64,000 bases of DNA from Nannocystales bacterium (GCA_050633305.1 JBOEGF010000018.1:800001-864000); one strand, 5' to 3'; shown: positions 1-64,000, counted from the first letter of the stretch. Program-made: numbers and translations. The notes: a model not told the origin generated them from the letters alone.

Positions 1-1818
1 GTCGCGATCGGGGCGGATGGTTCGAGGGTTCTCGCGGCCAGTCAGGACGGGACGGCCTCGGTTTGGAAGGCTTCGGCTGGGGCCCCTGGACGACGGACCG
101 TGCTCGAGGCGGGGACGGAGGAAGAGCCCGCGCAGATCCTCGACATCGAAATCTCGGCGGATGGGGAGTGGGTGTTGACCGGTCATTCCAACGGCATGGC
201 GCGGCTGTGGGACCCCTCCCGCCGTATTCCCAAGCTCACCGCACTGACGATGGAGGGCCACGAGGGGGCCGTGTCACAAGTCGCCTTCACGCCCGACTCG
301 ACGCTGGCGATCACGGCGGGTGACGACAAGAAACTCAGGATCTGGAACCTCGAGGCGAAAGACCCGTCGTTGAGCGCGCCGACCTTCGACCTGCACACGG
401 CGCGGATCACCGACCTGGTGGCGGTGAGTGACCCGTCCCCGACCGGCCCACGGCGACGACTTGCCGCGACCGCGAGTGAAGATGGCACCGTGCGGACGTG
501 GAACCTCGAACGCCGCGACCACGAGCAGGACAGCAAGGTGTTCACCGTCGCGGGGGACAAGGCCACGGCCGTTGCGCTCTCGAGCGATGGTCAGGCGATT
601 CTCGGTGGCGCGAGTTCCGGCGAGGGGACTTTGTGGCCCGCACAGTCGTCCGCACCTCCGGGGGCATCCGCGGTGGGGTGGGGACACTCGAAGCAGGTTC
701 TGGCGGTCGCGGTGAACACCGTGGGCACGCGGATGGTCAGCGCGAGTGCAGACGGTACGGCCAAGCTGTGGGACCTGACCAAGCCGGGTCGAGCCGGACT
801 CCTCGCGACGCTGGCGAAAAACACTGGGCAAGTCGTGTCGGTGGCCGTGTCTCCCTCGGGCAAGTTCGTGGCGACGGGCGATAGCAACGGTGCGATTCGC
901 CTGTGGGACATCACGAAACCCGACCCCGCGGCCGACGCGATGGCGCTCGATCAACATCGCCGCGGCGTGCAGCAGATTCAGTTCACCAAAGACGGAACCC
1001 GTCTCATCTCCCGTTCGAGCGACTCGGTTTGCGTCTGGACGATCGCGCAGGACATCACCAAGACCGTCATCAAGCTCAAGCAGAAGGATGAGCTGGTCGG
1101 TTTTGCAGCGTCGGATGACGGCAAGACCCTGCTGACGGCCGGGGTCAAAGAGTTGCGGTTGTACGACCTCAAAGCCGCGGATGTTCCTGCGAGCGCCAAA
1201 GCCCTTCGTCGTGCGCACAGCCTCGATGTGCTGCGGGTCGGCATCAGTCCTGACGGTCGGTGGGCGGCGTCCTCGGCAAAAGATGCAACGCTCGTGTTGT
1301 GGGACTTGGCCAACGGCGCCAAAGCCTTGGAGATTCTCCTGCACGAGAAGCCGGTCGACGCCATCGCGTTCAGCCCGGATGGCCACTGGCTCGCGACGGG
1401 GAGTCAGGACACGACGATTCGGCTGTGGGACCTACAGAGCAGACAGCCCAACCGACGCAGTGTGAAGGTACTCGAGGGGTCCGAGCAGAGGATCAGCGCA
1501 TTGCGCTGGAGCGCTGACAGTCGCTATCTCGTCGGCGCGAGCAACGACCAGACGATGCGTGTCTACGACATGCGGCAGGAGGACCCCGCAGCCGGTGCCG
1601 TCATGCTCACCGGACATACCGGTCTGATCAGCGCTATCGACCTCAGTGAGGACGCGACGATCGTCGTCAGCGCTTCGTACGATTTGACGGCTCGGGCGTG
1701 GCCGTTGACCGCGGGCAAGTTGGTGTCCATTGGCTGCGCGCGTGCGGGCCGATCGTTGACGCCCGACGAGTGGTCGCAGGCGTTCGGCGACACGCCCTTC
1801 CGACGCGTCTGCGGGTAG
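1..1818 (+). CDS. WD40-repeat protein, C-terminal part (5' end outside window); possibly a STAND-NTPase/WD40 protein
   Basis: Frame is open from base 1 (VAIGADGSRVLAASQDGTASVW...). Many GH...WD/WN repeats. Ends in ...GCARAGRSLTPDEWSQAFGDTPFRRVCG. Confidence 0.9.
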   Translation, partial: VAIGADGSRVLAASQDGTASVWKASAGAPGRRTVLEAGTEEEPAQILDIEISADGEWVLTGHSNGMARLWDPSRRIPKLTALTMEGHEGAVSQVAFTPDSTLAITAGDDKKLRIWNLEAKDPSLSAPTFDLHTARITDLVAVSDPSPTGPRRRLAATASEDGTVRTWNLERRDHEQDSKVFTVAGDKATAVALSSDGQAILGGASSGEGTLWPAQSSAPPGASAVGWGHSKQVLAVAVNTVGTRMVSASADGTAKLWDLTKPGRAGLLATLAKNTGQVVSVAVSPSGKFVATGDSNGAIRLWDITKPDPAADAMALDQHRRGVQQIQFTKDGTRLISRSSDSVCVWTIAQDITKTVIKLKQKDELVGFAASDDGKTLLTAGVKELRLYDLKAADVPASAKALRRAHSLDVLRVGISPDGRWAASSAKDATLVLWDLANGAKALEILLHEKPVDAIAFSPDGHWLATGSQDTTIRLWDLQSRQPNRRSVKVLEGSEQRISALRWSADSRYLVGASNDQTMRVYDMRQEDPAAGAVMLTGHTGLISAIDLSEDATIVVSASYDLTARAWPLTAGKLVSIGCARAGRSLTPDEWSQAFGDTPFRRVCG

Positions 1819-1826
1819 GCGCAAGA

Positions 1827-1866
1827 AAGCCCCCACAGAACCGCTGGGCGCGATTTGTGGGGGCTT
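1827..1866. terminator. Hairpin between convergent genes, probable bidirectional terminator
   Basis: 11-bp inverted repeat aagcccccaca (1827-1837) / tgtgggggctt (1856-1866) between the stops at 1818 and 1887. Confidence 0.6.
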
Positions 1867-1886
1867 CGACACACGTTGGCGGTTGT

Positions 1887-3158
1887 CTAGCCGGGTTGCG
1901 TGGTGCTCGACGATTTCGGTGGCGAGATCGCTGACGCGCCCACGCCGAGTCGTTTGACCAGAGCTGGCAAGTCCACATCTCCGGCGGACTTGAGCTGCTC
2001 GAGCAAGCTGGCGACTTGCCCCGCGGTGTCTCCACTTCCATCGCCCACCACCGTCAGCTTGTCGACCTTGACGTTGTCGATCGTCCCAACGAGGAGGCCG
2101 ACCAAGGTCCGGAGTTTCTCCATGACGAAGATCTCGCGAGCGTTGCCTCCTGCGGCGGTCCATGCCTTGGCCAGGTGCTTCATACCGCGAGCGGTGGCTT
2201 CGCCCTCTTCCTTGATCGCGGCCACGCTTGCGCGAGCTTCGGCCTCCTTCTGCGTCTTGTAGGCTTGCGCCGGCGCAACGAGGTCGGCATCCAGCTGGAA
2301 TCGGACCTGCTCGATTCGAGCGGTTTGGACCTGCATCTCTGCACTTGCCCGGGCGATCTGGGCATCGATGGTGCTCTTCTCGCGCGCGACGGTGGCGGCT
2401 CGACGAGTCTGTGCGGCGACGATGCGCTTTTGTGCCTCTGCGTCGGCGAACCCGCGATCGGCTTTGAGCTGGGCGATCTGGGTTCGATACAGGTTCTCCG
2501 CCTCTTGGACCATGGACTTGGCCTTTTGTTCGGCCTCCGCCTTACGGGCGTCTCGGATGAGCTCCGCGCTGGGCACTCGGCCGATCGCGTCGAGGTAACC
2601 GACGTCGTCGGAGACCGTCTGAATCTTGAGGGTGTCCAAGCTCAGGCCCAGTGCCTGCAGGTCGACCTCGGCTTCTTCGATGAGCTCGGCGGCGAACTTC
2701 TCCTTGTCCTCGTTGACCTCTTGTGGCGTCAGCTTGGCGAGGACCCCACGAAGGTTGCCCTCCAGGGTTTCTCGGGCGAGCTGAACGATCTCTTGCTTCG
2801 ACTTGCCCAGCAGGCGCTCGACTGCGTTGTCGAGGCCCGGAGGGTCCCCGTCGATCTTGATGTTGGCGACCCCCTCGATGTTGAGTGGGATGCCGTCTCG
2901 GGAGTACGCCCCCTTGACACCCACGCTCACCACGATGTTCGTGAGGTCCATCGACTCGACCTTCTCGAGCAACGGGATTCGCAGACCGCGACCGCCACGG
3001 ATGGCGCGGTAGCCCACCCGCTGGTCAGCTCGGCGAGCGGGTCCAGAGAAGATCACGACCTCGGAGGGGTCGCAGATGACGAGCAGGCTGTTGATCGACA
3101 AGCCGATCGCAACGAGGGCGACAACGACGACGACGGCAATGATGATGACGGGTTCCAC
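1887..3158 (-). CDS. Flotillin-family (SPFH/band 7) protein, paralog 2
   Basis: N-terminal TM; SPFH motifs (IPLLEKVESMDL, ETLEGNLRGVLAKLTPQEVN); Ala/Glu-rich coiled coil. GTG start overlaps the upstream stop at 3158. Confidence 0.9.
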   Translation of the reverse strand: MEPVIIIAVVVVVALVAIGLSINSLLVICDPSEVVIFSGPARRADQRVGYRAIRGGRGLRIPLLEKVESMDLTNIVVSVGVKGAYSRDGIPLNIEGVANIKIDGDPPGLDNAVERLLGKSKQEIVQLARETLEGNLRGVLAKLTPQEVNEDKEKFAAELIEEAEVDLQALGLSLDTLKIQTVSDDVGYLDAIGRVPSAELIRDARKAEAEQKAKSMVQEAENLYRTQIAQLKADRGFADAEAQKRIVAAQTRRAATVAREKSTIDAQIARASAEMQVQTARIEQVRFQLDADLVAPAQAYKTQKEAEARASVAAIKEEGEATARGMKHLAKAWTAAGGNAREIFVMEKLRTLVGLLVGTIDNVKVDKLTVVGDGSGDTAGQVASLLEQLKSAGDVDLPALVKRLGVGASAISPPKSSSTTQPG

Positions 3159-4486
3159 TATCGCACCTGCCCTGTGGGGAGTTGGGGTTTCGAGGGCGGG
3201 GCCGGTCGCCGAAGCGCGGGCGCCTTCTTGGGGGCGGTGAGGATCGAGACCACGTCCACACCGACGGTGTCTCGGATGCGGTCGAAGATCTCCGAGACCA
3301 CGGCCGGGTACGAACCAACGTGGCGGGCGAGGGTCTTGCCGTCACCGCCATCGATCAGATTGACCTCGTTCACGTCGAGACGGTCGGTCACCGCGGCGAC
3401 GTCACCGATGATGCGGTCGATCTGCTGAATCAAGAAAATCTCATTTGCGTCCTCGCCCGCGGTTCGCCACGCAGCGAGCAGCGCGTCGAGGGCTTCGCCC
3501 TGGGCGCGGCCGGTCTCTGCCCGAATCGCCGCATCTCCCGACGCGCGCAACTCCTGGGCGGCACGCCGCTTGTCCGCGGGGACGACCGTCTCAGCCTCGA
3601 GTCTCAGCTTCTCAAGTCGACCTCGGATCTGCTGCAACTCCTGCTCAGCGACGGCTCGTGCTTCGAGTCCCGCAGCGATCGTCCGCTCTTCCTCGGAGGC
3701 GGCTGCAGCGTCGAGTTCTGCCTTGTGCCGCTCGAGGTCGTTGGTCTCTTCGATGATCCGGGCGTGGGACTGCTCGAGTGCGACCTTGCCTCGCATCTCG
3801 GCTGCAGAGACGATCTCATCCGCCTCTCGTTTTGCGTTCGACTCTGCGATCTCGGCGTCCTTGACGACCTCCGCGATCTTGATCCGGCTGATCGAGTCCA
3901 GGTACTGAACCTCGTCGGTCACGTGCTGGATCTTGAAGGTGTCGACGGAGAGCCCCATCTGGCCGAGGTCGTCGGCGACCTCGGACTTGAGGTTGTCAGC
4001 CAGTTTTTGCCGGTCGTGGTTGACCTCCTCCGGGGTCATCAAGGCCAACACTCCACGGAGGGTTCCTTCGAGGGTCTCCTTCGCGACAGAGCGAATCTGG
4101 TCTCGCGGTTTGCCGAGAAACCGCTCGATCGCATGGTGCACCAAGAGGTCGTCGTTGGTGATCTTCACGTTCGCCACCGCGTCGACATTGATCGGGATGT
4201 TCCCCTTGGCGTAGGCGCCTCGGATTCGAATGTCGATGGGCATGATGGTCATGTCCATCGAGTCCACTTTCTCCAGGAGCGGGATGCGAAATGAGCGACC
4301 CCCCCGCACGACACGGAACCCGACGGTGTTGCCGTCGGCCAGCGCGACCTTACGGCCCGAGAAGACCAGGACTTCGTTCGGTTTTCCGATGATCAGGAAG
4401 GTTTTGACGATGGCGATCGCCACGAGAAGCACCGCGAGGGTGCTCCCTGAGATAATGCCAACGTCGATCCATACGTTCGGGTTCAT
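3158..4486 (-). CDS. Flotillin-family (SPFH/band 7) protein, paralog 1
   Basis: N-terminal TM; IPLLEKVDSMDM; ETLEGTLRGVLALMTPEEVN; EA-rich flotillin coiled coil. Confidence 0.9.
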   Translation of the reverse strand: MNPNVWIDVGIISGSTLAVLLVAIAIVKTFLIIGKPNEVLVFSGRKVALADGNTVGFRVVRGGRSFRIPLLEKVDSMDMTIMPIDIRIRGAYAKGNIPINVDAVANVKITNDDLLVHHAIERFLGKPRDQIRSVAKETLEGTLRGVLALMTPEEVNHDRQKLADNLKSEVADDLGQMGLSVDTFKIQHVTDEVQYLDSISRIKIAEVVKDAEIAESNAKREADEIVSAAEMRGKVALEQSHARIIEETNDLERHKAELDAAAASEEERTIAAGLEARAVAEQELQQIRGRLEKLRLEAETVVPADKRRAAQELRASGDAAIRAETGRAQGEALDALLAAWRTAGEDANEIFLIQQIDRIIGDVAAVTDRLDVNEVNLIDGGDGKTLARHVGSYPAVVSEIFDRIRDTVGVDVVSILTAPKKAPALRRPAPPSKPQLPTGQVR

Positions 4487-5152
4487 TCATTCCTCCGTGC
4501 TGTAAAGGTTTTGTTCGGGCTCGATCTGTGCGCGTCCGTCTTCGTCGATCCCCAACACCAGCACGCGCGCGCCGGAGGGAAGTGCCCGAGGTTCGGGCGA
4601 GACCGCGAGCATGGTGCGCTCTCGCCCCTGGACTTGGAGCCGGATGCGGGTCACGCCGCCCTCTCGAAGGGGGAGTTCGAGTTCACCCGTGCTGCCGCTG
4701 TAGTCGCCGATGCGCACCGACTCGCCAACGGGGCGACGGAGCCAGCGAACCATCCACGCGCTCGCCGTGCCGACGCTGACCCCGGTCGCGCCACTCATCG
4801 CAGCGACCAACACGGCACCAACGCTGGTGAACTGGGTCAGCAAGGCTCCGGTCAGGCCGAAGAACGCGGAGCCAAACGTCCAGAAACGAAACGACAGCAT
4901 CGGGAGCCACAGCTTGCGCTTGCGAGGTCCCAGTCCGTGGCTCGCATCGGCGACGGTGAGGGCATGCTCTGCATCGAACTCGCCTCCGACACCAGGGCTG
5001 AGTTCCGCGACGTCGGCACCAACATCGAGGCTGCCCTCGAGGTCAGCATCCGAATCGAGGTCGGCGTCGACGTCCTTGCCGATGGCTCCAAGCGTAGAGA
5101 GACCGACGAATACCCCGCCAACGACGAGACAGCTCAGATACAGAGTCAGCAT
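4487..5152 (-). CDS. NfeD-like (YuaF/YqiJ-type) membrane protein, flotillin partner
   Basis: TM, acidic linker, two further TMs (LSFRFWTFGSAFFGLTG) and an OB-fold-like C-terminus. Abuts the flotillin start. Confidence 0.75.
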   Translation of the reverse strand: MLTLYLSCLVVGGVFVGLSTLGAIGKDVDADLDSDADLEGSLDVGADVAELSPGVGGEFDAEHALTVADASHGLGPRKRKLWLPMLSFRFWTFGSAFFGLTGALLTQFTSVGAVLVAAMSGATGVSVGTASAWMVRWLRRPVGESVRIGDYSGSTGELELPLREGGVTRIRLQVQGRERTMLAVSPEPRALPSGARVLVLGIDEDGRAQIEPEQNLYSTEE

Positions 5153-5456
5153 GGGCGAACTAGAGACGATGCGATGCCAACCGAACAGAGGCCTGCGCTA
5201 TTGCAAGCTCGTTCCATGAGCGGGCAGGGGCGACGGTAGCACCGCGGTGCACAGCAGCTGACCGGACGACGGGCTCATCCCCTGACGCCTCGCTACAGGC
5301 CTCGGAACGATGCTCAAGCCCCACCGCGGGGTCGTGCCGTGAGGGGGAGCGCTTGGGTGCGAGCGAATCGGGCGAGGTCGGAGCGCACGGAGCCGACCCG
5401 TCGCAGAGGCCCACCTACGGATGCGAGGTACTCACACCCGCTGGGCAGGCCCGCGG

Positions 5457-7307
5457 TCAGGGTTTGGCGACGGCGCCCTTGCAGTCCGGCTCCCACGGCG
5501 CGCACAAGAAGCGCACGTGGATGTGACTCAAGTGGTCCTGGGAGTGGCGGAACACGCCCTTGGAGGATGCCCGTGGACGGGGCCACTGAATCCACTCGTC
5601 GAGCTCATCCTCGGTGGCGCCCATCTCGACCGCGGCTCGATACACAAACTCCTGGTAGCGCCAGTCGAGGAATACGTATTGGACTGCGCCGGTCTTGATC
5701 AGCGCGCGGACCAGGCCCCATACGGCGTACCAATCAACTTCCTCGAACATCGGGCGACGCGGTTTTTCGCCGCCGCTGTTGAGGTACTTCTTCTTGTAGA
5801 CGCCTTTGATCGTGGGGAGCCAGATGTCGATGTCTCGGCCCGCTTGGTGCGACTTGTGGGGTCGCAAGAGACCACCGTCGCGCGCGCTGATGTCGCTGAG
5901 GATGAGCTCTCCGTCGTAGTCGACGTCTTGACGGAACGCGGCGACGGCCTCTTGCAGGTTTGAGATCGTTTGCGAGCTGCCCCACATCAGGCGCGGCGTC
6001 CTGCGGATGTACAGCGGGCTGGTGGGGAGCTGGATCCCGCCGACGAGCTTTCCGGCGTTCGGTTTTCCGATGGACACGGCGCGGCGGTCAACGGTGAACT
6101 GGGGTAGCGGCTTTCGAGGTAGCCGGGCCTTGTACGGCTTGGGATCGATCCAGATGACGACCTCGGTTCCCGGGGCCAGCTTCGCGTCAGGGTTGTAGGC
6201 CTGCAGTCGGGTGACGGGGACGTCAAATCGCGCGGCGAGCTTGGTCCACGAGTTCTCGCCCGTGTCGACTGTGTACTTGACGCGCGTCTGTGGGAGCGGG
6301 CGGCGCTTGGGCGACTTGATGAGCAGGGTCGTTTCGGCAACCAGCTCTGGCTTATCGGGGTTGAGGAAGTTCCACTGTGCGACGTCGTCCAGGCTGACGC
6401 CGTAGCGCCGTGCGACGTCCGGGAGCGTCTCGAAAGGAATCACGACGTGGTCGATGGGACTGTCGACGTCGCCGATTTCGTCGGGGCTCTCTGCGTCCGC
6501 ACTCGCGCCGCTTGGACCCTCGGGCACCACCTCCGCGAAGCCGCCAATGCCGTCGTCATCGGCCTCGTTGTCTTGCTGCCCGGTCTCTGCGGCGTCTTGG
6601 CTGGCCGCTGTCTCGGGCTCGGCGGACTCGACCTCTGACTCCGGCCACAGCAACACCGCCGCCGTGATCGCGCCGGCGAGCGCGACCACCCCCGCGCCGA
6701 CCCCCAGGAGCTGGGTCATTCGCTTGCTCCCCGCGACCTTGCGACTGGTCGCGATGAACTCGCGCTGCAGTCGACTGATCTCGGGAAGCATTCCCGGTGG
6801 CGCGTTCTTCATCCACTTGGTCGCCCGCGCGAGCTCGTCGCTCTTGAGCGCAAGGTGTGGCGGTCGCCCCTCGTACTCCCACTGCTCGGCGTACCGAAGG
6901 TAGCGGCCATGCAGTTCGCGGTACTTTCGGTTGGGTCCTGGTGTACGGACGATGGACCCACTCGGTGAGAGCAGCTCGGCGGAAGAGGGTGCTCGCGAAA
7001 CCGCGGAGGGGGTCGCGGCAGGGACGAGCTCGACCAGCGTGCTTCCGACGAAGACCCGGTCCCCCGGACGGAGGGGGGAGGGAGCGCTGACGCGTTCGTT
7101 GTTGAGGTAGGTGCCGTTGGTCGACCCGACATCGGTCAGCAACACCCCATGGGGTCCGAGGTCGAGCTGGCAGTGGCGTGATGACACCGCACCCCCGGAG
7201 AGAACCACGTCGTTGAGTGCGGCCTCGCGGCCCAGCGTGAGGCTTTGGCCTCGGAACTGCTCCGTCCTGGAGGACCCGTCGGGGGTGGTGAGCCGGACTT
7301 CGAACAT
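5457..7307 (-). CDS. FHA domain - helical linker - TM - 2x LysM - MepA-like (penicillin-insensitive) murein endopeptidase
   Basis: FHA motifs GR, SSRH, STNGT; TM LLGVGAGVVALAGAITAAVLLW; two LysM-like repeats; LAS Zn motifs HQAGRDID (Hx6D) and HIH. Confidence 0.8.
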   Translation of the reverse strand: MFEVRLTTPDGSSRTEQFRGQSLTLGREAALNDVVLSGGAVSSRHCQLDLGPHGVLLTDVGSTNGTYLNNERVSAPSPLRPGDRVFVGSTLVELVPAATPSAVSRAPSSAELLSPSGSIVRTPGPNRKYRELHGRYLRYAEQWEYEGRPPHLALKSDELARATKWMKNAPPGMLPEISRLQREFIATSRKVAGSKRMTQLLGVGAGVVALAGAITAAVLLWPESEVESAEPETAASQDAAETGQQDNEADDDGIGGFAEVVPEGPSGASADAESPDEIGDVDSPIDHVVIPFETLPDVARRYGVSLDDVAQWNFLNPDKPELVAETTLLIKSPKRRPLPQTRVKYTVDTGENSWTKLAARFDVPVTRLQAYNPDAKLAPGTEVVIWIDPKPYKARLPRKPLPQFTVDRRAVSIGKPNAGKLVGGIQLPTSPLYIRRTPRLMWGSSQTISNLQEAVAAFRQDVDYDGELILSDISARDGGLLRPHKSHQAGRDIDIWLPTIKGVYKKKYLNSGGEKPRRPMFEEVDWYAVWGLVRALIKTGAVQYVFLDWRYQEFVYRAAVEMGATEDELDEWIQWPRPRASSKGVFRHSQDHLSHIHVRFLCAPWEPDCKGAVAKP

Positions 7308-7426
7308 GCGGCGGAGATTCGGGCTTGGCTACGGAGAGTCTGCAAGCGCCTGGCCCGTGGGGGTCCGCCGAGTCGGACCACCGAGCGCTGGCTGTGTGAT
7401 GCGTGCGGACGGCATGGCTCGACCCG

Positions 7427-9385
7427 CTAGAAGGTGAAGGTATGTGTCGCGGCCTCGAGCTTGGTGGTCTTGGCGAACTTTGCGTTGGATCGGACGGCTC
7501 GCACTGCGCAGTTCTTCACGTTTGCCGTCGCGGTGCCGCCTGTTGCACGTGCGCCAAGGACGGTGCCGTCCGGCTTGATGTCGGCGCGGATCTTGACCGT
7601 CATGCCTGGGATTGCGCCTCCACATGACTTGACCTTCCCGGCTGCCTTGCCGAATCCAGCGCGCAGGTCCGCGGAGGTCAGAGCGGCCTTCGGTCCGGCC
7701 TTCTTCGGCGGCTTGCCGCCCTTCTTCTTTTTCTTCTTGCCGGACTTGGGAGGGGTGACGGCCTTGGTGGGCTCGGGCTCCGGTTCGACTTCGGGCTCGG
7801 GCTCGGGCTCCGGTTCGACTTCGGGCTCGGGCTCCGGTTCGGGCTCCGGCCGACCGATCTCGAGTCCTTCGGGCTCGGGTTCGGGTTTCGGCTCAGCTTT
7901 GGGCTCGGCCTTCTCGGTCGGGGTGACCTCGGGCTTGTCGGTCTGTGTGACCTTGTCCTCTTCGGATTCACCCCCGAGAAGCAACCACGCAGCCAGGCCC
8001 CCACCTCCGATTGCCACGATCGCGCCTGCTACGAGCAACGCCACGAACTTCCCGGTGGAGCGACTCTCGGTCGCAAACATCGTGTAGTCGCCACCGCCGG
8101 GTGCGGCCGTCGAAGGGGCGGTCTCGGGCAGGGGCGGCGACGTGGCCATCCCGGCGTGTCCTGGAGGGTTTGTGCCGACGCCACCAGGGGGCGCAACGCT
8201 GGCCGGAGCCATGTTTTGCGGCGGCACCGAAGCAGGGCGGCCCGCGGGATCCCAGCCGTGCGGACCGGGGTGGTGATTGTCGAGCCGTACGGTGCCGTAC
8301 TCGGGGTCGTAGCCGTCCTCTGGATCGAGCAGCAGCGTGCCGCCGCGCGGCTCTTCGGGTGCATGGCTCGGGGGCCGCGCATCGGGCAACCACATCGTGT
8401 TGCCGGCCCCGCCCGCATCGGGTCCGTTGTTCGGTTGGGCCTGCGCGTGGCTCACCGCCATGGGGCCCTCGTAGGCGGAAGCAGCGAGGTTTCCGTCGGG
8501 TCCGATCGCTTCGATCGCCGCGGAAAACTCCTCCATCGACTGGTAGCGGTCTTCGGGCTTCTTGGAGAGCGCCTTGACGATGACCGCTTCGACCGCAGGA
8601 CTGATGTTGGCGTCCGGAGCCTTGGTCGTGGGAGGTGTGAGCGGCTCGGTCAGGTGCTGGCTGAGCACCCGCATGAAGTTGTCCCCATCGTAGGGGACCG
8701 TGCCGGTCATGAACTCGTACAAGCAGACCGCCGCCGCGTAGACGTCGGTCCGGTTGTCCGCCGGCTCGCCACAGGCCTGCTCGGGGGCCATGTACTTGGC
8801 CGTGCCGAACACCGCGCCGGTGCGGGTGAGGCCGCCGCCGTCGCCCGACTCGGGGTCGGTGACCTTGGCGATACCAAAGTCGAGGAGCTTCACGAAGTCG
8901 CGCCCGTCAGGCTTCTTGATCAAGAAGCAGTTTGCGGGCTTGAGGTCGCGGTGGATGATGCCCTTGTGGTGTGCGGCCGCGAGCGCGCGAAGGATCTGCA
9001 CGATGAGCCCCTTCGCGCGGGGCCACGGCAGTCGCTTCTCTCGAATGAGGAGGTCGGCGAGGTCCTCGCCGTCGAGGTGCTCCATCGCGAAGAAGACCGA
9101 GCCCCCCGGGACGGGGCCGAAGTCGACGATGTCCACGATGTTCTCGTGGCCGATCATCGACGCGGCGCGAGCCTCTTGGAGGAAGCGGTCGACCTGCGTC
9201 TGATCTCGACAGAGCTCGTGGTGCAGAACCTTGATCGCCACCTGCTTGCGCAACGTGACGTGCTCGCCGAGGTAGACCGAGCCCATGCCTCCGTCTCCGA
9301 GCAGGCTCAGGACGCGGTAGCGGTCGGCGAGCGTGTGGCCGACCAGCCCCTCGGGCGTCGAGAGAATGGCGCTAGGATCTGTCAT
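7427..9385 (-). CDS. Membrane Ser/Thr (Hanks) protein kinase with Pro/Glu-Lys linker and TonB-C/AgmX-like C-terminal domain
   Basis: [41 protein letters not shown]; (EP)n and poly-K; C-terminal domain with two Cys. Start placed at ATG 9385 (9409 possible). Confidence 0.92.
7771..7834. repeat. Perfect 30-bp tandem duplication encoding the [10 protein letters not shown] linker
   Basis: 7771-7800 is identical to 7801-7830 (gctcgggctccggttcgacttcgggctcgg). Confidence 0.9.
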
Positions 9386-9500
9386 GCGAGCCCGGTGAGC
9401 ATATCGCAAACGTTGTGGGACAGCACGTAACTGAACCCCTCATGGGGGCGTGGTGACTCCGCATTGGAATCGCTGTGAACGCGCCGGGGAGGAGTTGGAC

Positions 9501-10877
9501 CTACCTGGACCGAGCGGCGTCCTCGATCCGACGGATCAGGTTCCCCCGGCCGGCCATCACGCCGGATCCGATCAGGAACTGGTCGCTCCCTGGAGCGCTG
9601 CCGAGAAGCATGATCCCGTGGTCTGCGGCCCGGCTGAGGGCCCCCACGTCGGCGTACTCGCGGGTCGGAATTGTGCGGGGCTCGGAGAACCCCAAATCGA
9701 CGTCATGGGCAGCCGGGGCGACAACAGCGCCGGCTGGGCCCATCGCGCTGCGTAGATCGCCCCCTCGACCGACAGCGGCCGCCAGGACCGAGGCCACCCC
9801 CCAAGCTGCGGAGCCAAGGACCAACCGAGGACCGGCGTGGGTCTCCTCGTGGGTCAGGACGATGGGGTTGGCTGCGCCACACAGCCAGTCAGCCGCCTCG
9901 AGCTCGCGAAGTGCGCTCCAGTCGGGGGAAACGAATGGATCTTCCTCCCGCCAGGCTGCACCGGTGAGGGTCCGGCCGACGCCCACCACGATCGGAACGC
10001 GCAGTCGCGCGGCGAACTCGGTGAGGGCCTCGAGGGTGGAAGGCGGGGTCGCCATGCCCACGAACACCGCGTCGGGTCGTTGGGGGTCGTCATGACGGAC
10101 GCAGCGCTCCAGCGCTTCGAGGATGTTGTCGGGGTCGACGTCGACGAGGTCGATGCCGATGTCCTCGTGCCCCGGGGACGACGCGACCAGCATGCGTAGG
10201 CCTCTCCAGCTCGCCTCGAGCCTGGCCACCACGGGCTGTCCGAGCAGGGAGGCGGCCGCGGCCGCGACGGTTCGCCGGATCTGCTGGGCGGCGTCGACTC
10301 GCGCTTGAACATCCACCACCCCCGTTTGCGCGCGGCTCCCTCGAACCGCGCTGACGAAAGCGTCGAGCCCCGATTTTGCGGTTGCTTTGGGGCTCCCCCC
10401 TGGAAGCTCGGCCATCGCGAAGATGTCGTCCGCGATCGCGACGGCCGGCGCGGGGGCGGCGGCTGCGGGTTCGTCCGGCTCTGGAGGGTCGGGGAGCTCG
10501 GGTTTGTCCTGTTCGGCCGCGAGCTTCGGTTGGAACCGGTCGGCGAGCCCTCCCTTTCCGACGATGCGTTCGACCCGGGCGCGCACGACTTCCGGCGCGA
10601 GGTCGTGCTCTTTGGTGAGGGCCTGCGCGAGATCTCTGAGCTTCCGAAGGGGTTCGACGGCCTCCACCACATCCTCGACCCGGAACGTTCGGGGCCGGTT
10701 GAACTGCAGGGGCACCGGGCCCAAGGCGGCGTCACCGAGGGACTCCGGGAGCATCACAGCGGCGTCCACACCCAGGGTCTTCATCACCGTGGCAAATCGT
10801 TCGCCGGATACGGGGACCTTCTGGCCGGTCGGAGACGTTGTGAAGGTTGCAGCCGCGAGCCATCGGTGCTTTGGCAT
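9501..10877 (-). CDS. T6SS contractile-sheath-like protein: TssB(VipA)-like N-terminus fused to a truncated TssC(VipB)-like domain
   Basis: TssB-like FATVMKTL...LQFNRPRTFRVEDVVEAVEPLRKLRDL. TssC-like LLGQPVVARLEASWRGLRMLV, WSALRELEAADWL and IPTREY...HGIMLL. ATG at 10877. Confidence 0.65.
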   Translation of the reverse strand: MPKHRWLAAATFTTSPTGQKVPVSGERFATVMKTLGVDAAVMLPESLGDAALGPVPLQFNRPRTFRVEDVVEAVEPLRKLRDLAQALTKEHDLAPEVVRARVERIVGKGGLADRFQPKLAAEQDKPELPDPPEPDEPAAAAPAPAVAIADDIFAMAELPGGSPKATAKSGLDAFVSAVRGSRAQTGVVDVQARVDAAQQIRRTVAAAAASLLGQPVVARLEASWRGLRMLVASSPGHEDIGIDLVDVDPDNILEALERCVRHDDPQRPDAVFVGMATPPSTLEALTEFAARLRVPIVVGVGRTLTGAAWREEDPFVSPDWSALRELEAADWLCGAANPIVLTHEETHAGPRLVLGSAAWGVASVLAAAVGRGGDLRSAMGPAGAVVAPAAHDVDLGFSEPRTIPTREYADVGALSRAADHGIMLLGSAPGSDQFLIGSGVMAGRGNLIRRIEDAARSR

Positions 10878-10944
10878 CACAGCGACGGTAACAGGAGTCG
10901 AAGGCGTTCCCAAGGTGGGGCACGGTGGGCGATGCTTCACGCCG

Positions 10945-11397
10945 ATGTCGGTCCGAGCCCTTCTCTTCACCGCCGCGTCCCTGTGTCTCGTCCCGTCTGG
11001 CTGCAAAGATGCGGCCTTCGGGCCCGAGGACGCGACGGCGATTCGCTCGGTCATGGACGCACAACAGGCGGCCTGGAACGCCGGAGATATCGATGCGTTC
11101 ATGCAGGGCTATCACCAGCAGTCCGACGTGGTGTTCACCTCGGGCGGGAAGATTCGCAAGGGCTGGCAGGCGACGCTGACCGCGTATCGGGAGCGCTACG
11201 TCGAGGGAGACGCGAAAATGGGGGCGTTGGCGTTCTCCGACCTGGAGATCCAGGAGCTGGGCCCGGGGGCCGCTGTTGTCCTGGGGCGGTGGGAGCTCTC
11301 GGAGACCCCACAAGCCGGGCACGGTGTGTTCTCGCTCGTGTTCACGAAGGCGCAGGGGCAGTGGGCCATCCTTCACGACCACAGCTCGTCGGAGTAG
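10945..11397 (+). CDS. NTF2/SnoaL-like (DUF4440/YybH-type) lipoprotein
   Basis: Signal peptide ending in PSGC; AQQAAWNAGDIDAFMQGY; C-terminal WAILHDHSS. Confidence 0.8.
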   Translation: MSVRALLFTAASLCLVPSGCKDAAFGPEDATAIRSVMDAQQAAWNAGDIDAFMQGYHQQSDVVFTSGGKIRKGWQATLTAYRERYVEGDAKMGALAFSDLEIQELGPGAAVVLGRWELSETPQAGHGVFSLVFTKAQGQWAILHDHSSSE

Positions 11398-11411
11398 GAT
11401 CGGCTCCGGTC

Positions 11412-11873
11412 ATGTTCATCATCTTTGGCGACAAACACCGCACCGAGACGGTCGCGGACGGGCTTCGGGTGGAGCGGGAATGCCCCGCGTGCAAGACGGT
11501 CGCGATGTTTCGCGAGCGTGTCGTGACCAAGCGGTTCCGGTTGTACTTCGTAGACATGTTTACGCACGGAACGCATCACGTGCTCGAGTGCGGGGAGTGC
11601 GGACAGACGTTCGTGACCGATGAGTTGCCGAAGCAGCAACTCGAGAACGATCAGTCGGGAACCCTTCTTGGGCATGTCCAGGGCCTCGTGGACCGAGGCA
11701 AGGACGTCGCGCGGGACCCTCGTGTTGTCGCCTCGGTGGGGCAGGCTCAGGCGGAGGCCACCCGAGCGCTGGGTGCTGCTCAGCAGGAGGCGACCAAAGT
11801 GTTCGGTACCGCGGAGAAGACCGTGAAGGGGTGGATCTCGGCGTTTCAGCGGCCCTCAAAGCCCGAGACGTAG
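11412..11873 (+). CDS. Zinc-ribbon protein with C-terminal amphipathic 11-mer repeats
   Basis: MFIIFG start; CPAC...RLYFV...CGEC; then AQAEATRALGA / AQQEATKVFGT / AEKTVKGWISA. Confidence 0.7.
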   Translation: MFIIFGDKHRTETVADGLRVERECPACKTVAMFRERVVTKRFRLYFVDMFTHGTHHVLECGECGQTFVTDELPKQQLENDQSGTLLGHVQGLVDRGKDVARDPRVVASVGQAQAEATRALGAAQQEATKVFGTAEKTVKGWISAFQRPSKPET

Positions 11874-12060
11874 TCGGTGTTGGGCCTGCGGGACCTCGAC
11901 CGACGACATGCCGCAGGTCGCTCGAGCCGGGTCGACCCGAACGTGGTCGCGTTACAGACCAGCGGGACGCTCGCAGCTCCGCAGCGCCTGCAGACCCCAG
12001 CTCTGCGCGTCCTGCATCCAGCGCTGGTACTCCCCGCGGGACGCGAGTCGTGCGCCTCCG

Positions 12061-12088
12061 CGCCGGTCGCCGAATATGCCGACCGGCG
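12061..12088. terminator. GC-rich hairpin downstream of the thiolase gene in a convergent intergenic region
   Basis: cgccggtcg-N10-cgaccggcg; no clear U-tract. Confidence 0.4.
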
Positions 12089-12105
12089 AGAGGTGGACCC
12101 TGTCC

Positions 12106-13395
12106 CTAGACCCGCTCGAGAACCGCCGCGGCACCGAGGCCGCCCGCCGCACACAGACCGAGCAGGGCGTGTTCTTTGTCGCTGTCGTGGAGCTCGTTGG
12201 CCATCGTCGTGACCATGCGAGCGCCGGTGGCACCAAACGGGTGCCCGATCGCAACCGAGCCGCCGTGGATGTTCAACTTGCCCGGGTCGACGTTGCCGAC
12301 CGCGTTTTCTTTGCCCAAGCGAGCTTCGGCAAACGCGTCGGACCCCAGCATCTTGAGCACGCTCAGGACCTGAGCCGCGAACGCCTCGTGGATGTCGACG
12401 TAGTCCATGTCGGACATCGACAGGCCCGCTCGGTCGAGCGCCTTCGGCATCGCGATCGCAGGACCCATGAGCAGCTGATCGGTTGGATCCACCGCGACGT
12501 AGGACCAGGAGCGGAAGGCAGCCAGTGGCGTGTAGCCCAGCGCTTTCGCCTTCTCCTCGCTCATCAGCAGCACGGCGGACGCTCCGTCGGTCAAGGGGCT
12601 GGAGTTGCCGGCGGTGAGGGTGCCGTCTTTGGAGAACGCGGCGCGCAGCTTGGCGAGCTTCTCCACGCTGGTGTCCGCACGGACGAGCCCATCGGCGGTG
12701 ACGGTCTTGCCGCCCGGTGTTGTGACGGAAGCGATTTCTTTGCGGAGGCGGCCTGAGGAAATTGCGGCAGCTGCTCGGTGGTGAGACTGGACGGCGAAGT
12801 TATCTTGGGCCTCGCGGGTGATCTGGTTGCGCTTGGCCATCTTCTCGGCCGACTGCCCCATCGTCTCGCCAGTGGACCGTTCTGCGATCTTCGGCATCTT
12901 CGGCAGAATCTCGTTGATCGGCATGAGCTGGCTGAGCACGCCGAGGTAGTCCATCGGCGTCGACTTGCCCATGGCCAAGGGGCCGAGGGTGCGAACGACC
13001 TTCTGCGGAAGCTTGAGTTCTGCGTTCGAGGTGGAGTCGGACCCGCCGGCGATCAGGACGTCGGCGTCACCACGCTCGATTGCGGAGACCGCGTTGGTGA
13101 TCGACTGGAGGCCCGATGCGCAGGCTCGGGTGACGGTGTAGGCCTCGACCGAGGGGGGGAGGCCGAGCTCGAGTGCGAGCTCGCGCCCCACGTTGGGTGC
13201 TGCCTGCGGGAGGATGACACCCCCCCAGACGATCCCTTCGAGCTCCTGGCGCGCGAGCCCGGTGCGCTGCAGCAACGCGTCGACGACCGAGGCCCCCAAC
13301 GCGATGGAGTCCATCTCGATGAAGTCGGTGAAGGCCTTGATGAAGGGGGTGCGAACGCCGGAAACGATGACGGCACATCGGAGAGTCTTGGACAT
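12106..13395 (-). CDS. fadI: Acetyl-CoA C-acyltransferase (thiolase, FadI/FadA2 type)
   Basis: VTRACASG, HEAFAAQ, GHPFGATG and LCAAGG motifs. Confidence 0.9.
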   Translation of the reverse strand: MSKTLRCAVIVSGVRTPFIKAFTDFIEMDSIALGASVVDALLQRTGLARQELEGIVWGGVILPQAAPNVGRELALELGLPPSVEAYTVTRACASGLQSITNAVSAIERGDADVLIAGGSDSTSNAELKLPQKVVRTLGPLAMGKSTPMDYLGVLSQLMPINEILPKMPKIAERSTGETMGQSAEKMAKRNQITREAQDNFAVQSHHRAAAAISSGRLRKEIASVTTPGGKTVTADGLVRADTSVEKLAKLRAAFSKDGTLTAGNSSPLTDGASAVLLMSEEKAKALGYTPLAAFRSWSYVAVDPTDQLLMGPAIAMPKALDRAGLSMSDMDYVDIHEAFAAQVLSVLKMLGSDAFAEARLGKENAVGNVDPGKLNIHGGSVAIGHPFGATGARMVTTMANELHDSDKEHALLGLCAAGGLGAAAVLERV

Positions 13396-13447
13396 GATGG
13401 GACCTCGGGCTGTGGAAGCTGGAACGGGGTTGCTGGGCGTCGCGGCT

Positions 13448-14872
13448 CTACGCCCCGACGAGTGCTCCGCCGCAGACGCGGAGGACTTGGCCGGTCAGTC
13501 CGTAGGACCCCGGCGTGGAGAGGAACGTGATGGCGTCGCCTACATCCCGTGGTCGACCGCCTTGGGAGAGGTTGCTGAGGCGACGCGCCGCCTCTCGAAT
13601 GACGACTGGGATCGCTGCGGTCAGTCGAGTCTCGATGAAGCCCGGTGCGATGGCGTTGACGGTGATTCCGCGCGGGGCGGTAGCCTTGCTCAACTCGCGG
13701 ACGTAGCCGATGACCCCGGACTTCGACGCAGCGTAGTTGGTCTGTCCCATGTTGCCCGCGATCCCGGCCACGGACGACAACAGAACCAGCCGACCCCCGT
13801 CACGCAGCGGCCCATCGAGCAGGGCGTCGGTCATGCGGACGACGGCAGCCAAGTTGATGTTGAGGGTCTGGTCCCACTTGTCTTCCGACATCCGGGCCAA
13901 GGTCTTGTCCCGGGTGACGCCGGCGTTGTGGACGACGATGTCGACCCCGCCGTGGCGCTCGGTGAGGGTCTTCGCAATCTCGTCCGGAGCCTCGGGGGTC
14001 GAAACGTCGACGAGCAGGGTGGAGCCCCCGACACCGTGGGCGACCTGACTGCACAGTTGGGCGTCGGCGGGACGGTCCAGGCAGACGACGTGCGCGCCTT
14101 CATCGGCCAGGAGCTTGGCGGTGGCCGCCCCGATTCCCCGTGCAGCTCCTGTGACGAGGGCGACCTTGCCTTCGAGCGGCCGCGTCCAAGTGGGCTCCGC
14201 GTCGGAGGTGGCTTGGGCGGTGATGGTCAGCGGTTGCCCGGACACGAAAGCGGATCGCTTCGAGAGCAAGAAACGCAATGGCCCCGCGACGCGGTCTTCG
14301 GCGCCGTCTTCGATGTACAACACGTGGGCCGTCGACCCGCGTTTGCCCATCTCCTTGGCAAGACTGCGAGCGAACCCCTCCAGTCCGGCCTGGGCGGCGG
14401 CGGCGGCTGCGTCGCGGCAACCGCTTGGGGGCCTGCCGATGACGACCGCACGGCCGCACGAGCCGACCTGCTTCACCAGCGGATGGAAGAAACCGTAGAG
14501 CGCTCGCAGGTCGGTGGGGGAGGTGATCGCGGTGGCATCGAAGACGAGCCCGTTGACCCGGCCGCCGGCGATCTCGTCGCCTGGGTCGATGCGGGTCGCC
14601 GGACGCCCGAACGCTTCTCCTGGGTCGGAGAAGGCGGCGGCGAGTCCGTCGTGGGTGACGAAACACGATGCGCCGGCGCGGGTCAGTTGGGCGGCGAGTA
14701 CCTCGCGCAGAGGACCGTCACCGGCCGCTCCGACGACCAGGCGTGCGTCGTGCAGCGGCCGGGCCTTCATTGGCTCCTTGGCGCGCGCGAGCTTGGGCGG
14801 CACGGGGAGTGGCAGACCCAGTGACTTGATCACCTTGCGGGCGGGTTCGTTCTGGAGAAGGAAGTCGTTCAT
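13448..14872 (-). CDS. fabG: High-molecular-weight 3-oxoacyl-thioester reductase (FabG4-like)
   Basis: Extra N-terminal domain (LRFLLSKRSAFVSGQ) plus SDR domain with TGAARGIG, HNAGVTRD and YAASK; 474 aa. Confidence 0.88.
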   Translation of the reverse strand: MNDFLLQNEPARKVIKSLGLPLPVPPKLARAKEPMKARPLHDARLVVGAAGDGPLREVLAAQLTRAGASCFVTHDGLAAAFSDPGEAFGRPATRIDPGDEIAGGRVNGLVFDATAITSPTDLRALYGFFHPLVKQVGSCGRAVVIGRPPSGCRDAAAAAAQAGLEGFARSLAKEMGKRGSTAHVLYIEDGAEDRVAGPLRFLLSKRSAFVSGQPLTITAQATSDAEPTWTRPLEGKVALVTGAARGIGAATAKLLADEGAHVVCLDRPADAQLCSQVAHGVGGSTLLVDVSTPEAPDEIAKTLTERHGGVDIVVHNAGVTRDKTLARMSEDKWDQTLNINLAAVVRMTDALLDGPLRDGGRLVLLSSVAGIAGNMGQTNYAASKSGVIGYVRELSKATAPRGITVNAIAPGFIETRLTAAIPVVIREAARRLSNLSQGGRPRDVGDAITFLSTPGSYGLTGQVLRVCGGALVGA

Positions 14873-14917
14873 GGCAATGAGGGGGCTGGGCAGAACCGCG
14901 CGAGGCGGATCGTGTGG

Positions 14918-15835
14918 TTACTCGAATGTGCCTACGAGGTAGGCGGGGCCGCCGGGCGCATCTCCGACATAGACCGTGCGAGCACCGTCGGTGGTTTCGC
15001 CAAGGTAGACACCAACCTTGTGCGGCAGGACGAGCGGCTCGGTGAACTGCACGTCGATGGACTTCAGAGCGTGAATCGAGCCCGCGAACAGGGTCCGCTG
15101 CAGGGTTTCGATCGTACGGGCCATCGTGCTGAACCCGTGGAGAATCGTATTGCGGAAGCCAAACGCCTTGGCGTAGGGCCGCACCCAGTGCACCGGGTTG
15201 AAGTCGCCGGTGAGCTTGGCAAAGTCGAGGCCCGCGTCGGCGCGTAGCTTCCACCGGGCGAGTTCCTCCGCGCCATGCGGGACCCGGGCCTTCTCCTTCT
15301 TTTTCGACGACCCCCCCGTTCCGTTTCGCTCACGCGTCTTCTTGTCGTGCACGACGATCGCGTAGAGGTCTGCGGTCAGCGCGTTGGGCGTTTGGTCGGT
15401 GCCGGTGACGACGCGCTGATGCAGGACGGCACGGCGGCCGTTGTCATCGATGCCCTCCAGCCGCGCGCGGGCGCGCAAGGGGACTCCGGCGGGAAGCTGC
15501 TCATGAATCTGGAGGCGGCAACCGCCGTTGAGGACCTTGAACAACGGGTAGGGGACACCTCGCAGGGTTTGAGACGCGAGTGGGAAGGACCACTGCGGGA
15601 ACAGGTGCGCGGGGAGGAGGCCTTTGTAGGACGAGGGGTCGCCCCCGACATGACGGATGTAGTCCTTCACCAGTCCAGCGGGGAGTGGCTCGACCAAGCC
15701 GATGAGCTCCTCGCTTGGGGTCGCGAACGAGGCGCTCTGGGCCGCCTTGCCTTGCCGGAGCGCAGCCCAAGCGACGCCGGCCAGGGTCTTGATGACCGGG
15801 CCCTGTTGCAGCACGTGTTTGGTCGAGACGGCCAC
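14918..15835 (-). CDS. MaoC-like double-hotdog (R)-hydratase/dehydratase (HtdX-like)
   Basis: FAKLTGDFNPVH...ILHGF hydratase motif. GTG start overlaps the upstream stop. Confidence 0.85.
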   Translation of the reverse strand: MAVSTKHVLQQGPVIKTLAGVAWAALRQGKAAQSASFATPSEELIGLVEPLPAGLVKDYIRHVGGDPSSYKGLLPAHLFPQWSFPLASQTLRGVPYPLFKVLNGGCRLQIHEQLPAGVPLRARARLEGIDDNGRRAVLHQRVVTGTDQTPNALTADLYAIVVHDKKTRERNGTGGSSKKKEKARVPHGAEELARWKLRADAGLDFAKLTGDFNPVHWVRPYAKAFGFRNTILHGFSTMARTIETLQRTLFAGSIHALKSIDVQFTEPLVLPHKVGVYLGETTDGARTVYVGDAPGGPAYLVGTFE

Positions 15836-17733
15836 TACTGTGCTGCCTCCGCCTGGGCGGACTCTTCGAGGCCTGCGAGGATCTCAGCCCCAGTGGTGTG
15901 GATGAGGTCGTGCATGTGTCGGCAGCGCGGCTCGGCGCGCCGCAGGTAGCGCTCGAGGACCGGTTTGCGATGTGGGAACTTCTCGACCTGCTCGAAAAGG
16001 ACCTCGCAGATCGTGACATCGGTCAGCAGTTGTGTGAGGCGCTCGGCGTGGAGCATGGCGAAGGCGAAGTCGCGCTTGGGGTCCCAGTCTTTGAAGAACG
16101 CCTGACTCCATTTCGCCATCGGCAACTCCCCCAAGGACCGCATCTTGTTCGCCGCGGTCCTGCGGATGAGGAACTGCTGGGTCTCAAGGCTGAGCCACTT
16201 CAGCTTCGCGACGCGCCGCTCGAGTGGATTGCGCGCCGAGAGGCTACGCCACCGGGTTTGGGCCAGGTCTCGCACGAACCGCTGGGGCGACTTCATGATC
16301 GCGCCCAGAGTGTCCTTCATGGCCATCAGAGCCTGGATCTGGCTGGTGCCTTCGTAGATCGGGAACACCATCGCGTCGCGCAGGAGTTTCTCGGCGCCGT
16401 ACTCGACGGTGTAGCCGTTGCCTCCGTGAATCTGGACGCACAAGCGGGAGTGCTCGACGGATTTTTCGGAGGCGATGTACTTGAGCAGCGGGGTGATTCG
16501 GCGGGCTTCGGCGCGCAGGCGCTTGCCCCTCTTCCGCTCCCCGTCGGGGTCGCTGCTGTGGTCCGCAAACAGCTCGGCCTTTTGGCCGAGTTCTTCCTTC
16601 AACGCGCCATACATCGACAGGGCTCGAATACCCTCGATGTCGCTGCGCATCATGTCGAGGTAGTCCGCGATCATCTCGTGCTTGTCGACCGTCTTTCCCA
16701 TGGAGGGACGCTCGGATGCGTAGGCCTTGGCCTTTCGGTAGCTGGCCTCCATCACACCCAAGGACTCGAACGCCACCCCGAGACGGGCGTTGTTCATGAG
16801 GGTGAGCATGTAGCGGAACCCCTCGCCGCGCTTGCCGATCAGCTTTGCTGGCGAGCGATCGTAGGTCAGCGCGACGGTGGGGGAGGCGTGGTGTCCCAGC
16901 TTCTCCTCGGCCCGGTCGATGGTGACCGTCCGGACGCGGTTGCCGTCCTCGTCTTCGTACCATGCGGGAACGAGGAAGAACGACAGGCCGCCCAGACCCG
17001 CGAAGGGGTCGTCCGGGTCCTCGGCGGTCTCGGTTCGTGCGATGACGAAGTGGTACTTGCCGTGTCCCGAGGTGATGAAGATCTTCTGTCCTGTGACGAA
17101 CCAGTTGCCGTCTTCATCCTGCTCGCCGTAGGCGCGCAGGCGAGCCATGTCGCTGCCTGCGTCCGGCTCGGTGATGTCCATCGAGCCCCAGGCATCTCCG
17201 CGGCCAATCTCTTCGATCTCGGCCTGGAAGCGGGTCTCGAGGACCCGACCGTTCTCGATCTTTGTGGTGCCCTCACGCATCGAGAAGATGAGCATCGACA
17301 GCGCCATCCCCCCGTGAAATCCGTAGTGCGTTCCTACGGAGACGTCCGCACGCGCCATCATCTCGGCGTTGATGAAGTAGCTGACCAGCGGGCAGTTCAT
17401 GCCGCCAAGCTCCCGCGGGATGCACATCCAGTGGAGGTCGAGTCCCTTGAGCTGCTCGAAGATCTGGTCGAACTCCGGGGAGCACAGGGCCTCGCCGTCC
17501 TTCATGTGGACCCCGGCCGCGTCCATCTTCAGGGAGTGGGGTTCGACTTCGTCGGCAACGAACTGTCCGAACATCTCCGCGATGTCGCGGTAGATGGAGA
17601 CGGCCTCTTCGGTGTTCTGTGGTGCGGTTTCGTCGTGGGGATTTCGCTCGGTTGCGGCGACGAGTGCCTCCCAGTCGAGGCCTTCGTCGAAATAGAACTG
17701 AAGATCGGCGTTGTCGGAAAAGAAGTTGGGCAT
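15835..17733 (-). CDS. Acyl-CoA dehydrogenase (large, FadE5-like)
   Basis: MDITEPDAGSD, GQKIFITSG, EEKLG, MNNARLGV, QIHGGNGY, IYEGTSQIQ. ATG overlaps the TetR TGA. Confidence 0.92.
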   Translation of the reverse strand: MPNFFSDNADLQFYFDEGLDWEALVAATERNPHDETAPQNTEEAVSIYRDIAEMFGQFVADEVEPHSLKMDAAGVHMKDGEALCSPEFDQIFEQLKGLDLHWMCIPRELGGMNCPLVSYFINAEMMARADVSVGTHYGFHGGMALSMLIFSMREGTTKIENGRVLETRFQAEIEEIGRGDAWGSMDITEPDAGSDMARLRAYGEQDEDGNWFVTGQKIFITSGHGKYHFVIARTETAEDPDDPFAGLGGLSFFLVPAWYEDEDGNRVRTVTIDRAEEKLGHHASPTVALTYDRSPAKLIGKRGEGFRYMLTLMNNARLGVAFESLGVMEASYRKAKAYASERPSMGKTVDKHEMIADYLDMMRSDIEGIRALSMYGALKEELGQKAELFADHSSDPDGERKRGKRLRAEARRITPLLKYIASEKSVEHSRLCVQIHGGNGYTVEYGAEKLLRDAMVFPIYEGTSQIQALMAMKDTLGAIMKSPQRFVRDLAQTRWRSLSARNPLERRVAKLKWLSLETQQFLIRRTAANKMRSLGELPMAKWSQAFFKDWDPKRDFAFAMLHAERLTQLLTDVTICEVLFEQVEKFPHRKPVLERYLRRAEPRCRHMHDLIHTTGAEILAGLEESAQAEAAQ

Positions 17734-18425
17734 CACGAACTCCGGGGAAGGGCAGCCTGCGGCGTCTCGGGGACGAACAGGGCGGAACGGGCGACGCGCA
17801 GGACCTCGTCCAGCAGCCGCGGGTGAATCGTTGGTGACGAGGCATCGCCACCGAGAAGGGGTCCGACCACCGCATGCACGGCGATGGTGGAAAGGATGAG
17901 GTTGATGATCGTGCTGACGTAGGCCTCCGGGTCGACGTCAGCGTGAACTCGGCCCTGCTCTTGGCCTTTGCGGATGTATTGCGACACGACTTCGGTCCAC
18001 GGCTGAACACGGTCGCGGACCAGGGGCCCCATCTCCTCGGGGCGGTCGAGCAGCTCGCGAAGCAGCACCCGAGCACGGTCGGGGTCTTCGCTAAAGAAGT
18101 TGATCGTCTCCTCCCCGATCGCGTCGAACTGCTCCTGCCCGGAGGTCGCGGCGCGAAGCAGGCGAGGCACGACCTCGTTCCAGTGTTCGAGCATCTGCTC
18201 GAGCACCGAGCGGCGAAGCTGGTCTTTCGAAGGGAAGTGGTAGAGCAGCGACGGTTTGCGGATCCCGACCGCCTTGGCGATGTCCTGCAGCGACGCGCCT
18301 ACGAATCCGCGGGCGGCAAAGAGCCGAGTCGCCTGCGCGAGAATCTGTGCGGCCATCCCCTGCTTGGGCCGACCGCTCTTCGTGCGCTCGCGCGATTCCG
18401 CTCTATCTGACCGCTGGGAAGGCAT
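17733..18425 (-). CDS. TetR/AcrR-family transcriptional regulator
   Basis: ILAQATRLFAARGFVGASLQDIAKAVGIRKPSLLYHFPSK HTH. Start at ATG 18425 (a later ATG is possible). Confidence 0.9.
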   Translation of the reverse strand: MPSQRSDRAESRERTKSGRPKQGMAAQILAQATRLFAARGFVGASLQDIAKAVGIRKPSLLYHFPSKDQLRRSVLEQMLEHWNEVVPRLLRAATSGQEQFDAIGEETINFFSEDPDRARVLLRELLDRPEEMGPLVRDRVQPWTEVVSQYIRKGQEQGRVHADVDPEAYVSTIINLILSTIAVHAVVGPLLGGDASSPTIHPRLLDEVLRVARSALFVPETPQAALPRSS

Positions 18426-18430
18426 GGGGC

Positions 18431-18477
18431 TACCGTTCGGACGGTAACCGTCTACCACTCGGTAGTCTGGTGCGCAA
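18431..18477 (-). promoter_or_regulatory. Two palindromic TetR-type operators overlapping a putative sigma70 promoter of the tetR-fad operon
   Basis: TACCGT-tcgg-ACGGTA (18431-18446) and CTACC-actc-GGTAG (18452-18465). On the minus strand: TTGCGC-N17-TAGACG, with TG upstream of the -10. Confidence 0.6.
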
Positions 18478-18515
18478 CTTGACCAGGCGCCATTCGCGCT
18501 TAACGCCGAGTTGGG

Positions 18516-19988
<1,473 letters not shown>

Positions 19989-19998
19989 CGTGAGTAGG

Positions 19999-20024
19999 GA
20001 CCGCGCGACAAAGACGGATTCCAA
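19999..20024 (-). promoter_or_regulatory. Putative ECF promoter, copy 1 (TTGGAAT-N15-GGTC), upstream of 18516-19988
   Basis: Minus strand ttggaat-ccgtctttgtcgcgc-ggtc, 10 nt before ATG 19988. Confidence 0.65.
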
Positions 20025-20034
20025 GTCTCTCCGA

Positions 20035-20060
20035 TTGGAATCATGGCGCCATGGTTGGTC
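20035..20060 (+). promoter_or_regulatory. Putative ECF promoter, copy 2 (TTGGAAT-N15-GGTC), upstream of 20070
   Basis: ttggaat-catggcgccatggtt-ggtc, 9 nt before ATG 20070. Confidence 0.65.
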
Positions 20061-20069
20061 CAAGTCTTG

Positions 20070-21014
20070 ATGCGAGTGTTGGCCGTCTGCGGAGTGGGTG
20101 TGTTCCTGGTTGTGGGATGTGGGACAAACACACCTGCGACGACCGACACTGAGGCCTCCGCTACGGGACTCACATCCGCGTCAAGGGGGGCGTCGTCAAG
20201 CGGCACAACGGAAGCGACCACCGTCGAGAGTGCGTCTGGCTCTTCGGGGAACGCTTCGTCTGGGTCCTCGGGAAGCGCGGGGACAGGGTCGGGAACGGTC
20301 GGCGCCAGCTCGTCCACTGGGGTGGCGCTGACCACCGACACCGCCAACGACCCCGGCAACCCGCTGGACTGTGGAGGCACGGTGTACGCGTGCGGCAACG
20401 GTGAGGACGACGATGGTGACGGGCTTGTCGACTTGGATGATCCGGAGTGCACCGGGCCCTGTGACGACGACGAAACGTCCTTCGCGACCGGGATCCCCGG
20501 CGACAACATGGACTGCAAGCAGGATTGCTTCTTCGATGGCAACAGCGGCCAAGGCGACGACGGCTGCATCTGGAACCTGCGGTGCGACCCTGAGAACCCC
20601 GGCGCTGAGATCGGGTGCGAGTACACCGGCGGCAGCAACTGCGAGAACGAGAGCCAGGCGAGCTGGGACGAAGAGTGCATCGACTTCTGCCTACCGTTCG
20701 TGCCACCGGGTTGTGACTGCTTCGGGTGTTGCACCGTTTCCACACCTGAAGGGGATGTGAACGTGTTCCTGAACTCGGACGAGGACGGAGAGTGCTCTCT
20801 GGAAAACCTTGGCGCGTGCCAGTCTTGCACGATCAACGATGATTGCGGCAACCCGTGTGATGGGGAGTGTGAGCTGTGCTTCGGGCAAGACGAGCTTCCG
20901 GCCGGATGCGAGGAGGCCGACTGCAAGTTTGGCGACGCGTGTGAAAACGTGTCCGACTGTCCCAGCGACTGGTACTGCCTACAAGGCTGCTGTCTCCCGC
21001 CGCCTCCGGGCTAG
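20070..21014 (+). CDS. Very Cys-rich acidic lipoprotein with Ser/Thr/Gly linker
   Basis: Lipobox VVGC; S/T/G spacer; CGNGEDDDGDGLVDLDDPEC Ca-binding-like loop; many Cys pairs. Confidence 0.75.
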   Translation: MRVLAVCGVGVFLVVGCGTNTPATTDTEASATGLTSASRGASSSGTTEATTVESASGSSGNASSGSSGSAGTGSGTVGASSSTGVALTTDTANDPGNPLDCGGTVYACGNGEDDDGDGLVDLDDPECTGPCDDDETSFATGIPGDNMDCKQDCFFDGNSGQGDDGCIWNLRCDPENPGAEIGCEYTGGSNCENESQASWDEECIDFCLPFVPPGCDCFGCCTVSTPEGDVNVFLNSDEDGECSLENLGACQSCTINDDCGNPCDGECELCFGQDELPAGCEEADCKFGDACENVSDCPSDWYCLQGCCLPPPPG

Positions 21015-21058
21015 CTGCTGTTTGCTCGTGGCCTCCAGTGTGAGAGGGTCGCGCACTG

Positions 21059-21886
21059 ATGAGCGCGGCATGGGTGCTGGCGCTGGCGCTGGCCGGCGCA
21101 CCACGAGTGACGGCCAGCGCGGAGGCACGGGTCGACGCGGACGCGGTTGCGGACGGGCTCGAAGCGCGGGTGGGGCGTGCGGCTGAGCCGTGGACCATCA
21201 CGTTGGAGGCCGCGCCGACGGGGATTCGTTTTCGGGCGACGGCTCCGGGGCGGGACCTCGTCGAGCAAACGGTCGACGTTCCAGAGGGCACAGCCGAAGA
21301 GCGCGCTATCGCAGTCGCGTCGGCGGTCGCCTTCGCGATCGAGCTCGCTCCCTCAACGGATGAGCCGGGGGGGGCGATGGGCTCGGGGCGGTCGGAAGTC
21401 GCCGCTCCGTGGATGGTGACGCTCGGCGCTCACGCTGCAGTGGGGGTTGTTTCACCCGGTAGCCCCTCTGGCGGGCTCGAACTCGGCGGTGGCCGCTGGC
21501 TGGGCGCGGAACGAAGAATCCGCGTCAGCGTGTCGCTCGGCTGGGGGCACGCGCGGCGGGGTGAGCTTGCTGTTCACGCGGTGCAACCCGCCGCCCAGCT
21601 CGATGTAGGTACGGTGGTGGGACAACGATGGTGGATTGGAGGTGGCGTCCGAATCGGAGCCAGCACGGCCTGGGCGCTCGACCGGGCGCGGGACCGGGGT
21701 TCCTCGCTGTACGGGCGGATCCCCGCCACCGTCGAGTTCCAGCTTGCCAAGCGATGGTTTGCGCGCGGGGTGGTGGGTCTCGACCTGCGGACGCCGGCTC
21801 TGCGGTTCCGGGGCGCGTCGGACCAGCTTCGGTGGGGCCGGGTACGGCCTGTGCTCGGCCTGGCCGTTGGCGCAGATCTCCCGTAG
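21059..21886 (+). CDS. Exported hypothetical protein, C-terminal beta-barrel-like region
   Basis: Signal peptide; alternating amphipathic beta-strands ending PVLGLAVGADLP; directly upstream of the ECF sigma gene. Confidence 0.6.
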   Translation: MSAAWVLALALAGAPRVTASAEARVDADAVADGLEARVGRAAEPWTITLEAAPTGIRFRATAPGRDLVEQTVDVPEGTAEERAIAVASAVAFAIELAPSTDEPGGAMGSGRSEVAAPWMVTLGAHAAVGVVSPGSPSGGLELGGGRWLGAERRIRVSVSLGWGHARRGELAVHAVQPAAQLDVGTVVGQRWWIGGGVRIGASTAWALDRARDRGSSLYGRIPATVEFQLAKRWFARGVVGLDLRTPALRFRGASDQLRWGRVRPVLGLAVGADLP

Positions 21887-21891
21887 CGAAG

Positions 21892-21917
21892 TTGGAATTC
21901 TCCGTTGGGAGCCGGTC
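21892..21917 (+). promoter_or_regulatory. Putative ECF promoter, copy 3 (autoregulatory), upstream of the ECF sigma gene
   Basis: ttggaat-tctccgttgggagcc-ggtc, followed by in-frame GTG 21930 and ATG 21954. Confidence 0.65.
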
Positions 21918-21953
21918 GTACCTAGGACCGTGTCCGGTACTGTGACATGGCCG

Positions 21954-22514
21954 ATGTCGGCCACACTCGATGCTGATCCAATTGCGCTCCTCGCCGCGGT
22001 CCGGCGGGGGGACGCGGCGGCGCAGGCGGCGTTCTTTGAGCAGCATAAGGACGCGGTGGCTCGGCAGGTCATGCGCATGACCGGAGACGCGGGGTGGGTC
22101 GACGACCTGGTGCAGGAGGTGTTTATCTCCGCCTTCTCGCGGCTTGGGTCGTTCAGAGGGGATGCTGCGGTTGGAACCTGGTTGCACCGAATCACGGTCA
22201 ACAAGGTCCGGAACGCCTGGGACTCTCGGCGGCGGCGGCTCGCCCGTGAATCGGAGGCTGTCCGGCCAGACGTGTCCGAGCACGATGCTCCGGACGATGA
22301 GGTCGCGGCCGCAGAGCAGCTCCGGACGTTCTACGCGGCGCTCGGCGGGCTCTCCGCGAAGTATCGAGATGCGTTCGTCTGCCGCGTGATCGAGGAACTC
22401 TCGCTCGAGGACACGAGCGCGGCGCTTGGCGTTCCGATCAGCACCGTCTCCTATCGCGCGCGTCGGGCCGAAGCGTTGCTGGCCGAAGCGCTCGGGATGG
22501 AGGGATCGAGGTGA
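21954..22514 (+). CDS. ECF (sigma70 group 4) RNA polymerase sigma factor
   Basis: DDLVQEVF, FRGDAAVGTWLHRITVN, and region 4.2 LGVPISTVSYRARRA. Alternative GTG start at 21930. Confidence 0.92.
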   Translation: MSATLDADPIALLAAVRRGDAAAQAAFFEQHKDAVARQVMRMTGDAGWVDDLVQEVFISAFSRLGSFRGDAAVGTWLHRITVNKVRNAWDSRRRRLARESEAVRPDVSEHDAPDDEVAAAEQLRTFYAALGGLSAKYRDAFVCRVIEELSLEDTSAALGVPISTVSYRARRAEALLAEALGMEGSR

Positions 22515-23416
22515 ACCAACCGTTGCCGCGTGACCCTCGGCTCGCCGCGATGATCCGTGCGGCCCGCGAACAGCCGGCCCCGGCCGTGACGGTGACGGTC
22601 GAGGACATCCGAGCGGAGGCTTCCGGCAGGACATCGATGCGGTGGTGGGGAGGGCTCGCTGCCGCAGCGGTCGTTGCGCTCTCGCTGTGGGCGTTTCGGA
22701 GTGGTGGGGAGGAGACGCCGGCGCCTGCATCCGTCGCGGCGGTGGACGGGTCGGTCGTGGAACCTCCGGTGCAGCCGCGAGCCGCAGCCGCGGACGTGGG
22801 AACGAGTGGTCCGAGGATGGCGGCATCGCTCAGCATTGAGCCGCTCCAGGGCGCGGAGGAAGCGAGGTGGGCGGAAGGGAAGGCCGTGTCGGTGGACGAC
22901 GGTCGATATCGGATTCGAACAACCGAGGCCACGACGGTGTCGGTCGCGGGCCGGGTCCTGGAAGTCGCGGCTGCCAGCCTTGTCGTCGTGGAGGCTGGGG
23001 TGGAGCACAGCTCGTTTCGGGTCGTGAAGGGCCACGCTGCCTGGGTCGAGCCCGAGCCCGAGCCCGAGCTCAGGCCGGATGCCGAACCCGAGTCGCCGGC
23101 GCGTCGACCAGGGGCCAAGCAACTCGCCAGCAGAGCCGAGGCCGCCCTGGTTTCGGGGCGCCGCGAGGAGGCGGTCCGGCTGCTTCGGCAGCTCGTGAAG
23201 GGATACCCGACGGGGGCGGCGACCAAGGCGGGCCTCATCGACCTGGCGCGACTCGAGCAGCGGCTTGGTCGCCCGGACCGGGCCCACTGCGCCTACGCCA
23301 TGTTCGTGAAGCGCTTCCCGACCGATACTCGAACTCCAACGGTTCGGCGCGCGGACGATGCCTTGGGCCAGGCCCCTCGTTGCCGTGGGTTGCGGCCCAT
23401 CGCGAAGTCCGACTGA
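22511..23416 (+). CDS. Putative anti-sigma factor: TM, degenerate FecR-like beta region, C-terminal TPR
   Basis: GTGA overlap with the sigma stop; single TM; TPR-like helices AEAALVSGRREEAVRLLRQLVKGYP. Confidence 0.7.
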   Translation: MNQPLPRDPRLAAMIRAAREQPAPAVTVTVEDIRAEASGRTSMRWWGGLAAAAVVALSLWAFRSGGEETPAPASVAAVDGSVVEPPVQPRAAAADVGTSGPRMAASLSIEPLQGAEEARWAEGKAVSVDDGRYRIRTTEATTVSVAGRVLEVAAASLVVVEAGVEHSSFRVVKGHAAWVEPEPEPELRPDAEPESPARRPGAKQLASRAEAALVSGRREEAVRLLRQLVKGYPTGAATKAGLIDLARLEQRLGRPDRAHCAYAMFVKRFPTDTRTPTVRRADDALGQAPRCRGLRPIAKSD

Positions 23417-23483
23417 ACTCCCGCCGCGCACAACCTGCTGGGCCCCCTTTCAAGTCGAGCCCAAGGGCGCTATTCCACCGCCC

Positions 23484-24548
23484 GTGCACCGTCTTGTGTT
23501 CGTCTTGTCGGCCCTCGCTCTTGTGACCTCGTGCGCGCGGACGCCCGAGCCCGCGCCCGTCGAGCCCGAAGCCGAGTCGTCGGTCGCCGCGCCGGTGTCT
23601 CCTGCACCGGCCGAGGCTGTGCCCGACCCTGAACCTGAACGTGAACCCGAGCCTGAACCCGCACCTGCACCGCCCCCGGTTCCCTCGCTCTCCGACGGAA
23701 CCACGATCGCAGGATGCGACGCGAGCGTGGCGAACATGGCCTGCGTCCCCGGCGGCTCGTTCATCGTCGGCTCCGACGACGGCCCGGAGAACGCACGGCC
23801 CGCGCACCCCGTTGAGTTGCAGACGTTCTATATGGACCTCTTCGAGGTCACGTACAAGGAGTACAAGGACTGCTTCAAGTCCGGGAAGTGCCCCAAGGGG
23901 GGCCCGTTCTACATGGACTTCAACCGCAAGCATCAACCCATCGCCGGGGTGACGTGGTTTGGGGCGCGGACCTATTGCGAGGTCATGGGCAAAGCTCTGC
24001 CGACCGAGGCTCAGTGGGAGGCCGCGGCCCGAGGACCACAGGGGGAGACGTATCCGTGGGGGAACGAGCCTGCCACCTGTGCAAACTCGGTCATCAAGGA
24101 TGGGCGCGGCCGAAGTTGTGGCGTGGAGAAGCGGGGCACCGAGGGGTGGAAAGGGCGACCGTTCATCGTCGGCGCGCGAGACCCCGGCCGCTACGGCCTG
24201 TACGACATGGCTGGAAACAACTGGGAGTACGTGGCCGACTGGATGTCGACGGACTACGCCGAGTGTGGCGAGGCGTGCTTGGGCGTCAACCCCACCGGAC
24301 CCTGTGACGGCGATGATGCCTGTGAGGGACATGGCGAGAAGATCGTCAAGGGCGGGTCGTGGTACTGGTCTGCCAGCAAGGCGGTCGGCTACTACCGCCG
24401 CCCTCAGCCGCCCAACAACCGGCCGTTTCATCACTTCGGGTTTCGTTGTGCTGCGAGCGTCGAGCAGGCCACTGCGCTCGACGGCAAGCCGCTTCCCGAC
24501 AACGCGCCCATCCAGGGCATGAGCAACGCCGACGCAAAACGCCGCTAG
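23484..24548 (+). CDS. Formylglycine-generating-enzyme (SUMF1/FGE-sulfatase) domain lipoprotein
   Basis: Lipobox LVTSC; VPGGSFIVGS, LPTEAQWEAAARG, YGLYDMAGNNWEY, KGGSW, GFRCA. Confidence 0.88.
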   Translation: MHRLVFVLSALALVTSCARTPEPAPVEPEAESSVAAPVSPAPAEAVPDPEPEREPEPEPAPAPPPVPSLSDGTTIAGCDASVANMACVPGGSFIVGSDDGPENARPAHPVELQTFYMDLFEVTYKEYKDCFKSGKCPKGGPFYMDFNRKHQPIAGVTWFGARTYCEVMGKALPTEAQWEAAARGPQGETYPWGNEPATCANSVIKDGRGRSCGVEKRGTEGWKGRPFIVGARDPGRYGLYDMAGNNWEYVADWMSTDYAECGEACLGVNPTGPCDGDDACEGHGEKIVKGGSWYWSASKAVGYYRRPQPPNNRPFHHFGFRCAASVEQATALDGKPLPDNAPIQGMSNADAKRR

Positions 24549-25687
24549 GGCGGGGGCGGCTGGTCGTGACGCCAGTGGTTGATCTGGTCGGACTTGGTTG
24601 GCGGGTGCCCCACGAGAACGTCGCGCACCCGGGTGACGCCGTCCGCCTTGAGCCAGGCCCGGTACTGCTCCAACGGCTGCACGATGTACATGTAGTCGCG
24701 GTTGATCTTCCAGGTGAGCCGGGTCCGAAGCAGCACCGAGGTCTCGTCCCCGTACAGTGTCTCGACATTGCGAACGAACTGAGGGTCGTAGGCGTCCCAG
24801 TACTCTTCGGCGTTGGAGACGTACAGCACCCGAACGGGCACCTGAAGCTCCGTAGCAGCGGCGCTTAGTCCCGCAATTCCCTCCTCGGCGTTGAGGTTGA
24901 TCAGCAGGGGACGGACGCGGTCATTGCGGAGCATCGCTTTGACGTAGTCGAACGTCTCTTGGTCGGTGAGGTACGTCGGAACGTCGACGCCCTTGAGCCG
25001 CTTGTTGAGGGTCCGGAGCCGGTAGCGAAAGTACCGGCGTTGGCGACGAAGCAGGCCCTTGAGGCTGCGGGCTTTCTTTCCGTCGTACATCGCATCGATG
25101 GCCTCGTTTGCGCGTTCGAGGTTTTCCGGCTCGAACATCGCAATGAACTCCTTGGGCGTCTGCGCTGCCGCAAAGACCGCCTTGTACATGGCGTGGGTTC
25201 GGAGGACGGCGCTGTCGTAGTCGATCAGCCAGGCGAGGTGGGGACGTTGCCAGCCCATGAACAGGTAGGCCTGGTCGGGCCCGACGCCAACGTAGCCGCC
25301 GCCGAGGTCCTTGATGTCTTCGTAGAAGGCCCACAGCGCCCACTCGTTTCCGATCGTGTAGTGGACGTCCTCAAGCTCCTTCACGATGCCACCCCGGACC
25401 TCTGGCGTGGTGTCCTCCGCCGAAGACCAGAACGTCGCGCGCTCCGCCTCGCTCAAGGGTGGCACGGTGTCGGCTGTCCAGACCTCCTTTGCCATCGAAA
25501 CCGGAGCGGCGGGCTCGGGCTCGGGCTCGGGCTCGGGGGGCGGGGCCGGATCGGCAGCGGGCCCGGGAGTCGGCGCAGGGGGGGGCGACGCCTCCGCGGG
25601 CGGCTCGGGCTCGGGCGGGGTCGTGGGTGCCGGGCGGCATCCGAGGGCCGATACGGTGGCGAGGGCCAAGAGGACGCGCGCGTTCAT
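24545..25687 (-). CDS. Hypothetical lipoprotein with Pro-rich linker and alpha/beta enzyme-like domain
   Basis: Lipobox ALGC; motifs GNE, GGGYVGVGPDQ, WLIDYD, LYVSNAEEY. Confidence 0.7.
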   Translation of the reverse strand: MNARVLLALATVSALGCRPAPTTPPEPEPPAEASPPPAPTPGPAADPAPPPEPEPEPEPAAPVSMAKEVWTADTVPPLSEAERATFWSSAEDTTPEVRGGIVKELEDVHYTIGNEWALWAFYEDIKDLGGGYVGVGPDQAYLFMGWQRPHLAWLIDYDSAVLRTHAMYKAVFAAAQTPKEFIAMFEPENLERANEAIDAMYDGKKARSLKGLLRRQRRYFRYRLRTLNKRLKGVDVPTYLTDQETFDYVKAMLRNDRVRPLLINLNAEEGIAGLSAAATELQVPVRVLYVSNAEEYWDAYDPQFVRNVETLYGDETSVLLRTRLTWKINRDYMYIVQPLEQYRAWLKADGVTRVRDVLVGHPPTKSDQINHWRHDQPPPP

Positions 25688-25749
25688 CGTCGGGGCAAGG
25701 ATGCCAAACGCTCGCCGACGTGTGGGCTGGTATCGTGGAACGGTCCGCG

Positions 25750-27495
25750 ATGCCCGAAACAGCCGCCGCCGTCCAGATCGCCAACCTCATCCACGACGGC
25801 TTCGACACGTTCTACAGCGAGTTCAAGCGCCTGACCCGGGAGTGCCGCCAGTGGTTCGACAATCGGGAGTGGATCCGGATGCACGAGGAAAGCCACGCGC
25901 GTATCGACCTCTACCAGCGGTTCGTCCGTCGGACCCTCGACGCGCTGGAGCGCGAGTTTGGGGAGATCCCCCGGGACCGCAACGTGTGGCGGGGAGCGCA
26001 TCGGCATTTCGCGGTCGCAACGGCGCAGCGGCCTGACCAAGAGGTGGCCGAGACGTTCTTCAACGCGATCTCGCGCAAGACATTTCGAACTGTTGGCGTC
26101 AACAAGGACATCGAGTTCCTCGAGAATCACTTTTACGAAGAGCCCTCCGGACCGCCGCTCCACCGCCGCTTGCCGCCGACGACCGACTTGGCTGGGTTGT
26201 TTCGCCGGGTGTTGAGCACGCCCCGGCCGGCGCTCGGGTGGGCCGACCGGGACGCCGATGCGGAGTATCTCGCCGCGCGGCTTGCCGAGCATCTTCATGC
26301 GACCTGGGGCGAGACGAGCTTCGATCGGGTTGACGTCCTTCCGGTGCTCTTCTTCCGGGTTCGCGAGGCGTACATCGTGGGTCGCGTGATTCGGGGGGGG
26401 CATGTCGTGCCGATGGTGCTCCCGCTGCAGTCGACACCACAGGGTGTTGTGGTTGACGGGGCGATCTTCTCGCTGGAGGAGACGCTCGCCGTCTTCAGCA
26501 GCACGCGCGCCTACATGTTCGTCGATGTGCATCGACCGAGTGATCTCGTTCGTTTCCTCGGCACACTGATGCCGAAGCTGTCCCTCTCGGAGCTGTATGT
26601 CGCGATCGCCCACCACCGGCACGGCAAGACGTTGATCCATCGCGAACTCGTCGAGCACCTGGCGCACAGTGACGACAAGTTCATCATCGCGCCCGGCATC
26701 CGAGGGTTGGTGATGACCGTGTTCACGATGCCCAACTACGGGAACGTGTTCAAAATCATCCGCGACAAGTTCGAGAAACCGGACGCCACGCGTTCGGCGA
26801 TCATGCAGTCGTATCGGGATGTTTTTCGCGGGCGGCGAGTTGGACGGCTGGCCGATACCCAGGAGTTCGAACACCTGGAGTTCGATCGGGCTCGTTTCAC
26901 GGAGTCTTGCCTTCGTGAGCTGCTCGAGAAGGCCTCCAACACGGTCCGTGTGGTCGGCGACAAGGTCGTCGTCTCACATCTGTACATCGAGGAGAAACTC
27001 ACGCCTCTGAACATCTTCCTCGAGGAGGCTCCGCCGAAGAAGGCCGCCGCGGCCATCGTGGACTACGGGGAGGCGATCAAGGAGTTGGCCGCCAACAACA
27101 TTTTTGCCGGGGACCTGCTGTGGAAGAACTTCGGCGTGAGCGAGTACGGCCGCGCGGTCCTCTACGACTATGACGAAATCGCCCCGCTGCTCTCCTGCAA
27201 CTTTCGCGAGGTCCCAACCCCCAAGACCCATGAGCAAGAGATGGCGGCCAGCCCCTGGTACCCGATCGCCCCGGAGGACGTGTTTCCTCAGGAGTGGGCT
27301 CCGTTCATCGTTCCTCGCGATCCTGGCCTGTCACAGGCTTTCCGAAAGGCACACGCCAATCTTCTGACGGCCGAGCTGTGGCGGGCAAAACAGAGGGCGG
27401 TACTCGACGGCGAACTCGAGGTTGGGTTGCCCTACCGGCCGCGGTACCCAGCCCTCCATGACGCACCGGCCGGGGCGCCGCGTCCGCCCGAGTGA
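25750..27495 (+). CDS. aceK: Bifunctional isocitrate dehydrogenase kinase/phosphatase
   Basis: AETFFN, APGIRGLVMTVF, VFKIIRDKF, GRLADTQEF, IFAGDLLWKNFGV, YDYDEI. Confidence 0.93.
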   Translation: MPETAAAVQIANLIHDGFDTFYSEFKRLTRECRQWFDNREWIRMHEESHARIDLYQRFVRRTLDALEREFGEIPRDRNVWRGAHRHFAVATAQRPDQEVAETFFNAISRKTFRTVGVNKDIEFLENHFYEEPSGPPLHRRLPPTTDLAGLFRRVLSTPRPALGWADRDADAEYLAARLAEHLHATWGETSFDRVDVLPVLFFRVREAYIVGRVIRGGHVVPMVLPLQSTPQGVVVDGAIFSLEETLAVFSSTRAYMFVDVHRPSDLVRFLGTLMPKLSLSELYVAIAHHRHGKTLIHRELVEHLAHSDDKFIIAPGIRGLVMTVFTMPNYGNVFKIIRDKFEKPDATRSAIMQSYRDVFRGRRVGRLADTQEFEHLEFDRARFTESCLRELLEKASNTVRVVGDKVVVSHLYIEEKLTPLNIFLEEAPPKKAAAAIVDYGEAIKELAANNIFAGDLLWKNFGVSEYGRAVLYDYDEIAPLLSCNFREVPTPKTHEQEMAASPWYPIAPEDVFPQEWAPFIVPRDPGLSQAFRKAHANLLTAELWRAKQRAVLDGELEVGLPYRPRYPALHDAPAGAPRPPE

Positions 27496-27559
27496 CATCG
27501 TGCTGACATCCGTTGCATCCCGCTTCGTGACGGACTATGCACGCTCGAACGCAGTCGTC

Positions 27560-28978
27560 ATGGAAGCTCTACTCCGCGTCATCAGCGGCCCCAATGTTGG
27601 GGCGTGCTTCGTGCTCGAAGAACGCACGAGGGTGGGTCGTGCCGCGGACGCGGACATCCAACTCGATGAGCCGTACGTCTCCCGGCACCACGCCCGCGTC
27701 CGTCGGCAACCGGACGGAAGCTTCGAACTCTGCGACCTCGGTAGCACGGCGGGGACGACCGTCAACGGAGCACCCGTCTCCAAGAAGACCCTTCAGCCCG
27801 ACGACGTGATCGCGATCGGTCGTAGCCGGTTCTCGTTCGAGATGGGTGCCGAGACCTCCACCGCGGCGAGCTTCTCCAAGAAGGAGCGAGGGTTCGCGAC
27901 CCTTCGCCCGACCGTGCCGATGCCCGTGGTTCCGACCGCGTCGTCACCGAAGCCAGCGTCGACACCCGTCAAGCGGAAGCGGCGTCCGACGACGCAGCGA
28001 CGCATCCCGGCGATGCGCGACGCTCAACCCGTTGTTCAACGGCCGAAGCGACCCCGCAGTGAGACGGCCGAGAACCTGCTTGATGACATCCTCGGTCCCC
28101 AGACCGATGTCGTGGTGATGCGGCTGCAGGGCGCGGCCAACGAGGACAGCGGACCGAAGGTCGCCGCGTCGAAGGTCGAGCCTGAGCCTGCAACGTCCCA
28201 GGCCGCGACGCCCAACGCAGCAACGCACAACGCAGCAACGCCAGAGACTGCGAAGCCAGATGCGGCAGAGCGCGAGACTGTGAAGCGCGAGACTGCGAAG
28301 CCCGAGGCGAAGAAGCCTGGGCCGAGCGTCGCCCCGTCGGTGGGCATCGTGACTCCGCCACGGCCACGGGTGCAGCCTGTTGCGCCCGTCGAACGAGTCA
28401 AGGTGCAGATGCCACCGGGACCTCGTACGCAGCCCATCGGCGTACCGCGCGGTGTCCAGCTGACGGAGTCTGGAGCCCTCGTCACGGACTGCAACCCGGA
28501 GGAGCGGGAAGCCGCGCTCTCGACCCTCCGAGACGTGCTCGACTACCGCGCGCTTCGTCTCGATGGATTGCGTGGTCGTTCGATGGACGCCCGCGCAAAG
28601 GCTCGGTACGCCCAGCTGACGACCCGCTTGTTGGTCGAGACCCACGGACTGCCCTCCTCTCGCCGCTTCGTTCGCGAGCCATGCCCGTTGCCCGCGACCC
28701 TGACCCAGCGAGACGGCGCGCTGTCGCGGACGCTCGAGGTTCGTCTCGACGACCTGAGCGCGGGCGGAACTCGACTGTCGATGTTCGACCCTTCGGTACG
28801 GGTCGGGGACGAAGTCTGGGTCGCTTTCGATCTGGCGGCGCTGTTCTCGTTCGGGCAGAAGGTCGTATTCCGAAGCCGGGTCGTGTGGACCAGCGGACGC
28901 ATCGGCGCGACGGGTCTCATGTTCGGCGGCAACGCGCGCTTCGTCGACACTGTCGAGGCGGCCATTGCAACGGGTTGA
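27560..28978 (+). CDS. FHA - disordered linker - PilZ domain protein
   Basis: FHA VGR...VSRHHA...DLGSTAGT; PilZ RRFVR (RxxxR) and DLSAGG (DxSxxG). Confidence 0.8.
   Translation: MEALLRVISGPNVGACFVLEERTRVGRAADADIQLDEPYVSRHHARVRRQPDGSFELCDLGSTAGTTVNGAPVSKKTLQPDDVIAIGRSRFSFEMGAETSTAASFSKKERGFATLRPTVPMPVVPTASSPKPASTPVKRKRRPTTQRRIPAMRDAQPVVQRPKRPRSETAENLLDDILGPQTDVVVMRLQGAANEDSGPKVAASKVEPEPATSQAATPNAATHNAATPETAKPDAAERETVKRETAKPEAKKPGPSVAPSVGIVTPPRPRVQPVAPVERVKVQMPPGPRTQPIGVPRGVQLTESGALVTDCNPEEREAALSTLRDVLDYRALRLDGLRGRSMDARAKARYAQLTTRLLVETHGLPSSRRFVREPCPLPATLTQRDGALSRTLEVRLDDLSAGGTRLSMFDPSVRVGDEVWVAFDLAALFSFGQKVVFRSRVVWTSGRIGATGLMFGGNARFVDTVEAAIATG
28196..28315 (+). repeat. Eight degenerate 15-bp units encoding pentapeptides
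   Basis: SQAAT PNAAT HNAAT PETAK PDAAE RETVK RETAK PEAKK. Confidence 0.75.
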
Positions 28979-28985
28979 TGTGCCG

Positions 28986-29819
28986 ATGCGCGAGCCATAC
29001 CTGCTCGATCCGGGCTACTGGGTCGCTCCGTTGCGTACGCCAACCTTGCCGCCCGCGAGTGCGACGAACACCGCGGTCGTTGGTGTTCGCAAGTTGGCGG
29101 TCATCGAACCCGCGACCCCGCACCCGGATGAGCAGGACCGACTGGTGGCGATGCTGGACGAGCGAATCGCGGACGGCGCTCAGGTCGAGGCCATCCTCGT
29201 CACACATCATCACAGCGACCACATTGGGTTTGCCCAAGCGCTGGCGGACCGCGTGGGAGCCCCAATCCTGGCCCATCCGGAGACCGCGGCTCGGGTTTCG
29301 ATGACGGTCGACCGTCACATCAGCGACGAAACGCTGATCGAACTCGATGCGGGCCACGCGGTGCGTCCCGTCTTCACCCCCGGACATGCGCCCGGACACC
29401 TGGTCTACCTCGATACGGCTACGGGCATCGCCCACGCCGGGGACATGGTCGCGGGGGAGGGCTCCATCCTGATCGACCCCGATGACGGTGGCGACATGTT
29501 GGCGTATCTCGCCTCGCTCGAGACCTTGGCAGCGCTCGGCGCGAGCCGGCTCGTCCCGGCCCATGGCAACACCTTCGAGGAGCCCGAAACGGTCTGCCGT
29601 CATTTCGTCGAGCATCGGCTCGGGCGAGAACGCAAAGTTTTGGCCGCGATGGGGACGGAATCGAAAACACTGCCAGAAATCCTGGCATCGGCCTATGCGG
29701 ATACCCCAAAGATGCTTTGGCCGCTCGCCGAGAAGTCGCTTCGTGCCCACCTCTCCAAGCTCGTGACCGACGGCCAGGTGCTTCAAGACGAGACGGGTGC
29801 GCGGCGAGTCGTGACCTGA
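28986..29819 (+). CDS. MBL-fold metallo-hydrolase (LACTB2-like, C-terminal winged helix)
   Basis: THHHSDH, TPGHAPGH, GDMV and PAHG motifs. Confidence 0.88.
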   Translation: MREPYLLDPGYWVAPLRTPTLPPASATNTAVVGVRKLAVIEPATPHPDEQDRLVAMLDERIADGAQVEAILVTHHHSDHIGFAQALADRVGAPILAHPETAARVSMTVDRHISDETLIELDAGHAVRPVFTPGHAPGHLVYLDTATGIAHAGDMVAGEGSILIDPDDGGDMLAYLASLETLAALGASRLVPAHGNTFEEPETVCRHFVEHRLGRERKVLAAMGTESKTLPEILASAYADTPKMLWPLAEKSLRAHLSKLVTDGQVLQDETGARRVVT

Positions 29820-29919
29820 CGGTCCACCACGGCCCGGAGATGGACAGCGCGCGTCCGGGTGCGCTCTAGACTCGAAGAGCTGACCGGGCTCGGCACGGGG
29901 GTTGAAGAACCCCTGAGGC

Positions 29920-30945
29920 ATGACTCGCTGGCAGTCCTGGTTCCTCCCCGCCCTTGTCGCGCTCGCGGGGTGCGATGTGAACCCTCGAACGGAAGAGCTT
30001 GGTGCTGCCGACGTCCCCGACGACCCCGCTTCGGGGGAGCCGTCGACGGCCGGGTCCGACGGACCGGTGGACGATGACCAAGGGTCGACCGGTGCCGGAG
30101 CCGAGAGCTCGGGAGGGGATGGCTTCGGGAGCTCCGGGGCTATCTTTGATGTTCCCGAACTTCCGGACCCCGTGACACCGGGAGTCTGCGATGCGGTCGA
30201 CCTTCTGTTTGTGATCGACAACTCCGGGTCGATGGCGGACGAGCAAGCGAACCTGATCGCAAGCGTCCCTGGGTTCATCGACGGCATCTCCGACCGGTTG
30301 GGCGTCCACACCGACTATCACGTGGGTGTGGTCAGTACCGACGAAGCAACCTTCAACGCGGACGGATGCCAGGAAATCGGGGCCCTCGTGACGCAGACCC
30401 GGGGCAACCTCTCCAGCGATAGTGACTGCGGACCCTACGTCGATGGTGCGTCGTTCATGACGCCCCACGACGACCTCGACAGCTCCTTTGCATGTGCGGC
30501 GCAACTGGGCATCGATGGCAACGGAATCGAACGGCCGATGGATGCCCTCGACCGAGCGCTGCATCCCGCACAAGGTGTGACCGCCTGCAATGATGGATTC
30601 CTTCGCGATGAGGCGTTGCTGGTCGTCGTCTTGATCACCGACGAGGAGGACGACACGGAATCCGAGGGGGACCCGGTCGCCTGGTACGAGTCTGTCGTTG
30701 CCGCGAAGGATGGCGACGAAGAGCGCGTTGTGGTGCTCTCGCTGGTCGGCCACCCCAAGCCCAACGATTGCATCCCAACGCAATGGACCGGCATGCAGGG
30801 GGCCGAGATCGCGACTCGGATCCTGCAGTTCACGAGCATCTTCCCCTACGGGTACGTCGGGGACATCTGCAGCGCCGACTACGAACCGTTCTTCACCGAC
30901 GCGACCGAGCACATCGACACGGTGTGCTCGATCCCGGCGGGGTAG
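29920..30945 (+). CDS. vWA-like lipoprotein
   Basis: Lipobox LAGC; MIDAS-like VDLLFVIDNSGSM; LITDEED. Confidence 0.8.
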   Translation: MTRWQSWFLPALVALAGCDVNPRTEELGAADVPDDPASGEPSTAGSDGPVDDDQGSTGAGAESSGGDGFGSSGAIFDVPELPDPVTPGVCDAVDLLFVIDNSGSMADEQANLIASVPGFIDGISDRLGVHTDYHVGVVSTDEATFNADGCQEIGALVTQTRGNLSSDSDCGPYVDGASFMTPHDDLDSSFACAAQLGIDGNGIERPMDALDRALHPAQGVTACNDGFLRDEALLVVVLITDEEDDTESEGDPVAWYESVVAAKDGDEERVVVLSLVGHPKPNDCIPTQWTGMQGAEIATRILQFTSIFPYGYVGDICSADYEPFFTDATEHIDTVCSIPAG

Positions 30946-32457
30946 TCAGGGAAGGGTGGAGACCGAGACGGTCTGGAAACCCAGCGGACCGACCGTCCAC
31001 GCGGCGGCAAGCGTTCCGTCCGGGCCGATTGCGACGACGGGTCCGATGGCGTCCCCTTCCTCGGGAACACTGAGCTCGACGGCGGCGCTCCAGTGGACCG
31101 CGTTCGGTCCCCGTCTGCGCCCCATGACCCGCCAACGCCCGTCCTCTCCCCGCTCACTCCAGACCAACGCGACTTCGCCGTCCGGTCCGACCGCGAGACG
31201 CGGGTCTTGGGCGGTGCGTCCGGCCGTCGACAACGCTTGTGTTCGCGGGACGTCCCATTGGCCCGCATTGTCGTGGTGTGCCGCGTAGACTTGGGTTGCA
31301 CCGGGAGGTCCGTCGAACCATGTGACGTGGGCCTCTCGGGTTGGGGAGATGGCGACGTCGATGCAGGTTGCGAACTCTCGCAGCGGACCGAACGTATCGT
31401 CGATGTCGTGGGGCGTCGTCCACCTGCGTTTCCCCGTCCGACTGGCGGCGTAAAGACCCACCGCGCCCGAGGGATGCTGCTGCGACCAGAACACGAGCGC
31501 CTGGCCGAACTCTCCGATGGCCACGACGGGGTTGCGGATCTCGTGGCTGGCCAGTGGAGGTCCCAAGGGCGAAAGCCAGTCGTCGATTGCAGGCTTGGAG
31601 AAGTGACCCGCGGCGCCGGTCCGCTCGCTGACGAACAGCCGGAGACCGTCGCTGACGGGGTCGTTGCTCGTCGAACCGGGTGGTGGCGTGGCCTGGTACC
31701 ACGTCACGAGCGCATCGCCGTTAGTCGCGGCCGCAAGCTGAGGTGCGTTCGAAAAGAACACCTGCGGTGAGATGACATCGTCGGGGGCGTGCGGGAGGTT
31801 GAGCGGTCCGCCGGGTCCTCGGCGAGCGACGGCGACCCCGTAGCCGCCCTTGCTGAGCCATTGGTTCCATACCAGGAAGCCCTCTCCTGTCGGTACGAGG
31901 ACGGGACGAGGCTCGTACGCCTTGGGGAGCGCGGACACCTGTTCCCCGATGTCGGAGCTCAGCCACTGGCCGGTGTCGTCTCGTCGCAGCAAATGGACCG
32001 TGCTCTCGTCCGCCCCCGATTCGTCCGTACGGTGTTGCGTCCAGCTCACCCACGCCTCGAGCCCCAGCGTCGCGAGGGTCGCCCGTGAACCGAAACCACG
32101 TGCCGGGGAACCGAGGGAGTGCACGGCCCATCCGTCGGCGGTTTGCTCGGCGAGTCTCGACAACGATTGCGCTGGGTCGGGATGTCGACGCCTCCAGCTG
32201 ACCAATGCGCGACCCAGTCCGTCGACCGAGACCTCGAGGTCGTCGGCACCCGGCTCGGCGAGTCTGTGGCGTTGCTCCGGCGGCCACGCTCGGGCGACGC
32301 AGGTTTCGTCTGGCCCTGGCTCGAGAAAACCGACGCAGCCTCGAACCGCCTGCGACTCGGCACAGTCGTCGTCCTCGCAGGTCTCCGGGGAGGAGCAGCC
32401 GGCGATGCTGAGGAGCAGGGGAACCCACACGCTGTTCGAGAGTTGCGTCCAGCACAT
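30946..32457 (-). CDS. Lipoprotein with repeated beta-propeller-like blades
   Basis: Lipobox IAGC; repeats such as PQLAAATNGDALVTW, PVVAIGEFGQALVFW, PRLAVGPDGEVALVW. ATG 4 nt after the upstream stop. Confidence 0.65.
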   Translation of the reverse strand: MCWTQLSNSVWVPLLLSIAGCSSPETCEDDDCAESQAVRGCVGFLEPGPDETCVARAWPPEQRHRLAEPGADDLEVSVDGLGRALVSWRRRHPDPAQSLSRLAEQTADGWAVHSLGSPARGFGSRATLATLGLEAWVSWTQHRTDESGADESTVHLLRRDDTGQWLSSDIGEQVSALPKAYEPRPVLVPTGEGFLVWNQWLSKGGYGVAVARRGPGGPLNLPHAPDDVISPQVFFSNAPQLAAATNGDALVTWYQATPPPGSTSNDPVSDGLRLFVSERTGAAGHFSKPAIDDWLSPLGPPLASHEIRNPVVAIGEFGQALVFWSQQHPSGAVGLYAASRTGKRRWTTPHDIDDTFGPLREFATCIDVAISPTREAHVTWFDGPPGATQVYAAHHDNAGQWDVPRTQALSTAGRTAQDPRLAVGPDGEVALVWSERGEDGRWRVMGRRRGPNAVHWSAAVELSVPEEGDAIGPVVAIGPDGTLAAAWTVGPLGFQTVSVSTLP

Positions 32458-32461
32458 GGGA

Positions 32462-33940
32462 CTACGGGGAAACGAGTCGTTCGCCGCGGGTGAGGGAGGT
32501 GAGGAACACACGCAGGGGTGCTCGGTCCTCCTCGGAGAGGCTCGCGAAGGCGTCTCGGGACGCCTGGGCTTCTCCGCCGTGCAGAAGGATGGCGTCCTCC
32601 AGGGTCGGGGCGCGCCCGTCATGCAGGTACGGGCGGCTGCGAGCGACCCCCCACAAGGGCGTGGTGAGGAACACGTCGGCCGGGATGCCTGCGTCCTCGC
32701 GCACCTCGGCGAGGGCCTCACCCATCGCATGCCGTTTCAGGTCGCTGTACAGAGGAACGCGGAGTTCTCCCGTGAGGGCGTCGGGCTGAAGGCGGGGCTC
32801 GGCTCCAGCCGAGAGCAGATCGACCGAGAGGTCGGGACCGTCGGTGCGACTGGGTAGGCTGTACGTGGAGTCCTCGATTTCGATCGACGGTACATGGCAG
32901 CCTGCGCAGCCCAGGGACCCGAAGTCTTGTCTGCCTCGGGCGTAGAGCAGCAAGAGGTCGGACTCGTTGGGGGGCAGATCCACGGGCACGTCCTGCATGG
33001 CGGAGAACATTGTCATCAGGGCGACCTGTGCGTCGCTGAGTTCGTCCACGACGCCGTCTTCGTCGGGGTCGTGGCTTGGCCCATCGCCGACGCGGTCGGG
33101 GTGCGCGTTCGCGGCGAACCATGTGGACTGCATGCCGTGGTGAACATTGGAGGCATCCTCGACGACGTCTCGCAGGTCGACGAAGGCGCCTTTCCAGCCG
33201 AAGGGGCGGACAACCAGATCGGGGTCGATCCCTTCGAGCTCAGCGTCGTCGACCGTTCCGTCTTCCGCGATGCTGAGGAAGCCGAAACTGACACCTCGGA
33301 CCTCGAGGTGAAGCCGGACGTGTTCTCCGCGCGCACGGGCGAACGCCACCGCATCGTCCCGACGAAGCTGCAGTTCCGCGGTGATCTCCTCCGCGAGCCG
33401 TTGCTTCCATCCAGCGCCAAACAGGGGCGGAGGGTTGCGGACCAATGCGGTGGACTCCGTTTCTCCGTCGCCGCGGAAGAACGCGTTGTCGGCGGCATCC
33501 CCGGCGCCTGCGAGGCCTCCGCGCCAGTGACATGCGGAGCAACGACGGGCGTCGGGGCCACCGCGCTCTCCGACGTGGAACCGGCTCATCGAGGGAAGGT
33601 CGGAGCCGCCAAACCCCTGCGCCTCGGTGAAGTTCATCGTGAAGAGCTGCCCGCCCATCGAAAACCAGTCTTCAGCGGAGAAGCGGTTGTCGAGTTCTTC
33701 GTAGGTGGGGCGAACGCTCCGAAACGCGAAGCCTGGGTCTGCGGCGTCGAGGAACCGCAGCTCGCGGCGCCAGGCGTCTTGTCGCAAGGCTTGCAGCCCC
33801 TGCGCGGACGAACCGTCCGGGTGGGACGGGGAGAACACGGGAAAGCAACGGGCCTCGCTGCTCGGCGGGGATTCGTCCGAGGAGTCGCCGGCGTTACACC
33901 CGAGCAAGAGCGCCGCAAGAAACAACAAGCGGTGCTTCAT
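32462..33940 (-). CDS. Di-haem oxidoreductase (DHOR/DUF1111-type) lipoprotein, paralog 2
   Basis: Lipobox LLGC; CSACH and CAGCH; RNPPPLFGAG, PFGWKG, YSDLKRHAMG, TPLWGV, PYLHDGRA. Confidence 0.85.
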   Translation of the reverse strand: MKHRLLFLAALLLGCNAGDSSDESPPSSEARCFPVFSPSHPDGSSAQGLQALRQDAWRRELRFLDAADPGFAFRSVRPTYEELDNRFSAEDWFSMGGQLFTMNFTEAQGFGGSDLPSMSRFHVGERGGPDARRCSACHWRGGLAGAGDAADNAFFRGDGETESTALVRNPPPLFGAGWKQRLAEEITAELQLRRDDAVAFARARGEHVRLHLEVRGVSFGFLSIAEDGTVDDAELEGIDPDLVVRPFGWKGAFVDLRDVVEDASNVHHGMQSTWFAANAHPDRVGDGPSHDPDEDGVVDELSDAQVALMTMFSAMQDVPVDLPPNESDLLLLYARGRQDFGSLGCAGCHVPSIEIEDSTYSLPSRTDGPDLSVDLLSAGAEPRLQPDALTGELRVPLYSDLKRHAMGEALAEVREDAGIPADVFLTTPLWGVARSRPYLHDGRAPTLEDAILLHGGEAQASRDAFASLSEEDRAPLRVFLTSLTRGERLVSP

Positions 33941-35436
33941 AGTGGTGCCCTCAGTTTGGGTGTTCGGCTCAGGGAGAGCAGAAACACGTGCAGGTCGGCT
34001 TGGTCCGAGGGGGACAGCGCCGCGAAACGGCCGGCGCTGTCCTGGGCGTCCCCGCCATGGGCGACGATCGCAGCGGGAATCGTCGCCGCTCGGCCGTCGT
34101 GAAGATAGGGAGGGCTCTCTGCGAGGCCCCACAGTGGCCGCGTCAGCCAGGTCTCCGCGTCGATGTTGGGGTGATCCGTATCGGTGTGGGGGTCCGCGAG
34201 TTCCGGGCCCATGTCGTGGCGCTTGAGGTCGCTGAAGAGGTTCACCTTCGGCGTCCCTTTGGGCTCTTCGCCGTCGTGGAACAGGGCGATGACGAACGGA
34301 TCGGCACCCGTGGTGTCGGGCTCCTCGTTCCACAGGGTGCTCACGAGACCCAAGGACCGGGTGTGGCAGTCCGCGCATCCGATGTCGTCGAAGAGCGCGT
34401 CGCCGTGTGCCCAGCGGTCGCGCAGTGCGGCGCTGGATGGCGGAACGATGGTGGGGACCTCCAGCGTCGCGAGGTAGACCGCGGTCGCGGTGAGGGAGCC
34501 TTCCTCCAGCTCCCACTGCACCCCGTCGGTGTCGGGGTCCCACCAGTCGGGGCCGTCGCCGAGCAGCTCGGGCATGGGTCCGTCGCGATGGAGGGTGGTC
34601 TGCGGCCCACTTTGAATTCCGAAGTGAACCCGTGCCGCGTCCTCGATGGCCCGGCGCAGGTCGGGAAACTGGCCTTTCCATCCGAAGGGCTTGACGACGA
34701 GGTCGGCGTCGATGCCGTCGAGCTCGGATGCGTCCACCGAGCCGTTCGCTCGGGCCGTCAACACACCGAAGTCGATGCCCTTGGACTCCAAACGGACCGC
34801 GACCGCTGTCCCGGTCGATGCCGCCTGCTCCAGCGCGGCGTCTCGGGCCCGCTGAAGCTCGAGGCTCATCTCGCGGGCGAGAGCCTGAACCATGCCCAAA
34901 CCGAGCACCGGTGGGCTGTTGCGGATCACGGTGGAGCTCTGGTGCGACCCGTCCCCGAACAAGTACGCGTTCTGGGTCGCCGCTCCCGCTCCGTTGGGAC
35001 CCCCGACCGAGTGACAGCCGGCACAGGAGAAGGTGTCGAGGGCTCCACGGGAGCGATCGTGGATCCGTCGTCCAGGGAGGACTGCCTGCACGTCTCCGTA
35101 GCCGTCTGCTGCGCGGAACTCGTGACCGAACACCGCGTCGCCCAAGGCGAACAGCTCGTCCACGTCGTAACGGCCCGCGTCGATGTCCTCCTGAAACGCA
35201 GTGCTGTGACCCGAGTCTTCGCCTTTCTCCTTGGCCTCTCGGAATTCCTCGAAGCGTTCGAGCGCGAGCAGACCCAGTGCGTCGTCGACGAGGGCCGCGA
35301 GTTGGGAGTCGGCCGGAGATGCACCGGCAGGCCAGGGCGTGGGCAGGCCGTCTTCTGCCGCAGTCGCGAGCAGAGGCAACGCCGCAAGTGCGGCGCCACC
35401 GAGCAACACCCTCAGCCTTCGCAGACGTTGCAGCAC
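33937..35436 (-). CDS. Di-haem oxidoreductase (DHOR/DUF1111-type) exported protein, paralog 1
   Basis: Signal peptide; CAGCH and CADCH; RNSPPVLGLG, PFGWKG, FSDLKRHDMG, PLWGL, PYLHDGRA. Confidence 0.85.
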   Translation of the reverse strand: MLQRLRRLRVLLGGAALAALPLLATAAEDGLPTPWPAGASPADSQLAALVDDALGLLALERFEEFREAKEKGEDSGHSTAFQEDIDAGRYDVDELFALGDAVFGHEFRAADGYGDVQAVLPGRRIHDRSRGALDTFSCAGCHSVGGPNGAGAATQNAYLFGDGSHQSSTVIRNSPPVLGLGMVQALAREMSLELQRARDAALEQAASTGTAVAVRLESKGIDFGVLTARANGSVDASELDGIDADLVVKPFGWKGQFPDLRRAIEDAARVHFGIQSGPQTTLHRDGPMPELLGDGPDWWDPDTDGVQWELEEGSLTATAVYLATLEVPTIVPPSSAALRDRWAHGDALFDDIGCADCHTRSLGLVSTLWNEEPDTTGADPFVIALFHDGEEPKGTPKVNLFSDLKRHDMGPELADPHTDTDHPNIDAETWLTRPLWGLAESPPYLHDGRAATIPAAIVAHGGDAQDSAGRFAALSPSDQADLHVFLLSLSRTPKLRAPL

Positions 35437-36335
35437 GGGATCGACCGGGTCAGGCCGCCGCAGTCCAGGCCCGAGGCATCGCCGCCGCCGTTGGGCAACG
35501 GGTCGGCGTCGAGGGTGAACGTGAGTGCGCCTGCGGCCACGGTGGCGTACTCGCCATCGTTGACGTCGTTGGTGCCGTAGCGCCAGTCGTCGCAGCGCGA
35601 ACGGGTATCGGGTTGGATGAGCACTGCGTTGTACATGGTGGCAACAACGCGATGGACCCAGTAGGTCGTTCCGGGAGGAACGGCTGCGAAGTCACCTTGA
35701 GCAGAAGCCTCCTCCATCTGGGTGTACGTGCAGACGCCCTCATAGCCGGCGGCCATACAGGCCTGCGTACCGGACGTGAAGCCCGCTCCGAACCCGGGGT
35801 GCTCCCAGATCGGGGGGGAGGCTGGCACCATGCCGACGTAGATCGGCACGCCCGCGCAGACGTCAACCCCGCCTGTGGTCCCGTCGGAGTCGGTGTCGCC
35901 GTCGGTATCGGAGTCCGTGTCGGAGGCGCTCGTCGACTGGCAGTCCTGTGGGCACGGCTCGACCTTGGCGTCCGGGCCGATGTCGCACTCGCCGGGATCT
36001 TCGAACCCGTTGCCGCACAAGTCCGGACCACCGCCACTGGAACCCTGGCTGGCGCTATCGGTCGCGGCGGTATCGCCCGTCGATCCCTCTGCCCCGCCCG
36101 TCGCGGACGTATCACCGCACTGGCACAGGCCGTAGGTCCCGTCTGGAAGGCACGTTTGGGTGCCACTCGGCGAGGTCGCTTGGTCACCCGCGCACGGGCA
36201 GAAGTCCACCTGGCCGGGCACGCAGGACCCGCCATCGGAGCCGGTGTCGCTGTTGCAACCCGCGCTGATCCCCAGCGCTAGCCCTGCGATTGCCAGAGTG
36301 CTCTTGAAGCCGTTTTGAAGTGTCGGAAAACCCAT
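35412..36335 (-). CDS. Cys-rich lipoprotein with possible C-type-lectin-like C-terminal domain
   Basis: Lipobox SAGC; CVPGQVDFCPC...TQTCLPDG; CGNG...C; C-terminal C...W...CDDW...C...IPCC pattern; GGGGGAA before the ATG. Confidence 0.7.
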   Translation of the reverse strand: MGFPTLQNGFKSTLAIAGLALGISAGCNSDTGSDGGSCVPGQVDFCPCAGDQATSPSGTQTCLPDGTYGLCQCGDTSATGGAEGSTGDTAATDSASQGSSGGGPDLCGNGFEDPGECDIGPDAKVEPCPQDCQSTSASDTDSDTDGDTDSDGTTGGVDVCAGVPIYVGMVPASPPIWEHPGFGAGFTSGTQACMAAGYEGVCTYTQMEEASAQGDFAAVPPGTTYWVHRVVATMYNAVLIQPDTRSRCDDWRYGTNDVNDGEYATVAAGALTFTLDADPLPNGGGDASGLDCGGLTRSIPCCNVCEG

Positions 36336-36514
36336 GTCATTCCCCCGCGCGACGCGTCGCGTAGAGCCCCATCGTTCCAGGGCTCGAGCTGTGAAGCAAC
36401 CGTGATCGCGCTTGCGGTTCCGTCTCTACGACACCGACGGACATGTGGATTTCCGGCCGGCCTTGCGAAAAAGGTCGAGCGAAGAAAGCGCCGGGCGGTC
36501 GTTTGACCCGTTCC

Positions 36515-37306
36515 TCAGTCGAGCGTTGGAAGGTCGTCGGGGCGCTCTTCGAGCCAGGCGGCACCGTCGGGCGCTTCGGCCTCAATCCACGCTTGGAGGA
36601 TCGCGTACTCATCCTCGTGCAGCGAGCCGTACTCGCCCTCTCCGCAGAAGTACACGGGAGGCATGTTCTGCTCGTCGAGGGCGCGAATCCCAACTTCAAC
36701 GTACATCTGCGCGCCTTCGAAATTCGAGTGCATCTGCTCTTGCGTGAAAAAGCGCGCGTTTCCGTAGTACAGGGGCGCGTCCGGCACGAAGGCGTCGAGG
36801 TCCGCGACGTGGCAGCTGCAGACGCGCTCGATCAGCGTGCCGATCTCGGTGGGGATCAGCGTCGCCTCGTCGCCGGCCTCGACCCAGGACTCGGCACCCG
36901 GCGCCAACTCGTGGAGCGCGCACTCATCGATCGGCTCACCGGTGGTGTCGTCGTTGGTGTCGCTCGTGGGGGAGCCTCCGATGCACGAGGCGTTGTACCC
37001 GGCAACGCAATCCGCATCGCACATCTCCACGATGGAGACCGTCTGCGTCCAGCATGTCCCGCCGGGACCGTACTGGGAGGAGAGCTGCTCCTGCGTCTGT
37101 CCGTCGAGGCACTCGAGCCAGCTCTGGCACGCGAGGGTCTGATCGAAGCTGTTCCCGGTCGTTGTGGAGGGTCCGCCGCCGGTGGTGATGCTGGCAGTCG
37201 TCGCCGGGGACCCCGTGTCCGTGTCCGTATCGGTGTCGTCTGCGGCCGAGCTCGGATCACAGCCGAGCACGAACAACGTCACCGTGGCCCAGCCGATCTT
37301 CCGCAT
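36515..37306 (-). CDS. Lipoprotein with C-terminal cytochrome-c-like domain carrying a contracted CxCH motif
   Basis: Lipobox VLGC; IERVCSCHV ... NMPP ... EYAILQAWIEAEAP. Confidence 0.6.
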   Translation of the reverse strand: MRKIGWATVTLFVLGCDPSSAADDTDTDTDTGSPATTASITTGGGPSTTTGNSFDQTLACQSWLECLDGQTQEQLSSQYGPGGTCWTQTVSIVEMCDADCVAGYNASCIGGSPTSDTNDDTTGEPIDECALHELAPGAESWVEAGDEATLIPTEIGTLIERVCSCHVADLDAFVPDAPLYYGNARFFTQEQMHSNFEGAQMYVEVGIRALDEQNMPPVYFCGEGEYGSLHEDEYAILQAWIEAEAPDGAAWLEERPDDLPTLD

Positions 37307-37322
37307 CCTGCTCGAGGGTACT

Positions 37323-38180
37323 TCAGTTGGACTCGGCGTTGTGCTTGGAAATCTGCGGTGACGCGAAGGCAAGGCGCTCCGTCATGACGGCGATCGCTTC
37401 GGGGTTTTCATCCACGAGCAAGAAGCGCCGGTCATTGCGCGCGGCGGCTTCTCCGGTGGTCCCACTGCCCGCGAAGAAATCGAGCACGAGGTCGCCGGGG
37501 CTGCTGTGGACGCGGACGATGCGTTCGAGGATCTTCAACGGCTTCTGCGTGGGATACCCGGTCCGCTCCTTGCCGGCCGTGGGTACGATCGTTTGCCACC
37601 AGACATCGGTGGGGGTCTTCCCGCGGGCGGCCTTCTCGGCGGAGACGAGCCCGGGTGCCATGTACGGGATCCGATCGATGGCGTCGTAGTGGAAGGTGTA
37701 GCGTTTGGGATCTTTGGCGTACCAGAGGATCGTGTCGTGTTTGGACGGCCAGCGGCGCTTGCTTCGACCGCCGTAGTCGTACGACCAGATGATCTCGTTG
37801 AGGAATGAGTCCCGACCGAAGACGATATCGGCCATCACCTTTGCGTAGTGAGCCTCGTGGGGGTCGAGGTGCAGGAAGAAGGAGCCCTCGGGGGTGAGCA
37901 ACCGGTGGGCCTGCTCCAGACGTGGCATGAGGAAAGCGCCGAAGTCTTCGAATGTGTCGGCGTAGCCCGCGGAACCCAGAGAGGTCGTCTTGTAGCTCTG
38001 TCCGCCGAATCCTACGCGGTCGCCTTTTCCCGGGGCCGCGCGCTCCACCTTCACTCGGGTGTGTTTGCGAGCTCGCCCCGTGTTGAAGGGCGGGTCGATA
38101 TAGACGAGCGCCGCGGAGTCATCGGGAAGCGAGGGCAGCACATCGAGGTTGTTGCCCTCGATGATCCGGTTGCGGGCCAT
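37323..38180 (-). CDS. Site-specific DNA amino-methyltransferase (N6A/N4C, beta class), orphan
   Basis: YIDPPFNTG precedes YPTQKP and LDFFAGSGTT. No restriction endonuclease recognised nearby. Confidence 0.9.
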   Translation of the reverse strand: MARNRIIEGNNLDVLPSLPDDSAALVYIDPPFNTGRARKHTRVKVERAAPGKGDRVGFGGQSYKTTSLGSAGYADTFEDFGAFLMPRLEQAHRLLTPEGSFFLHLDPHEAHYAKVMADIVFGRDSFLNEIIWSYDYGGRSKRRWPSKHDTILWYAKDPKRYTFHYDAIDRIPYMAPGLVSAEKAARGKTPTDVWWQTIVPTAGKERTGYPTQKPLKILERIVRVHSSPGDLVLDFFAGSGTTGEAAARNDRRFLLVDENPEAIAVMTERLAFASPQISKHNAESN

Positions 38181-39742
38181 CAGTGCCCCTCACCGTCGTG
38201 GGGAACGGTGAGGAACTGAGCGCTCACAAAGGCGAGCGACATGACGGCGTACCCCGTCGCCCAGGGCCACGCTGGCGCGAGGTTGATGACGGTGTCCGCG
38301 GGCGTGAACGCATAGCCGTGCATCAAGCCGGCGACGGAGAGGACCGATGCGGCGGCGCACCATGCTGCCGCCGTGACGAACTTGCGCTCGATCACCGCCA
38401 CCGTCGCGGCCGCGAGGATCATGGAGGTGAAGATGAACCCTTGTTCGAGCGCGAACGCACCATGAATCCAGGTGTCGCTGGCCGCGAAGTTGGCGATCAG
38501 CCCCTCGTTGAACGGAGGACCCCCCGGGGTTCCGACCCCCGCGGCACGCAGTCCGTTCTTGGCCATCACCGCGCCCCAGGCTCCAACCCCCGGCAGCAGG
38601 CCCATCACGACCGCGGGCGCGTGGTTCCGCGGTGTGGCTTGGAACGCCTGGGCCGTGATCACCATTCCGATCCACAGAATGACGGCCATCCCGGCATCGA
38701 TGGGAATGGCGTAGGCGAGCCAGCCGAGCGTTCCCGTGAGACAAACGATCGTGACGAACACGGCGTTGGCGACCGAGTATCCCGCGCGGGCGCCCATCGC
38801 TTTCCAACCCGGGTGTCCGATGTAGATGGTCGTGGGGAAGCAACTGCCAAACAAGCCGGCCACGAGCGTGCCGCCGCCGTTGACGGCCAGGGATGGCGCA
38901 GCCGGAAAATCATCGCCGGTCGCAGACGCCGACTCGATGTTCTGGAGCGACCCCACGAGGTTGAACAACCCCATCGGCAGGATGATGGAGAAGTACGTCG
39001 TCAAGTGGCCGGCACCGAACGCGTCGATGAGGTCGCCGATCACGGGAATCGGCAGATGAAAGCTCGCGGCGTCGGGTGCATCGCCGACCGGGGCCATTCC
39101 GGTGCTCCAGGCGATGATGATGCCGAGTCCCACCGCGACGAGTCCACCGGGGATGTTGCCCTTGAACCGAACCCGCCCGAAGTACGTGAGCATGACGATG
39201 CCCAACGTTGCGAGCCCGATGAGTGGATTGGCGAAGGTGCGGAATAAGAAACCCAGGGAGATGAACCCCAGGGCGATACCCGAGAGGGTGGCGAGCAGGG
39301 CGGCGCGGGGCGTGGCCTTGCGCAGGCGTTCGGCGACAAACGCACCGCCGAGTTCGATCGCTCCACTGCCGAGCGTCGCGACGAGACCCGCCTGCCAGGC
39401 GATGCGAGCGGGGTCCTCGGCACCGGCCGCGGTCGCCGCCAGCTTGGCGGGCAGCATCACCAAGAACACGTGGGCGAAGAGCGAGACCGTGTTGATGCCG
39501 TAGGGGAGCGCGCACACGTCGTCGCGGCCGGTCGAGTCCCCGAGTTTCTTCGCCTGGTAGGCGTAGAAAAGGTTTCCGACGATGAGAGACATCGCGACGC
39601 CGGGGAGGACGCGCCCATGAAGTAGGGCGTCGTCGAACCCGAGAACCGTGCGGCACAGGGCGTCGATCAGCAGCAGCTGCACCAGGTTGTCGAGCGCAAG
39701 GCCGAAGAACCCGTCGATGTCTCCGCGGACGAACCAGCGCAT
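38180..39742 (-). CDS. NCS2-like (xanthine/uracil/AzgA-related) permease
   Basis: Polytopic; GDIDGFFGLALDNLVQ, ALPYGINT, FPTTIYIGHPGWKAMGARAGY. Confidence 0.8.
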   Translation of the reverse strand: MRWFVRGDIDGFFGLALDNLVQLLLIDALCRTVLGFDDALLHGRVLPGVAMSLIVGNLFYAYQAKKLGDSTGRDDVCALPYGINTVSLFAHVFLVMLPAKLAATAAGAEDPARIAWQAGLVATLGSGAIELGGAFVAERLRKATPRAALLATLSGIALGFISLGFLFRTFANPLIGLATLGIVMLTYFGRVRFKGNIPGGLVAVGLGIIIAWSTGMAPVGDAPDAASFHLPIPVIGDLIDAFGAGHLTTYFSIILPMGLFNLVGSLQNIESASATGDDFPAAPSLAVNGGGTLVAGLFGSCFPTTIYIGHPGWKAMGARAGYSVANAVFVTIVCLTGTLGWLAYAIPIDAGMAVILWIGMVITAQAFQATPRNHAPAVVMGLLPGVGAWGAVMAKNGLRAAGVGTPGGPPFNEGLIANFAASDTWIHGAFALEQGFIFTSMILAAATVAVIERKFVTAAAWCAAASVLSVAGLMHGYAFTPADTVINLAPAWPWATGYAVMSLAFVSAQFLTVPHDGEGH

Positions 39743-39844
39743 TGTCCCCGAGTACCAGACCTCAACCGGGCTCCGAAAGGGCTCCGTGCGCCGAATCCGG
39801 ACCGTGCGGGCAAGTTCCGCGAGCATCGGCTAATCTCCCCGGCC

Positions 39845-40666
39845 GTGGCCGATCTATCGAACAAGGTGCTGTTCATTACCGGGGCGAGCCGAGGCATCGG
39901 CAAAGCCATTGCGCTGCGCGCCGCCTGTGACGGGGCCAAGATTGTCGTGGCTGCCAAGACGGCAGAGCCTCACCCCAAGCTTCCAGGGACGATCTACACC
40001 GCGGCGGAGGAGATCGAAGCTGCCGGAGGCACGGCCCTTCCGATCGTGACCGACATTCGCTCCGAGGAAGCAGTCGATGCCGCGATGGCCAAGGCGGTCG
40101 AGACGTTCGGTGGCATCGATATCCTCATCAACAACGCCAGCGCGATCAGCCTGACCAATACGGCGCACACGTCGATGAAACGGTACGACCTCATGCAGCA
40201 GGTCAACGCGCGCGGCACGTACCTGTGCACCGCCAAAGCCGTCCCGCACCTGCTCAAGGCCGACAACCCCCACGTGCTCACGTTGTGCCCGCCGCTGTCG
40301 GATGCGCCCAAGTGGTACCGCAGCCATACCGCCTACACGATGGCGAAGATGGGGATGAGCATGTGTGTCATCGGCCACGCTGGCGAGTTCGACGGAAAGA
40401 TCGCGGTCAATGGGCTGTGGCCGCGGACCGCCATCGCGACGGCCGCGGTGCGCAATGTGATCGGCGGGGACGCGATGATGAAGCGTTGTCGCAAACCGAC
40501 GATCATGGCCGATGCGGCCCACGCGGTTCTTCTGATGGACGCGAAGACCACCACCGGGAACTTCTTCGTCGATGATGCTGTGTTGTCGGATGTCGGAGTC
40601 ACCGACTTCGACCCCTACGCGGTTGAGCCCGGTGCGGACCTCGTGCCCGACTTCTTCTTGGACTAA
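39845..40666 (+). CDS. SDR oxidoreductase (HSDL2-like)
   Basis: ITGASRGIG, AKTAEPHPKLPGTI, NNASAI, YTMAK. Confidence 0.9.
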   Translation: MADLSNKVLFITGASRGIGKAIALRAACDGAKIVVAAKTAEPHPKLPGTIYTAAEEIEAAGGTALPIVTDIRSEEAVDAAMAKAVETFGGIDILINNASAISLTNTAHTSMKRYDLMQQVNARGTYLCTAKAVPHLLKADNPHVLTLCPPLSDAPKWYRSHTAYTMAKMGMSMCVIGHAGEFDGKIAVNGLWPRTAIATAAVRNVIGGDAMMKRCRKPTIMADAAHAVLLMDAKTTTGNFFVDDAVLSDVGVTDFDPYAVEPGADLVPDFFLD

Positions 40667-40675
40667 GGCGAGACG

Positions 40676-41641
40676 ATGATCGAAGTCGAAGGCCTCACGC
40701 GCTACTACGGCGACTTTGCGGCGGTGCAAGACGCATCGTTCTCGATCGGTGAGCGCGAGATCGTCGGATTCCTGGGTCTCAACGGCGCGGGCAAGAGCAC
40801 CATCCTCAAGGTCCTCGCGGGCCTGCTGATGCCCAGCGCAGGGACGGTGCGTGTTGGCGGCGTCGATGCGCTCGAGGATCCGGACACGCTGCGGACCAAG
40901 ATTGGCTTTCTGCCCGAAGAACCGCCGCTGTATCGAGAGATGCAGGTGCGCGAGTTCCTTCGATGGGTCGGACAGGCCAAAGGCTGTTCGGCCAAGGACG
41001 TGGATGCTGAGCTGCCGAAGGTCATCGAGCTGTGCGACCTCGGCACGATGCAGCACAAGGTCATCGCCGAGCTGTCGCACGGTTACCGCAAGCGTGTGGG
41101 CATCGCCCAGGCGATTATCCATCGGCCCGAGGTGGTGATCCTCGACGAGCCGATCAGCGGGCTCGACCCGCAGCAGATCGTGGAGATGCGAAAGGTCGTT
41201 CGTTCGCTCAAGGAGCGAGCCACGGTCCTCATCAGCTCCCACATCCTGACCGAGGTCGCCGTGACGTGTGACCGGGTGCTCGTCATTCACGGCGGTTGCA
41301 TCGTCGCGACCGGATCCACCGATGAACTGGCCCAGCAACAGGGCGGTGGAGGGGCGGTGACGCTGAGCCTGCGGGGCACGGTGGAGGACGTCGAAAAGGC
41401 GCTCTCGAGCAGCGAGGCGGTCAAGGAGTTCGAGGTTGGCGAGGACGAAGGGCTCGTGCGGGCCGACGTCGCGCTGGCCGACGGGGAGAACCCTCGCGAA
41501 GACTTGGTGGCGCACCTCGTGGCGGCCGGCCTCGGCGTGTTCGGGGTGCAAGACACGGTTTCAGAGCTCGAGCAGGCGTTCCTGCAGCTCACCCGGGGCG
41601 ACGCGAAGGCGGCGCTGCCCAAGGAGGACAAAGCATCATGA
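40676..41641 (+). CDS. ABC transporter ATP-binding protein (GldA-like)
   Basis: GLNGAGKST, LSHGYRKR, ILDEP, SSH. Confidence 0.92.
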   Translation: MIEVEGLTRYYGDFAAVQDASFSIGEREIVGFLGLNGAGKSTILKVLAGLLMPSAGTVRVGGVDALEDPDTLRTKIGFLPEEPPLYREMQVREFLRWVGQAKGCSAKDVDAELPKVIELCDLGTMQHKVIAELSHGYRKRVGIAQAIIHRPEVVILDEPISGLDPQQIVEMRKVVRSLKERATVLISSHILTEVAVTCDRVLVIHGGCIVATGSTDELAQQQGGGGAVTLSLRGTVEDVEKALSSSEAVKEFEVGEDEGLVRADVALADGENPREDLVAHLVAAGLGVFGVQDTVSELEQAFLQLTRGDAKAALPKEDKAS

Positions 41642-42363
41642 GAGGGATGATGATGGTGGCGCGCCGAGACCTGGCGGCCTATCTCAACAACGTCTGGGGC
41701 TACGCGGTCATCGCGGTCGTGTTGGTGGTCGACGGGCTACTGTTCAACGCTGTCGCGCTGGGTGATCGGCCCAAGTACAGCGCCGAGGTGATGGAGCAGT
41801 TCTTCTACTTCTCGTTCGGCACGACGGTGATCGCCTCGATCCTGCTGACGATGCGACTCGTCGCGGAAGAACGCCAGACGGGGACGCTCGTCCTCATCGA
41901 TAGCTCGCCGCTGCGGCCGTGGCAGATCATCGGGGGCAAGTACCTCTCCGCGATGACCGTGCTCGCGGGGCTCGTTCTCGCGACCCTCTACATGCCAGCT
42001 CTGGTCTTCGTGAACGGCAAGGTCTCCTACGGTCACATCGTGGCTGGGTACACGGGCCTACTGTTGGTGGCCGCCGCGACGGCTGCGATCGGTACGTTTG
42101 CGTCCACCGTGTCTCGCACGCAGCTCGTGGCTGGCTTTGCCTCCACCGCGTTGACCGTAGTCTTTGTGGTGTTCTGGCTTCTCGCCAAGGTCGCCGACCC
42201 TCCGCTCAAGGACGTCTTCTCGTACATGAGCCTCTACGACCGGCACTTTCGCGGGTTCATGCAGGGGCAGATCAACACCGAGGACATCGTGTTCTACGTC
42301 AGCATCGCCTTCGTCTCTCTGACGCTCAGTACCCGCTTCATGGCGGCCCGGAGGTGGCGATGA
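41638..42363 (+). CDS. ABC-2 permease (GldF-like)
   Basis: About six TMs; TMRLVAEERQTGT; GKYL; ATGA coupling. Confidence 0.88.
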   Translation: MRGMMMVARRDLAAYLNNVWGYAVIAVVLVVDGLLFNAVALGDRPKYSAEVMEQFFYFSFGTTVIASILLTMRLVAEERQTGTLVLIDSSPLRPWQIIGGKYLSAMTVLAGLVLATLYMPALVFVNGKVSYGHIVAGYTGLLLVAAATAAIGTFASTVSRTQLVAGFASTALTVVFVVFWLLAKVADPPLKDVFSYMSLYDRHFRGFMQGQINTEDIVFYVSIAFVSLTLSTRFMAARRWR

Positions 42364-44288
42364 GCCTCTCCGCGATCCTGTACTTGGTCTCGATGTGCAC
42401 GTTGTTCATCGGACAGCGGATGCTCGATGGGAACGACGGTCCGCAGATGGCCGTGACCGTGGTGGGGTGTATCGTGCTGGCGGTCTCGGCAGGGCTGAGA
42501 CTCCGGCCCTTGCGGACCGCGAACGACCCGGGGCTTCGTCTCGGTCATCGCCTGGCGTTGATCGGCCTCCTCACCGGGGTTGCGTCGCTGGTTCTCTACA
42601 CCGCGACGACGGACACGGTGATCGCCTCGCTGACGCTGGGGGATGAGGCCGAGGAACGCTGGTTGGGAACGTGGCGCTCGTTGTGGCCGCTGGTTTGGCT
42701 CATCGGCACCGTGCCGATGCTGGCCGCCGACTACGCGTGCGAGAGCTCTCCGACCATGATGCCCAAGCGCCGAGCGCGAGAGCTTGCGCTGCACGGCCTC
42801 ATCGTCGCAATGGGCGTCGGCTTGGCATTCCCGATCAACTACATCGCCAGCCAGAAGAAAGAACGCTGGGACCTCGCGTACTTCAAGACCCCGCAACCGG
42901 GCACGGCTACGTTCGCGCTCGCGCAAGCGCTGGAGTCTCCGGTCGACGTCCGCATCTTCATGCCGCCCAGTTCCGAAGTCGCTCAGGAGTTGCGCAACTA
43001 CTTCGGGCCTCTCGAGGGGCCGATGCTGCGGGTGCAGGTCATCGACCAAGCCGCCGAGCCGCGGCTGGCCAAGGCGCTCGCGGTCCGGAACAACGGGACG
43101 ATCACGTTCACACAAGGGGATATCCTCCTCGACGGCGCACCGCTGGCTGAGGGCGAGGAGCCGCCGCCCAAGCCCGTGACGCGAAACGTCAAGGTCAGCG
43201 CCGAGTTTGACAAGGCCAAGCGTGCACTCAAGAAGATCGATGCCGATGTGCAGAAGGTCCTCATCGAACTGGGCCATGGGGAACGCATCGCGTATGTGAC
43301 GACCGGACACGGCGAGCTGACCTGGCGCCGCGCCGCGCAACCGGTCCCCGAGCTTCAGGCCGGCGGCCTACGCGAGGAACTCAAGAGCCAAGGCTTTACG
43401 GTCAAGGAGCTGGGGCTGCGCGAGAAGCTTGGGGAGGGCGTACCGTCAGATGCGAGCCTGGTCATGGTGCTGGGCCCGCGGTATCCGTTCTCCCAAGCCG
43501 AGACGGACTCGCTGCGGGCCTACCTCGAGGCAGGCGGGTCGCTGTTTCTTGCGCTCGAGCCACGGGCCGCCCGGGCGCCACTGCCTGCCCCGGTCGAGGA
43601 CCCCCTGGACGCGATGGCGGCCGAGGTTCTTGGGGTCACGGTGGCCGACGCCATCCTCGCCGACGAGGTCGTCCACGCCCGTAGCGCGGGCGACAAACGC
43701 GACAACTTCTTGCTTCTCACCGACTCGTTCAGCTCCCACGGAAGCAGTGTCACGTTGGCCGCGGAGCGGCAGGTGTTCGGGGCGCCGTTCACGGGCTACC
43801 TCGAACTCGAAGAAGGACACGCTGCTGCGCACACGGTGACGGTTCGATCGATGGCGACGGCGTTCGTCGATGAGGATCGCAACGCGACCTTCTCCGCGGA
43901 CGCGGGCGAGGTCAAGGGCACCAAGCCCCTCGTCGCGGCGGTCAGCGGGAGCACGAATGCGGTGGGCTGGAGGGCGATCGTCACCAGCACCTCCTCGGTG
44001 GTCTCGGACGTCGCGCTGGGCGGTGTCGGCGAGCAGGGGGGGAGCGTCATTCCCGGCAACATCCACTTCCTACGGGATACGACCAACTGGCTGATCGGCG
44101 CGGAGGCGCTCTCGGGCACGACCCAGTCCGAGGAGGACGTGAAGATCGAACACACCAAGGAAGGCCAGACATGGTGGTTCTACTCGACGGTTCTCGGCGT
44201 TCCGCTGCTGGTCTTCGGGTTGGGGGTGTTTCGCGTTCGCATGCGGCACCGTGGTCAGCAGGCCCACGTGAAAGGAGACGCACGATGA
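42360..44288 (+). CDS. GldG-like ABC auxiliary protein
   Basis: N-terminal TMs; RWDL; YVTTGHGE; VLGPRYPF...YLEAGGSLF; C-terminal TM. Confidence 0.8.
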   Translation: MSLSAILYLVSMCTLFIGQRMLDGNDGPQMAVTVVGCIVLAVSAGLRLRPLRTANDPGLRLGHRLALIGLLTGVASLVLYTATTDTVIASLTLGDEAEERWLGTWRSLWPLVWLIGTVPMLAADYACESSPTMMPKRRARELALHGLIVAMGVGLAFPINYIASQKKERWDLAYFKTPQPGTATFALAQALESPVDVRIFMPPSSEVAQELRNYFGPLEGPMLRVQVIDQAAEPRLAKALAVRNNGTITFTQGDILLDGAPLAEGEEPPPKPVTRNVKVSAEFDKAKRALKKIDADVQKVLIELGHGERIAYVTTGHGELTWRRAAQPVPELQAGGLREELKSQGFTVKELGLREKLGEGVPSDASLVMVLGPRYPFSQAETDSLRAYLEAGGSLFLALEPRAARAPLPAPVEDPLDAMAAEVLGVTVADAILADEVVHARSAGDKRDNFLLLTDSFSSHGSSVTLAAERQVFGAPFTGYLELEEGHAAAHTVTVRSMATAFVDEDRNATFSADAGEVKGTKPLVAAVSGSTNAVGWRAIVTSTSSVVSDVALGGVGEQGGSVIPGNIHFLRDTTNWLIGAEALSGTTQSEEDVKIEHTKEGQTWWFYSTVLGVPLLVFGLGVFRVRMRHRGQQAHVKGDAR

Positions 44289-45289
44289 AGTCCGCAGTGA
44301 TTGGATACGGGCTGGCGCTCACGCTGGCGCTCGGAGGCGCTTATCAGACCTGGACCCACGAAGGAGACCCCGACCTGTCCGGCTCCACGGTCATTCTCGA
44401 CGTCGAGCGGGCCGACCTCGAGGCCCTCGTCTTTGAGAGTCCGACGGGGCGGGTTCGTCTCGAACTCCGCGAGGACGAACTGGGACCCTACGTTTGGGCG
44501 CTGACCGAACCGGTGGCCAAGCCCGAGCCCGAACCCGAGTCCCCGTCGGCCAAGCCCGTCCCGGCACAGCCGCAGGCGTTCAAGGCCGGCGCGGCAGGGG
44601 AAACGATCGCCAAGGGATCCGCGCCCTTTGTCGCCAAGCGCGTCCTCGAAGGCATCGACGGGTCCAAACTCGAGGAGCTCGGCTTCGGGGACGAGCAGGC
44701 CTCACTGACGTTCCATCGTAAGGGTCGTGACACGAAAACCTACGAGGTTGGCGCCAAGGCCTACGGCGGATCGAACCGCTACATCCGAGACCCTGCGGAC
44801 GGCACGGTGTACATCGTCGCGGCGAGCCTCATCGATAGTTTGGAGACCGCGGACCGCTCGTTGCCAGACCGTTCGCTGCTCGCCTTCGACGTGACCGACA
44901 TCGATACGATCTCGGTCCGGGGCGGAGAGGCGGAGGCGACTTACGTGCAAAACAACCCGGACGACCGGGCCGCGCGCTTTTGGTCAACTCCGGGCTCCTC
45001 GGACCCGAGCCCCGCCGCAGCGGGATGGTTCGACAAGGCTCTTCGCCTGAAGGTGTTGCGCTACATCGAGCCCGCAAACAAGCCGACGGGGTTACAGGAA
45101 GCGTTCTCGATGACGGTGAGCGCCGGGCGGAAGTCCAGCGAGGCCATCATCTACCGTGCGGCCGGGGAGGACGGAAATGAGGCTTGGTACGCGTCTTCGA
45201 CCCACAACCGGGCGCTGGTACAGCTCCAAAGCTCCTCCGCCGCCGAAGCGCAGGCCGACCTGGCGTCGGTTCTGGACGTCGAGCCGTAA
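44285..45289 (+). CDS. DUF4340-like membrane-anchored protein
   Basis: N-terminal TM; LEELGF...YEVG...YIR...VYIV...LPDRSLL; usual fourth position after GldAFG-like genes; ATGA coupling. Confidence 0.7.
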   Translation: MKSAVIGYGLALTLALGGAYQTWTHEGDPDLSGSTVILDVERADLEALVFESPTGRVRLELREDELGPYVWALTEPVAKPEPEPESPSAKPVPAQPQAFKAGAAGETIAKGSAPFVAKRVLEGIDGSKLEELGFGDEQASLTFHRKGRDTKTYEVGAKAYGGSNRYIRDPADGTVYIVAASLIDSLETADRSLPDRSLLAFDVTDIDTISVRGGEAEATYVQNNPDDRAARFWSTPGSSDPSPAAAGWFDKALRLKVLRYIEPANKPTGLQEAFSMTVSAGRKSSEAIIYRAAGEDGNEAWYASSTHNRALVQLQSSSAAEAQADLASVLDVEP

Positions 45290-45315
45290 CGAGACCCCAC
45301 ACCGGTGGCGTATTG

Positions 45316-46500
45316 ATGCCCATGCGGATGCTCGTGTTCATGGCGGTGATGACCGCCATCTGGATCGGCGGGCACATCTACATCGGACGCCGCCTGTTCG
45401 GTCGACTCGGACTCTCAACCCGGCTGCGTCGGCTGGCCTGGATCGGGCTCTCGCTCAGCGGGTCGACCGCGATGGCGGCGCTTTGGGCTTCGAGAATCGG
45501 GGGCGGATCATCGGGGTTGCGCACGCTGCAATGGGTCGGGTTGTGGTTGTTCGGCCTGACCTCGGTGTTGTTCTTCCTCGTGTTGTTCTCGGACATCGTC
45601 GGCGGAGCAGCCAAGGGGATGCGCAAGGTGCTCTCGTCGGCGAATCCGACACCTCCCGACGATCCAGGCCGACGGGGTTTCATCGGCAAGGTTGCGAGTA
45701 TGGGAGCGATGGCGACCTCCGGAGGCGTGGGAGGTGTCGGGCTCGCGCAGGCGATGCAACTTCCCGAAGTGGTCGAGGTCGAGGTCCCGATCGACGGACT
45801 GCCGGAGGCGTTCGACGGCTACCGTATCGTTCAGCTCTCGGACGTGCATGTTGGGCCCACGATTCGTCGCGAGCATCTGGAGGCGATCGTCGAGCGGGCC
45901 AACGGACTCGACGGTGATCTTGCGGTGGTCACGGGGGACTTGGTCGATGGGTACGTCGACGACCTGCGCGACGAGGTCGCACCGTTGGCTGGGTTTCGCG
46001 GGCGCGACGGCGCCTACTTTGTGACGGGGAATCACGAGTACTACTGGGACGGGCCCGCCTGGTGCGACGAGGTGGCGCGGTTGGGCCTCGGTGTCCTCAA
46101 CAACGAGCATCGGGTGATCTCCCGCGGTGGTGCACGTTTGTTGCTCGCCGGTTGCACGGACGTGAAGGCGGGAGACCTCGTTCCCGAGCACGCCTCGGAC
46201 CCAGCAGGCGCCCGTGCTGGTGCTCCGCCGTGCGATGTTTCGATTCTCCTCGCACACCAGCCTCGCAGCATCGATGCCGCGTCCGTAGCTGGGTACGACC
46301 TTCAGCTCTCCGGACACACCCACGGAGGGCAGTATTTTCCGTTCAGCGTGTTGGTGCACCTGGCGCAGCCCTACGTTGCGGGGTTGGCGAAACATGACAA
46401 GACCTGGATCTACGTCAGTCGAGGCACGGGGTACTGGGGGCCGCCGATGCGCGTGGGTGCCCCGCACGAGATCACGCTGGTCACGCTTCGCCGAGCCTGA
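45316..46500 (+). CDS. Membrane-anchored metallophosphoesterase (YkuE-like)
   Basis: Three TMs, then GRRGFIG; SDVH, GDLVD, GNHE, AHQP, GHTHGGQ. Confidence 0.9.
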   Translation: MPMRMLVFMAVMTAIWIGGHIYIGRRLFGRLGLSTRLRRLAWIGLSLSGSTAMAALWASRIGGGSSGLRTLQWVGLWLFGLTSVLFFLVLFSDIVGGAAKGMRKVLSSANPTPPDDPGRRGFIGKVASMGAMATSGGVGGVGLAQAMQLPEVVEVEVPIDGLPEAFDGYRIVQLSDVHVGPTIRREHLEAIVERANGLDGDLAVVTGDLVDGYVDDLRDEVAPLAGFRGRDGAYFVTGNHEYYWDGPAWCDEVARLGLGVLNNEHRVISRGGARLLLAGCTDVKAGDLVPEHASDPAGARAGAPPCDVSILLAHQPRSIDAASVAGYDLQLSGHTHGGQYFPFSVLVHLAQPYVAGLAKHDKTWIYVSRGTGYWGPPMRVGAPHEITLVTLRRA

Positions 46501-46589
46501 CGAACGCGATCGAGTGTCAGCTTGGCCACCGTCTTTTCCGAACCGGCGGAAGGTGGGGACGCGAGCCCCCTGGGCGCTACCCTAGGAAC

Positions 46590-47690
46590 ATGGGAAGGGG
46601 AGCGTTGCGTACGGCAGCAGCCGGCGCACTCATGATCGTTGCGTGCGGAGGGTCTTCGTCTCCGCCGTCGGACACCGTGGCGGACACCGATGAGACCGGT
46701 ATCGATTTCACCGCGGGGGCCAGTACCGGGGAGGGCGAGAGCAGCTCTGGGCCGTTTGCGACGACCACATCGCCGCCGACGACCACGGCGAACCCGGACG
46801 GGCTGACGAGCGGCTGTGGCGAGGTCACCGTGATGTTGGAACCGGTGGTGCCCACAATTGTCCTGCTGATCGACCAGTCCGGAAGCATGACCGCAGACTT
46901 CGGCGAGCAGGATCGCTGGGCCTCGGTGTACGAGACGCTGATGGACCCCGACGACGGAGTGGTCGCGCAGCTTCAGTCTCAGGTTCGGTTTGGGGTCACG
47001 CTGTACACGAGTGAGGACGGGAACGATGGACGCGAGTGTCCGATTCTCACCTCGGTCGAAGCGGCGCTCGACAACCGGGACGCGATCGATGCCGAGTACG
47101 CACCCGCCAACCCCAACGACGAGACTCCGACAGGCGAGTCTCTCGAGGCCGTCGCGATCTCGCTGGCCGCCCTCGAGTTCGAGGGTCCCAAGGCGATCGT
47201 TCTCGCGACCGACGGCGAGCCTGATACCTGCGACACACCCAACCCCCAGGAGGGGCAGCCAGAGGCCTTGGCCGCTGCAGCGTTCGCGTTTAGCGAGGAA
47301 ATCTCAACATTCGTCATCTCGGTGGGGGACGAGGTCGGCGCCGACCACCTCCAGGAGATGGCCAACGTCGGGGTGGGGAAGGATGCGAACGACCCCATGC
47401 CCGCGCCGTACTACGAGGCGTTGGATGCAGGGCAACTCGTCGACGCCTTCAACGAGATCGTCGGTACGTTCATCAGCTGCGAGCTGACCATCGACGGTGA
47501 GGTCGACCTCGAAAAAGCGTGCGAGGGCACCGTGACCCTCGATGGCGAGGAACTCGAATGCGGCACCGATTGGGACGTTCCCAACGAGACCACGCTGCTG
47601 CTCATCGGCGCCGCATGCGACACGCTCAAAGATGGTGCGTCACACTCCGTCGATGCGAGCTGGCCGTGCGACGTTGTTGTGATTCCCTAG
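46590..47690 (+). CDS. vWA-domain lipoprotein
   Basis: Lipobox IVAC; LIDQSGSM, ETPTGESL, LATDGEPD; Cys-containing C-terminal domain. Confidence 0.85.
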   Translation: MGRGALRTAAAGALMIVACGGSSSPPSDTVADTDETGIDFTAGASTGEGESSSGPFATTTSPPTTTANPDGLTSGCGEVTVMLEPVVPTIVLLIDQSGSMTADFGEQDRWASVYETLMDPDDGVVAQLQSQVRFGVTLYTSEDGNDGRECPILTSVEAALDNRDAIDAEYAPANPNDETPTGESLEAVAISLAALEFEGPKAIVLATDGEPDTCDTPNPQEGQPEALAAAAFAFSEEISTFVISVGDEVGADHLQEMANVGVGKDANDPMPAPYYEALDAGQLVDAFNEIVGTFISCELTIDGEVDLEKACEGTVTLDGEELECGTDWDVPNETTLLLIGAACDTLKDGASHSVDASWPCDVVVIP

Positions 47691-47699
47691 CGTGTCGGA

Positions 47700-47770
47700 G
47701 GTCTGGGGTGCAGCGGATTCCAGACCCGATTGGCCAATCGGTCCCGGCTGAGGCGTCCTTTAGGGACGCC
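47700..47770. terminator. Cluster of inverted repeats between convergent genes
   Basis: ggtctgg...ccagacc; 16-bp palindrome ccgattggccaatcgg (47726-47741); ggcgtcc-tttag-ggacgcc (47752-47770). Confidence 0.5.
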
Positions 47771-47772
47771 CC

Positions 47773-48744
47773 CTAGTCTTCGTAGGCGTCGAAGTCGACC
47801 GGCGCCGCTGAATCTGGCGCCGGTTCGGCGGCGAGAGGTCCCGGCTCGGTGGCGCCAGGTTGGGTGAGCTCGACCGCATCGACCGTCTTGCCGTCGCCGG
47901 TCACGAACGAGAGTGAGAGCGTGGTCGCGGTGGCGTTGGCAAACAACGCGCCGTGGGTTTCGTTGAAGCGAACCACACTGCCGTCGATCGCCTTCCCGAT
48001 GGGGTAGACCTTGGGGCTTCCGCTGAGGCCGTTGACCAGGAACACCGTCCCGTCTCGCTCGATGCGCTCGTAATGGTGGTCGTGCCCGGCAAGAACAACG
48101 TCGGCGCCCCATTGCGCGTAGGGCCACTGCATCGTCGTGTCTGAGCCGTGTCGACCGGACGAATACGGCGCGTGGTGCATGTAGACCACCTGCCAGGGCG
48201 ACTCGGAGGCCTGCATCGTTTCGCGAAGCCACCGGGCTTGAACGCTGTCGACCGACGTGCCGTCCGGTTCGGCGGAGTCGCTGTCGAGTGCGAAGAAGTG
48301 CACGGGCCCCCACACGAAGTCGTAGTAGCGCTCGTTGCCCGGTAGCTCGAAGTAGTCGAGGTAGGGCTCCAGGTCGCTCGTGTACCAGTCGTGGTTTCCC
48401 AGCGATGGGAAGAACCGGTTTCGGTCCGCGCCTGGCCCGTACGCTCCTCGGTAGGGGGCGATGAAGCTGGCGTAGTGTTTGCCGATATTGGCGTCGATCG
48501 TCCGTGCGCCGCCGCTGGGGTAGTTGTTGTCGCCTAGGGTCACGACGACGTCGGGGGCCGCACCGCGGACCCGGGCTGCGATTGCAGCTTCGAACGGGGA
48601 GTCGTCGCCAAAGTCACCGATCGCAACGAACGACACCGAAGCGCCCGGCTCGTGAACCTCGATCCGACTCTCCTCAGGGGGCTCCGCGATCGGCGCTCGG
48701 CAGGCCGCGGAAGTTGCCAGCAGAAGGACAAGGGCCCGTTGCAT
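47773..48744 (-). CDS. Purple-acid-phosphatase-like metallophosphoesterase lipoprotein
   Basis: Lipobox SAAC; GDFG, GDNNY, GNHDW, HHAPY, GHDH. Confidence 0.88.
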   Translation of the reverse strand: MQRALVLLLATSAACRAPIAEPPEESRIEVHEPGASVSFVAIGDFGDDSPFEAAIAARVRGAAPDVVVTLGDNNYPSGGARTIDANIGKHYASFIAPYRGAYGPGADRNRFFPSLGNHDWYTSDLEPYLDYFELPGNERYYDFVWGPVHFFALDSDSAEPDGTSVDSVQARWLRETMQASESPWQVVYMHHAPYSSGRHGSDTTMQWPYAQWGADVVLAGHDHHYERIERDGTVFLVNGLSGSPKVYPIGKAIDGSVVRFNETHGALFANATATTLSLSFVTGDGKTVDAVELTQPGATEPGPLAAEPAPDSAAPVDFDAYED

Positions 48745-48802
48745 GGCCGGAGGGTGCCACGTCGCGAACGTGCGGTCGGTGTCAAAGAGCGAGGTGTGTG
48801 GG

Positions 48803-49408
48803 TCAGGATCGGTCCGGGGCGTTGGCCGCCGGACCATCTGTGGCGCGGTCGTGCTCGAGCTGTTTGAGCCGCATGGGCAGCAGTTCGGTGAGTGCGGTCT
48901 CGAGCCCGACACCGAAGTTGAGCAGGGCGCGCCCGAGCGTCCAGTGGTCATCTCGGGCCAACAGGGCTCGGGCTGGGTCGGCGTCGTGTTTCTTGGCCTC
49001 CAGTTCGGCCATCAGACGGGCGGTGCCCGACCGCAGGGCCGCGAGCTCCCAAACTCGGAGTTCCACCCGGGTGAAGGCCAGCACGCCGTGTTTTGCGAGG
49101 TCGCGCCAGGTGGCGAGCTGCGCCTTGGCCATCAGGTACCCGACCTCGTCGAGTTCACCATCGTCCAGATCGCGAGCCATCCGGAAGGTGCCGGAGCCAT
49201 CCGCGCCGCGAGCTCGCAGGATCACCAGGTGGGTTGGCTCAGGGTCCGCGGCAACGTGCGAGATCACTTCGGCGTGGCTTCCCAACCGAGCGCCAGAGCG
49301 CAGTTCCGCGAGCGTGTTTCGGCCAACAAGTTCGTCGGTGTCCGCAGAGACGACGAGGGCTCGGCGTGGACCGTTGTCCGTCGCGAGTGTCCGGTAAACG
49401 GTGTTCAT
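48803..49408 (-). CDS. Hypothetical protein
   Basis: 201-aa ORF with protein-like composition filling the gap between two minus-strand genes; no motif recognised. Confidence 0.6.
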   Translation of the reverse strand: MNTVYRTLATDNGPRRALVVSADTDELVGRNTLAELRSGARLGSHAEVISHVAADPEPTHLVILRARGADGSGTFRMARDLDDGELDEVGYLMAKAQLATWRDLAKHGVLAFTRVELRVWELAALRSGTARLMAELEAKKHDADPARALLARDDHWTLGRALLNFGVGLETALTELLPMRLKQLEHDRATDGPAANAPDRS

Positions 49409-49499
49409 CGCGAGGTGGACAATACAGCCCGGGGGCCGGTTTTGGCCAGCCGTGTCGCTTGGGCGCCGCGTTCCGCGCGCGTTTCTGACGAAGCGGCGG

Positions 49500-52400
49500 C
49501 TAGATGCCCGTGGAAAGCTCGGATTCGACGAGCGCCGAGAGCTGCTCTGCGGTCTGAGCCCCGGTCACCCGGCGACCGTTGATGAAGAACGTGGGCGTCG
49601 CCGTGGCGTCGTGGTCGGTGCACAACTTCTGCTGGGCTGCGACGGCCTCGGCGGTCTTGGTCGCCGCGTAGTCTTCCTCGAACTGCTTGACGTCCAGTCC
49701 CAGTCGAGCCGCGTATCGTTTGTAGTCCTCGTCCGAGCGCGCCTTGCTCCGCTGGTCCTTGTAGAGCTCGTCGTGCATTTCCCAGAATTTGCCCTGCGCG
49801 TGGGCTGCTTGGGCAGCCCGTGCGGCCGGCTCGGCGCCGGGGTGGTAGTCGAGCGGGTTGTGGGCGAAGAAGAATGCGACCGCCGGGTAGGATTCGAGCG
49901 TCTCGTCGAGAGCCTTGCGGGACCGGGCGCAGAAGGGGCAGTCGAAGTCGCCGCACTCGATGATCTCGATCTGCGCGAAGGTGGTCGCGCCTTTGCTCGG
50001 TAGGCCTTCGGTACTGACTACGTACCGCTTGCTGTCGCCCGCGGGAGCCTCGATCGCACGCTGCGGCAGGACGACCTCGGGCGCGAAGTGGGACTGCATG
50101 TCCTCGTAGATTCGCTTGCGGGTGTTGCCTCGTCGTTCTGCGAACTTCTTCGCCCGTGCGAGTTCTTCGGAGATCACGGTCTCGAACGCGGACGCACTTT
50201 GTCGGCCTCCGAGGTATCGACCATTGATGAAGAAGGCCGGCGTGCCTCGGACCCCGAACTTGGCCGCTGCGTCGACATCCCGTTGCAGGCGGCGGTCGAT
50301 ATCGGCGCTGCCAAGATCGGTCTTGTAGCGGGTCATCTCGAGCCCGGCCTGCTTCGCAGCGGCCTCGATGGTATCGGCGCTGAGTCGGTTGCCACGCTCG
50401 AACAGCGCATCGTGCATCTCCCAGAACTTGTCCTGCTCACCCGCCGCAAGAGACGCCTGCGCGGCCGCTCGTGCCGAGGGGTGGATGTTCTCCAGCGGAA
50501 GGTTGCGGAACACCAGGCGCACGTCCTTGCCATGCTCGGCGAGCAGTTCGTCGAGCGTCCCGGTGACCGACCGGCAGTGCTCGCACTCGAAATCACCAAA
50601 CATCACGATCGTGACCAACGCGTCGCTCGGGCCCCGCGTATGGGCGTCGTTGCCCACGGACACGGCGTAGTTGACATCGGGCTGCGGGCTGTCGCTGTCG
50701 GGATCGTCGACGCGGTGCGGCCAGATGTCGTCGACGTAGGGGACGACCTTGGGCTCGGGTTGCGCGAGTTCCGTGGGGTCGCCGTGTGGTTCGACGGGGT
50801 CCGTGCCCGTGGCGCTTTCGCGGGCGGGGTGCTTGGCATCGCAGGCCGCCAGCCCTTGGATCGACTCCGATTCGAGGTAGCACTCGAGCCGCGCAGTCGT
50901 CATCGAGGGCTTGTCGCATTGCTCTTGAACGCTTCGCTCGATCTCCCACGCGGCCTCGAGCGGTGCACCAGACTCCTCCAGAGAGTTCCGGCTGAGCTGG
51001 AGCACGTGTTTGGAGAGCGCAGCGCACCGCGAGGCTCGGGTTGCTCGCGCGAACTCTTCGCCCATCGCCTCGCCTGCAAGCTTGGTCGCGGTCTCGAGGA
51101 CTCCGCGCAGACCCAAGCCATCGGCGGTGTGTGCGGTGCTGCGGACGACGATGGTGCGGCCCTTTCGGTCGCTGCGAACGGTCGCGGTTTCGAACGCGTC
51201 GATGAGCGGGGCGAGGGTCTCGAACTCCTCTTGGTCGCGAGGCCGGAGCAGGGGCTTGGCGGCCGCGGCCAGCCCAGCGAGGTCGGCGAAGGCTCCGAGG
51301 TTGGCGCCCTTGCTCAGGGCGGCGGCGATTGAAGGATGGCGGGGCTCGTCCAAGAACGCCGACTTGGGAGTCTCGATGACCATCGCGGCATCCACGGGCC
51401 CGACGAGGACCCAGAGCATGTCTTCATGGACAAAGGACTGAAGATCGGGCCGTCCATAGTCGGGGTTTCCGGCGACCGTGTAAACTTGAACCCCGGCGAC
51501 GTCGCGCGGTGTGACCTCGCGGTCCTTGACCTTCGTGACGGCCCGGTCGTAGAGGCGTTCAAGGGTTTTCTTGGCCTTCTCGCCGTCTTTCACGCCGACC
51601 CAGCTGACCGCTTTGAGCTCGTGGCCTTGGCCACGCTCGGAGGGAATGCCTAGAAGTGCGCCACCGAAGGCTCCGGATAGGTTCTGCGTCACGTCGGTTC
51701 GCAAGTCGATACCCAGCTCGTCGGAAACGTCTTTCTCCACCGCGGAGACGCTCTCCCCCAGGGCACTGATCACACCGCCCACAGCGCGGTCGAGGGAGTC
51801 CCCGTTGAGCTGCACGTCGTACGCCGCGAGGACGGGGCCTTGCAGCCGCGCGAGCGCTTTCCCATCCCGTTTGGCGTCGCCCAACACATCCAGGTGCCGG
51901 CTGCCCTCTCGAACCACGACCTCGTGGGTGAGATGGATGGCGTCGGTCTCGTGGCTGAGGACCATCGCGATACCGTCGAGGTCCGCGAGTGCGAGACGGG
52001 CCGCGAGCGCGGCGGCACCGGCGGGCAACGCATTACGCAGCGCGCTTCCGTCGACGTAGCCAAGCCCGACGATGTCGCCCGGCGGCGCGACCAATGCACC
52101 ATAGGCTTCGGTCTCAGCGAGCGAGTCCTTGTGCAGGAGCGAGCCTATTTCGCTCGCGTGGTCCTCAACTTCGTCGTTCCAGCCCGGCCGCGGCGCGAAC
52201 AAGACCGTTGCGCGCGCTTCGTGGTGGATGACCGCGATGCCACGTTCTTCGTGCCACAGTCCGTCGGCTTCGCCGAAGGTTCGCTCCGACCAGGAGGCTT
52301 CGTCTTCGGTGGTGGCCAGCAGCAGGGCGGCCCGCTTCGCGACCGCGGACTTGAGTGCCGCGCGATCGGTGACGCCGAACGAGACGGCGAAGGTGGGCGC

Positions 52401-53729
52401 TTTGGCGTCGAGCACCGCGAACCCGACCGCGGCTTCGGTGTTGATCCCCTGTTTGGACCACTGTTCGTCGTCGTACGGGTCGAAGCCCAGCGCGTCGACG
52501 CGGAGCTCCTCCCACTGCGCGTCGAGGTCTTCGTTGGCCACCAGCGCTACGGTTTCTTGGACCGACTGCAGCGCGATGAACCCGATCGTGGTCGAGGGGA
52601 GCCCTTCTGCGACATCGTCACTGAAGCCAAGCCCGCGTCCGGCGACGAGCGTGTACAGGAGGTAGCCAAGGCCTGCGAGTGCGGTCACCCCGAGTGCGGA
52701 GAAACCGGCGATCGACAACAGCCGTCCCCAACGCCGCGGTGGCCGTTCCGAGCGCGGGGCGGGGTCTCGGTCTTTGTTGTTCGAGGCTCCGCCCGGCTTG
52801 ATCACCGCGTTGGCGACCGGTGCACGGTAGACCGGCTTCTTGTCGAGGGCGGCCGGGGGTTCCGGCGTGGGTTCTGCCGTGGCGGGTTCGGGCGTGGGCG
52901 GAGGTTCGGGCGCGGGGGCGGGCGCCGGGGCGCGGGTCTCGACGTCGGAGGCCGCCTCGGGGATCGTGGCGGTGACATCGGTGGTGCCGACGGGCAGGGT
53001 CCGCGACGACGGGGTGGCCGACGTCGTTCCTGCGGGCCCGGGAACGGTCGATGATGACGGCGGGGCGTGTCTGACGGCGGGTGGTCCCTCAGGGGGCGGT
53101 GGGGCGCCGACCTGAGTCTGACCTCCGGACAGAGTTGGGGGGGACGACGAGTCTCCGGGTGCCGTCGGCGAAGAGGACGGAGCGTGCGGGCCGGACAACG
53201 TCGTGGATGCTGGCTTGACCCTCGGAGCGACGTGGGTCGTCTCGGCGACGGGCGCGGGCTCTCCGAGCGAGACCGGAGAGGGCGGGGACCACCCCGGCGG
53301 GGGCTCAACCGAACTCGCGTTGGGGTGGGGAGTCCCGAGCAGAGTGTCGTGGCCGGTCTTGTGGGTCTGGACCTTCGTGCGACCGACCGCTGTCTGCCCC
53401 GGCTTGAGTTCGTCGTGTGCTCCTTCGATCGAGATCAACCGCAGTTGCGTGTTGCCGCAGTAGAAACTCTGGCCCTCGTACAGCGCGAACTGGGGGAGGC
53501 GTTTCCCATCGCGCCAGGTCCCGTTGCTGCTCCCGAGGTCGCGGACGATGACGTGGCCTGCGGTGGTGTCGATCTCCGCGTGAAGGGCGGAGGCTTCGGT
53601 GTCGCCCAGGACGACGTCGCCCGACTCGCGTCCGACCAGGTTCTTCGGCTTCCTCAGCGCGACGCGGTACGACGGGCGATCCGGCGCCGAGACTTCGAAG
53701 GTGAGTTGGAGGGTCGGAGTCTGCTCCAC
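49500..53729 (-). CDS. FHA - Pro-rich linker - TM - large periplasmic (DUF3352-like) domain - Cys helical domain - tandem DsbA/thioredoxin domains (~1,409 aa)
   Basis: FHA VGR/SALH/SSNGT; TM; DFECEHC...GTPAFFING; DFDCPFC...ATPTFFING. Start set at GTG 53729; upstream in-frame sequence overlaps hrpB. Confidence 0.8.
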   Translation of the reverse strand: MEQTPTLQLTFEVSAPDRPSYRVALRKPKNLVGRESGDVVLGDTEASALHAEIDTTAGHVIVRDLGSSNGTWRDGKRLPQFALYEGQSFYCGNTQLRLISIEGAHDELKPGQTAVGRTKVQTHKTGHDTLLGTPHPNASSVEPPPGWSPPSPVSLGEPAPVAETTHVAPRVKPASTTLSGPHAPSSSPTAPGDSSSPPTLSGGQTQVGAPPPPEGPPAVRHAPPSSSTVPGPAGTTSATPSSRTLPVGTTDVTATIPEAASDVETRAPAPAPAPEPPPTPEPATAEPTPEPPAALDKKPVYRAPVANAVIKPGGASNNKDRDPAPRSERPPRRWGRLLSIAGFSALGVTALAGLGYLLYTLVAGRGLGFSDDVAEGLPSTTIGFIALQSVQETVALVANEDLDAQWEELRVDALGFDPYDDEQWSKQGINTEAAVGFAVLDAKAPTFAVSFGVTDRAALKSAVAKRAALLLATTEDEASWSERTFGEADGLWHEERGIAVIHHEARATVLFAPRPGWNDEVEDHASEIGSLLHKDSLAETEAYGALVAPPGDIVGLGYVDGSALRNALPAGAAALAARLALADLDGIAMVLSHETDAIHLTHEVVVREGSRHLDVLGDAKRDGKALARLQGPVLAAYDVQLNGDSLDRAVGGVISALGESVSAVEKDVSDELGIDLRTDVTQNLSGAFGGALLGIPSERGQGHELKAVSWVGVKDGEKAKKTLERLYDRAVTKVKDREVTPRDVAGVQVYTVAGNPDYGRPDLQSFVHEDMLWVLVGPVDAAMVIETPKSAFLDEPRHPSIAAALSKGANLGAFADLAGLAAAAKPLLRPRDQEEFETLAPLIDAFETATVRSDRKGRTIVVRSTAHTADGLGLRGVLETATKLAGEAMGEEFARATRASRCAALSKHVLQLSRNSLEESGAPLEAAWEIERSVQEQCDKPSMTTARLECYLESESIQGLAACDAKHPARESATGTDPVEPHGDPTELAQPEPKVVPYVDDIWPHRVDDPDSDSPQPDVNYAVSVGNDAHTRGPSDALVTIVMFGDFECEHCRSVTGTLDELLAEHGKDVRLVFRNLPLENIHPSARAAAQASLAAGEQDKFWEMHDALFERGNRLSADTIEAAAKQAGLEMTRYKTDLGSADIDRRLQRDVDAAAKFGVRGTPAFFINGRYLGGRQSASAFETVISEELARAKKFAERRGNTRKRIYEDMQSHFAPEVVLPQRAIEAPAGDSKRYVVSTEGLPSKGATTFAQIEIIECGDFDCPFCARSRKALDETLESYPAVAFFFAHNPLDYHPGAEPAARAAQAAHAQGKFWEMHDELYKDQRSKARSDEDYKRYAARLGLDVKQFEEDYAATKTAEAVAAQQKLCTDHDATATPTFFINGRRVTGAQTAEQLSALVESELSTGI

Positions 53730-53942
53730 GTTGAGTTCCCTTCGGCCACGGGCGCCCCGATATGGCCGGATTTGGGTGCTTTGAGTATCGCCAGCGCCGC
53801 GGTTGTACGCAACCGGGGTCGTGGGACCCTTACGCGCGGCACTCGGTTCTCGGTCTGGTCCCCGAGGCGTCAACCCATGCAACGGCCCGCACGCCGCCGG
53901 CATTCCCGTGTGCGCCCGATGCCTCTGGTAGGTTCTCGCGCG

Positions 53943-56369
53943 ATGCTCCCGTTGCCCATCGACGCGCTGCAGGAGCGGTTTGCTTCCTCCTGTCGAGCTG
54001 GAGCCCGGCTTGTGGTCTCGGCCCCGACCGGGTCTGGAAAGTCGACGCGACTGCCGTGGTGGATGGCGGACGCGTTGGGCGGGCCCGTCCTCGTGGTCGA
54101 GCCGCGCCGGGTGGCTGCGCGCGCGCTCGCAACGTATGGAGCCAAGATTCGCGGGGAGCAGGTGGGCGAGCGGGTGGGATACCGCGTTCGGTTCGACGCT
54201 GCGGAGTCGCAGGGCACCGAGATCTTGTTCGTCACCCCCGGCATGGCGCTGGCGTTGCTGGGCAACGACGGCTCGCGGAAGTTCGCAGGCGTGCTCGTCG
54301 ACGAGTTTCACGAACGCGGTTGGGAGACGGACCTCGTGACTGCCCTCGTACAGCACGGCCGCTTGGGTCCCGATGCCGCGCTCGTCGTGTGCTCGGCAAC
54401 GTTGGAAAGGGAGGCGTTGGGCAAGGCACTGGAGGCCGAGGTTCTCAACGGGGAAGGCCGTGCATTCGAGGTCACGGTCCGGTTCGCGGGGAACTCCGGA
54501 CCCAGCCTGGACGCGCTACCCGAGCGCGTCCGCTCCGTGGTGGACGACGCGCTCGCTGGCGGGTCCGGCGACGTGCTCGTGTTCCTCCCCGGCAAGCGAG
54601 AAATTCGCGCCTGTCTGGATGCGCTTGGCCACCTGCGGGACGTGGATGCGCTTCCGTTGCACGGGGGGATTTCGTCGCGTGAGATGCAGGCTGCGCTCGA
54701 GCCCGCGAAACGACGCCGTGTGTTCTTGTCGACCAACGTCGCCGAGACTTCCCTGACCATTCCCTCGGTCACGACTGTCGTCGACAGCGGGCTCGAACGT
54801 CGTCATGTGCATCGCCAGGGCAAGGTTGTGCTGGCGGTTGTCCCCGTCTCGCTCGCATCGGCAGAGCAACGGCGCGGCCGAGCGGGACGGGTGCAGGCTG
54901 GTCAGTGCGTGCGTCTGTGGTCTGAGGCGTTTCTGCTCGATGCGACGACGCCTCCACAGGTCGAACGCATCTCGCTCGATGACGTGTTGCTACGGGTGGG
55001 GATGTGCGGCGTGGATCCGGCGGACGCCGCGTCGCTGCCGTGGGTGACATCTCCGCCCGCGTTTGCCATGGAATCGGCGCTGGAGCGACTCCGGGCCCAC
55101 GGTGCCGTCGCCGCGGACGGTGCTCTGACCGAAGCGGGGCGGGTGCAGGCTCGTCTGCCTGTGTCGTGGGTGGGAGCGCGTTTGCTGACCAACCCTCCGC
55201 CTGGGTACGCCGCAGCGCTGTGTGACCTCGTGGCCTTGATGGAGGTCGGGCGAGAGCTGTTCGAGCCAAACCCCACACAGGCCCAGAGCGAAGCACGACT
55301 GCCGCTGTTGAAGAAGGCGACTGACGAGGTCGATGTGGCGATGCGCGTGCTTCGTTCGGCCGATCCAAGGCGGCACGGGATTCGGGCCCGAACGCTCTCG
55401 GAGTGTCGTCGCCTCTCACAGTCTCTGCGCCGGGTCGTGGATGCCAAGGATGCTCCTGCACCACCTCATGCCGAGCTCACGAAGTGGGTCGCCGCGGCCG
55501 TGCCCGAACTCGTCTTCGTTCGCCGAAAGCGTGCAGACCGGCCCAAAAAGGGGGATTCGCCGGGCCGCGGCGGAGAGCCGTGGGGCAATGGGGAGCTGGA
55601 GCTTTTCCTGGTTCCGTACCAGGTGCCCGAGCTCGAGCAGAGCCCCAAGCCGCCGCAGGCCGGCGTGGTCCTGGAACGCGAGTGGATCGGCAGCGGGCAG
55701 CGGACCCGTGGTGTCGGTCGCTTGCTCATGGGACTCCCGTTGGCCGAGCTCGCCCCGTTGGGGCTAGGGGATGCGCAGGTCGGCGCGGTCAAGGTTTCGC
55801 GTGGCAAGGTCGTCGCCGAGGTCGAACGAACGCTGGCAGGAGTCACGATCTCGAGTGAGACCGAAGTACTCCGCGGTGAAGGGCTGCGGGACGGACTCGT
55901 GCAGCTGGTGTTGCGAGGGTCGCGGCTGAAGGGGCTGGCACGGTTGCTGCTCGACGCCGTGCATGCCTGGGGAGTGCTCGAGCAGGCCGCAAAGCGAGAA
56001 CGCTTGAACATGCCGCCGGCGCCACAGAGTGCGGCGACATTCCTCCGCGAGAAGTTTGCAACGCTAGGGGTCGAGGGGCTGGCAGACCTCGAGCTCCTCG
56101 AGCACGAGGACATCCTGCCGCGGCTGACCGAAATGGCCGTCGAAGCGGGGTTCGACCCGCGAGAAGCGGTTTCGCTTCAACAGGACTTCCCGCGACGGCT
56201 CGAGGTTCACGGTGGGAAATACGTGAGCACCGTGGACCTCTCGACTCGGACGGTCGAACTGGAGCCGATCGAGCGCACAAAGAAGGAACCGGCAGCAGCT
56301 GTACTTCCACGATTCCGGGGGTTCTCGGTGGTGTTCGTGAAGGCGAGTCGGCGACTGAAACTCCGCTGA
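53943..56369 (+). CDS. hrpB: ATP-dependent DEAH/RHA helicase, HrpB-like
   Basis: APTGSGKST, EPRRVAAR, DEFHER, SAT, FLPG, STNVAETSLTI, QRRGRAGR; shortened C-terminus. Confidence 0.8.
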   Translation: MLPLPIDALQERFASSCRAGARLVVSAPTGSGKSTRLPWWMADALGGPVLVVEPRRVAARALATYGAKIRGEQVGERVGYRVRFDAAESQGTEILFVTPGMALALLGNDGSRKFAGVLVDEFHERGWETDLVTALVQHGRLGPDAALVVCSATLEREALGKALEAEVLNGEGRAFEVTVRFAGNSGPSLDALPERVRSVVDDALAGGSGDVLVFLPGKREIRACLDALGHLRDVDALPLHGGISSREMQAALEPAKRRRVFLSTNVAETSLTIPSVTTVVDSGLERRHVHRQGKVVLAVVPVSLASAEQRRGRAGRVQAGQCVRLWSEAFLLDATTPPQVERISLDDVLLRVGMCGVDPADAASLPWVTSPPAFAMESALERLRAHGAVAADGALTEAGRVQARLPVSWVGARLLTNPPPGYAAALCDLVALMEVGRELFEPNPTQAQSEARLPLLKKATDEVDVAMRVLRSADPRRHGIRARTLSECRRLSQSLRRVVDAKDAPAPPHAELTKWVAAAVPELVFVRRKRADRPKKGDSPGRGGEPWGNGELELFLVPYQVPELEQSPKPPQAGVVLEREWIGSGQRTRGVGRLLMGLPLAELAPLGLGDAQVGAVKVSRGKVVAEVERTLAGVTISSETEVLRGEGLRDGLVQLVLRGSRLKGLARLLLDAVHAWGVLEQAAKRERLNMPPAPQSAATFLREKFATLGVEGLADLELLEHEDILPRLTEMAVEAGFDPREAVSLQQDFPRRLEVHGGKYVSTVDLSTRTVELEPIERTKKEPAAAVLPRFRGFSVVFVKASRRLKLR

Positions 56370-56405
56370 TTTTTGGAGGCCGAGCTCGCGACGCGCTGAG
56401 ATCGC

Positions 56406-57665
56406 CTACGCTGCGTCGTCCTTCGCTGCGAGCGCTTCCTCTGCGGCCAACCGTTCCTTGGGATGACTGATCTCGCCTGCAATCGTGCCGCCACATCTGG
56501 GACATACGGTGTCGTCGTCCGAGAAGACGGTGCCGCACTTTGGCTCGGAGCAGCGTGTGTCCGGCAGAAAACGTCCCACGACCAGGCCTAGCAAGCCCAA
56601 ACCAGCGGCTGCGATCCCGATGACGCCCATGTCGAGCTCGACGCCCGTGTTCATGCGACCGGCGAGCATGCCGAGCATCGCGACCGGAAGCGCGAGCATC
56701 TTCGCGAGCCGAAGCGCCTTGCTGCGCCGCACCCGAAACACCGGCTTGCCTTCGTTCATCCCGGCCACGCCCGTGTCTTCGGGAGGCGGTGGTGCATCGG
56801 GTACGGCTTCCTCGCGCTTGGCGAACACGCCCGAGGCGAACGGAGCGGTGAGGTCGGCGAGGTCGGGGGCCTCGCCCCACGTCTCCTTGGGTGGAATGCC
56901 GAGGCGCTCGATGAGGTCGCCGGGGGCTTGCGAGAACAGCCGCAGCGTCTCGTCCAAGAATCCCTTCTGGTTCGACGGCAGCGCTTTTCGAATCCGACGT
57001 CGCTCCTTGACCGAGGTTTCGCGGGCATACAGCTGTATGCCCAGCGCAAAGGAGAGCGCCTTGGGCCCCAGGACGCCCAGCTGCGACTTGGTGCGCTGCA
57101 GCCGGAACGTGTCGGTTCGAGTCGCGCCGTGTTTGACGGCAGCCTCGGTGGTGAGCACGCCAAAGCCGAGGTAGATCGCGGTCACGTCGACGAGTCGTTG
57201 CTCGAGCACCGCGTTGCCTTGGGTGAGCCCGTGCCAGCGGCGCCAACCCTCCGTGGCAGCTCGCGCGGCGGAGGACACCGCGAGCTCCGGGTCCCGAAGC
57301 GTTGAAGCGCGTGCAGCGTAGTGCAGGGTGTTCCCCTGCCGCCGCACGAACCACAACGGAGCCCCAATCCCCGCGGGGGCAACCTGTCCACCGACGTCGT
57401 CGTCGGGGTGAACCTGGACCTCGATCTCCGCTTCCTCGAGGTCGGCGTACACGAGCATGCGGGTGATCAGCCGCTCCATCGATGGGCCGCCGCCGTTCCA
57501 GGGGTCGGGGAAGAAGGTCTCGTTGGCCTCGACCAACGGAGCGAGCAGGAAGTGCTCGTGCCCGCGGGCGCGCACCAACGCCGCGAGCTGATCGATCAGC
57601 CAGCGCTGGTCATCCTCTTCGGGGATCAGGAACTTCTCGACGTCCCATGGCTCTTCTTCGGCCAT
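56406..57665 (-). CDS. Hypothetical membrane protein with two C-terminal TMs and a Zn ribbon
   Basis: DVTAIYLGFG core; two hydrophobic helices; CSEPKC...CPRC. Confidence 0.7.
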   Translation of the reverse strand: MAEEEPWDVEKFLIPEEDDQRWLIDQLAALVRARGHEHFLLAPLVEANETFFPDPWNGGGPSMERLITRMLVYADLEEAEIEVQVHPDDDVGGQVAPAGIGAPLWFVRRQGNTLHYAARASTLRDPELAVSSAARAATEGWRRWHGLTQGNAVLEQRLVDVTAIYLGFGVLTTEAAVKHGATRTDTFRLQRTKSQLGVLGPKALSFALGIQLYARETSVKERRRIRKALPSNQKGFLDETLRLFSQAPGDLIERLGIPPKETWGEAPDLADLTAPFASGVFAKREEAVPDAPPPPEDTGVAGMNEGKPVFRVRRSKALRLAKMLALPVAMLGMLAGRMNTGVELDMGVIGIAAAGLGLLGLVVGRFLPDTRCSEPKCGTVFSDDDTVCPRCGGTIAGEISHPKERLAAEEALAAKDDAA

Positions 57666-57756
57666 TGCGAGGTCGGTCTATCATGAAGCGCAGCGGGTCT
57701 GACCGACAGGCCGGCCTGGATGCGGTCACACCGCAGACCAGGCATGTGCAGGGCGG

Positions 57757-59244
57757 CTAGAGGGCGCCCGCACAGGCTTCGTCGGCGGGCTGACACGGGA
57801 GTACGACGAAGAGGTATTCGCCGACGAAGGTGTCGCCGCCGTCGCTCCAGGTGTCGACCACGATGTCCCACGTCCCGGCGGGTAACTCCCCTTCGATGCG
57901 CCGGTCACCGCGCGCGAGACAGGTCTCCCCGTCTCCGTCGGCCTCCACAATGTGGATGTCCACGTCGACGTCGGGGCGGTCGAGCACAAGCACTCGCAGT
58001 GCGGTGGGCTGGTCCAGCTCGAGTCGATAGCGCACCTCGGGACCCGACTCATCGGCGTCGTCGCATGGTGGATACGCGTCGATCTCGGCCGTCCCAGCGC
58101 GGCTGGTGTCCCCGGCGTGGGCGAAGGGGAAATCGTCGATGCGCAGCGGGTCTTCGGGCGTGCCATCTCCGGCGAAGAGCGGGGCATCTTCGTCGAGCTG
58201 CGGCGCGTCGTCGACCAGGACAGCCATGGCTCGGTCGAGGCCTTCCAGCGCCACGAGGTTGCGCATGTTGTAGCCCCACATCAGCCCCTCTTCGGTGAGG
58301 CGACAAGCGCCCTCGCCGAAGGCCCGCAGGTGAAGTCCGTCCCCGCTGAGCCCGTGCTCGGGCAGGGGGTCGATCGCTTCGTACAGATCGATGAACGGAA
58401 GCTGACGACTCTGCGCCATCCCGCGGATCATCGCGTTGTAGGACTCGACCCAGAGGTCCGCGGAAGGGCTGTCCCCGCGGCGCGTGATGCCGAACAGCAC
58501 CGGGACGGTCCCGCGGGAGAGTGCGTCGTCGATGAGCTCCATCATCGCGTCGTGGAACGGGACCATCGCGCTGCCGTACGTGGCGCCCAGGTTCATGTCG
58601 TTGGTGCCGTAGTGCAGCAGCCCGATGCGCGGGATGATGGCGTTCCATTCCTGCTCGAACGGAGAAGGCTCGCCCCCGATCACCCACGCCGCGCTTCTTC
58701 CGGATTCCGCGGCGAGGCTGCTGCGGCCAAACGGGCTCGTCCCAGCTGCGTCCCCGCCTCGAAAGTACGCGAGCGCGGGAGCGAGCGCGTCGTGGAGCCC
58801 CAGGTCTGTCGAGTCGTCGCTTTCGAAGCAGAACAAGGTGTTCTGGCTGACCGTGCTCGACGCCCCTGCCTTGAAGAACACGTCCTCGAACGGCTCGATC
58901 GAAGCTTCTGAGTAGGCCCGCCATTGGTCGGCCACGTACGCCGTGACCGGGGAATGCACGCGCCCGGCCGGATACCGAATCGGCTCGTACGGAGCCTGGG
59001 GTTCCGCACCTGTCGACGAGTCGCCGCTGCTTTCGTCGGCCGCTGTTCCCGATGAGAGCCCCGTGGTAGAGCCGTCGTCGGGACCCGTCGTGCCACCCTC
59101 GGCGCTCGAACTCGAGCTGGGTCCGTCGGTGCCGGACGCCGGAAATCCTGTGGTTCCCGCCGGGTCACGTGCGGCGCCGGACTCATCGCCGCATGCGCTG
59201 GCGACCGCGAGGAGGAGCAACAGCGTCCAGCACCCGCGACCCAT
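57757..59244 (-). CDS. SGNH/GDSL-family hydrolase lipoprotein with C-terminal PPC-like beta domain
   Basis: Lipobox ASAC; block I GASS, block III YGTND, block V DGLH; C-terminal ESGPEVRY...LPAGTWDIVVD. Confidence 0.78.
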   Translation of the reverse strand: MGRGCWTLLLLLAVASACGDESGAARDPAGTTGFPASGTDGPSSSSSAEGGTTGPDDGSTTGLSSGTAADESSGDSSTGAEPQAPYEPIRYPAGRVHSPVTAYVADQWRAYSEASIEPFEDVFFKAGASSTVSQNTLFCFESDDSTDLGLHDALAPALAYFRGGDAAGTSPFGRSSLAAESGRSAAWVIGGEPSPFEQEWNAIIPRIGLLHYGTNDMNLGATYGSAMVPFHDAMMELIDDALSRGTVPVLFGITRRGDSPSADLWVESYNAMIRGMAQSRQLPFIDLYEAIDPLPEHGLSGDGLHLRAFGEGACRLTEEGLMWGYNMRNLVALEGLDRAMAVLVDDAPQLDEDAPLFAGDGTPEDPLRIDDFPFAHAGDTSRAGTAEIDAYPPCDDADESGPEVRYRLELDQPTALRVLVLDRPDVDVDIHIVEADGDGETCLARGDRRIEGELPAGTWDIVVDTWSDGGDTFVGEYLFVVLPCQPADEACAGAL

Positions 59245-59278
59245 GCCGCATCGTATCAGCCGTCGCTCGGCGTTGCGT

Positions 59279-60571
59279 TCACCGCTTGCGAGATTTGCAC
59301 TGTGTCTCGTGCGGCTGGCACTTGAAACGGGCGTGCATGTGGTCCGCGTGCCCCTTGACGTGCTGGATGACGGGGCTTCCCGACCCGGTCGGCGAGGGGT
59401 ACTCCATCCACTGCTTCAGCGCGGCCTTGGACATGAGCTTGTTGGACACGGCGTAGTCGTGCAACAGCTTCTGAATCTCGCGGTCCACGTAGATGACCTC
59501 GATCTGCCCGGTCTGCACCAGCGTCTGCATCAGAGCCCAGCACTCCTTGGCATCGAGGTTCTTGCTGTTCATCACCCGCCAGTTCAGCTCTTCGCCCGCG
59601 GGGAGCTTCTGAGGGTAGCCCAAGTCGACATCGCGGCCGGACTGATGCGTGGAGTGGGGTGCAAGCCGACCGCCGCTTCGGCTGGACATATTGCCGACCA
59701 GGACGGGCTGTTTGTGCCCGCTGGCCGCCCACTGACGAAGGGCTTTGTCGAGGATCGCGACCGTGTTGGCGGTGGCGAACGACTTCCATCCGATCATCTT
59801 CATGACCCGCCCGGGCCCATCCATCATTGGGACGCCGCCAGCGAGCTTGCCGCTGCTGGGGCCGCCGATCGATTCGCTCTTCGTGCCGTCGTTGGCCCTG
59901 TAGACCACCACTGCGCTCTTGGGCGGGAGGTCCGTCTTGAGCGCGACGCCTGGGTTCAGCTCGCTGATCTCGTGGTGAAAGATTTTGTAGAGGTTCGCGA
60001 CGTTCTCCAGCGTGCCGCCGCGGCGGACGGTGTATTTCACCGTGCTGGGAGCCTTGAAGTTGCGGGCCCAGGACGCAGGGGCGGGCCGGGGGTCGAAGTC
60101 TCCAGCGGAGATGGGGGGCTCGGCCTCGGGGGCTTCGTCCGTGGGCCGGTCCCGGAACTTTGGGCTGTCTGCCGCGGGCTCAGGCTTGGGCTCGGAGTTC
60201 GGGATCGGGTCGGCGGACGGGGGGTCGTCGGTGACCGAGGGGAGCTCGTCGGCAGACTTGGCCTGCTCCGCGTTTGTGACCGCCGCGCTGGGCGGTTGTG
60301 TCGAGTCTTCCGCGTCGCACCGCATCATGCCGAAGAGCCCCCATAGGGCACCGGCTGACGCGAACATGACCAGCCCGATCTTGGATCGTGGCTCGGCACG
60401 ACCGGCCGAGACCGACTCGCTCGGGCTCTCGTCCGAGAACGTCTCCTCAGGACCATCGTCCGACGATTCGGCGGGGCCATCGTCCGCGGACGTTTCATCG
60501 TCGGCCGGGTGGACATCCTCCGAGGAGGTGTCCGCGGGCAGCTCGTCGTCGCTGTGCTCGTCGCTGGGCAT
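59279..60571 (-). CDS. Acidic N-terminus - TM - LysM - MepA-like murein endopeptidase
   Basis: YTVRRGGTLENVANLY LysM; HQSGRDVD (Hx6D) and HMH. Confidence 0.8.
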   Translation of the reverse strand: MPSDEHSDDELPADTSSEDVHPADDETSADDGPAESSDDGPEETFSDESPSESVSAGRAEPRSKIGLVMFASAGALWGLFGMMRCDAEDSTQPPSAAVTNAEQAKSADELPSVTDDPPSADPIPNSEPKPEPAADSPKFRDRPTDEAPEAEPPISAGDFDPRPAPASWARNFKAPSTVKYTVRRGGTLENVANLYKIFHHEISELNPGVALKTDLPPKSAVVVYRANDGTKSESIGGPSSGKLAGGVPMMDGPGRVMKMIGWKSFATANTVAILDKALRQWAASGHKQPVLVGNMSSRSGGRLAPHSTHQSGRDVDLGYPQKLPAGEELNWRVMNSKNLDAKECWALMQTLVQTGQIEVIYVDREIQKLLHDYAVSNKLMSKAALKQWMEYPSPTGSGSPVIQHVKGHADHMHARFKCQPHETQCKSRKR

Positions 60572-60730
60572 GGCGGAGGCGAGATGGTCGGCCGAACACT
60601 GGGTCCGATGCAAGAAAAGCGGTGCGCGAACGGCGACGGAAAACGGTTTGGGTAGCAGGATGCCGGTTCACCACCTGGTCAAGCGTGGCTCAAATCCTGT
60701 AACAGCGGCAACGAGGACCAGGATCAGGAC

Positions 60731-62347
60731 CTATGGCGTGTAGGCTGCGAGGAAAATGTTGTCGCCCTCGGTCCCACCTGCAATGGCCCCGCACGCCACG
60801 GGCGTCGCTAGCGGGCCGGATATGACAACGGCGTAGAACGCGCCATTCTCATCAAGTGTCCTGGACCACATCGTTTCTCCGTCGACGGAGAGCCTCGCCA
60901 GCCAGGGTCCGCCTTCACGGGTACCTGCCACCACCACGTCTCCCTCCGGCGTGAGAGCCACTCCATACGGAGAGCCCAAGGACGCGAAGTCGCCCGTCTC
61001 CACTGCCCAGTCTGGCGTCCCCGCACCATCGTAGCGCACAACCCACGGTGTTGAGGAGAACGACGGGTCACCAAGGCCGACGGCAACCACCCCTGAGCCG
61101 TCGACGGCGGCAACATCCAGTGGGTTGGTAAGCGTGTAGGGGTCGTTGTTCCAGATGTCCTGGTCCCACAGGGTACCGAAGCCCGAGTTCTTTCGCTGCA
61201 GCCGACCTAAGGGGGCGACACTGTTCGAACGAGCGACGACAAACGCTCCGCCGTTGAACGTGGCGTGCTTGATAGGAAAACGCCCTGGTAGATAGGACGG
61301 AGAAGCTACTAGATCTCCTGCGTCGTCGATCCTGTAGAGCAGGCCCTCTCCGCCGCCACCGAGTTCTGTCCACCCCGACACGACCACTTCTCCACCGACG
61401 TCGGCCCCAACATCAGTTGCGTACACTGCGAAGTCGTCGGAACGGCTCCACTCCACATCCCCGTTCCCCGATGCCATCTTGACCACCCGAATGTCGGTGA
61501 ACGGCGCCGCAAGTACTGAGCCGAGGTTCGTCCTGTGCCTCCCAACGAGCACCACGCCGTCTGACACCGCCGCCGCTGCTCTTGCCTCGTAGTCGTGGTG
61601 GGTTGGTGTCGCGGACGGGGCCCATACCCGACTCCAAACGACGTCCCCATCTGGCGTCATGCGTTGGGAGTAGTAGGCCGCGGAATCGCCAGAACCCTTC
61701 GGATTAGTCACTCGTGAGGCTGAATAGAGCTCTCCTGTTTCGGAGGAGACGATGTCAACACATCGGTCAAAATCAAAAACATGTTCTTCGTGGGTCCAGA
61801 TCTGTTGACCTGAATCCAGGCAGTTGTTGTTGCATCCGTTCCCGTCTTGAGTGTCTGCATCGTCGCACTGCTCTGGTCCATTTTGGATTCCGTCGCCGCA
61901 GTGAAGACCGAGCCCATCGCAGTCGAGAGTGCACGAGTCATACGTTCCGTTGTCTTCGCCATCATCACAAGTCTCCCCAGCTTCGAGCCGCCCGTTTCCG
62001 CACTCAGGAGGGTCGCTCGTTTCTGACGCCTGGGTCGAATCTCCGTCCGAACTCTCGGTCGCTCCGCTGGTGGAAGTGGACAACGTTGCGGTTCCGCTCT
62101 GGTCGCCATCGTCCTCGGTGGAACCCTCATCCGCGCCTGTTGTCCCTTGTGGGGCTGTCGTCTCCAGACCCTGAGTCGCTTGGCCGGAAGTCGAATCTGG
62201 TGACGTCGATAGAGTGTCCATTGCTCCCGTGATTGCCCCGGTCGCGGACGATGAACCCGATGTCTCGCCCGTATCTGATTCCGTGAAGCCTGGGTTGAAG
62301 CATGCTGCGGGCGATAGCGAGACTAATACGGCTGTGAGTCTTTTCAT
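60731..62347 (-). CDS. Lipoprotein with myxobacterial Cys-rich repeats (DUF4215-like) and C-terminal beta-propeller
   Basis: Lipobox PAAC; S/T linker; CGNGRLEAGETCDDG and CGDGIQNGPEQCDD; propeller-like DGDVVWSR, NGDVEWSR, DGETMWSR. Confidence 0.75.
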   Translation of the reverse strand: MKRLTAVLVSLSPAACFNPGFTESDTGETSGSSSATGAITGAMDTLSTSPDSTSGQATQGLETTAPQGTTGADEGSTEDDGDQSGTATLSTSTSGATESSDGDSTQASETSDPPECGNGRLEAGETCDDGEDNGTYDSCTLDCDGLGLHCGDGIQNGPEQCDDADTQDGNGCNNNCLDSGQQIWTHEEHVFDFDRCVDIVSSETGELYSASRVTNPKGSGDSAAYYSQRMTPDGDVVWSRVWAPSATPTHHDYEARAAAAVSDGVVLVGRHRTNLGSVLAAPFTDIRVVKMASGNGDVEWSRSDDFAVYATDVGADVGGEVVVSGWTELGGGGEGLLYRIDDAGDLVASPSYLPGRFPIKHATFNGGAFVVARSNSVAPLGRLQRKNSGFGTLWDQDIWNNDPYTLTNPLDVAAVDGSGVVAVGLGDPSFSSTPWVVRYDGAGTPDWAVETGDFASLGSPYGVALTPEGDVVVAGTREGGPWLARLSVDGETMWSRTLDENGAFYAVVISGPLATPVACGAIAGGTEGDNIFLAAYTP

Positions 62348-62395
62348 GGCGTTCGAATCCAGAACTCGGGCGTTTGTATGCTGCAGGCGGGCGCC

Positions 62396-63601
62396 CTACT
62401 CGGGCAGACAGCACAAAGTGGTTGGGCTGCCGGCCTGCGCGTCGCCGGTTGAACTCGGGGTAGATGGGGCGCACGAGGTGTCGTTTGACCCGGAGAAGCT
62501 AACGTAGGCACTGTCGGCGCCAAACGCTGATGCCTCGCAGCCTGCGCCAATTTCGTGGAGTGAGGCGAAAGCAACCGGGCTGTCGGAACAGCCCAACTGC
62601 GACCAAATTGATACTGTCCCGCCGCAGGTCCCGGTGGGGGATTCACAGCTGCACTCACTGCAAGCTCGAGTATCAGTGAACGACTCAAATCGGACGAAAC
62701 GGTCCGTGAATCCGCCGGACGGGCACTCGTGGGTCCCTTCTTGGGCGATGCAAACTCGGGCGCTCTTACTCCCCGTGAGGTCGGCAACGCATTGTTCGTC
62801 GGCCGGGCAAGATCCTTCCGCAAATAGGGGCTCTCCACACAACACGGAATGCGTTGCCCAGCTCGCGGCGGGAACCTCGGTGGTGGGCATGGGGGAGCAC
62901 TCGCCCCCTACGACCCCTGGGTTCGGGACGTCCCAATAGTGCCCCGATGGGTAGTCGAGTAGGCTGAGACAGGACCCTTCGGCTGCAAGTGGGTACTCTT
63001 GAAGAGCTGGCCCTCCGCAAATCGGGTCGCCGCCGAAGTACTCAAGGACTACAGGTCCGCAGCTCGTATCTGTCGGCGTGCCGCAGTCACAGTCGCAGGA
63101 CGCCTGTTCTGCTTCTAGACCTGCAAATGCAGATAGGATAGTAGCCGGAGCCTCGTCTGGACACTCCTTCAGAGACCCTGCAGAGTCGCTCTCAAACAGC
63201 AAGGCGGGGCCGACCCAGTTGTTGGGGACAACAGGGACACAGAGATTATCTCCGCCGCACTGTTGCTCTCCGTTCGTCGACGATGACTCTGCTTCCGTCC
63301 GACCTGTTGAATCGGAGCCTTCCGACGAGGTACTACTTGAGTTCAGACCCGAAGTTGTACCCCGCGGTCCCGCGCCTGATTCCGACTCGACACCAGTCGT
63401 CCCGGTAGCGGCGCTTGGTGATGCGGTCGCTGTCGCCGAGGTCATGGGGCCAGAGGTTGACGTAGAAGCTGACTCTTGGATGTTCCCGGTTTCCTCGCCA
63501 CTGGCGCTAGCGGAGTCAGGCAGGAGGGGGTTGCTCTCAAAGCAGCCTGCTGTTCCTCCCACCAGCAGCGCGATCATGACCATCCAACCTCTGTGGAGCA
63601 T
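62396..63601 (-). CDS. Cys-rich lipoprotein with internally duplicated Cys module
   Basis: Lipobox TAGC; S/T linker; CDCDCGTPTDTSC paralleled by CSECSCESPTGTC; ends TLCCLPE. Confidence 0.75.
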   Translation of the reverse strand: MLHRGWMVMIALLVGGTAGCFESNPLLPDSASASGEETGNIQESASTSTSGPMTSATATASPSAATGTTGVESESGAGPRGTTSGLNSSSTSSEGSDSTGRTEAESSSTNGEQQCGGDNLCVPVVPNNWVGPALLFESDSAGSLKECPDEAPATILSAFAGLEAEQASCDCDCGTPTDTSCGPVVLEYFGGDPICGGPALQEYPLAAEGSCLSLLDYPSGHYWDVPNPGVVGGECSPMPTTEVPAASWATHSVLCGEPLFAEGSCPADEQCVADLTGSKSARVCIAQEGTHECPSGGFTDRFVRFESFTDTRACSECSCESPTGTCGGTVSIWSQLGCSDSPVAFASLHEIGAGCEASAFGADSAYVSFSGSNDTSCAPSTPSSTGDAQAGSPTTLCCLPE

Positions 63602-63801
63602 GCTCGGACTCGTAGCATGCGTGTGTTGCGCGTTCAACTCAGAACGTTCATGAGGTCCAGGTGGTCCAGGTCCCAAGGACTGCGGACAGTTCGACAGTTC
63701 GGGTCCGGCCCGTCACCGAGTTCCACTGCGAGTCGGAGCTGCACGCTACAGCGAGCAAGATCCGCCCCGATTGAGGCAGGTTGTCGTCCGCGACAATAGG
63801 G

Positions 63802-63999
63802 CTACAGATCCACCCATGTGCCGGTTGCGGCGGGGGCTTCGTCCAGCACGTACGTTCTGTGTGCATCTAGGCGTGGATCCACGACGATTGGGTCGACGTC
63901 CTGGTCTTCGAGTAGCCACCCGAACAAGCCCGTCCGAATGTCGCCCGCCTCGTCCCAGGTCAGTTCCCCTGACACGCCCTGAAGGTCCACCGAGCCGCC
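63802..63999 (-). CDS. C-terminal end of a probable periplasmic-binding-protein (LIVBP-type) domain protein, 5' part outside window
   Basis: VDLQGVSGELTWDEAGD resembles the C-terminal GxSGxxxFDxxGD motif of type I PBPs. Confidence 0.55.
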   Translation of the reverse strand, partial: GGSVDLQGVSGELTWDEAGDIRTGLFGWLLEDQDVDPIVVDPRLDAHRTYVLDEAPAATGTWVDL

Positions 64000-64000
64000 C

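Follow-up and report, generated by a model that had tools for sequence, protein, structure and literature searches.

Positions 9501..10877 of the minus strand (stop included) encode a 458-amino acid protein, P0001, in which a TssB-like and a TssC-like part of the T6SS sheath are joined in one chain. The protein is a conserved and, judging from the parts it lacks, non-polymerising sheath paralogue, which is linked to T6SS loci and, in the lineage studied here, also to a module of kinase, FHA proteins and murein endopeptidase. While the fused domain combination was already known (Lossi et al., 2013), the diverged and truncated paralogue appears to be new. The window, that is, the whole stretch of 64,000 nucleotides analyzed here, corresponds to C18:800001-864000 of an 11.0-Mb genome that is 92% complete.

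Sheath homology and missing elements of P0001

The reading frame is open from 11102 to 9501 on the minus strand. The start at 10877 is backed by the N-terminus MPK(H/W)RWL, which is kept in relatives of 457-461 aa. Thus, the 458-aa fused ORF described by an earlier sequence-only reading of this DNA is real. Profile, structure and fold comparisons identified the product as a fused TssB-TssC sheath paralogue, whose parts all lie on the minus strand. The TssB-like segment (residues 1-115; 10533..10877) comprises strands at residues 4-10, 20-22, 38-42 and 54-58 and helices at 62-115, without the TssB N-terminal donor arm. The Pro/Ala linker proposed to separate the two halves was confirmed as a disordered, Pro/Ala/Glu-rich stretch (residues 119-187; 10317..10523) with pLDDT values below 50. 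Two conserved islands lie within it, one of which, the DDIF-motif island (residues 148-158; 10404..10436), was located by profile alignments and conservation. The TssC-like body (residues 189-458; 9504..10313) corresponds to VipB 61-400 and reaches only as far as the first helix of the gp25-like C-terminal domain, without strands beta11-13.

Family models gave scores near or below their cut-offs. PF05943 (VipB) matched residues 198-264 with an E-value of 3e-6 and 26.9 bits (cut-off 27), and a six-frame search of the genome gave 27.8 bits at the fused gene. PF05591 (VipA) matched residues 20-88 on profile positions 52-121 of 155, with an E-value of 4.6e-4 and 20.4 bits (cut-off 24). The TssC equivalog TIGR03355 aligned with residues 164-263 only and scored 31.1 bits, missing its cut-off of 271.5, and TIGR03358 (TssB) scored 17.6 bits against a cut-off of 97.

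Profile comparisons were made with an alignment of 26 family members (A1), which was also used for the AF2 model, and with an alignment including longer relatives of about 550 aa (A2). In hhalign, A1 matched the genome's own TssC with a probability of 97% and an E-value of 5e-11 over 289 columns (query 145-432 on 22-360 of 498). The genome's own TssB was matched with a probability of 85% and an E-value of 6.5e-6 (query 3-90 on 30-125 of 165). Among solved structures, the family profile matched VipB (5mxn_A) at 1.5e-17. For M. xanthus TssB, the E-value was 9.7e-6, and 9e-8 with A2.

The AF2 model reached a pLDDT of 80.7 and a pTM of 0.78, with residues 119-172 and 178-187 below 50. In Foldseek against the PDB, ranks 1-9 were all T6SS TssC chains (E-values 1e-8 to 1e-4). 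VIA-align of the T6SS chains at ranks 1-6, 8 and 9 gave Z 19.6-22.5 and rmsd 2.5-8.0 Å over 222-284 aligned residues, residues 189-458 of the model being superposed on VipB 61-400 and M. xanthus TssC 63-402. Furthermore, the one-chain sheaths of pyocin, AFP and PVC covered model residues 1-458 (Z 17-19). These results show that P0001 is a single-chain TssB-TssC protomer. Its TssC-like part is borderline as a single sequence and clear at the profile level, and its TssB-like part appears to be genuine, yet weak at the family thresholds. Both segments had been recognised in the sequence-only reading, and of the checks proposed there, Pfam gave VipA and VipB near their cut-offs and left VipB_2 (PF18945) unmatched, and AlphaFold/Foldseek returned the TssC fold.

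The dN/dS ratio was 0.07-0.29 across 15 pairs of six orthologues; these values are rough because dS among the orthologues (0.8-1.5) is near saturation. At the level of such sequence comparison, the fused gene is a functional gene under purifying selection. Two DNA datasets, both microbial mat metagenomes, and no RNA dataset were listed as containing positions 7300-11000. A scan of positions 4300-12200 returned no promoter-like site and six terminator-like sites, 5.0 being expected.

The sequence-only reading had suggested that the TssC C-terminal domain is missing, and this holds. PF18945, the gp25-like C-terminal domain of TssC, which occupies residues 385-495 of the genome's own TssC, had no match in P0001, whose alignment to TssC stops at about residue 360-400 of 498. 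The longer relatives in A2 align with TssC 20-492 of 498, the three terminal strands included (probability 98.4%, E-value 8.5e-15), and P0001 and its clade end about 95 residues before them. A split gene was considered and rejected. In the 92% complete genome, PF18945 was found in the two canonical tssC genes and nowhere else. When the terminal 115 aa of five long forms were used as tblastn queries against this genome, the best E-value was 0.12, so that no separately encoded C-terminus was detected. Only 91 bp lie between the stop and the next gene.

At the other end of the protein, the residues before the first strand number 0-19 in all 51 of the 51 family members, compared with about 30 in the genome's own TssB, and the match of P0001 to that TssB begins at TssB residue 30. 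The N-terminal donor strand of TssB (beta1) is absent throughout the diverged fused family.

According to PMC5807055, sheath protomers are knitted by a handshake mesh in the inner layer (domain 1), in which beta11 and beta12 of TssC receive one strand from an adjacent TssC (beta13) and one from an adjacent TssB (beta1); the two proteins form an interleaved sheet in domain 2, and domain 3 is a three-helix bundle. In Lossi et al. (2013; PMC3597794), HsiB1 and HsiC1(1-212) formed a complex and no tubules, and gp18 truncated at its C-terminus is cited there as being soluble. Since P0001 is without the handshake elements described in these papers, the 458-aa protein would be unable to enter the mesh and to polymerise around Hcp. 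The term non-polymerising is firm only for the 458-aa clade because most of the family keeps the C-terminal domain.

In the family alignment, conservation of the linker did not exceed 0.4 except in the two islands. The conserved residues are D150 (0.8), I152 (0.6) and F153 (0.6) in island 1, and D172 (0.8), A173 (0.7), F174 (0.8) and A177 (0.8) in island 2. Every profile alignment placed the islands on the two N-terminal helices of TssC/VipB. In canonical systems, the first of these helices is bound by the ClpV N-domain (PMC5048182), and the second belongs to the domain 3 bundle (PMC5807055). Island 1 is unstructured and undocked in the AF2 model, as expected for a free linear motif. When the ClpV N-domain (L009:7400-7879) was modelled in complex with residues 135-240 of the family alignment, the score was 0.10 against a mark of 0.32, which, without controls, is evidence neither way. 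The DDIF island is moderately conserved (0.6-0.8) and could alternatively serve in intramolecular packing.

Gene neighbourhood and family history

As the sequence-only reading had stated, a scan for T6SS core genes found none within the 64-kb window. However, its description of the fused gene as an orphan, serving a distant T6SS, does not hold. A full T6SS cluster lies just outside the window at C18:768412-796609. It contains tssA, tssC, tssB, tagF, tssM, tssL, tssK, tssJ, an FHA-ATPase gene, hcp, tssE (at C18:784106), tssF, tssG, clpV, two unrelated genes and tagH. The fused gene is 12.9 kb from its tagH end and 37 kb from its tssC. The genome has two canonical tssB/tssC pairs and nine vgrG genes, the latter all away from this cluster. 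Thus, the fused gene is not an orphan and sits beside a complete T6SS cluster with its own tssB and tssC.

The genes that follow tagH encode, in order, a 332-aa lipoprotein, a 209-aa lipoprotein, an FHA-WD40 protein, two SPFH proteins with a small membrane protein, an FHA-LysM-M74 protein, a kinase and the fused protein. The FHA-WD40 protein (1138 aa) starts at C18:798402 on the plus strand, so that the 3′ part of its gene is in the window (1..1818); in relatives, the kinase module is on one side of it and the tagH end of the T6SS cluster on the other. The kinase gene (7427..9409, minus strand) starts 91-92 bp downstream of the fused gene on the same strand and encodes a 660-aa Ser/Thr protein kinase with a kinase domain, a Pro-rich linker, a TM segment and a C-terminal extracytoplasmic part. 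The third gene of this same-strand run (5457..7307, minus strand) encodes a 616-aa protein with FHA, TM, LysM and Peptidase_M74 regions, the last being that of a MepA-like murein endopeptidase. Four FHA proteins are clustered near the fused gene. A zinc-ribbon ORF was also observed near 11390-11873 on the plus strand.

Gene order was read at 25 loci (the locus in the window, L012-L027, L090, L091, L093-L096, L162 and L164). A kinase gene follows the fused gene in 13 of them, and probably also in L093, where the contig end cuts it; the FHA-LysM-M74 gene follows the kinase in 12. The tagH gene was inside the 10-kb flank in L012, L013, L015, L016 and L095, from which the SPFH insertion is absent. 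Distant members (27-30% identity) are embedded in the T6SS cluster itself. The order tssF-tssG-clpV-tagH-lipoprotein-fusion, with the fused gene last, was found in L027 and G380, tagH-lipoprotein-fusion in G365, and vgrG-fusion-clpV-hcp-tssA-tssB in L091; in G120 the fused gene is 7 kb from tssF.

In total, T6SS genes were present in the fetched flank or within 13 kb at 10 of the 25 loci. A tssC gene was found on the same contig at a distance of 25-49 kb in four of seven sampled genomes, and tssF 7 kb away in a fifth. The fused gene is recurrently linked to T6SS core genes, as a Tag-type accessory gene is. No T6SS gene was detected in the flanks of the seven Archangiaceae loci, where the neighbours encode UDG, a 122-aa protein, a TPR protein, a 385-aa protein and GyrA, or within the fetched flank of eight further loci. 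On the complete chromosome of Archangium minus, the fused gene is at 1.43 Mb and the tssC genes are at 2.96 and 4.81 Mb, so that more than 1.5 Mb separate it from the nearest of them. The Archangiaceae loci show that not every copy is linked to a T6SS, and that homologues do not always reside inside complete T6SS clusters, which would have refuted the sequence-only reading. The survey of the genome and of the neighbourhood in relatives, which that reading had called for, revealed a complete T6SS and a recurring kinase order.

When 401 genomes were sampled evenly across the phylum, a full-length member was present in seven, and three more genomes had partial matches in frames of 652-749 aa. The canonical TssC C-terminal domain was found in six of the seven carriers and tssF in the seventh, compared with 36 of the 394 other genomes; these counts are descriptive only and overstate independence because the genomes are related.

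A word-based search recovered 32 relatives. The exhaustive profile search recovered 3318 representatives (clusters at 50% identity) at E-values up to 1e-3 and 236 at up to 1e-30, the count of at least 236 including complete fusions. Of the 150 that were listed, most have a length of about 520-565 aa and cover the whole 543-position profile. A minority of about 435-494 aa end near profile position 465-473, and a third group of 600-650 aa consists of near-complete VipA plus VipB with strong Pfam scores. The ESM Atlas contains 24 clusters of at least 50 members with both Pfam families. Relatives are named 'contractile sheath large subunit' by PGAP, and ten representatives carried one name only, 'T6SS contractile sheath large subunit'. 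This name is misleading for the fused relatives.

A FastTree phylogeny (SH-like support, midpoint root) was calculated from 58 hand-picked rows, namely 44 representatives, seven locus proteins, six fusions of 600-650 aa and the TssC of the genome itself, the other listed proteins being left out. The diverged fused family was monophyletic with a support of 100. All 15 short forms fell into one clade with a support of 98, and this clade was sister to the long forms L017-L019, which already have kinase and FHA-M74 neighbours. In this tree, the 600-650-aa fusions grouped with canonical TssC, apart from the diverged family. Orthologues from many assemblies stop at the same position, and the short-form clade is deep, reaching down to about 40% identity. 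Since the short forms belong to one clade, the sequence data suggest that the truncation of about 95 residues happened once. Probably, tssBC was first duplicated and fused, and the N-arm was lost; the fused gene then resided at the tagH end of the cluster, became associated with the kinase module in lineages of the Nannocystaceae type, and was finally truncated once. A search for still longer fused forms found none with P0001 (803-2290 aa) or with A2 (1071-3055 aa), which is weak evidence.

Proposed role and competing explanations

To our knowledge, the current account of T6SS sheath assembly, length control and ClpV recycling involves only TssA/TagA caps, TagJ and ClpV. From the observed homology, fold, missing parts, conservation, T6SS linkage and kinase gene order of the fused paralogue, we infer its solubility, binding partners and regulatory role. 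We lean towards the explanation that it is a soluble accessory or regulatory protein of the T6SS, which mimics the outer surface of the sheath for the ClpV N-domain or TssA-type caps and which is here coupled to the kinase and FHA proteins. The idea of a repurposed sheath protomer, put forward in the sequence-only reading, agrees with a diverged, conserved paralogue of the genome's own TssB and TssC that is without polymerisation elements. The distant T6SS which it was suggested to serve is replaced by the cluster adjoining the window and, in relatives, by clusters in which the fused gene is itself embedded.

P0001 retains domains 2 and 3 of TssB/TssC, which form the middle and outer layers, and bears the N-terminal helices of TssC on its flexible linker. 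The two elements by which protomers are knitted together have been lost, the TssB donor strand in the whole family and the TssC inner domain with beta11-13 in the 458-aa clade. According to this proposal, the protein would then be soluble, would not polymerise around Hcp and would act as an accessory or regulator of the neighbouring T6SS, to which it may present the sheath outer surface as a mimic. The exposed DDIF helix and domain 3 might engage the factors that read the sheath, the ClpV N-domain first and TssA-type caps second. ClpV is the preferred candidate because conservation in the linker is confined to the part that serves canonical sheaths in ClpV recognition and in the packing of domain 3. 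In the present lineage, the activity of P0001 could be coupled to the Ser/Thr kinase with which it would be co-transcribed and to the FHA proteins (TagH, FHA-WD40 and the FHA-LysM-M74 endopeptidase).

The other explanations were weighed against the same data. P0001 might be a component of a Ser/Thr-phosphorylation module, that is, a substrate or scaffold of the adjacent kinase which is bound by FHA proteins and controls the FHA-LysM-M74 endopeptidase and envelope remodelling, with a T6SS ancestry and little present role in the T6SS. The recurrence of the fusion-kinase-FHA-M74 order (kinase at 13 loci and probably a 14th, FHA-M74 at 12), the four FHA proteins clustered nearby and the Archangiaceae copies unlinked to T6SS are consistent with such a module. 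However, no kinase gene adjoins the fused gene in the flanks of the T6SS-embedded members L027, L091 and G365, and long kinase-type fused forms were not found, although the latter is weak evidence; we give this explanation a minor chance. P0001 might also be a specialised structural piece of the sheath, such as a low-copy terminal or baseplate-proximal subunit or a cap that docks one end of TssBC via domains 2 and 3. Extracellular contractile injection systems possess several sheath paralogues at defined positions. The full domain 2/3 fold, the position of the gene in or beside T6SS clusters, and the acceptor hairpin and C-terminal donor strand kept by the long forms would fit a structural piece. 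Nevertheless, both the acceptor hairpin and the donor arms are absent from the 458-aa clade, which therefore cannot join the handshake mesh (as described in PMC5807055), and we regard a structural piece as unlikely.

The two remaining explanations are both very improbable. The weak family scores and the missing C-terminal domain would be expected of a functionless remnant of a decaying tssBC duplicate, or of an assembly or frameshift artefact that cut the C-terminus. Such an origin is at odds with the dN/dS values of 0.07-0.29, the stop position common to orthologues from many assemblies, the monophyly and depth (about 40% identity) of the short forms, the 91 bp from the stop to the next gene and the confident AF2 fold. 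A working sheath of a second, minimal T6SS, in which one piece stands in for TssB and TssC, has its precedent in the complete 600-650-aa TssB-TssC fusions that exist and are noted in Lossi et al. (2013; PMC3597794). However, these complete fusions group with canonical TssC and not with the diverged family, both T6SS loci of the genome have their own tssB and tssC, and P0001 is without the handshake domain and the N-arm.

Returning to the soluble accessory protein, a widespread sheath-derived protein of this kind is absent from the current T6SS picture, and a sheath protomer that occurs naturally in a soluble, monomer-like form would be valuable for structural work on the state before assembly. 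The arrangement of the fused gene with those for a kinase and an FHA-tethered murein endopeptidase hints that Ser/Thr signalling, wall remodelling and T6SS firing are connected in myxobacteria. It is conceivable, although doubtful, that the family represents a new class of T6SS regulator, in which a soluble sheath mimic titrates or pre-positions ClpV or caps through domain 3 and a ClpV-recognition helix that is always exposed, and thereby times the building or recycling of the sheath. The truncated Nannocystaceae clade would then have been rewired to a kinase/FHA checkpoint that also controls a wall-opening peptidoglycan endopeptidase.

Comparison with known sheath proteins

In the literature covered, to which subscription journals contributed little, we found no study of a natural diverged fused sheath paralogue. 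The sole mention found is one sentence, in Lossi et al. (2013; PMC3597794), on proteins that combine DUF770 and DUF877, which sometimes occurs, as in a 622-aa protein of the gamma-proteobacterium HdN1. Like such proteins, the complete fusions of 600-650 aa carry TssB and TssC on a single polypeptide, as P0001 does. They differ from P0001 in scoring strongly with Pfam over nearly the full VipA (profile 18-150) and VipB (1-301), VipB_2 being present in one of four scanned. Since they group with canonical TssC, these fusions look like one-piece working sheaths, unlike the diverged paralogue.

Further proteins for comparison are the long forms of about 520-565 aa (for example, those of Archangium, Paraliomyxa, L027 and L091). 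They belong to the same monophyletic family and share the fusion point, the linker islands and the loss of the N-arm. Unlike the clade of P0001, from which about 95 residues were lost, they possess the C-terminal domain of TssC up to residue 492 of 498.

With the canonical TssB/TssC pairs (VipA/VipB and HsiB1/HsiC1; PDB 3J9G, 5MXN, 5N8N and 5URW), P0001 shares the fold of domains 2 and 3, the WRGL(K/R)M helix, the IPT motif, the N-terminal TssC helices and a gene that adjoins a T6SS cluster. It differs in being one chain rather than two, in the absence of the TssB donor strand and of the gp25-like inner domain of TssC (beta11-13), in an identity of only about 20%, and in being additional to a canonical pair. 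P0001 was not classed as a sheath subunit because it fails the C-terminal domain and the equivalog score for TssC, and the N-arm and the Pfam cut-off for TssB.

The laboratory truncations HsiB1-HsiC1(1-212) and gp18(1-510) are similar in that their C-terminal part is gone and they still fold, giving a B-C complex or a soluble protein and no tubules (PMC3597794). These were engineered, whereas P0001 is a natural and conserved truncation at approximately TssC residue 400. Finally, the fold of the initiator TssE/gp25 is that of the domain lost by P0001, as is reflected in the Pfam name of PF18945, 'gpW/gp25-like'. TssE is the converse case, consisting of the handshake domain only.

Neighbors of the fused gene and complete TssB-TssC fusions

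The gene of the 458-aa TssB-TssC sheath paralogue (fused gene) is divergent from a DUF4440/SnoaL-like lipoprotein gene, and the start codons of the two genes are about 64 bp apart. After the lipoprotein gene comes a small ORF that is rich in Cys and zinc-ribbon-like (window 10942-11873 for both, plus strand).

A second lipoprotein, of 332-383 aa, was always found after tagH: at C18:796714-797712 (plus strand) in the genome of the window (G000), at 8761-9909 in locus L027, and in loci L162 and L164. In L027 and in genomes G380 and G365, it immediately precedes the fused gene. No match to this protein was detected in Pfam or NCBIfam. It may represent a T6SS-associated lipoprotein that has no name yet.

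The profile search of the fused family also recovered complete TssB-TssC fusions of 600-650 aa (P0129-P0182). These form a separate group, have strong Pfam scores and cluster with canonical TssC. In the phylum sample, partial matches were found in 652-749-aa frames of G230, G315 and G110, and these may belong to the complete-fusion group.

SPFH/Band-7 genes and other genes of the window

Two SPFH/Band-7 genes and a gene for a 221-aa membrane protein (window 1887-5152, minus strand) separate the FHA-WD40 gene from the FHA-M74 gene. Among the loci of fused-gene relatives, L096 possesses an SPFH/Band-7 pair and a small membrane protein at the same place. This block is missing at the corresponding place in L012, L013, L015, L016 and L095. 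Therefore, it is a lineage-specific insertion.

At window 23358-25687, an FGE-sulfatase-like gene (plus strand) adjoins a DUF7790 gene (minus strand). In Paraliomyxa, both domains are present in one 657-aa protein (L018:15853-17823), encoded directly after the FHA-M74 gene. At window 36515-39826 (minus strand), an N6/N4 DNA methylase gene (37323-38180) is placed between genes for 285-aa and 548-aa proteins, neither of which had a Pfam match; the three genes possibly form a module for restriction-modification or defence.

FHA proteins and M74 endopeptidases

The product of the FHA-M74 gene (window 5457-7307, minus strand) is a membrane protein. Its FHA domain lies in the cytoplasm, and the chain continues with a TM segment, a LysM domain and a murein endopeptidase domain (M74, MepA-like, LAS-type). 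At window 59279-60613 (minus strand), a second gene for a murein endopeptidase (Peptidase_M74) was observed, in this case lacking an FHA domain.

The 1618-aa protein encoded at window 49500-54356 (minus strand) is a further FHA-tethered envelope enzyme of the same region: its FHA domain lies around residue 240, and its C-terminus carries two DsbA/thioredoxin domains. Outside the window, the T6SS cluster contains, between tssJ and hcp, a gene (G000:C18:780710-783307, minus strand) whose 865-aa product combines FHA at the N-terminus with a secretion ATPase domain of the TadA/VirB11 type. A 1046-aa relative is encoded in Archangium minus, 3 kb from the fused gene (L020:4185-7325).

In 12 loci, the Ser/Thr protein kinase gene is followed by the FHA-LysM-M74 gene. 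The FHA-LysM-M74 protein could be a phospho-regulated enzyme that opens the wall for the T6SS. T6SS-associated peptidoglycan hydrolases are known, and their role is comparable to that proposed here.
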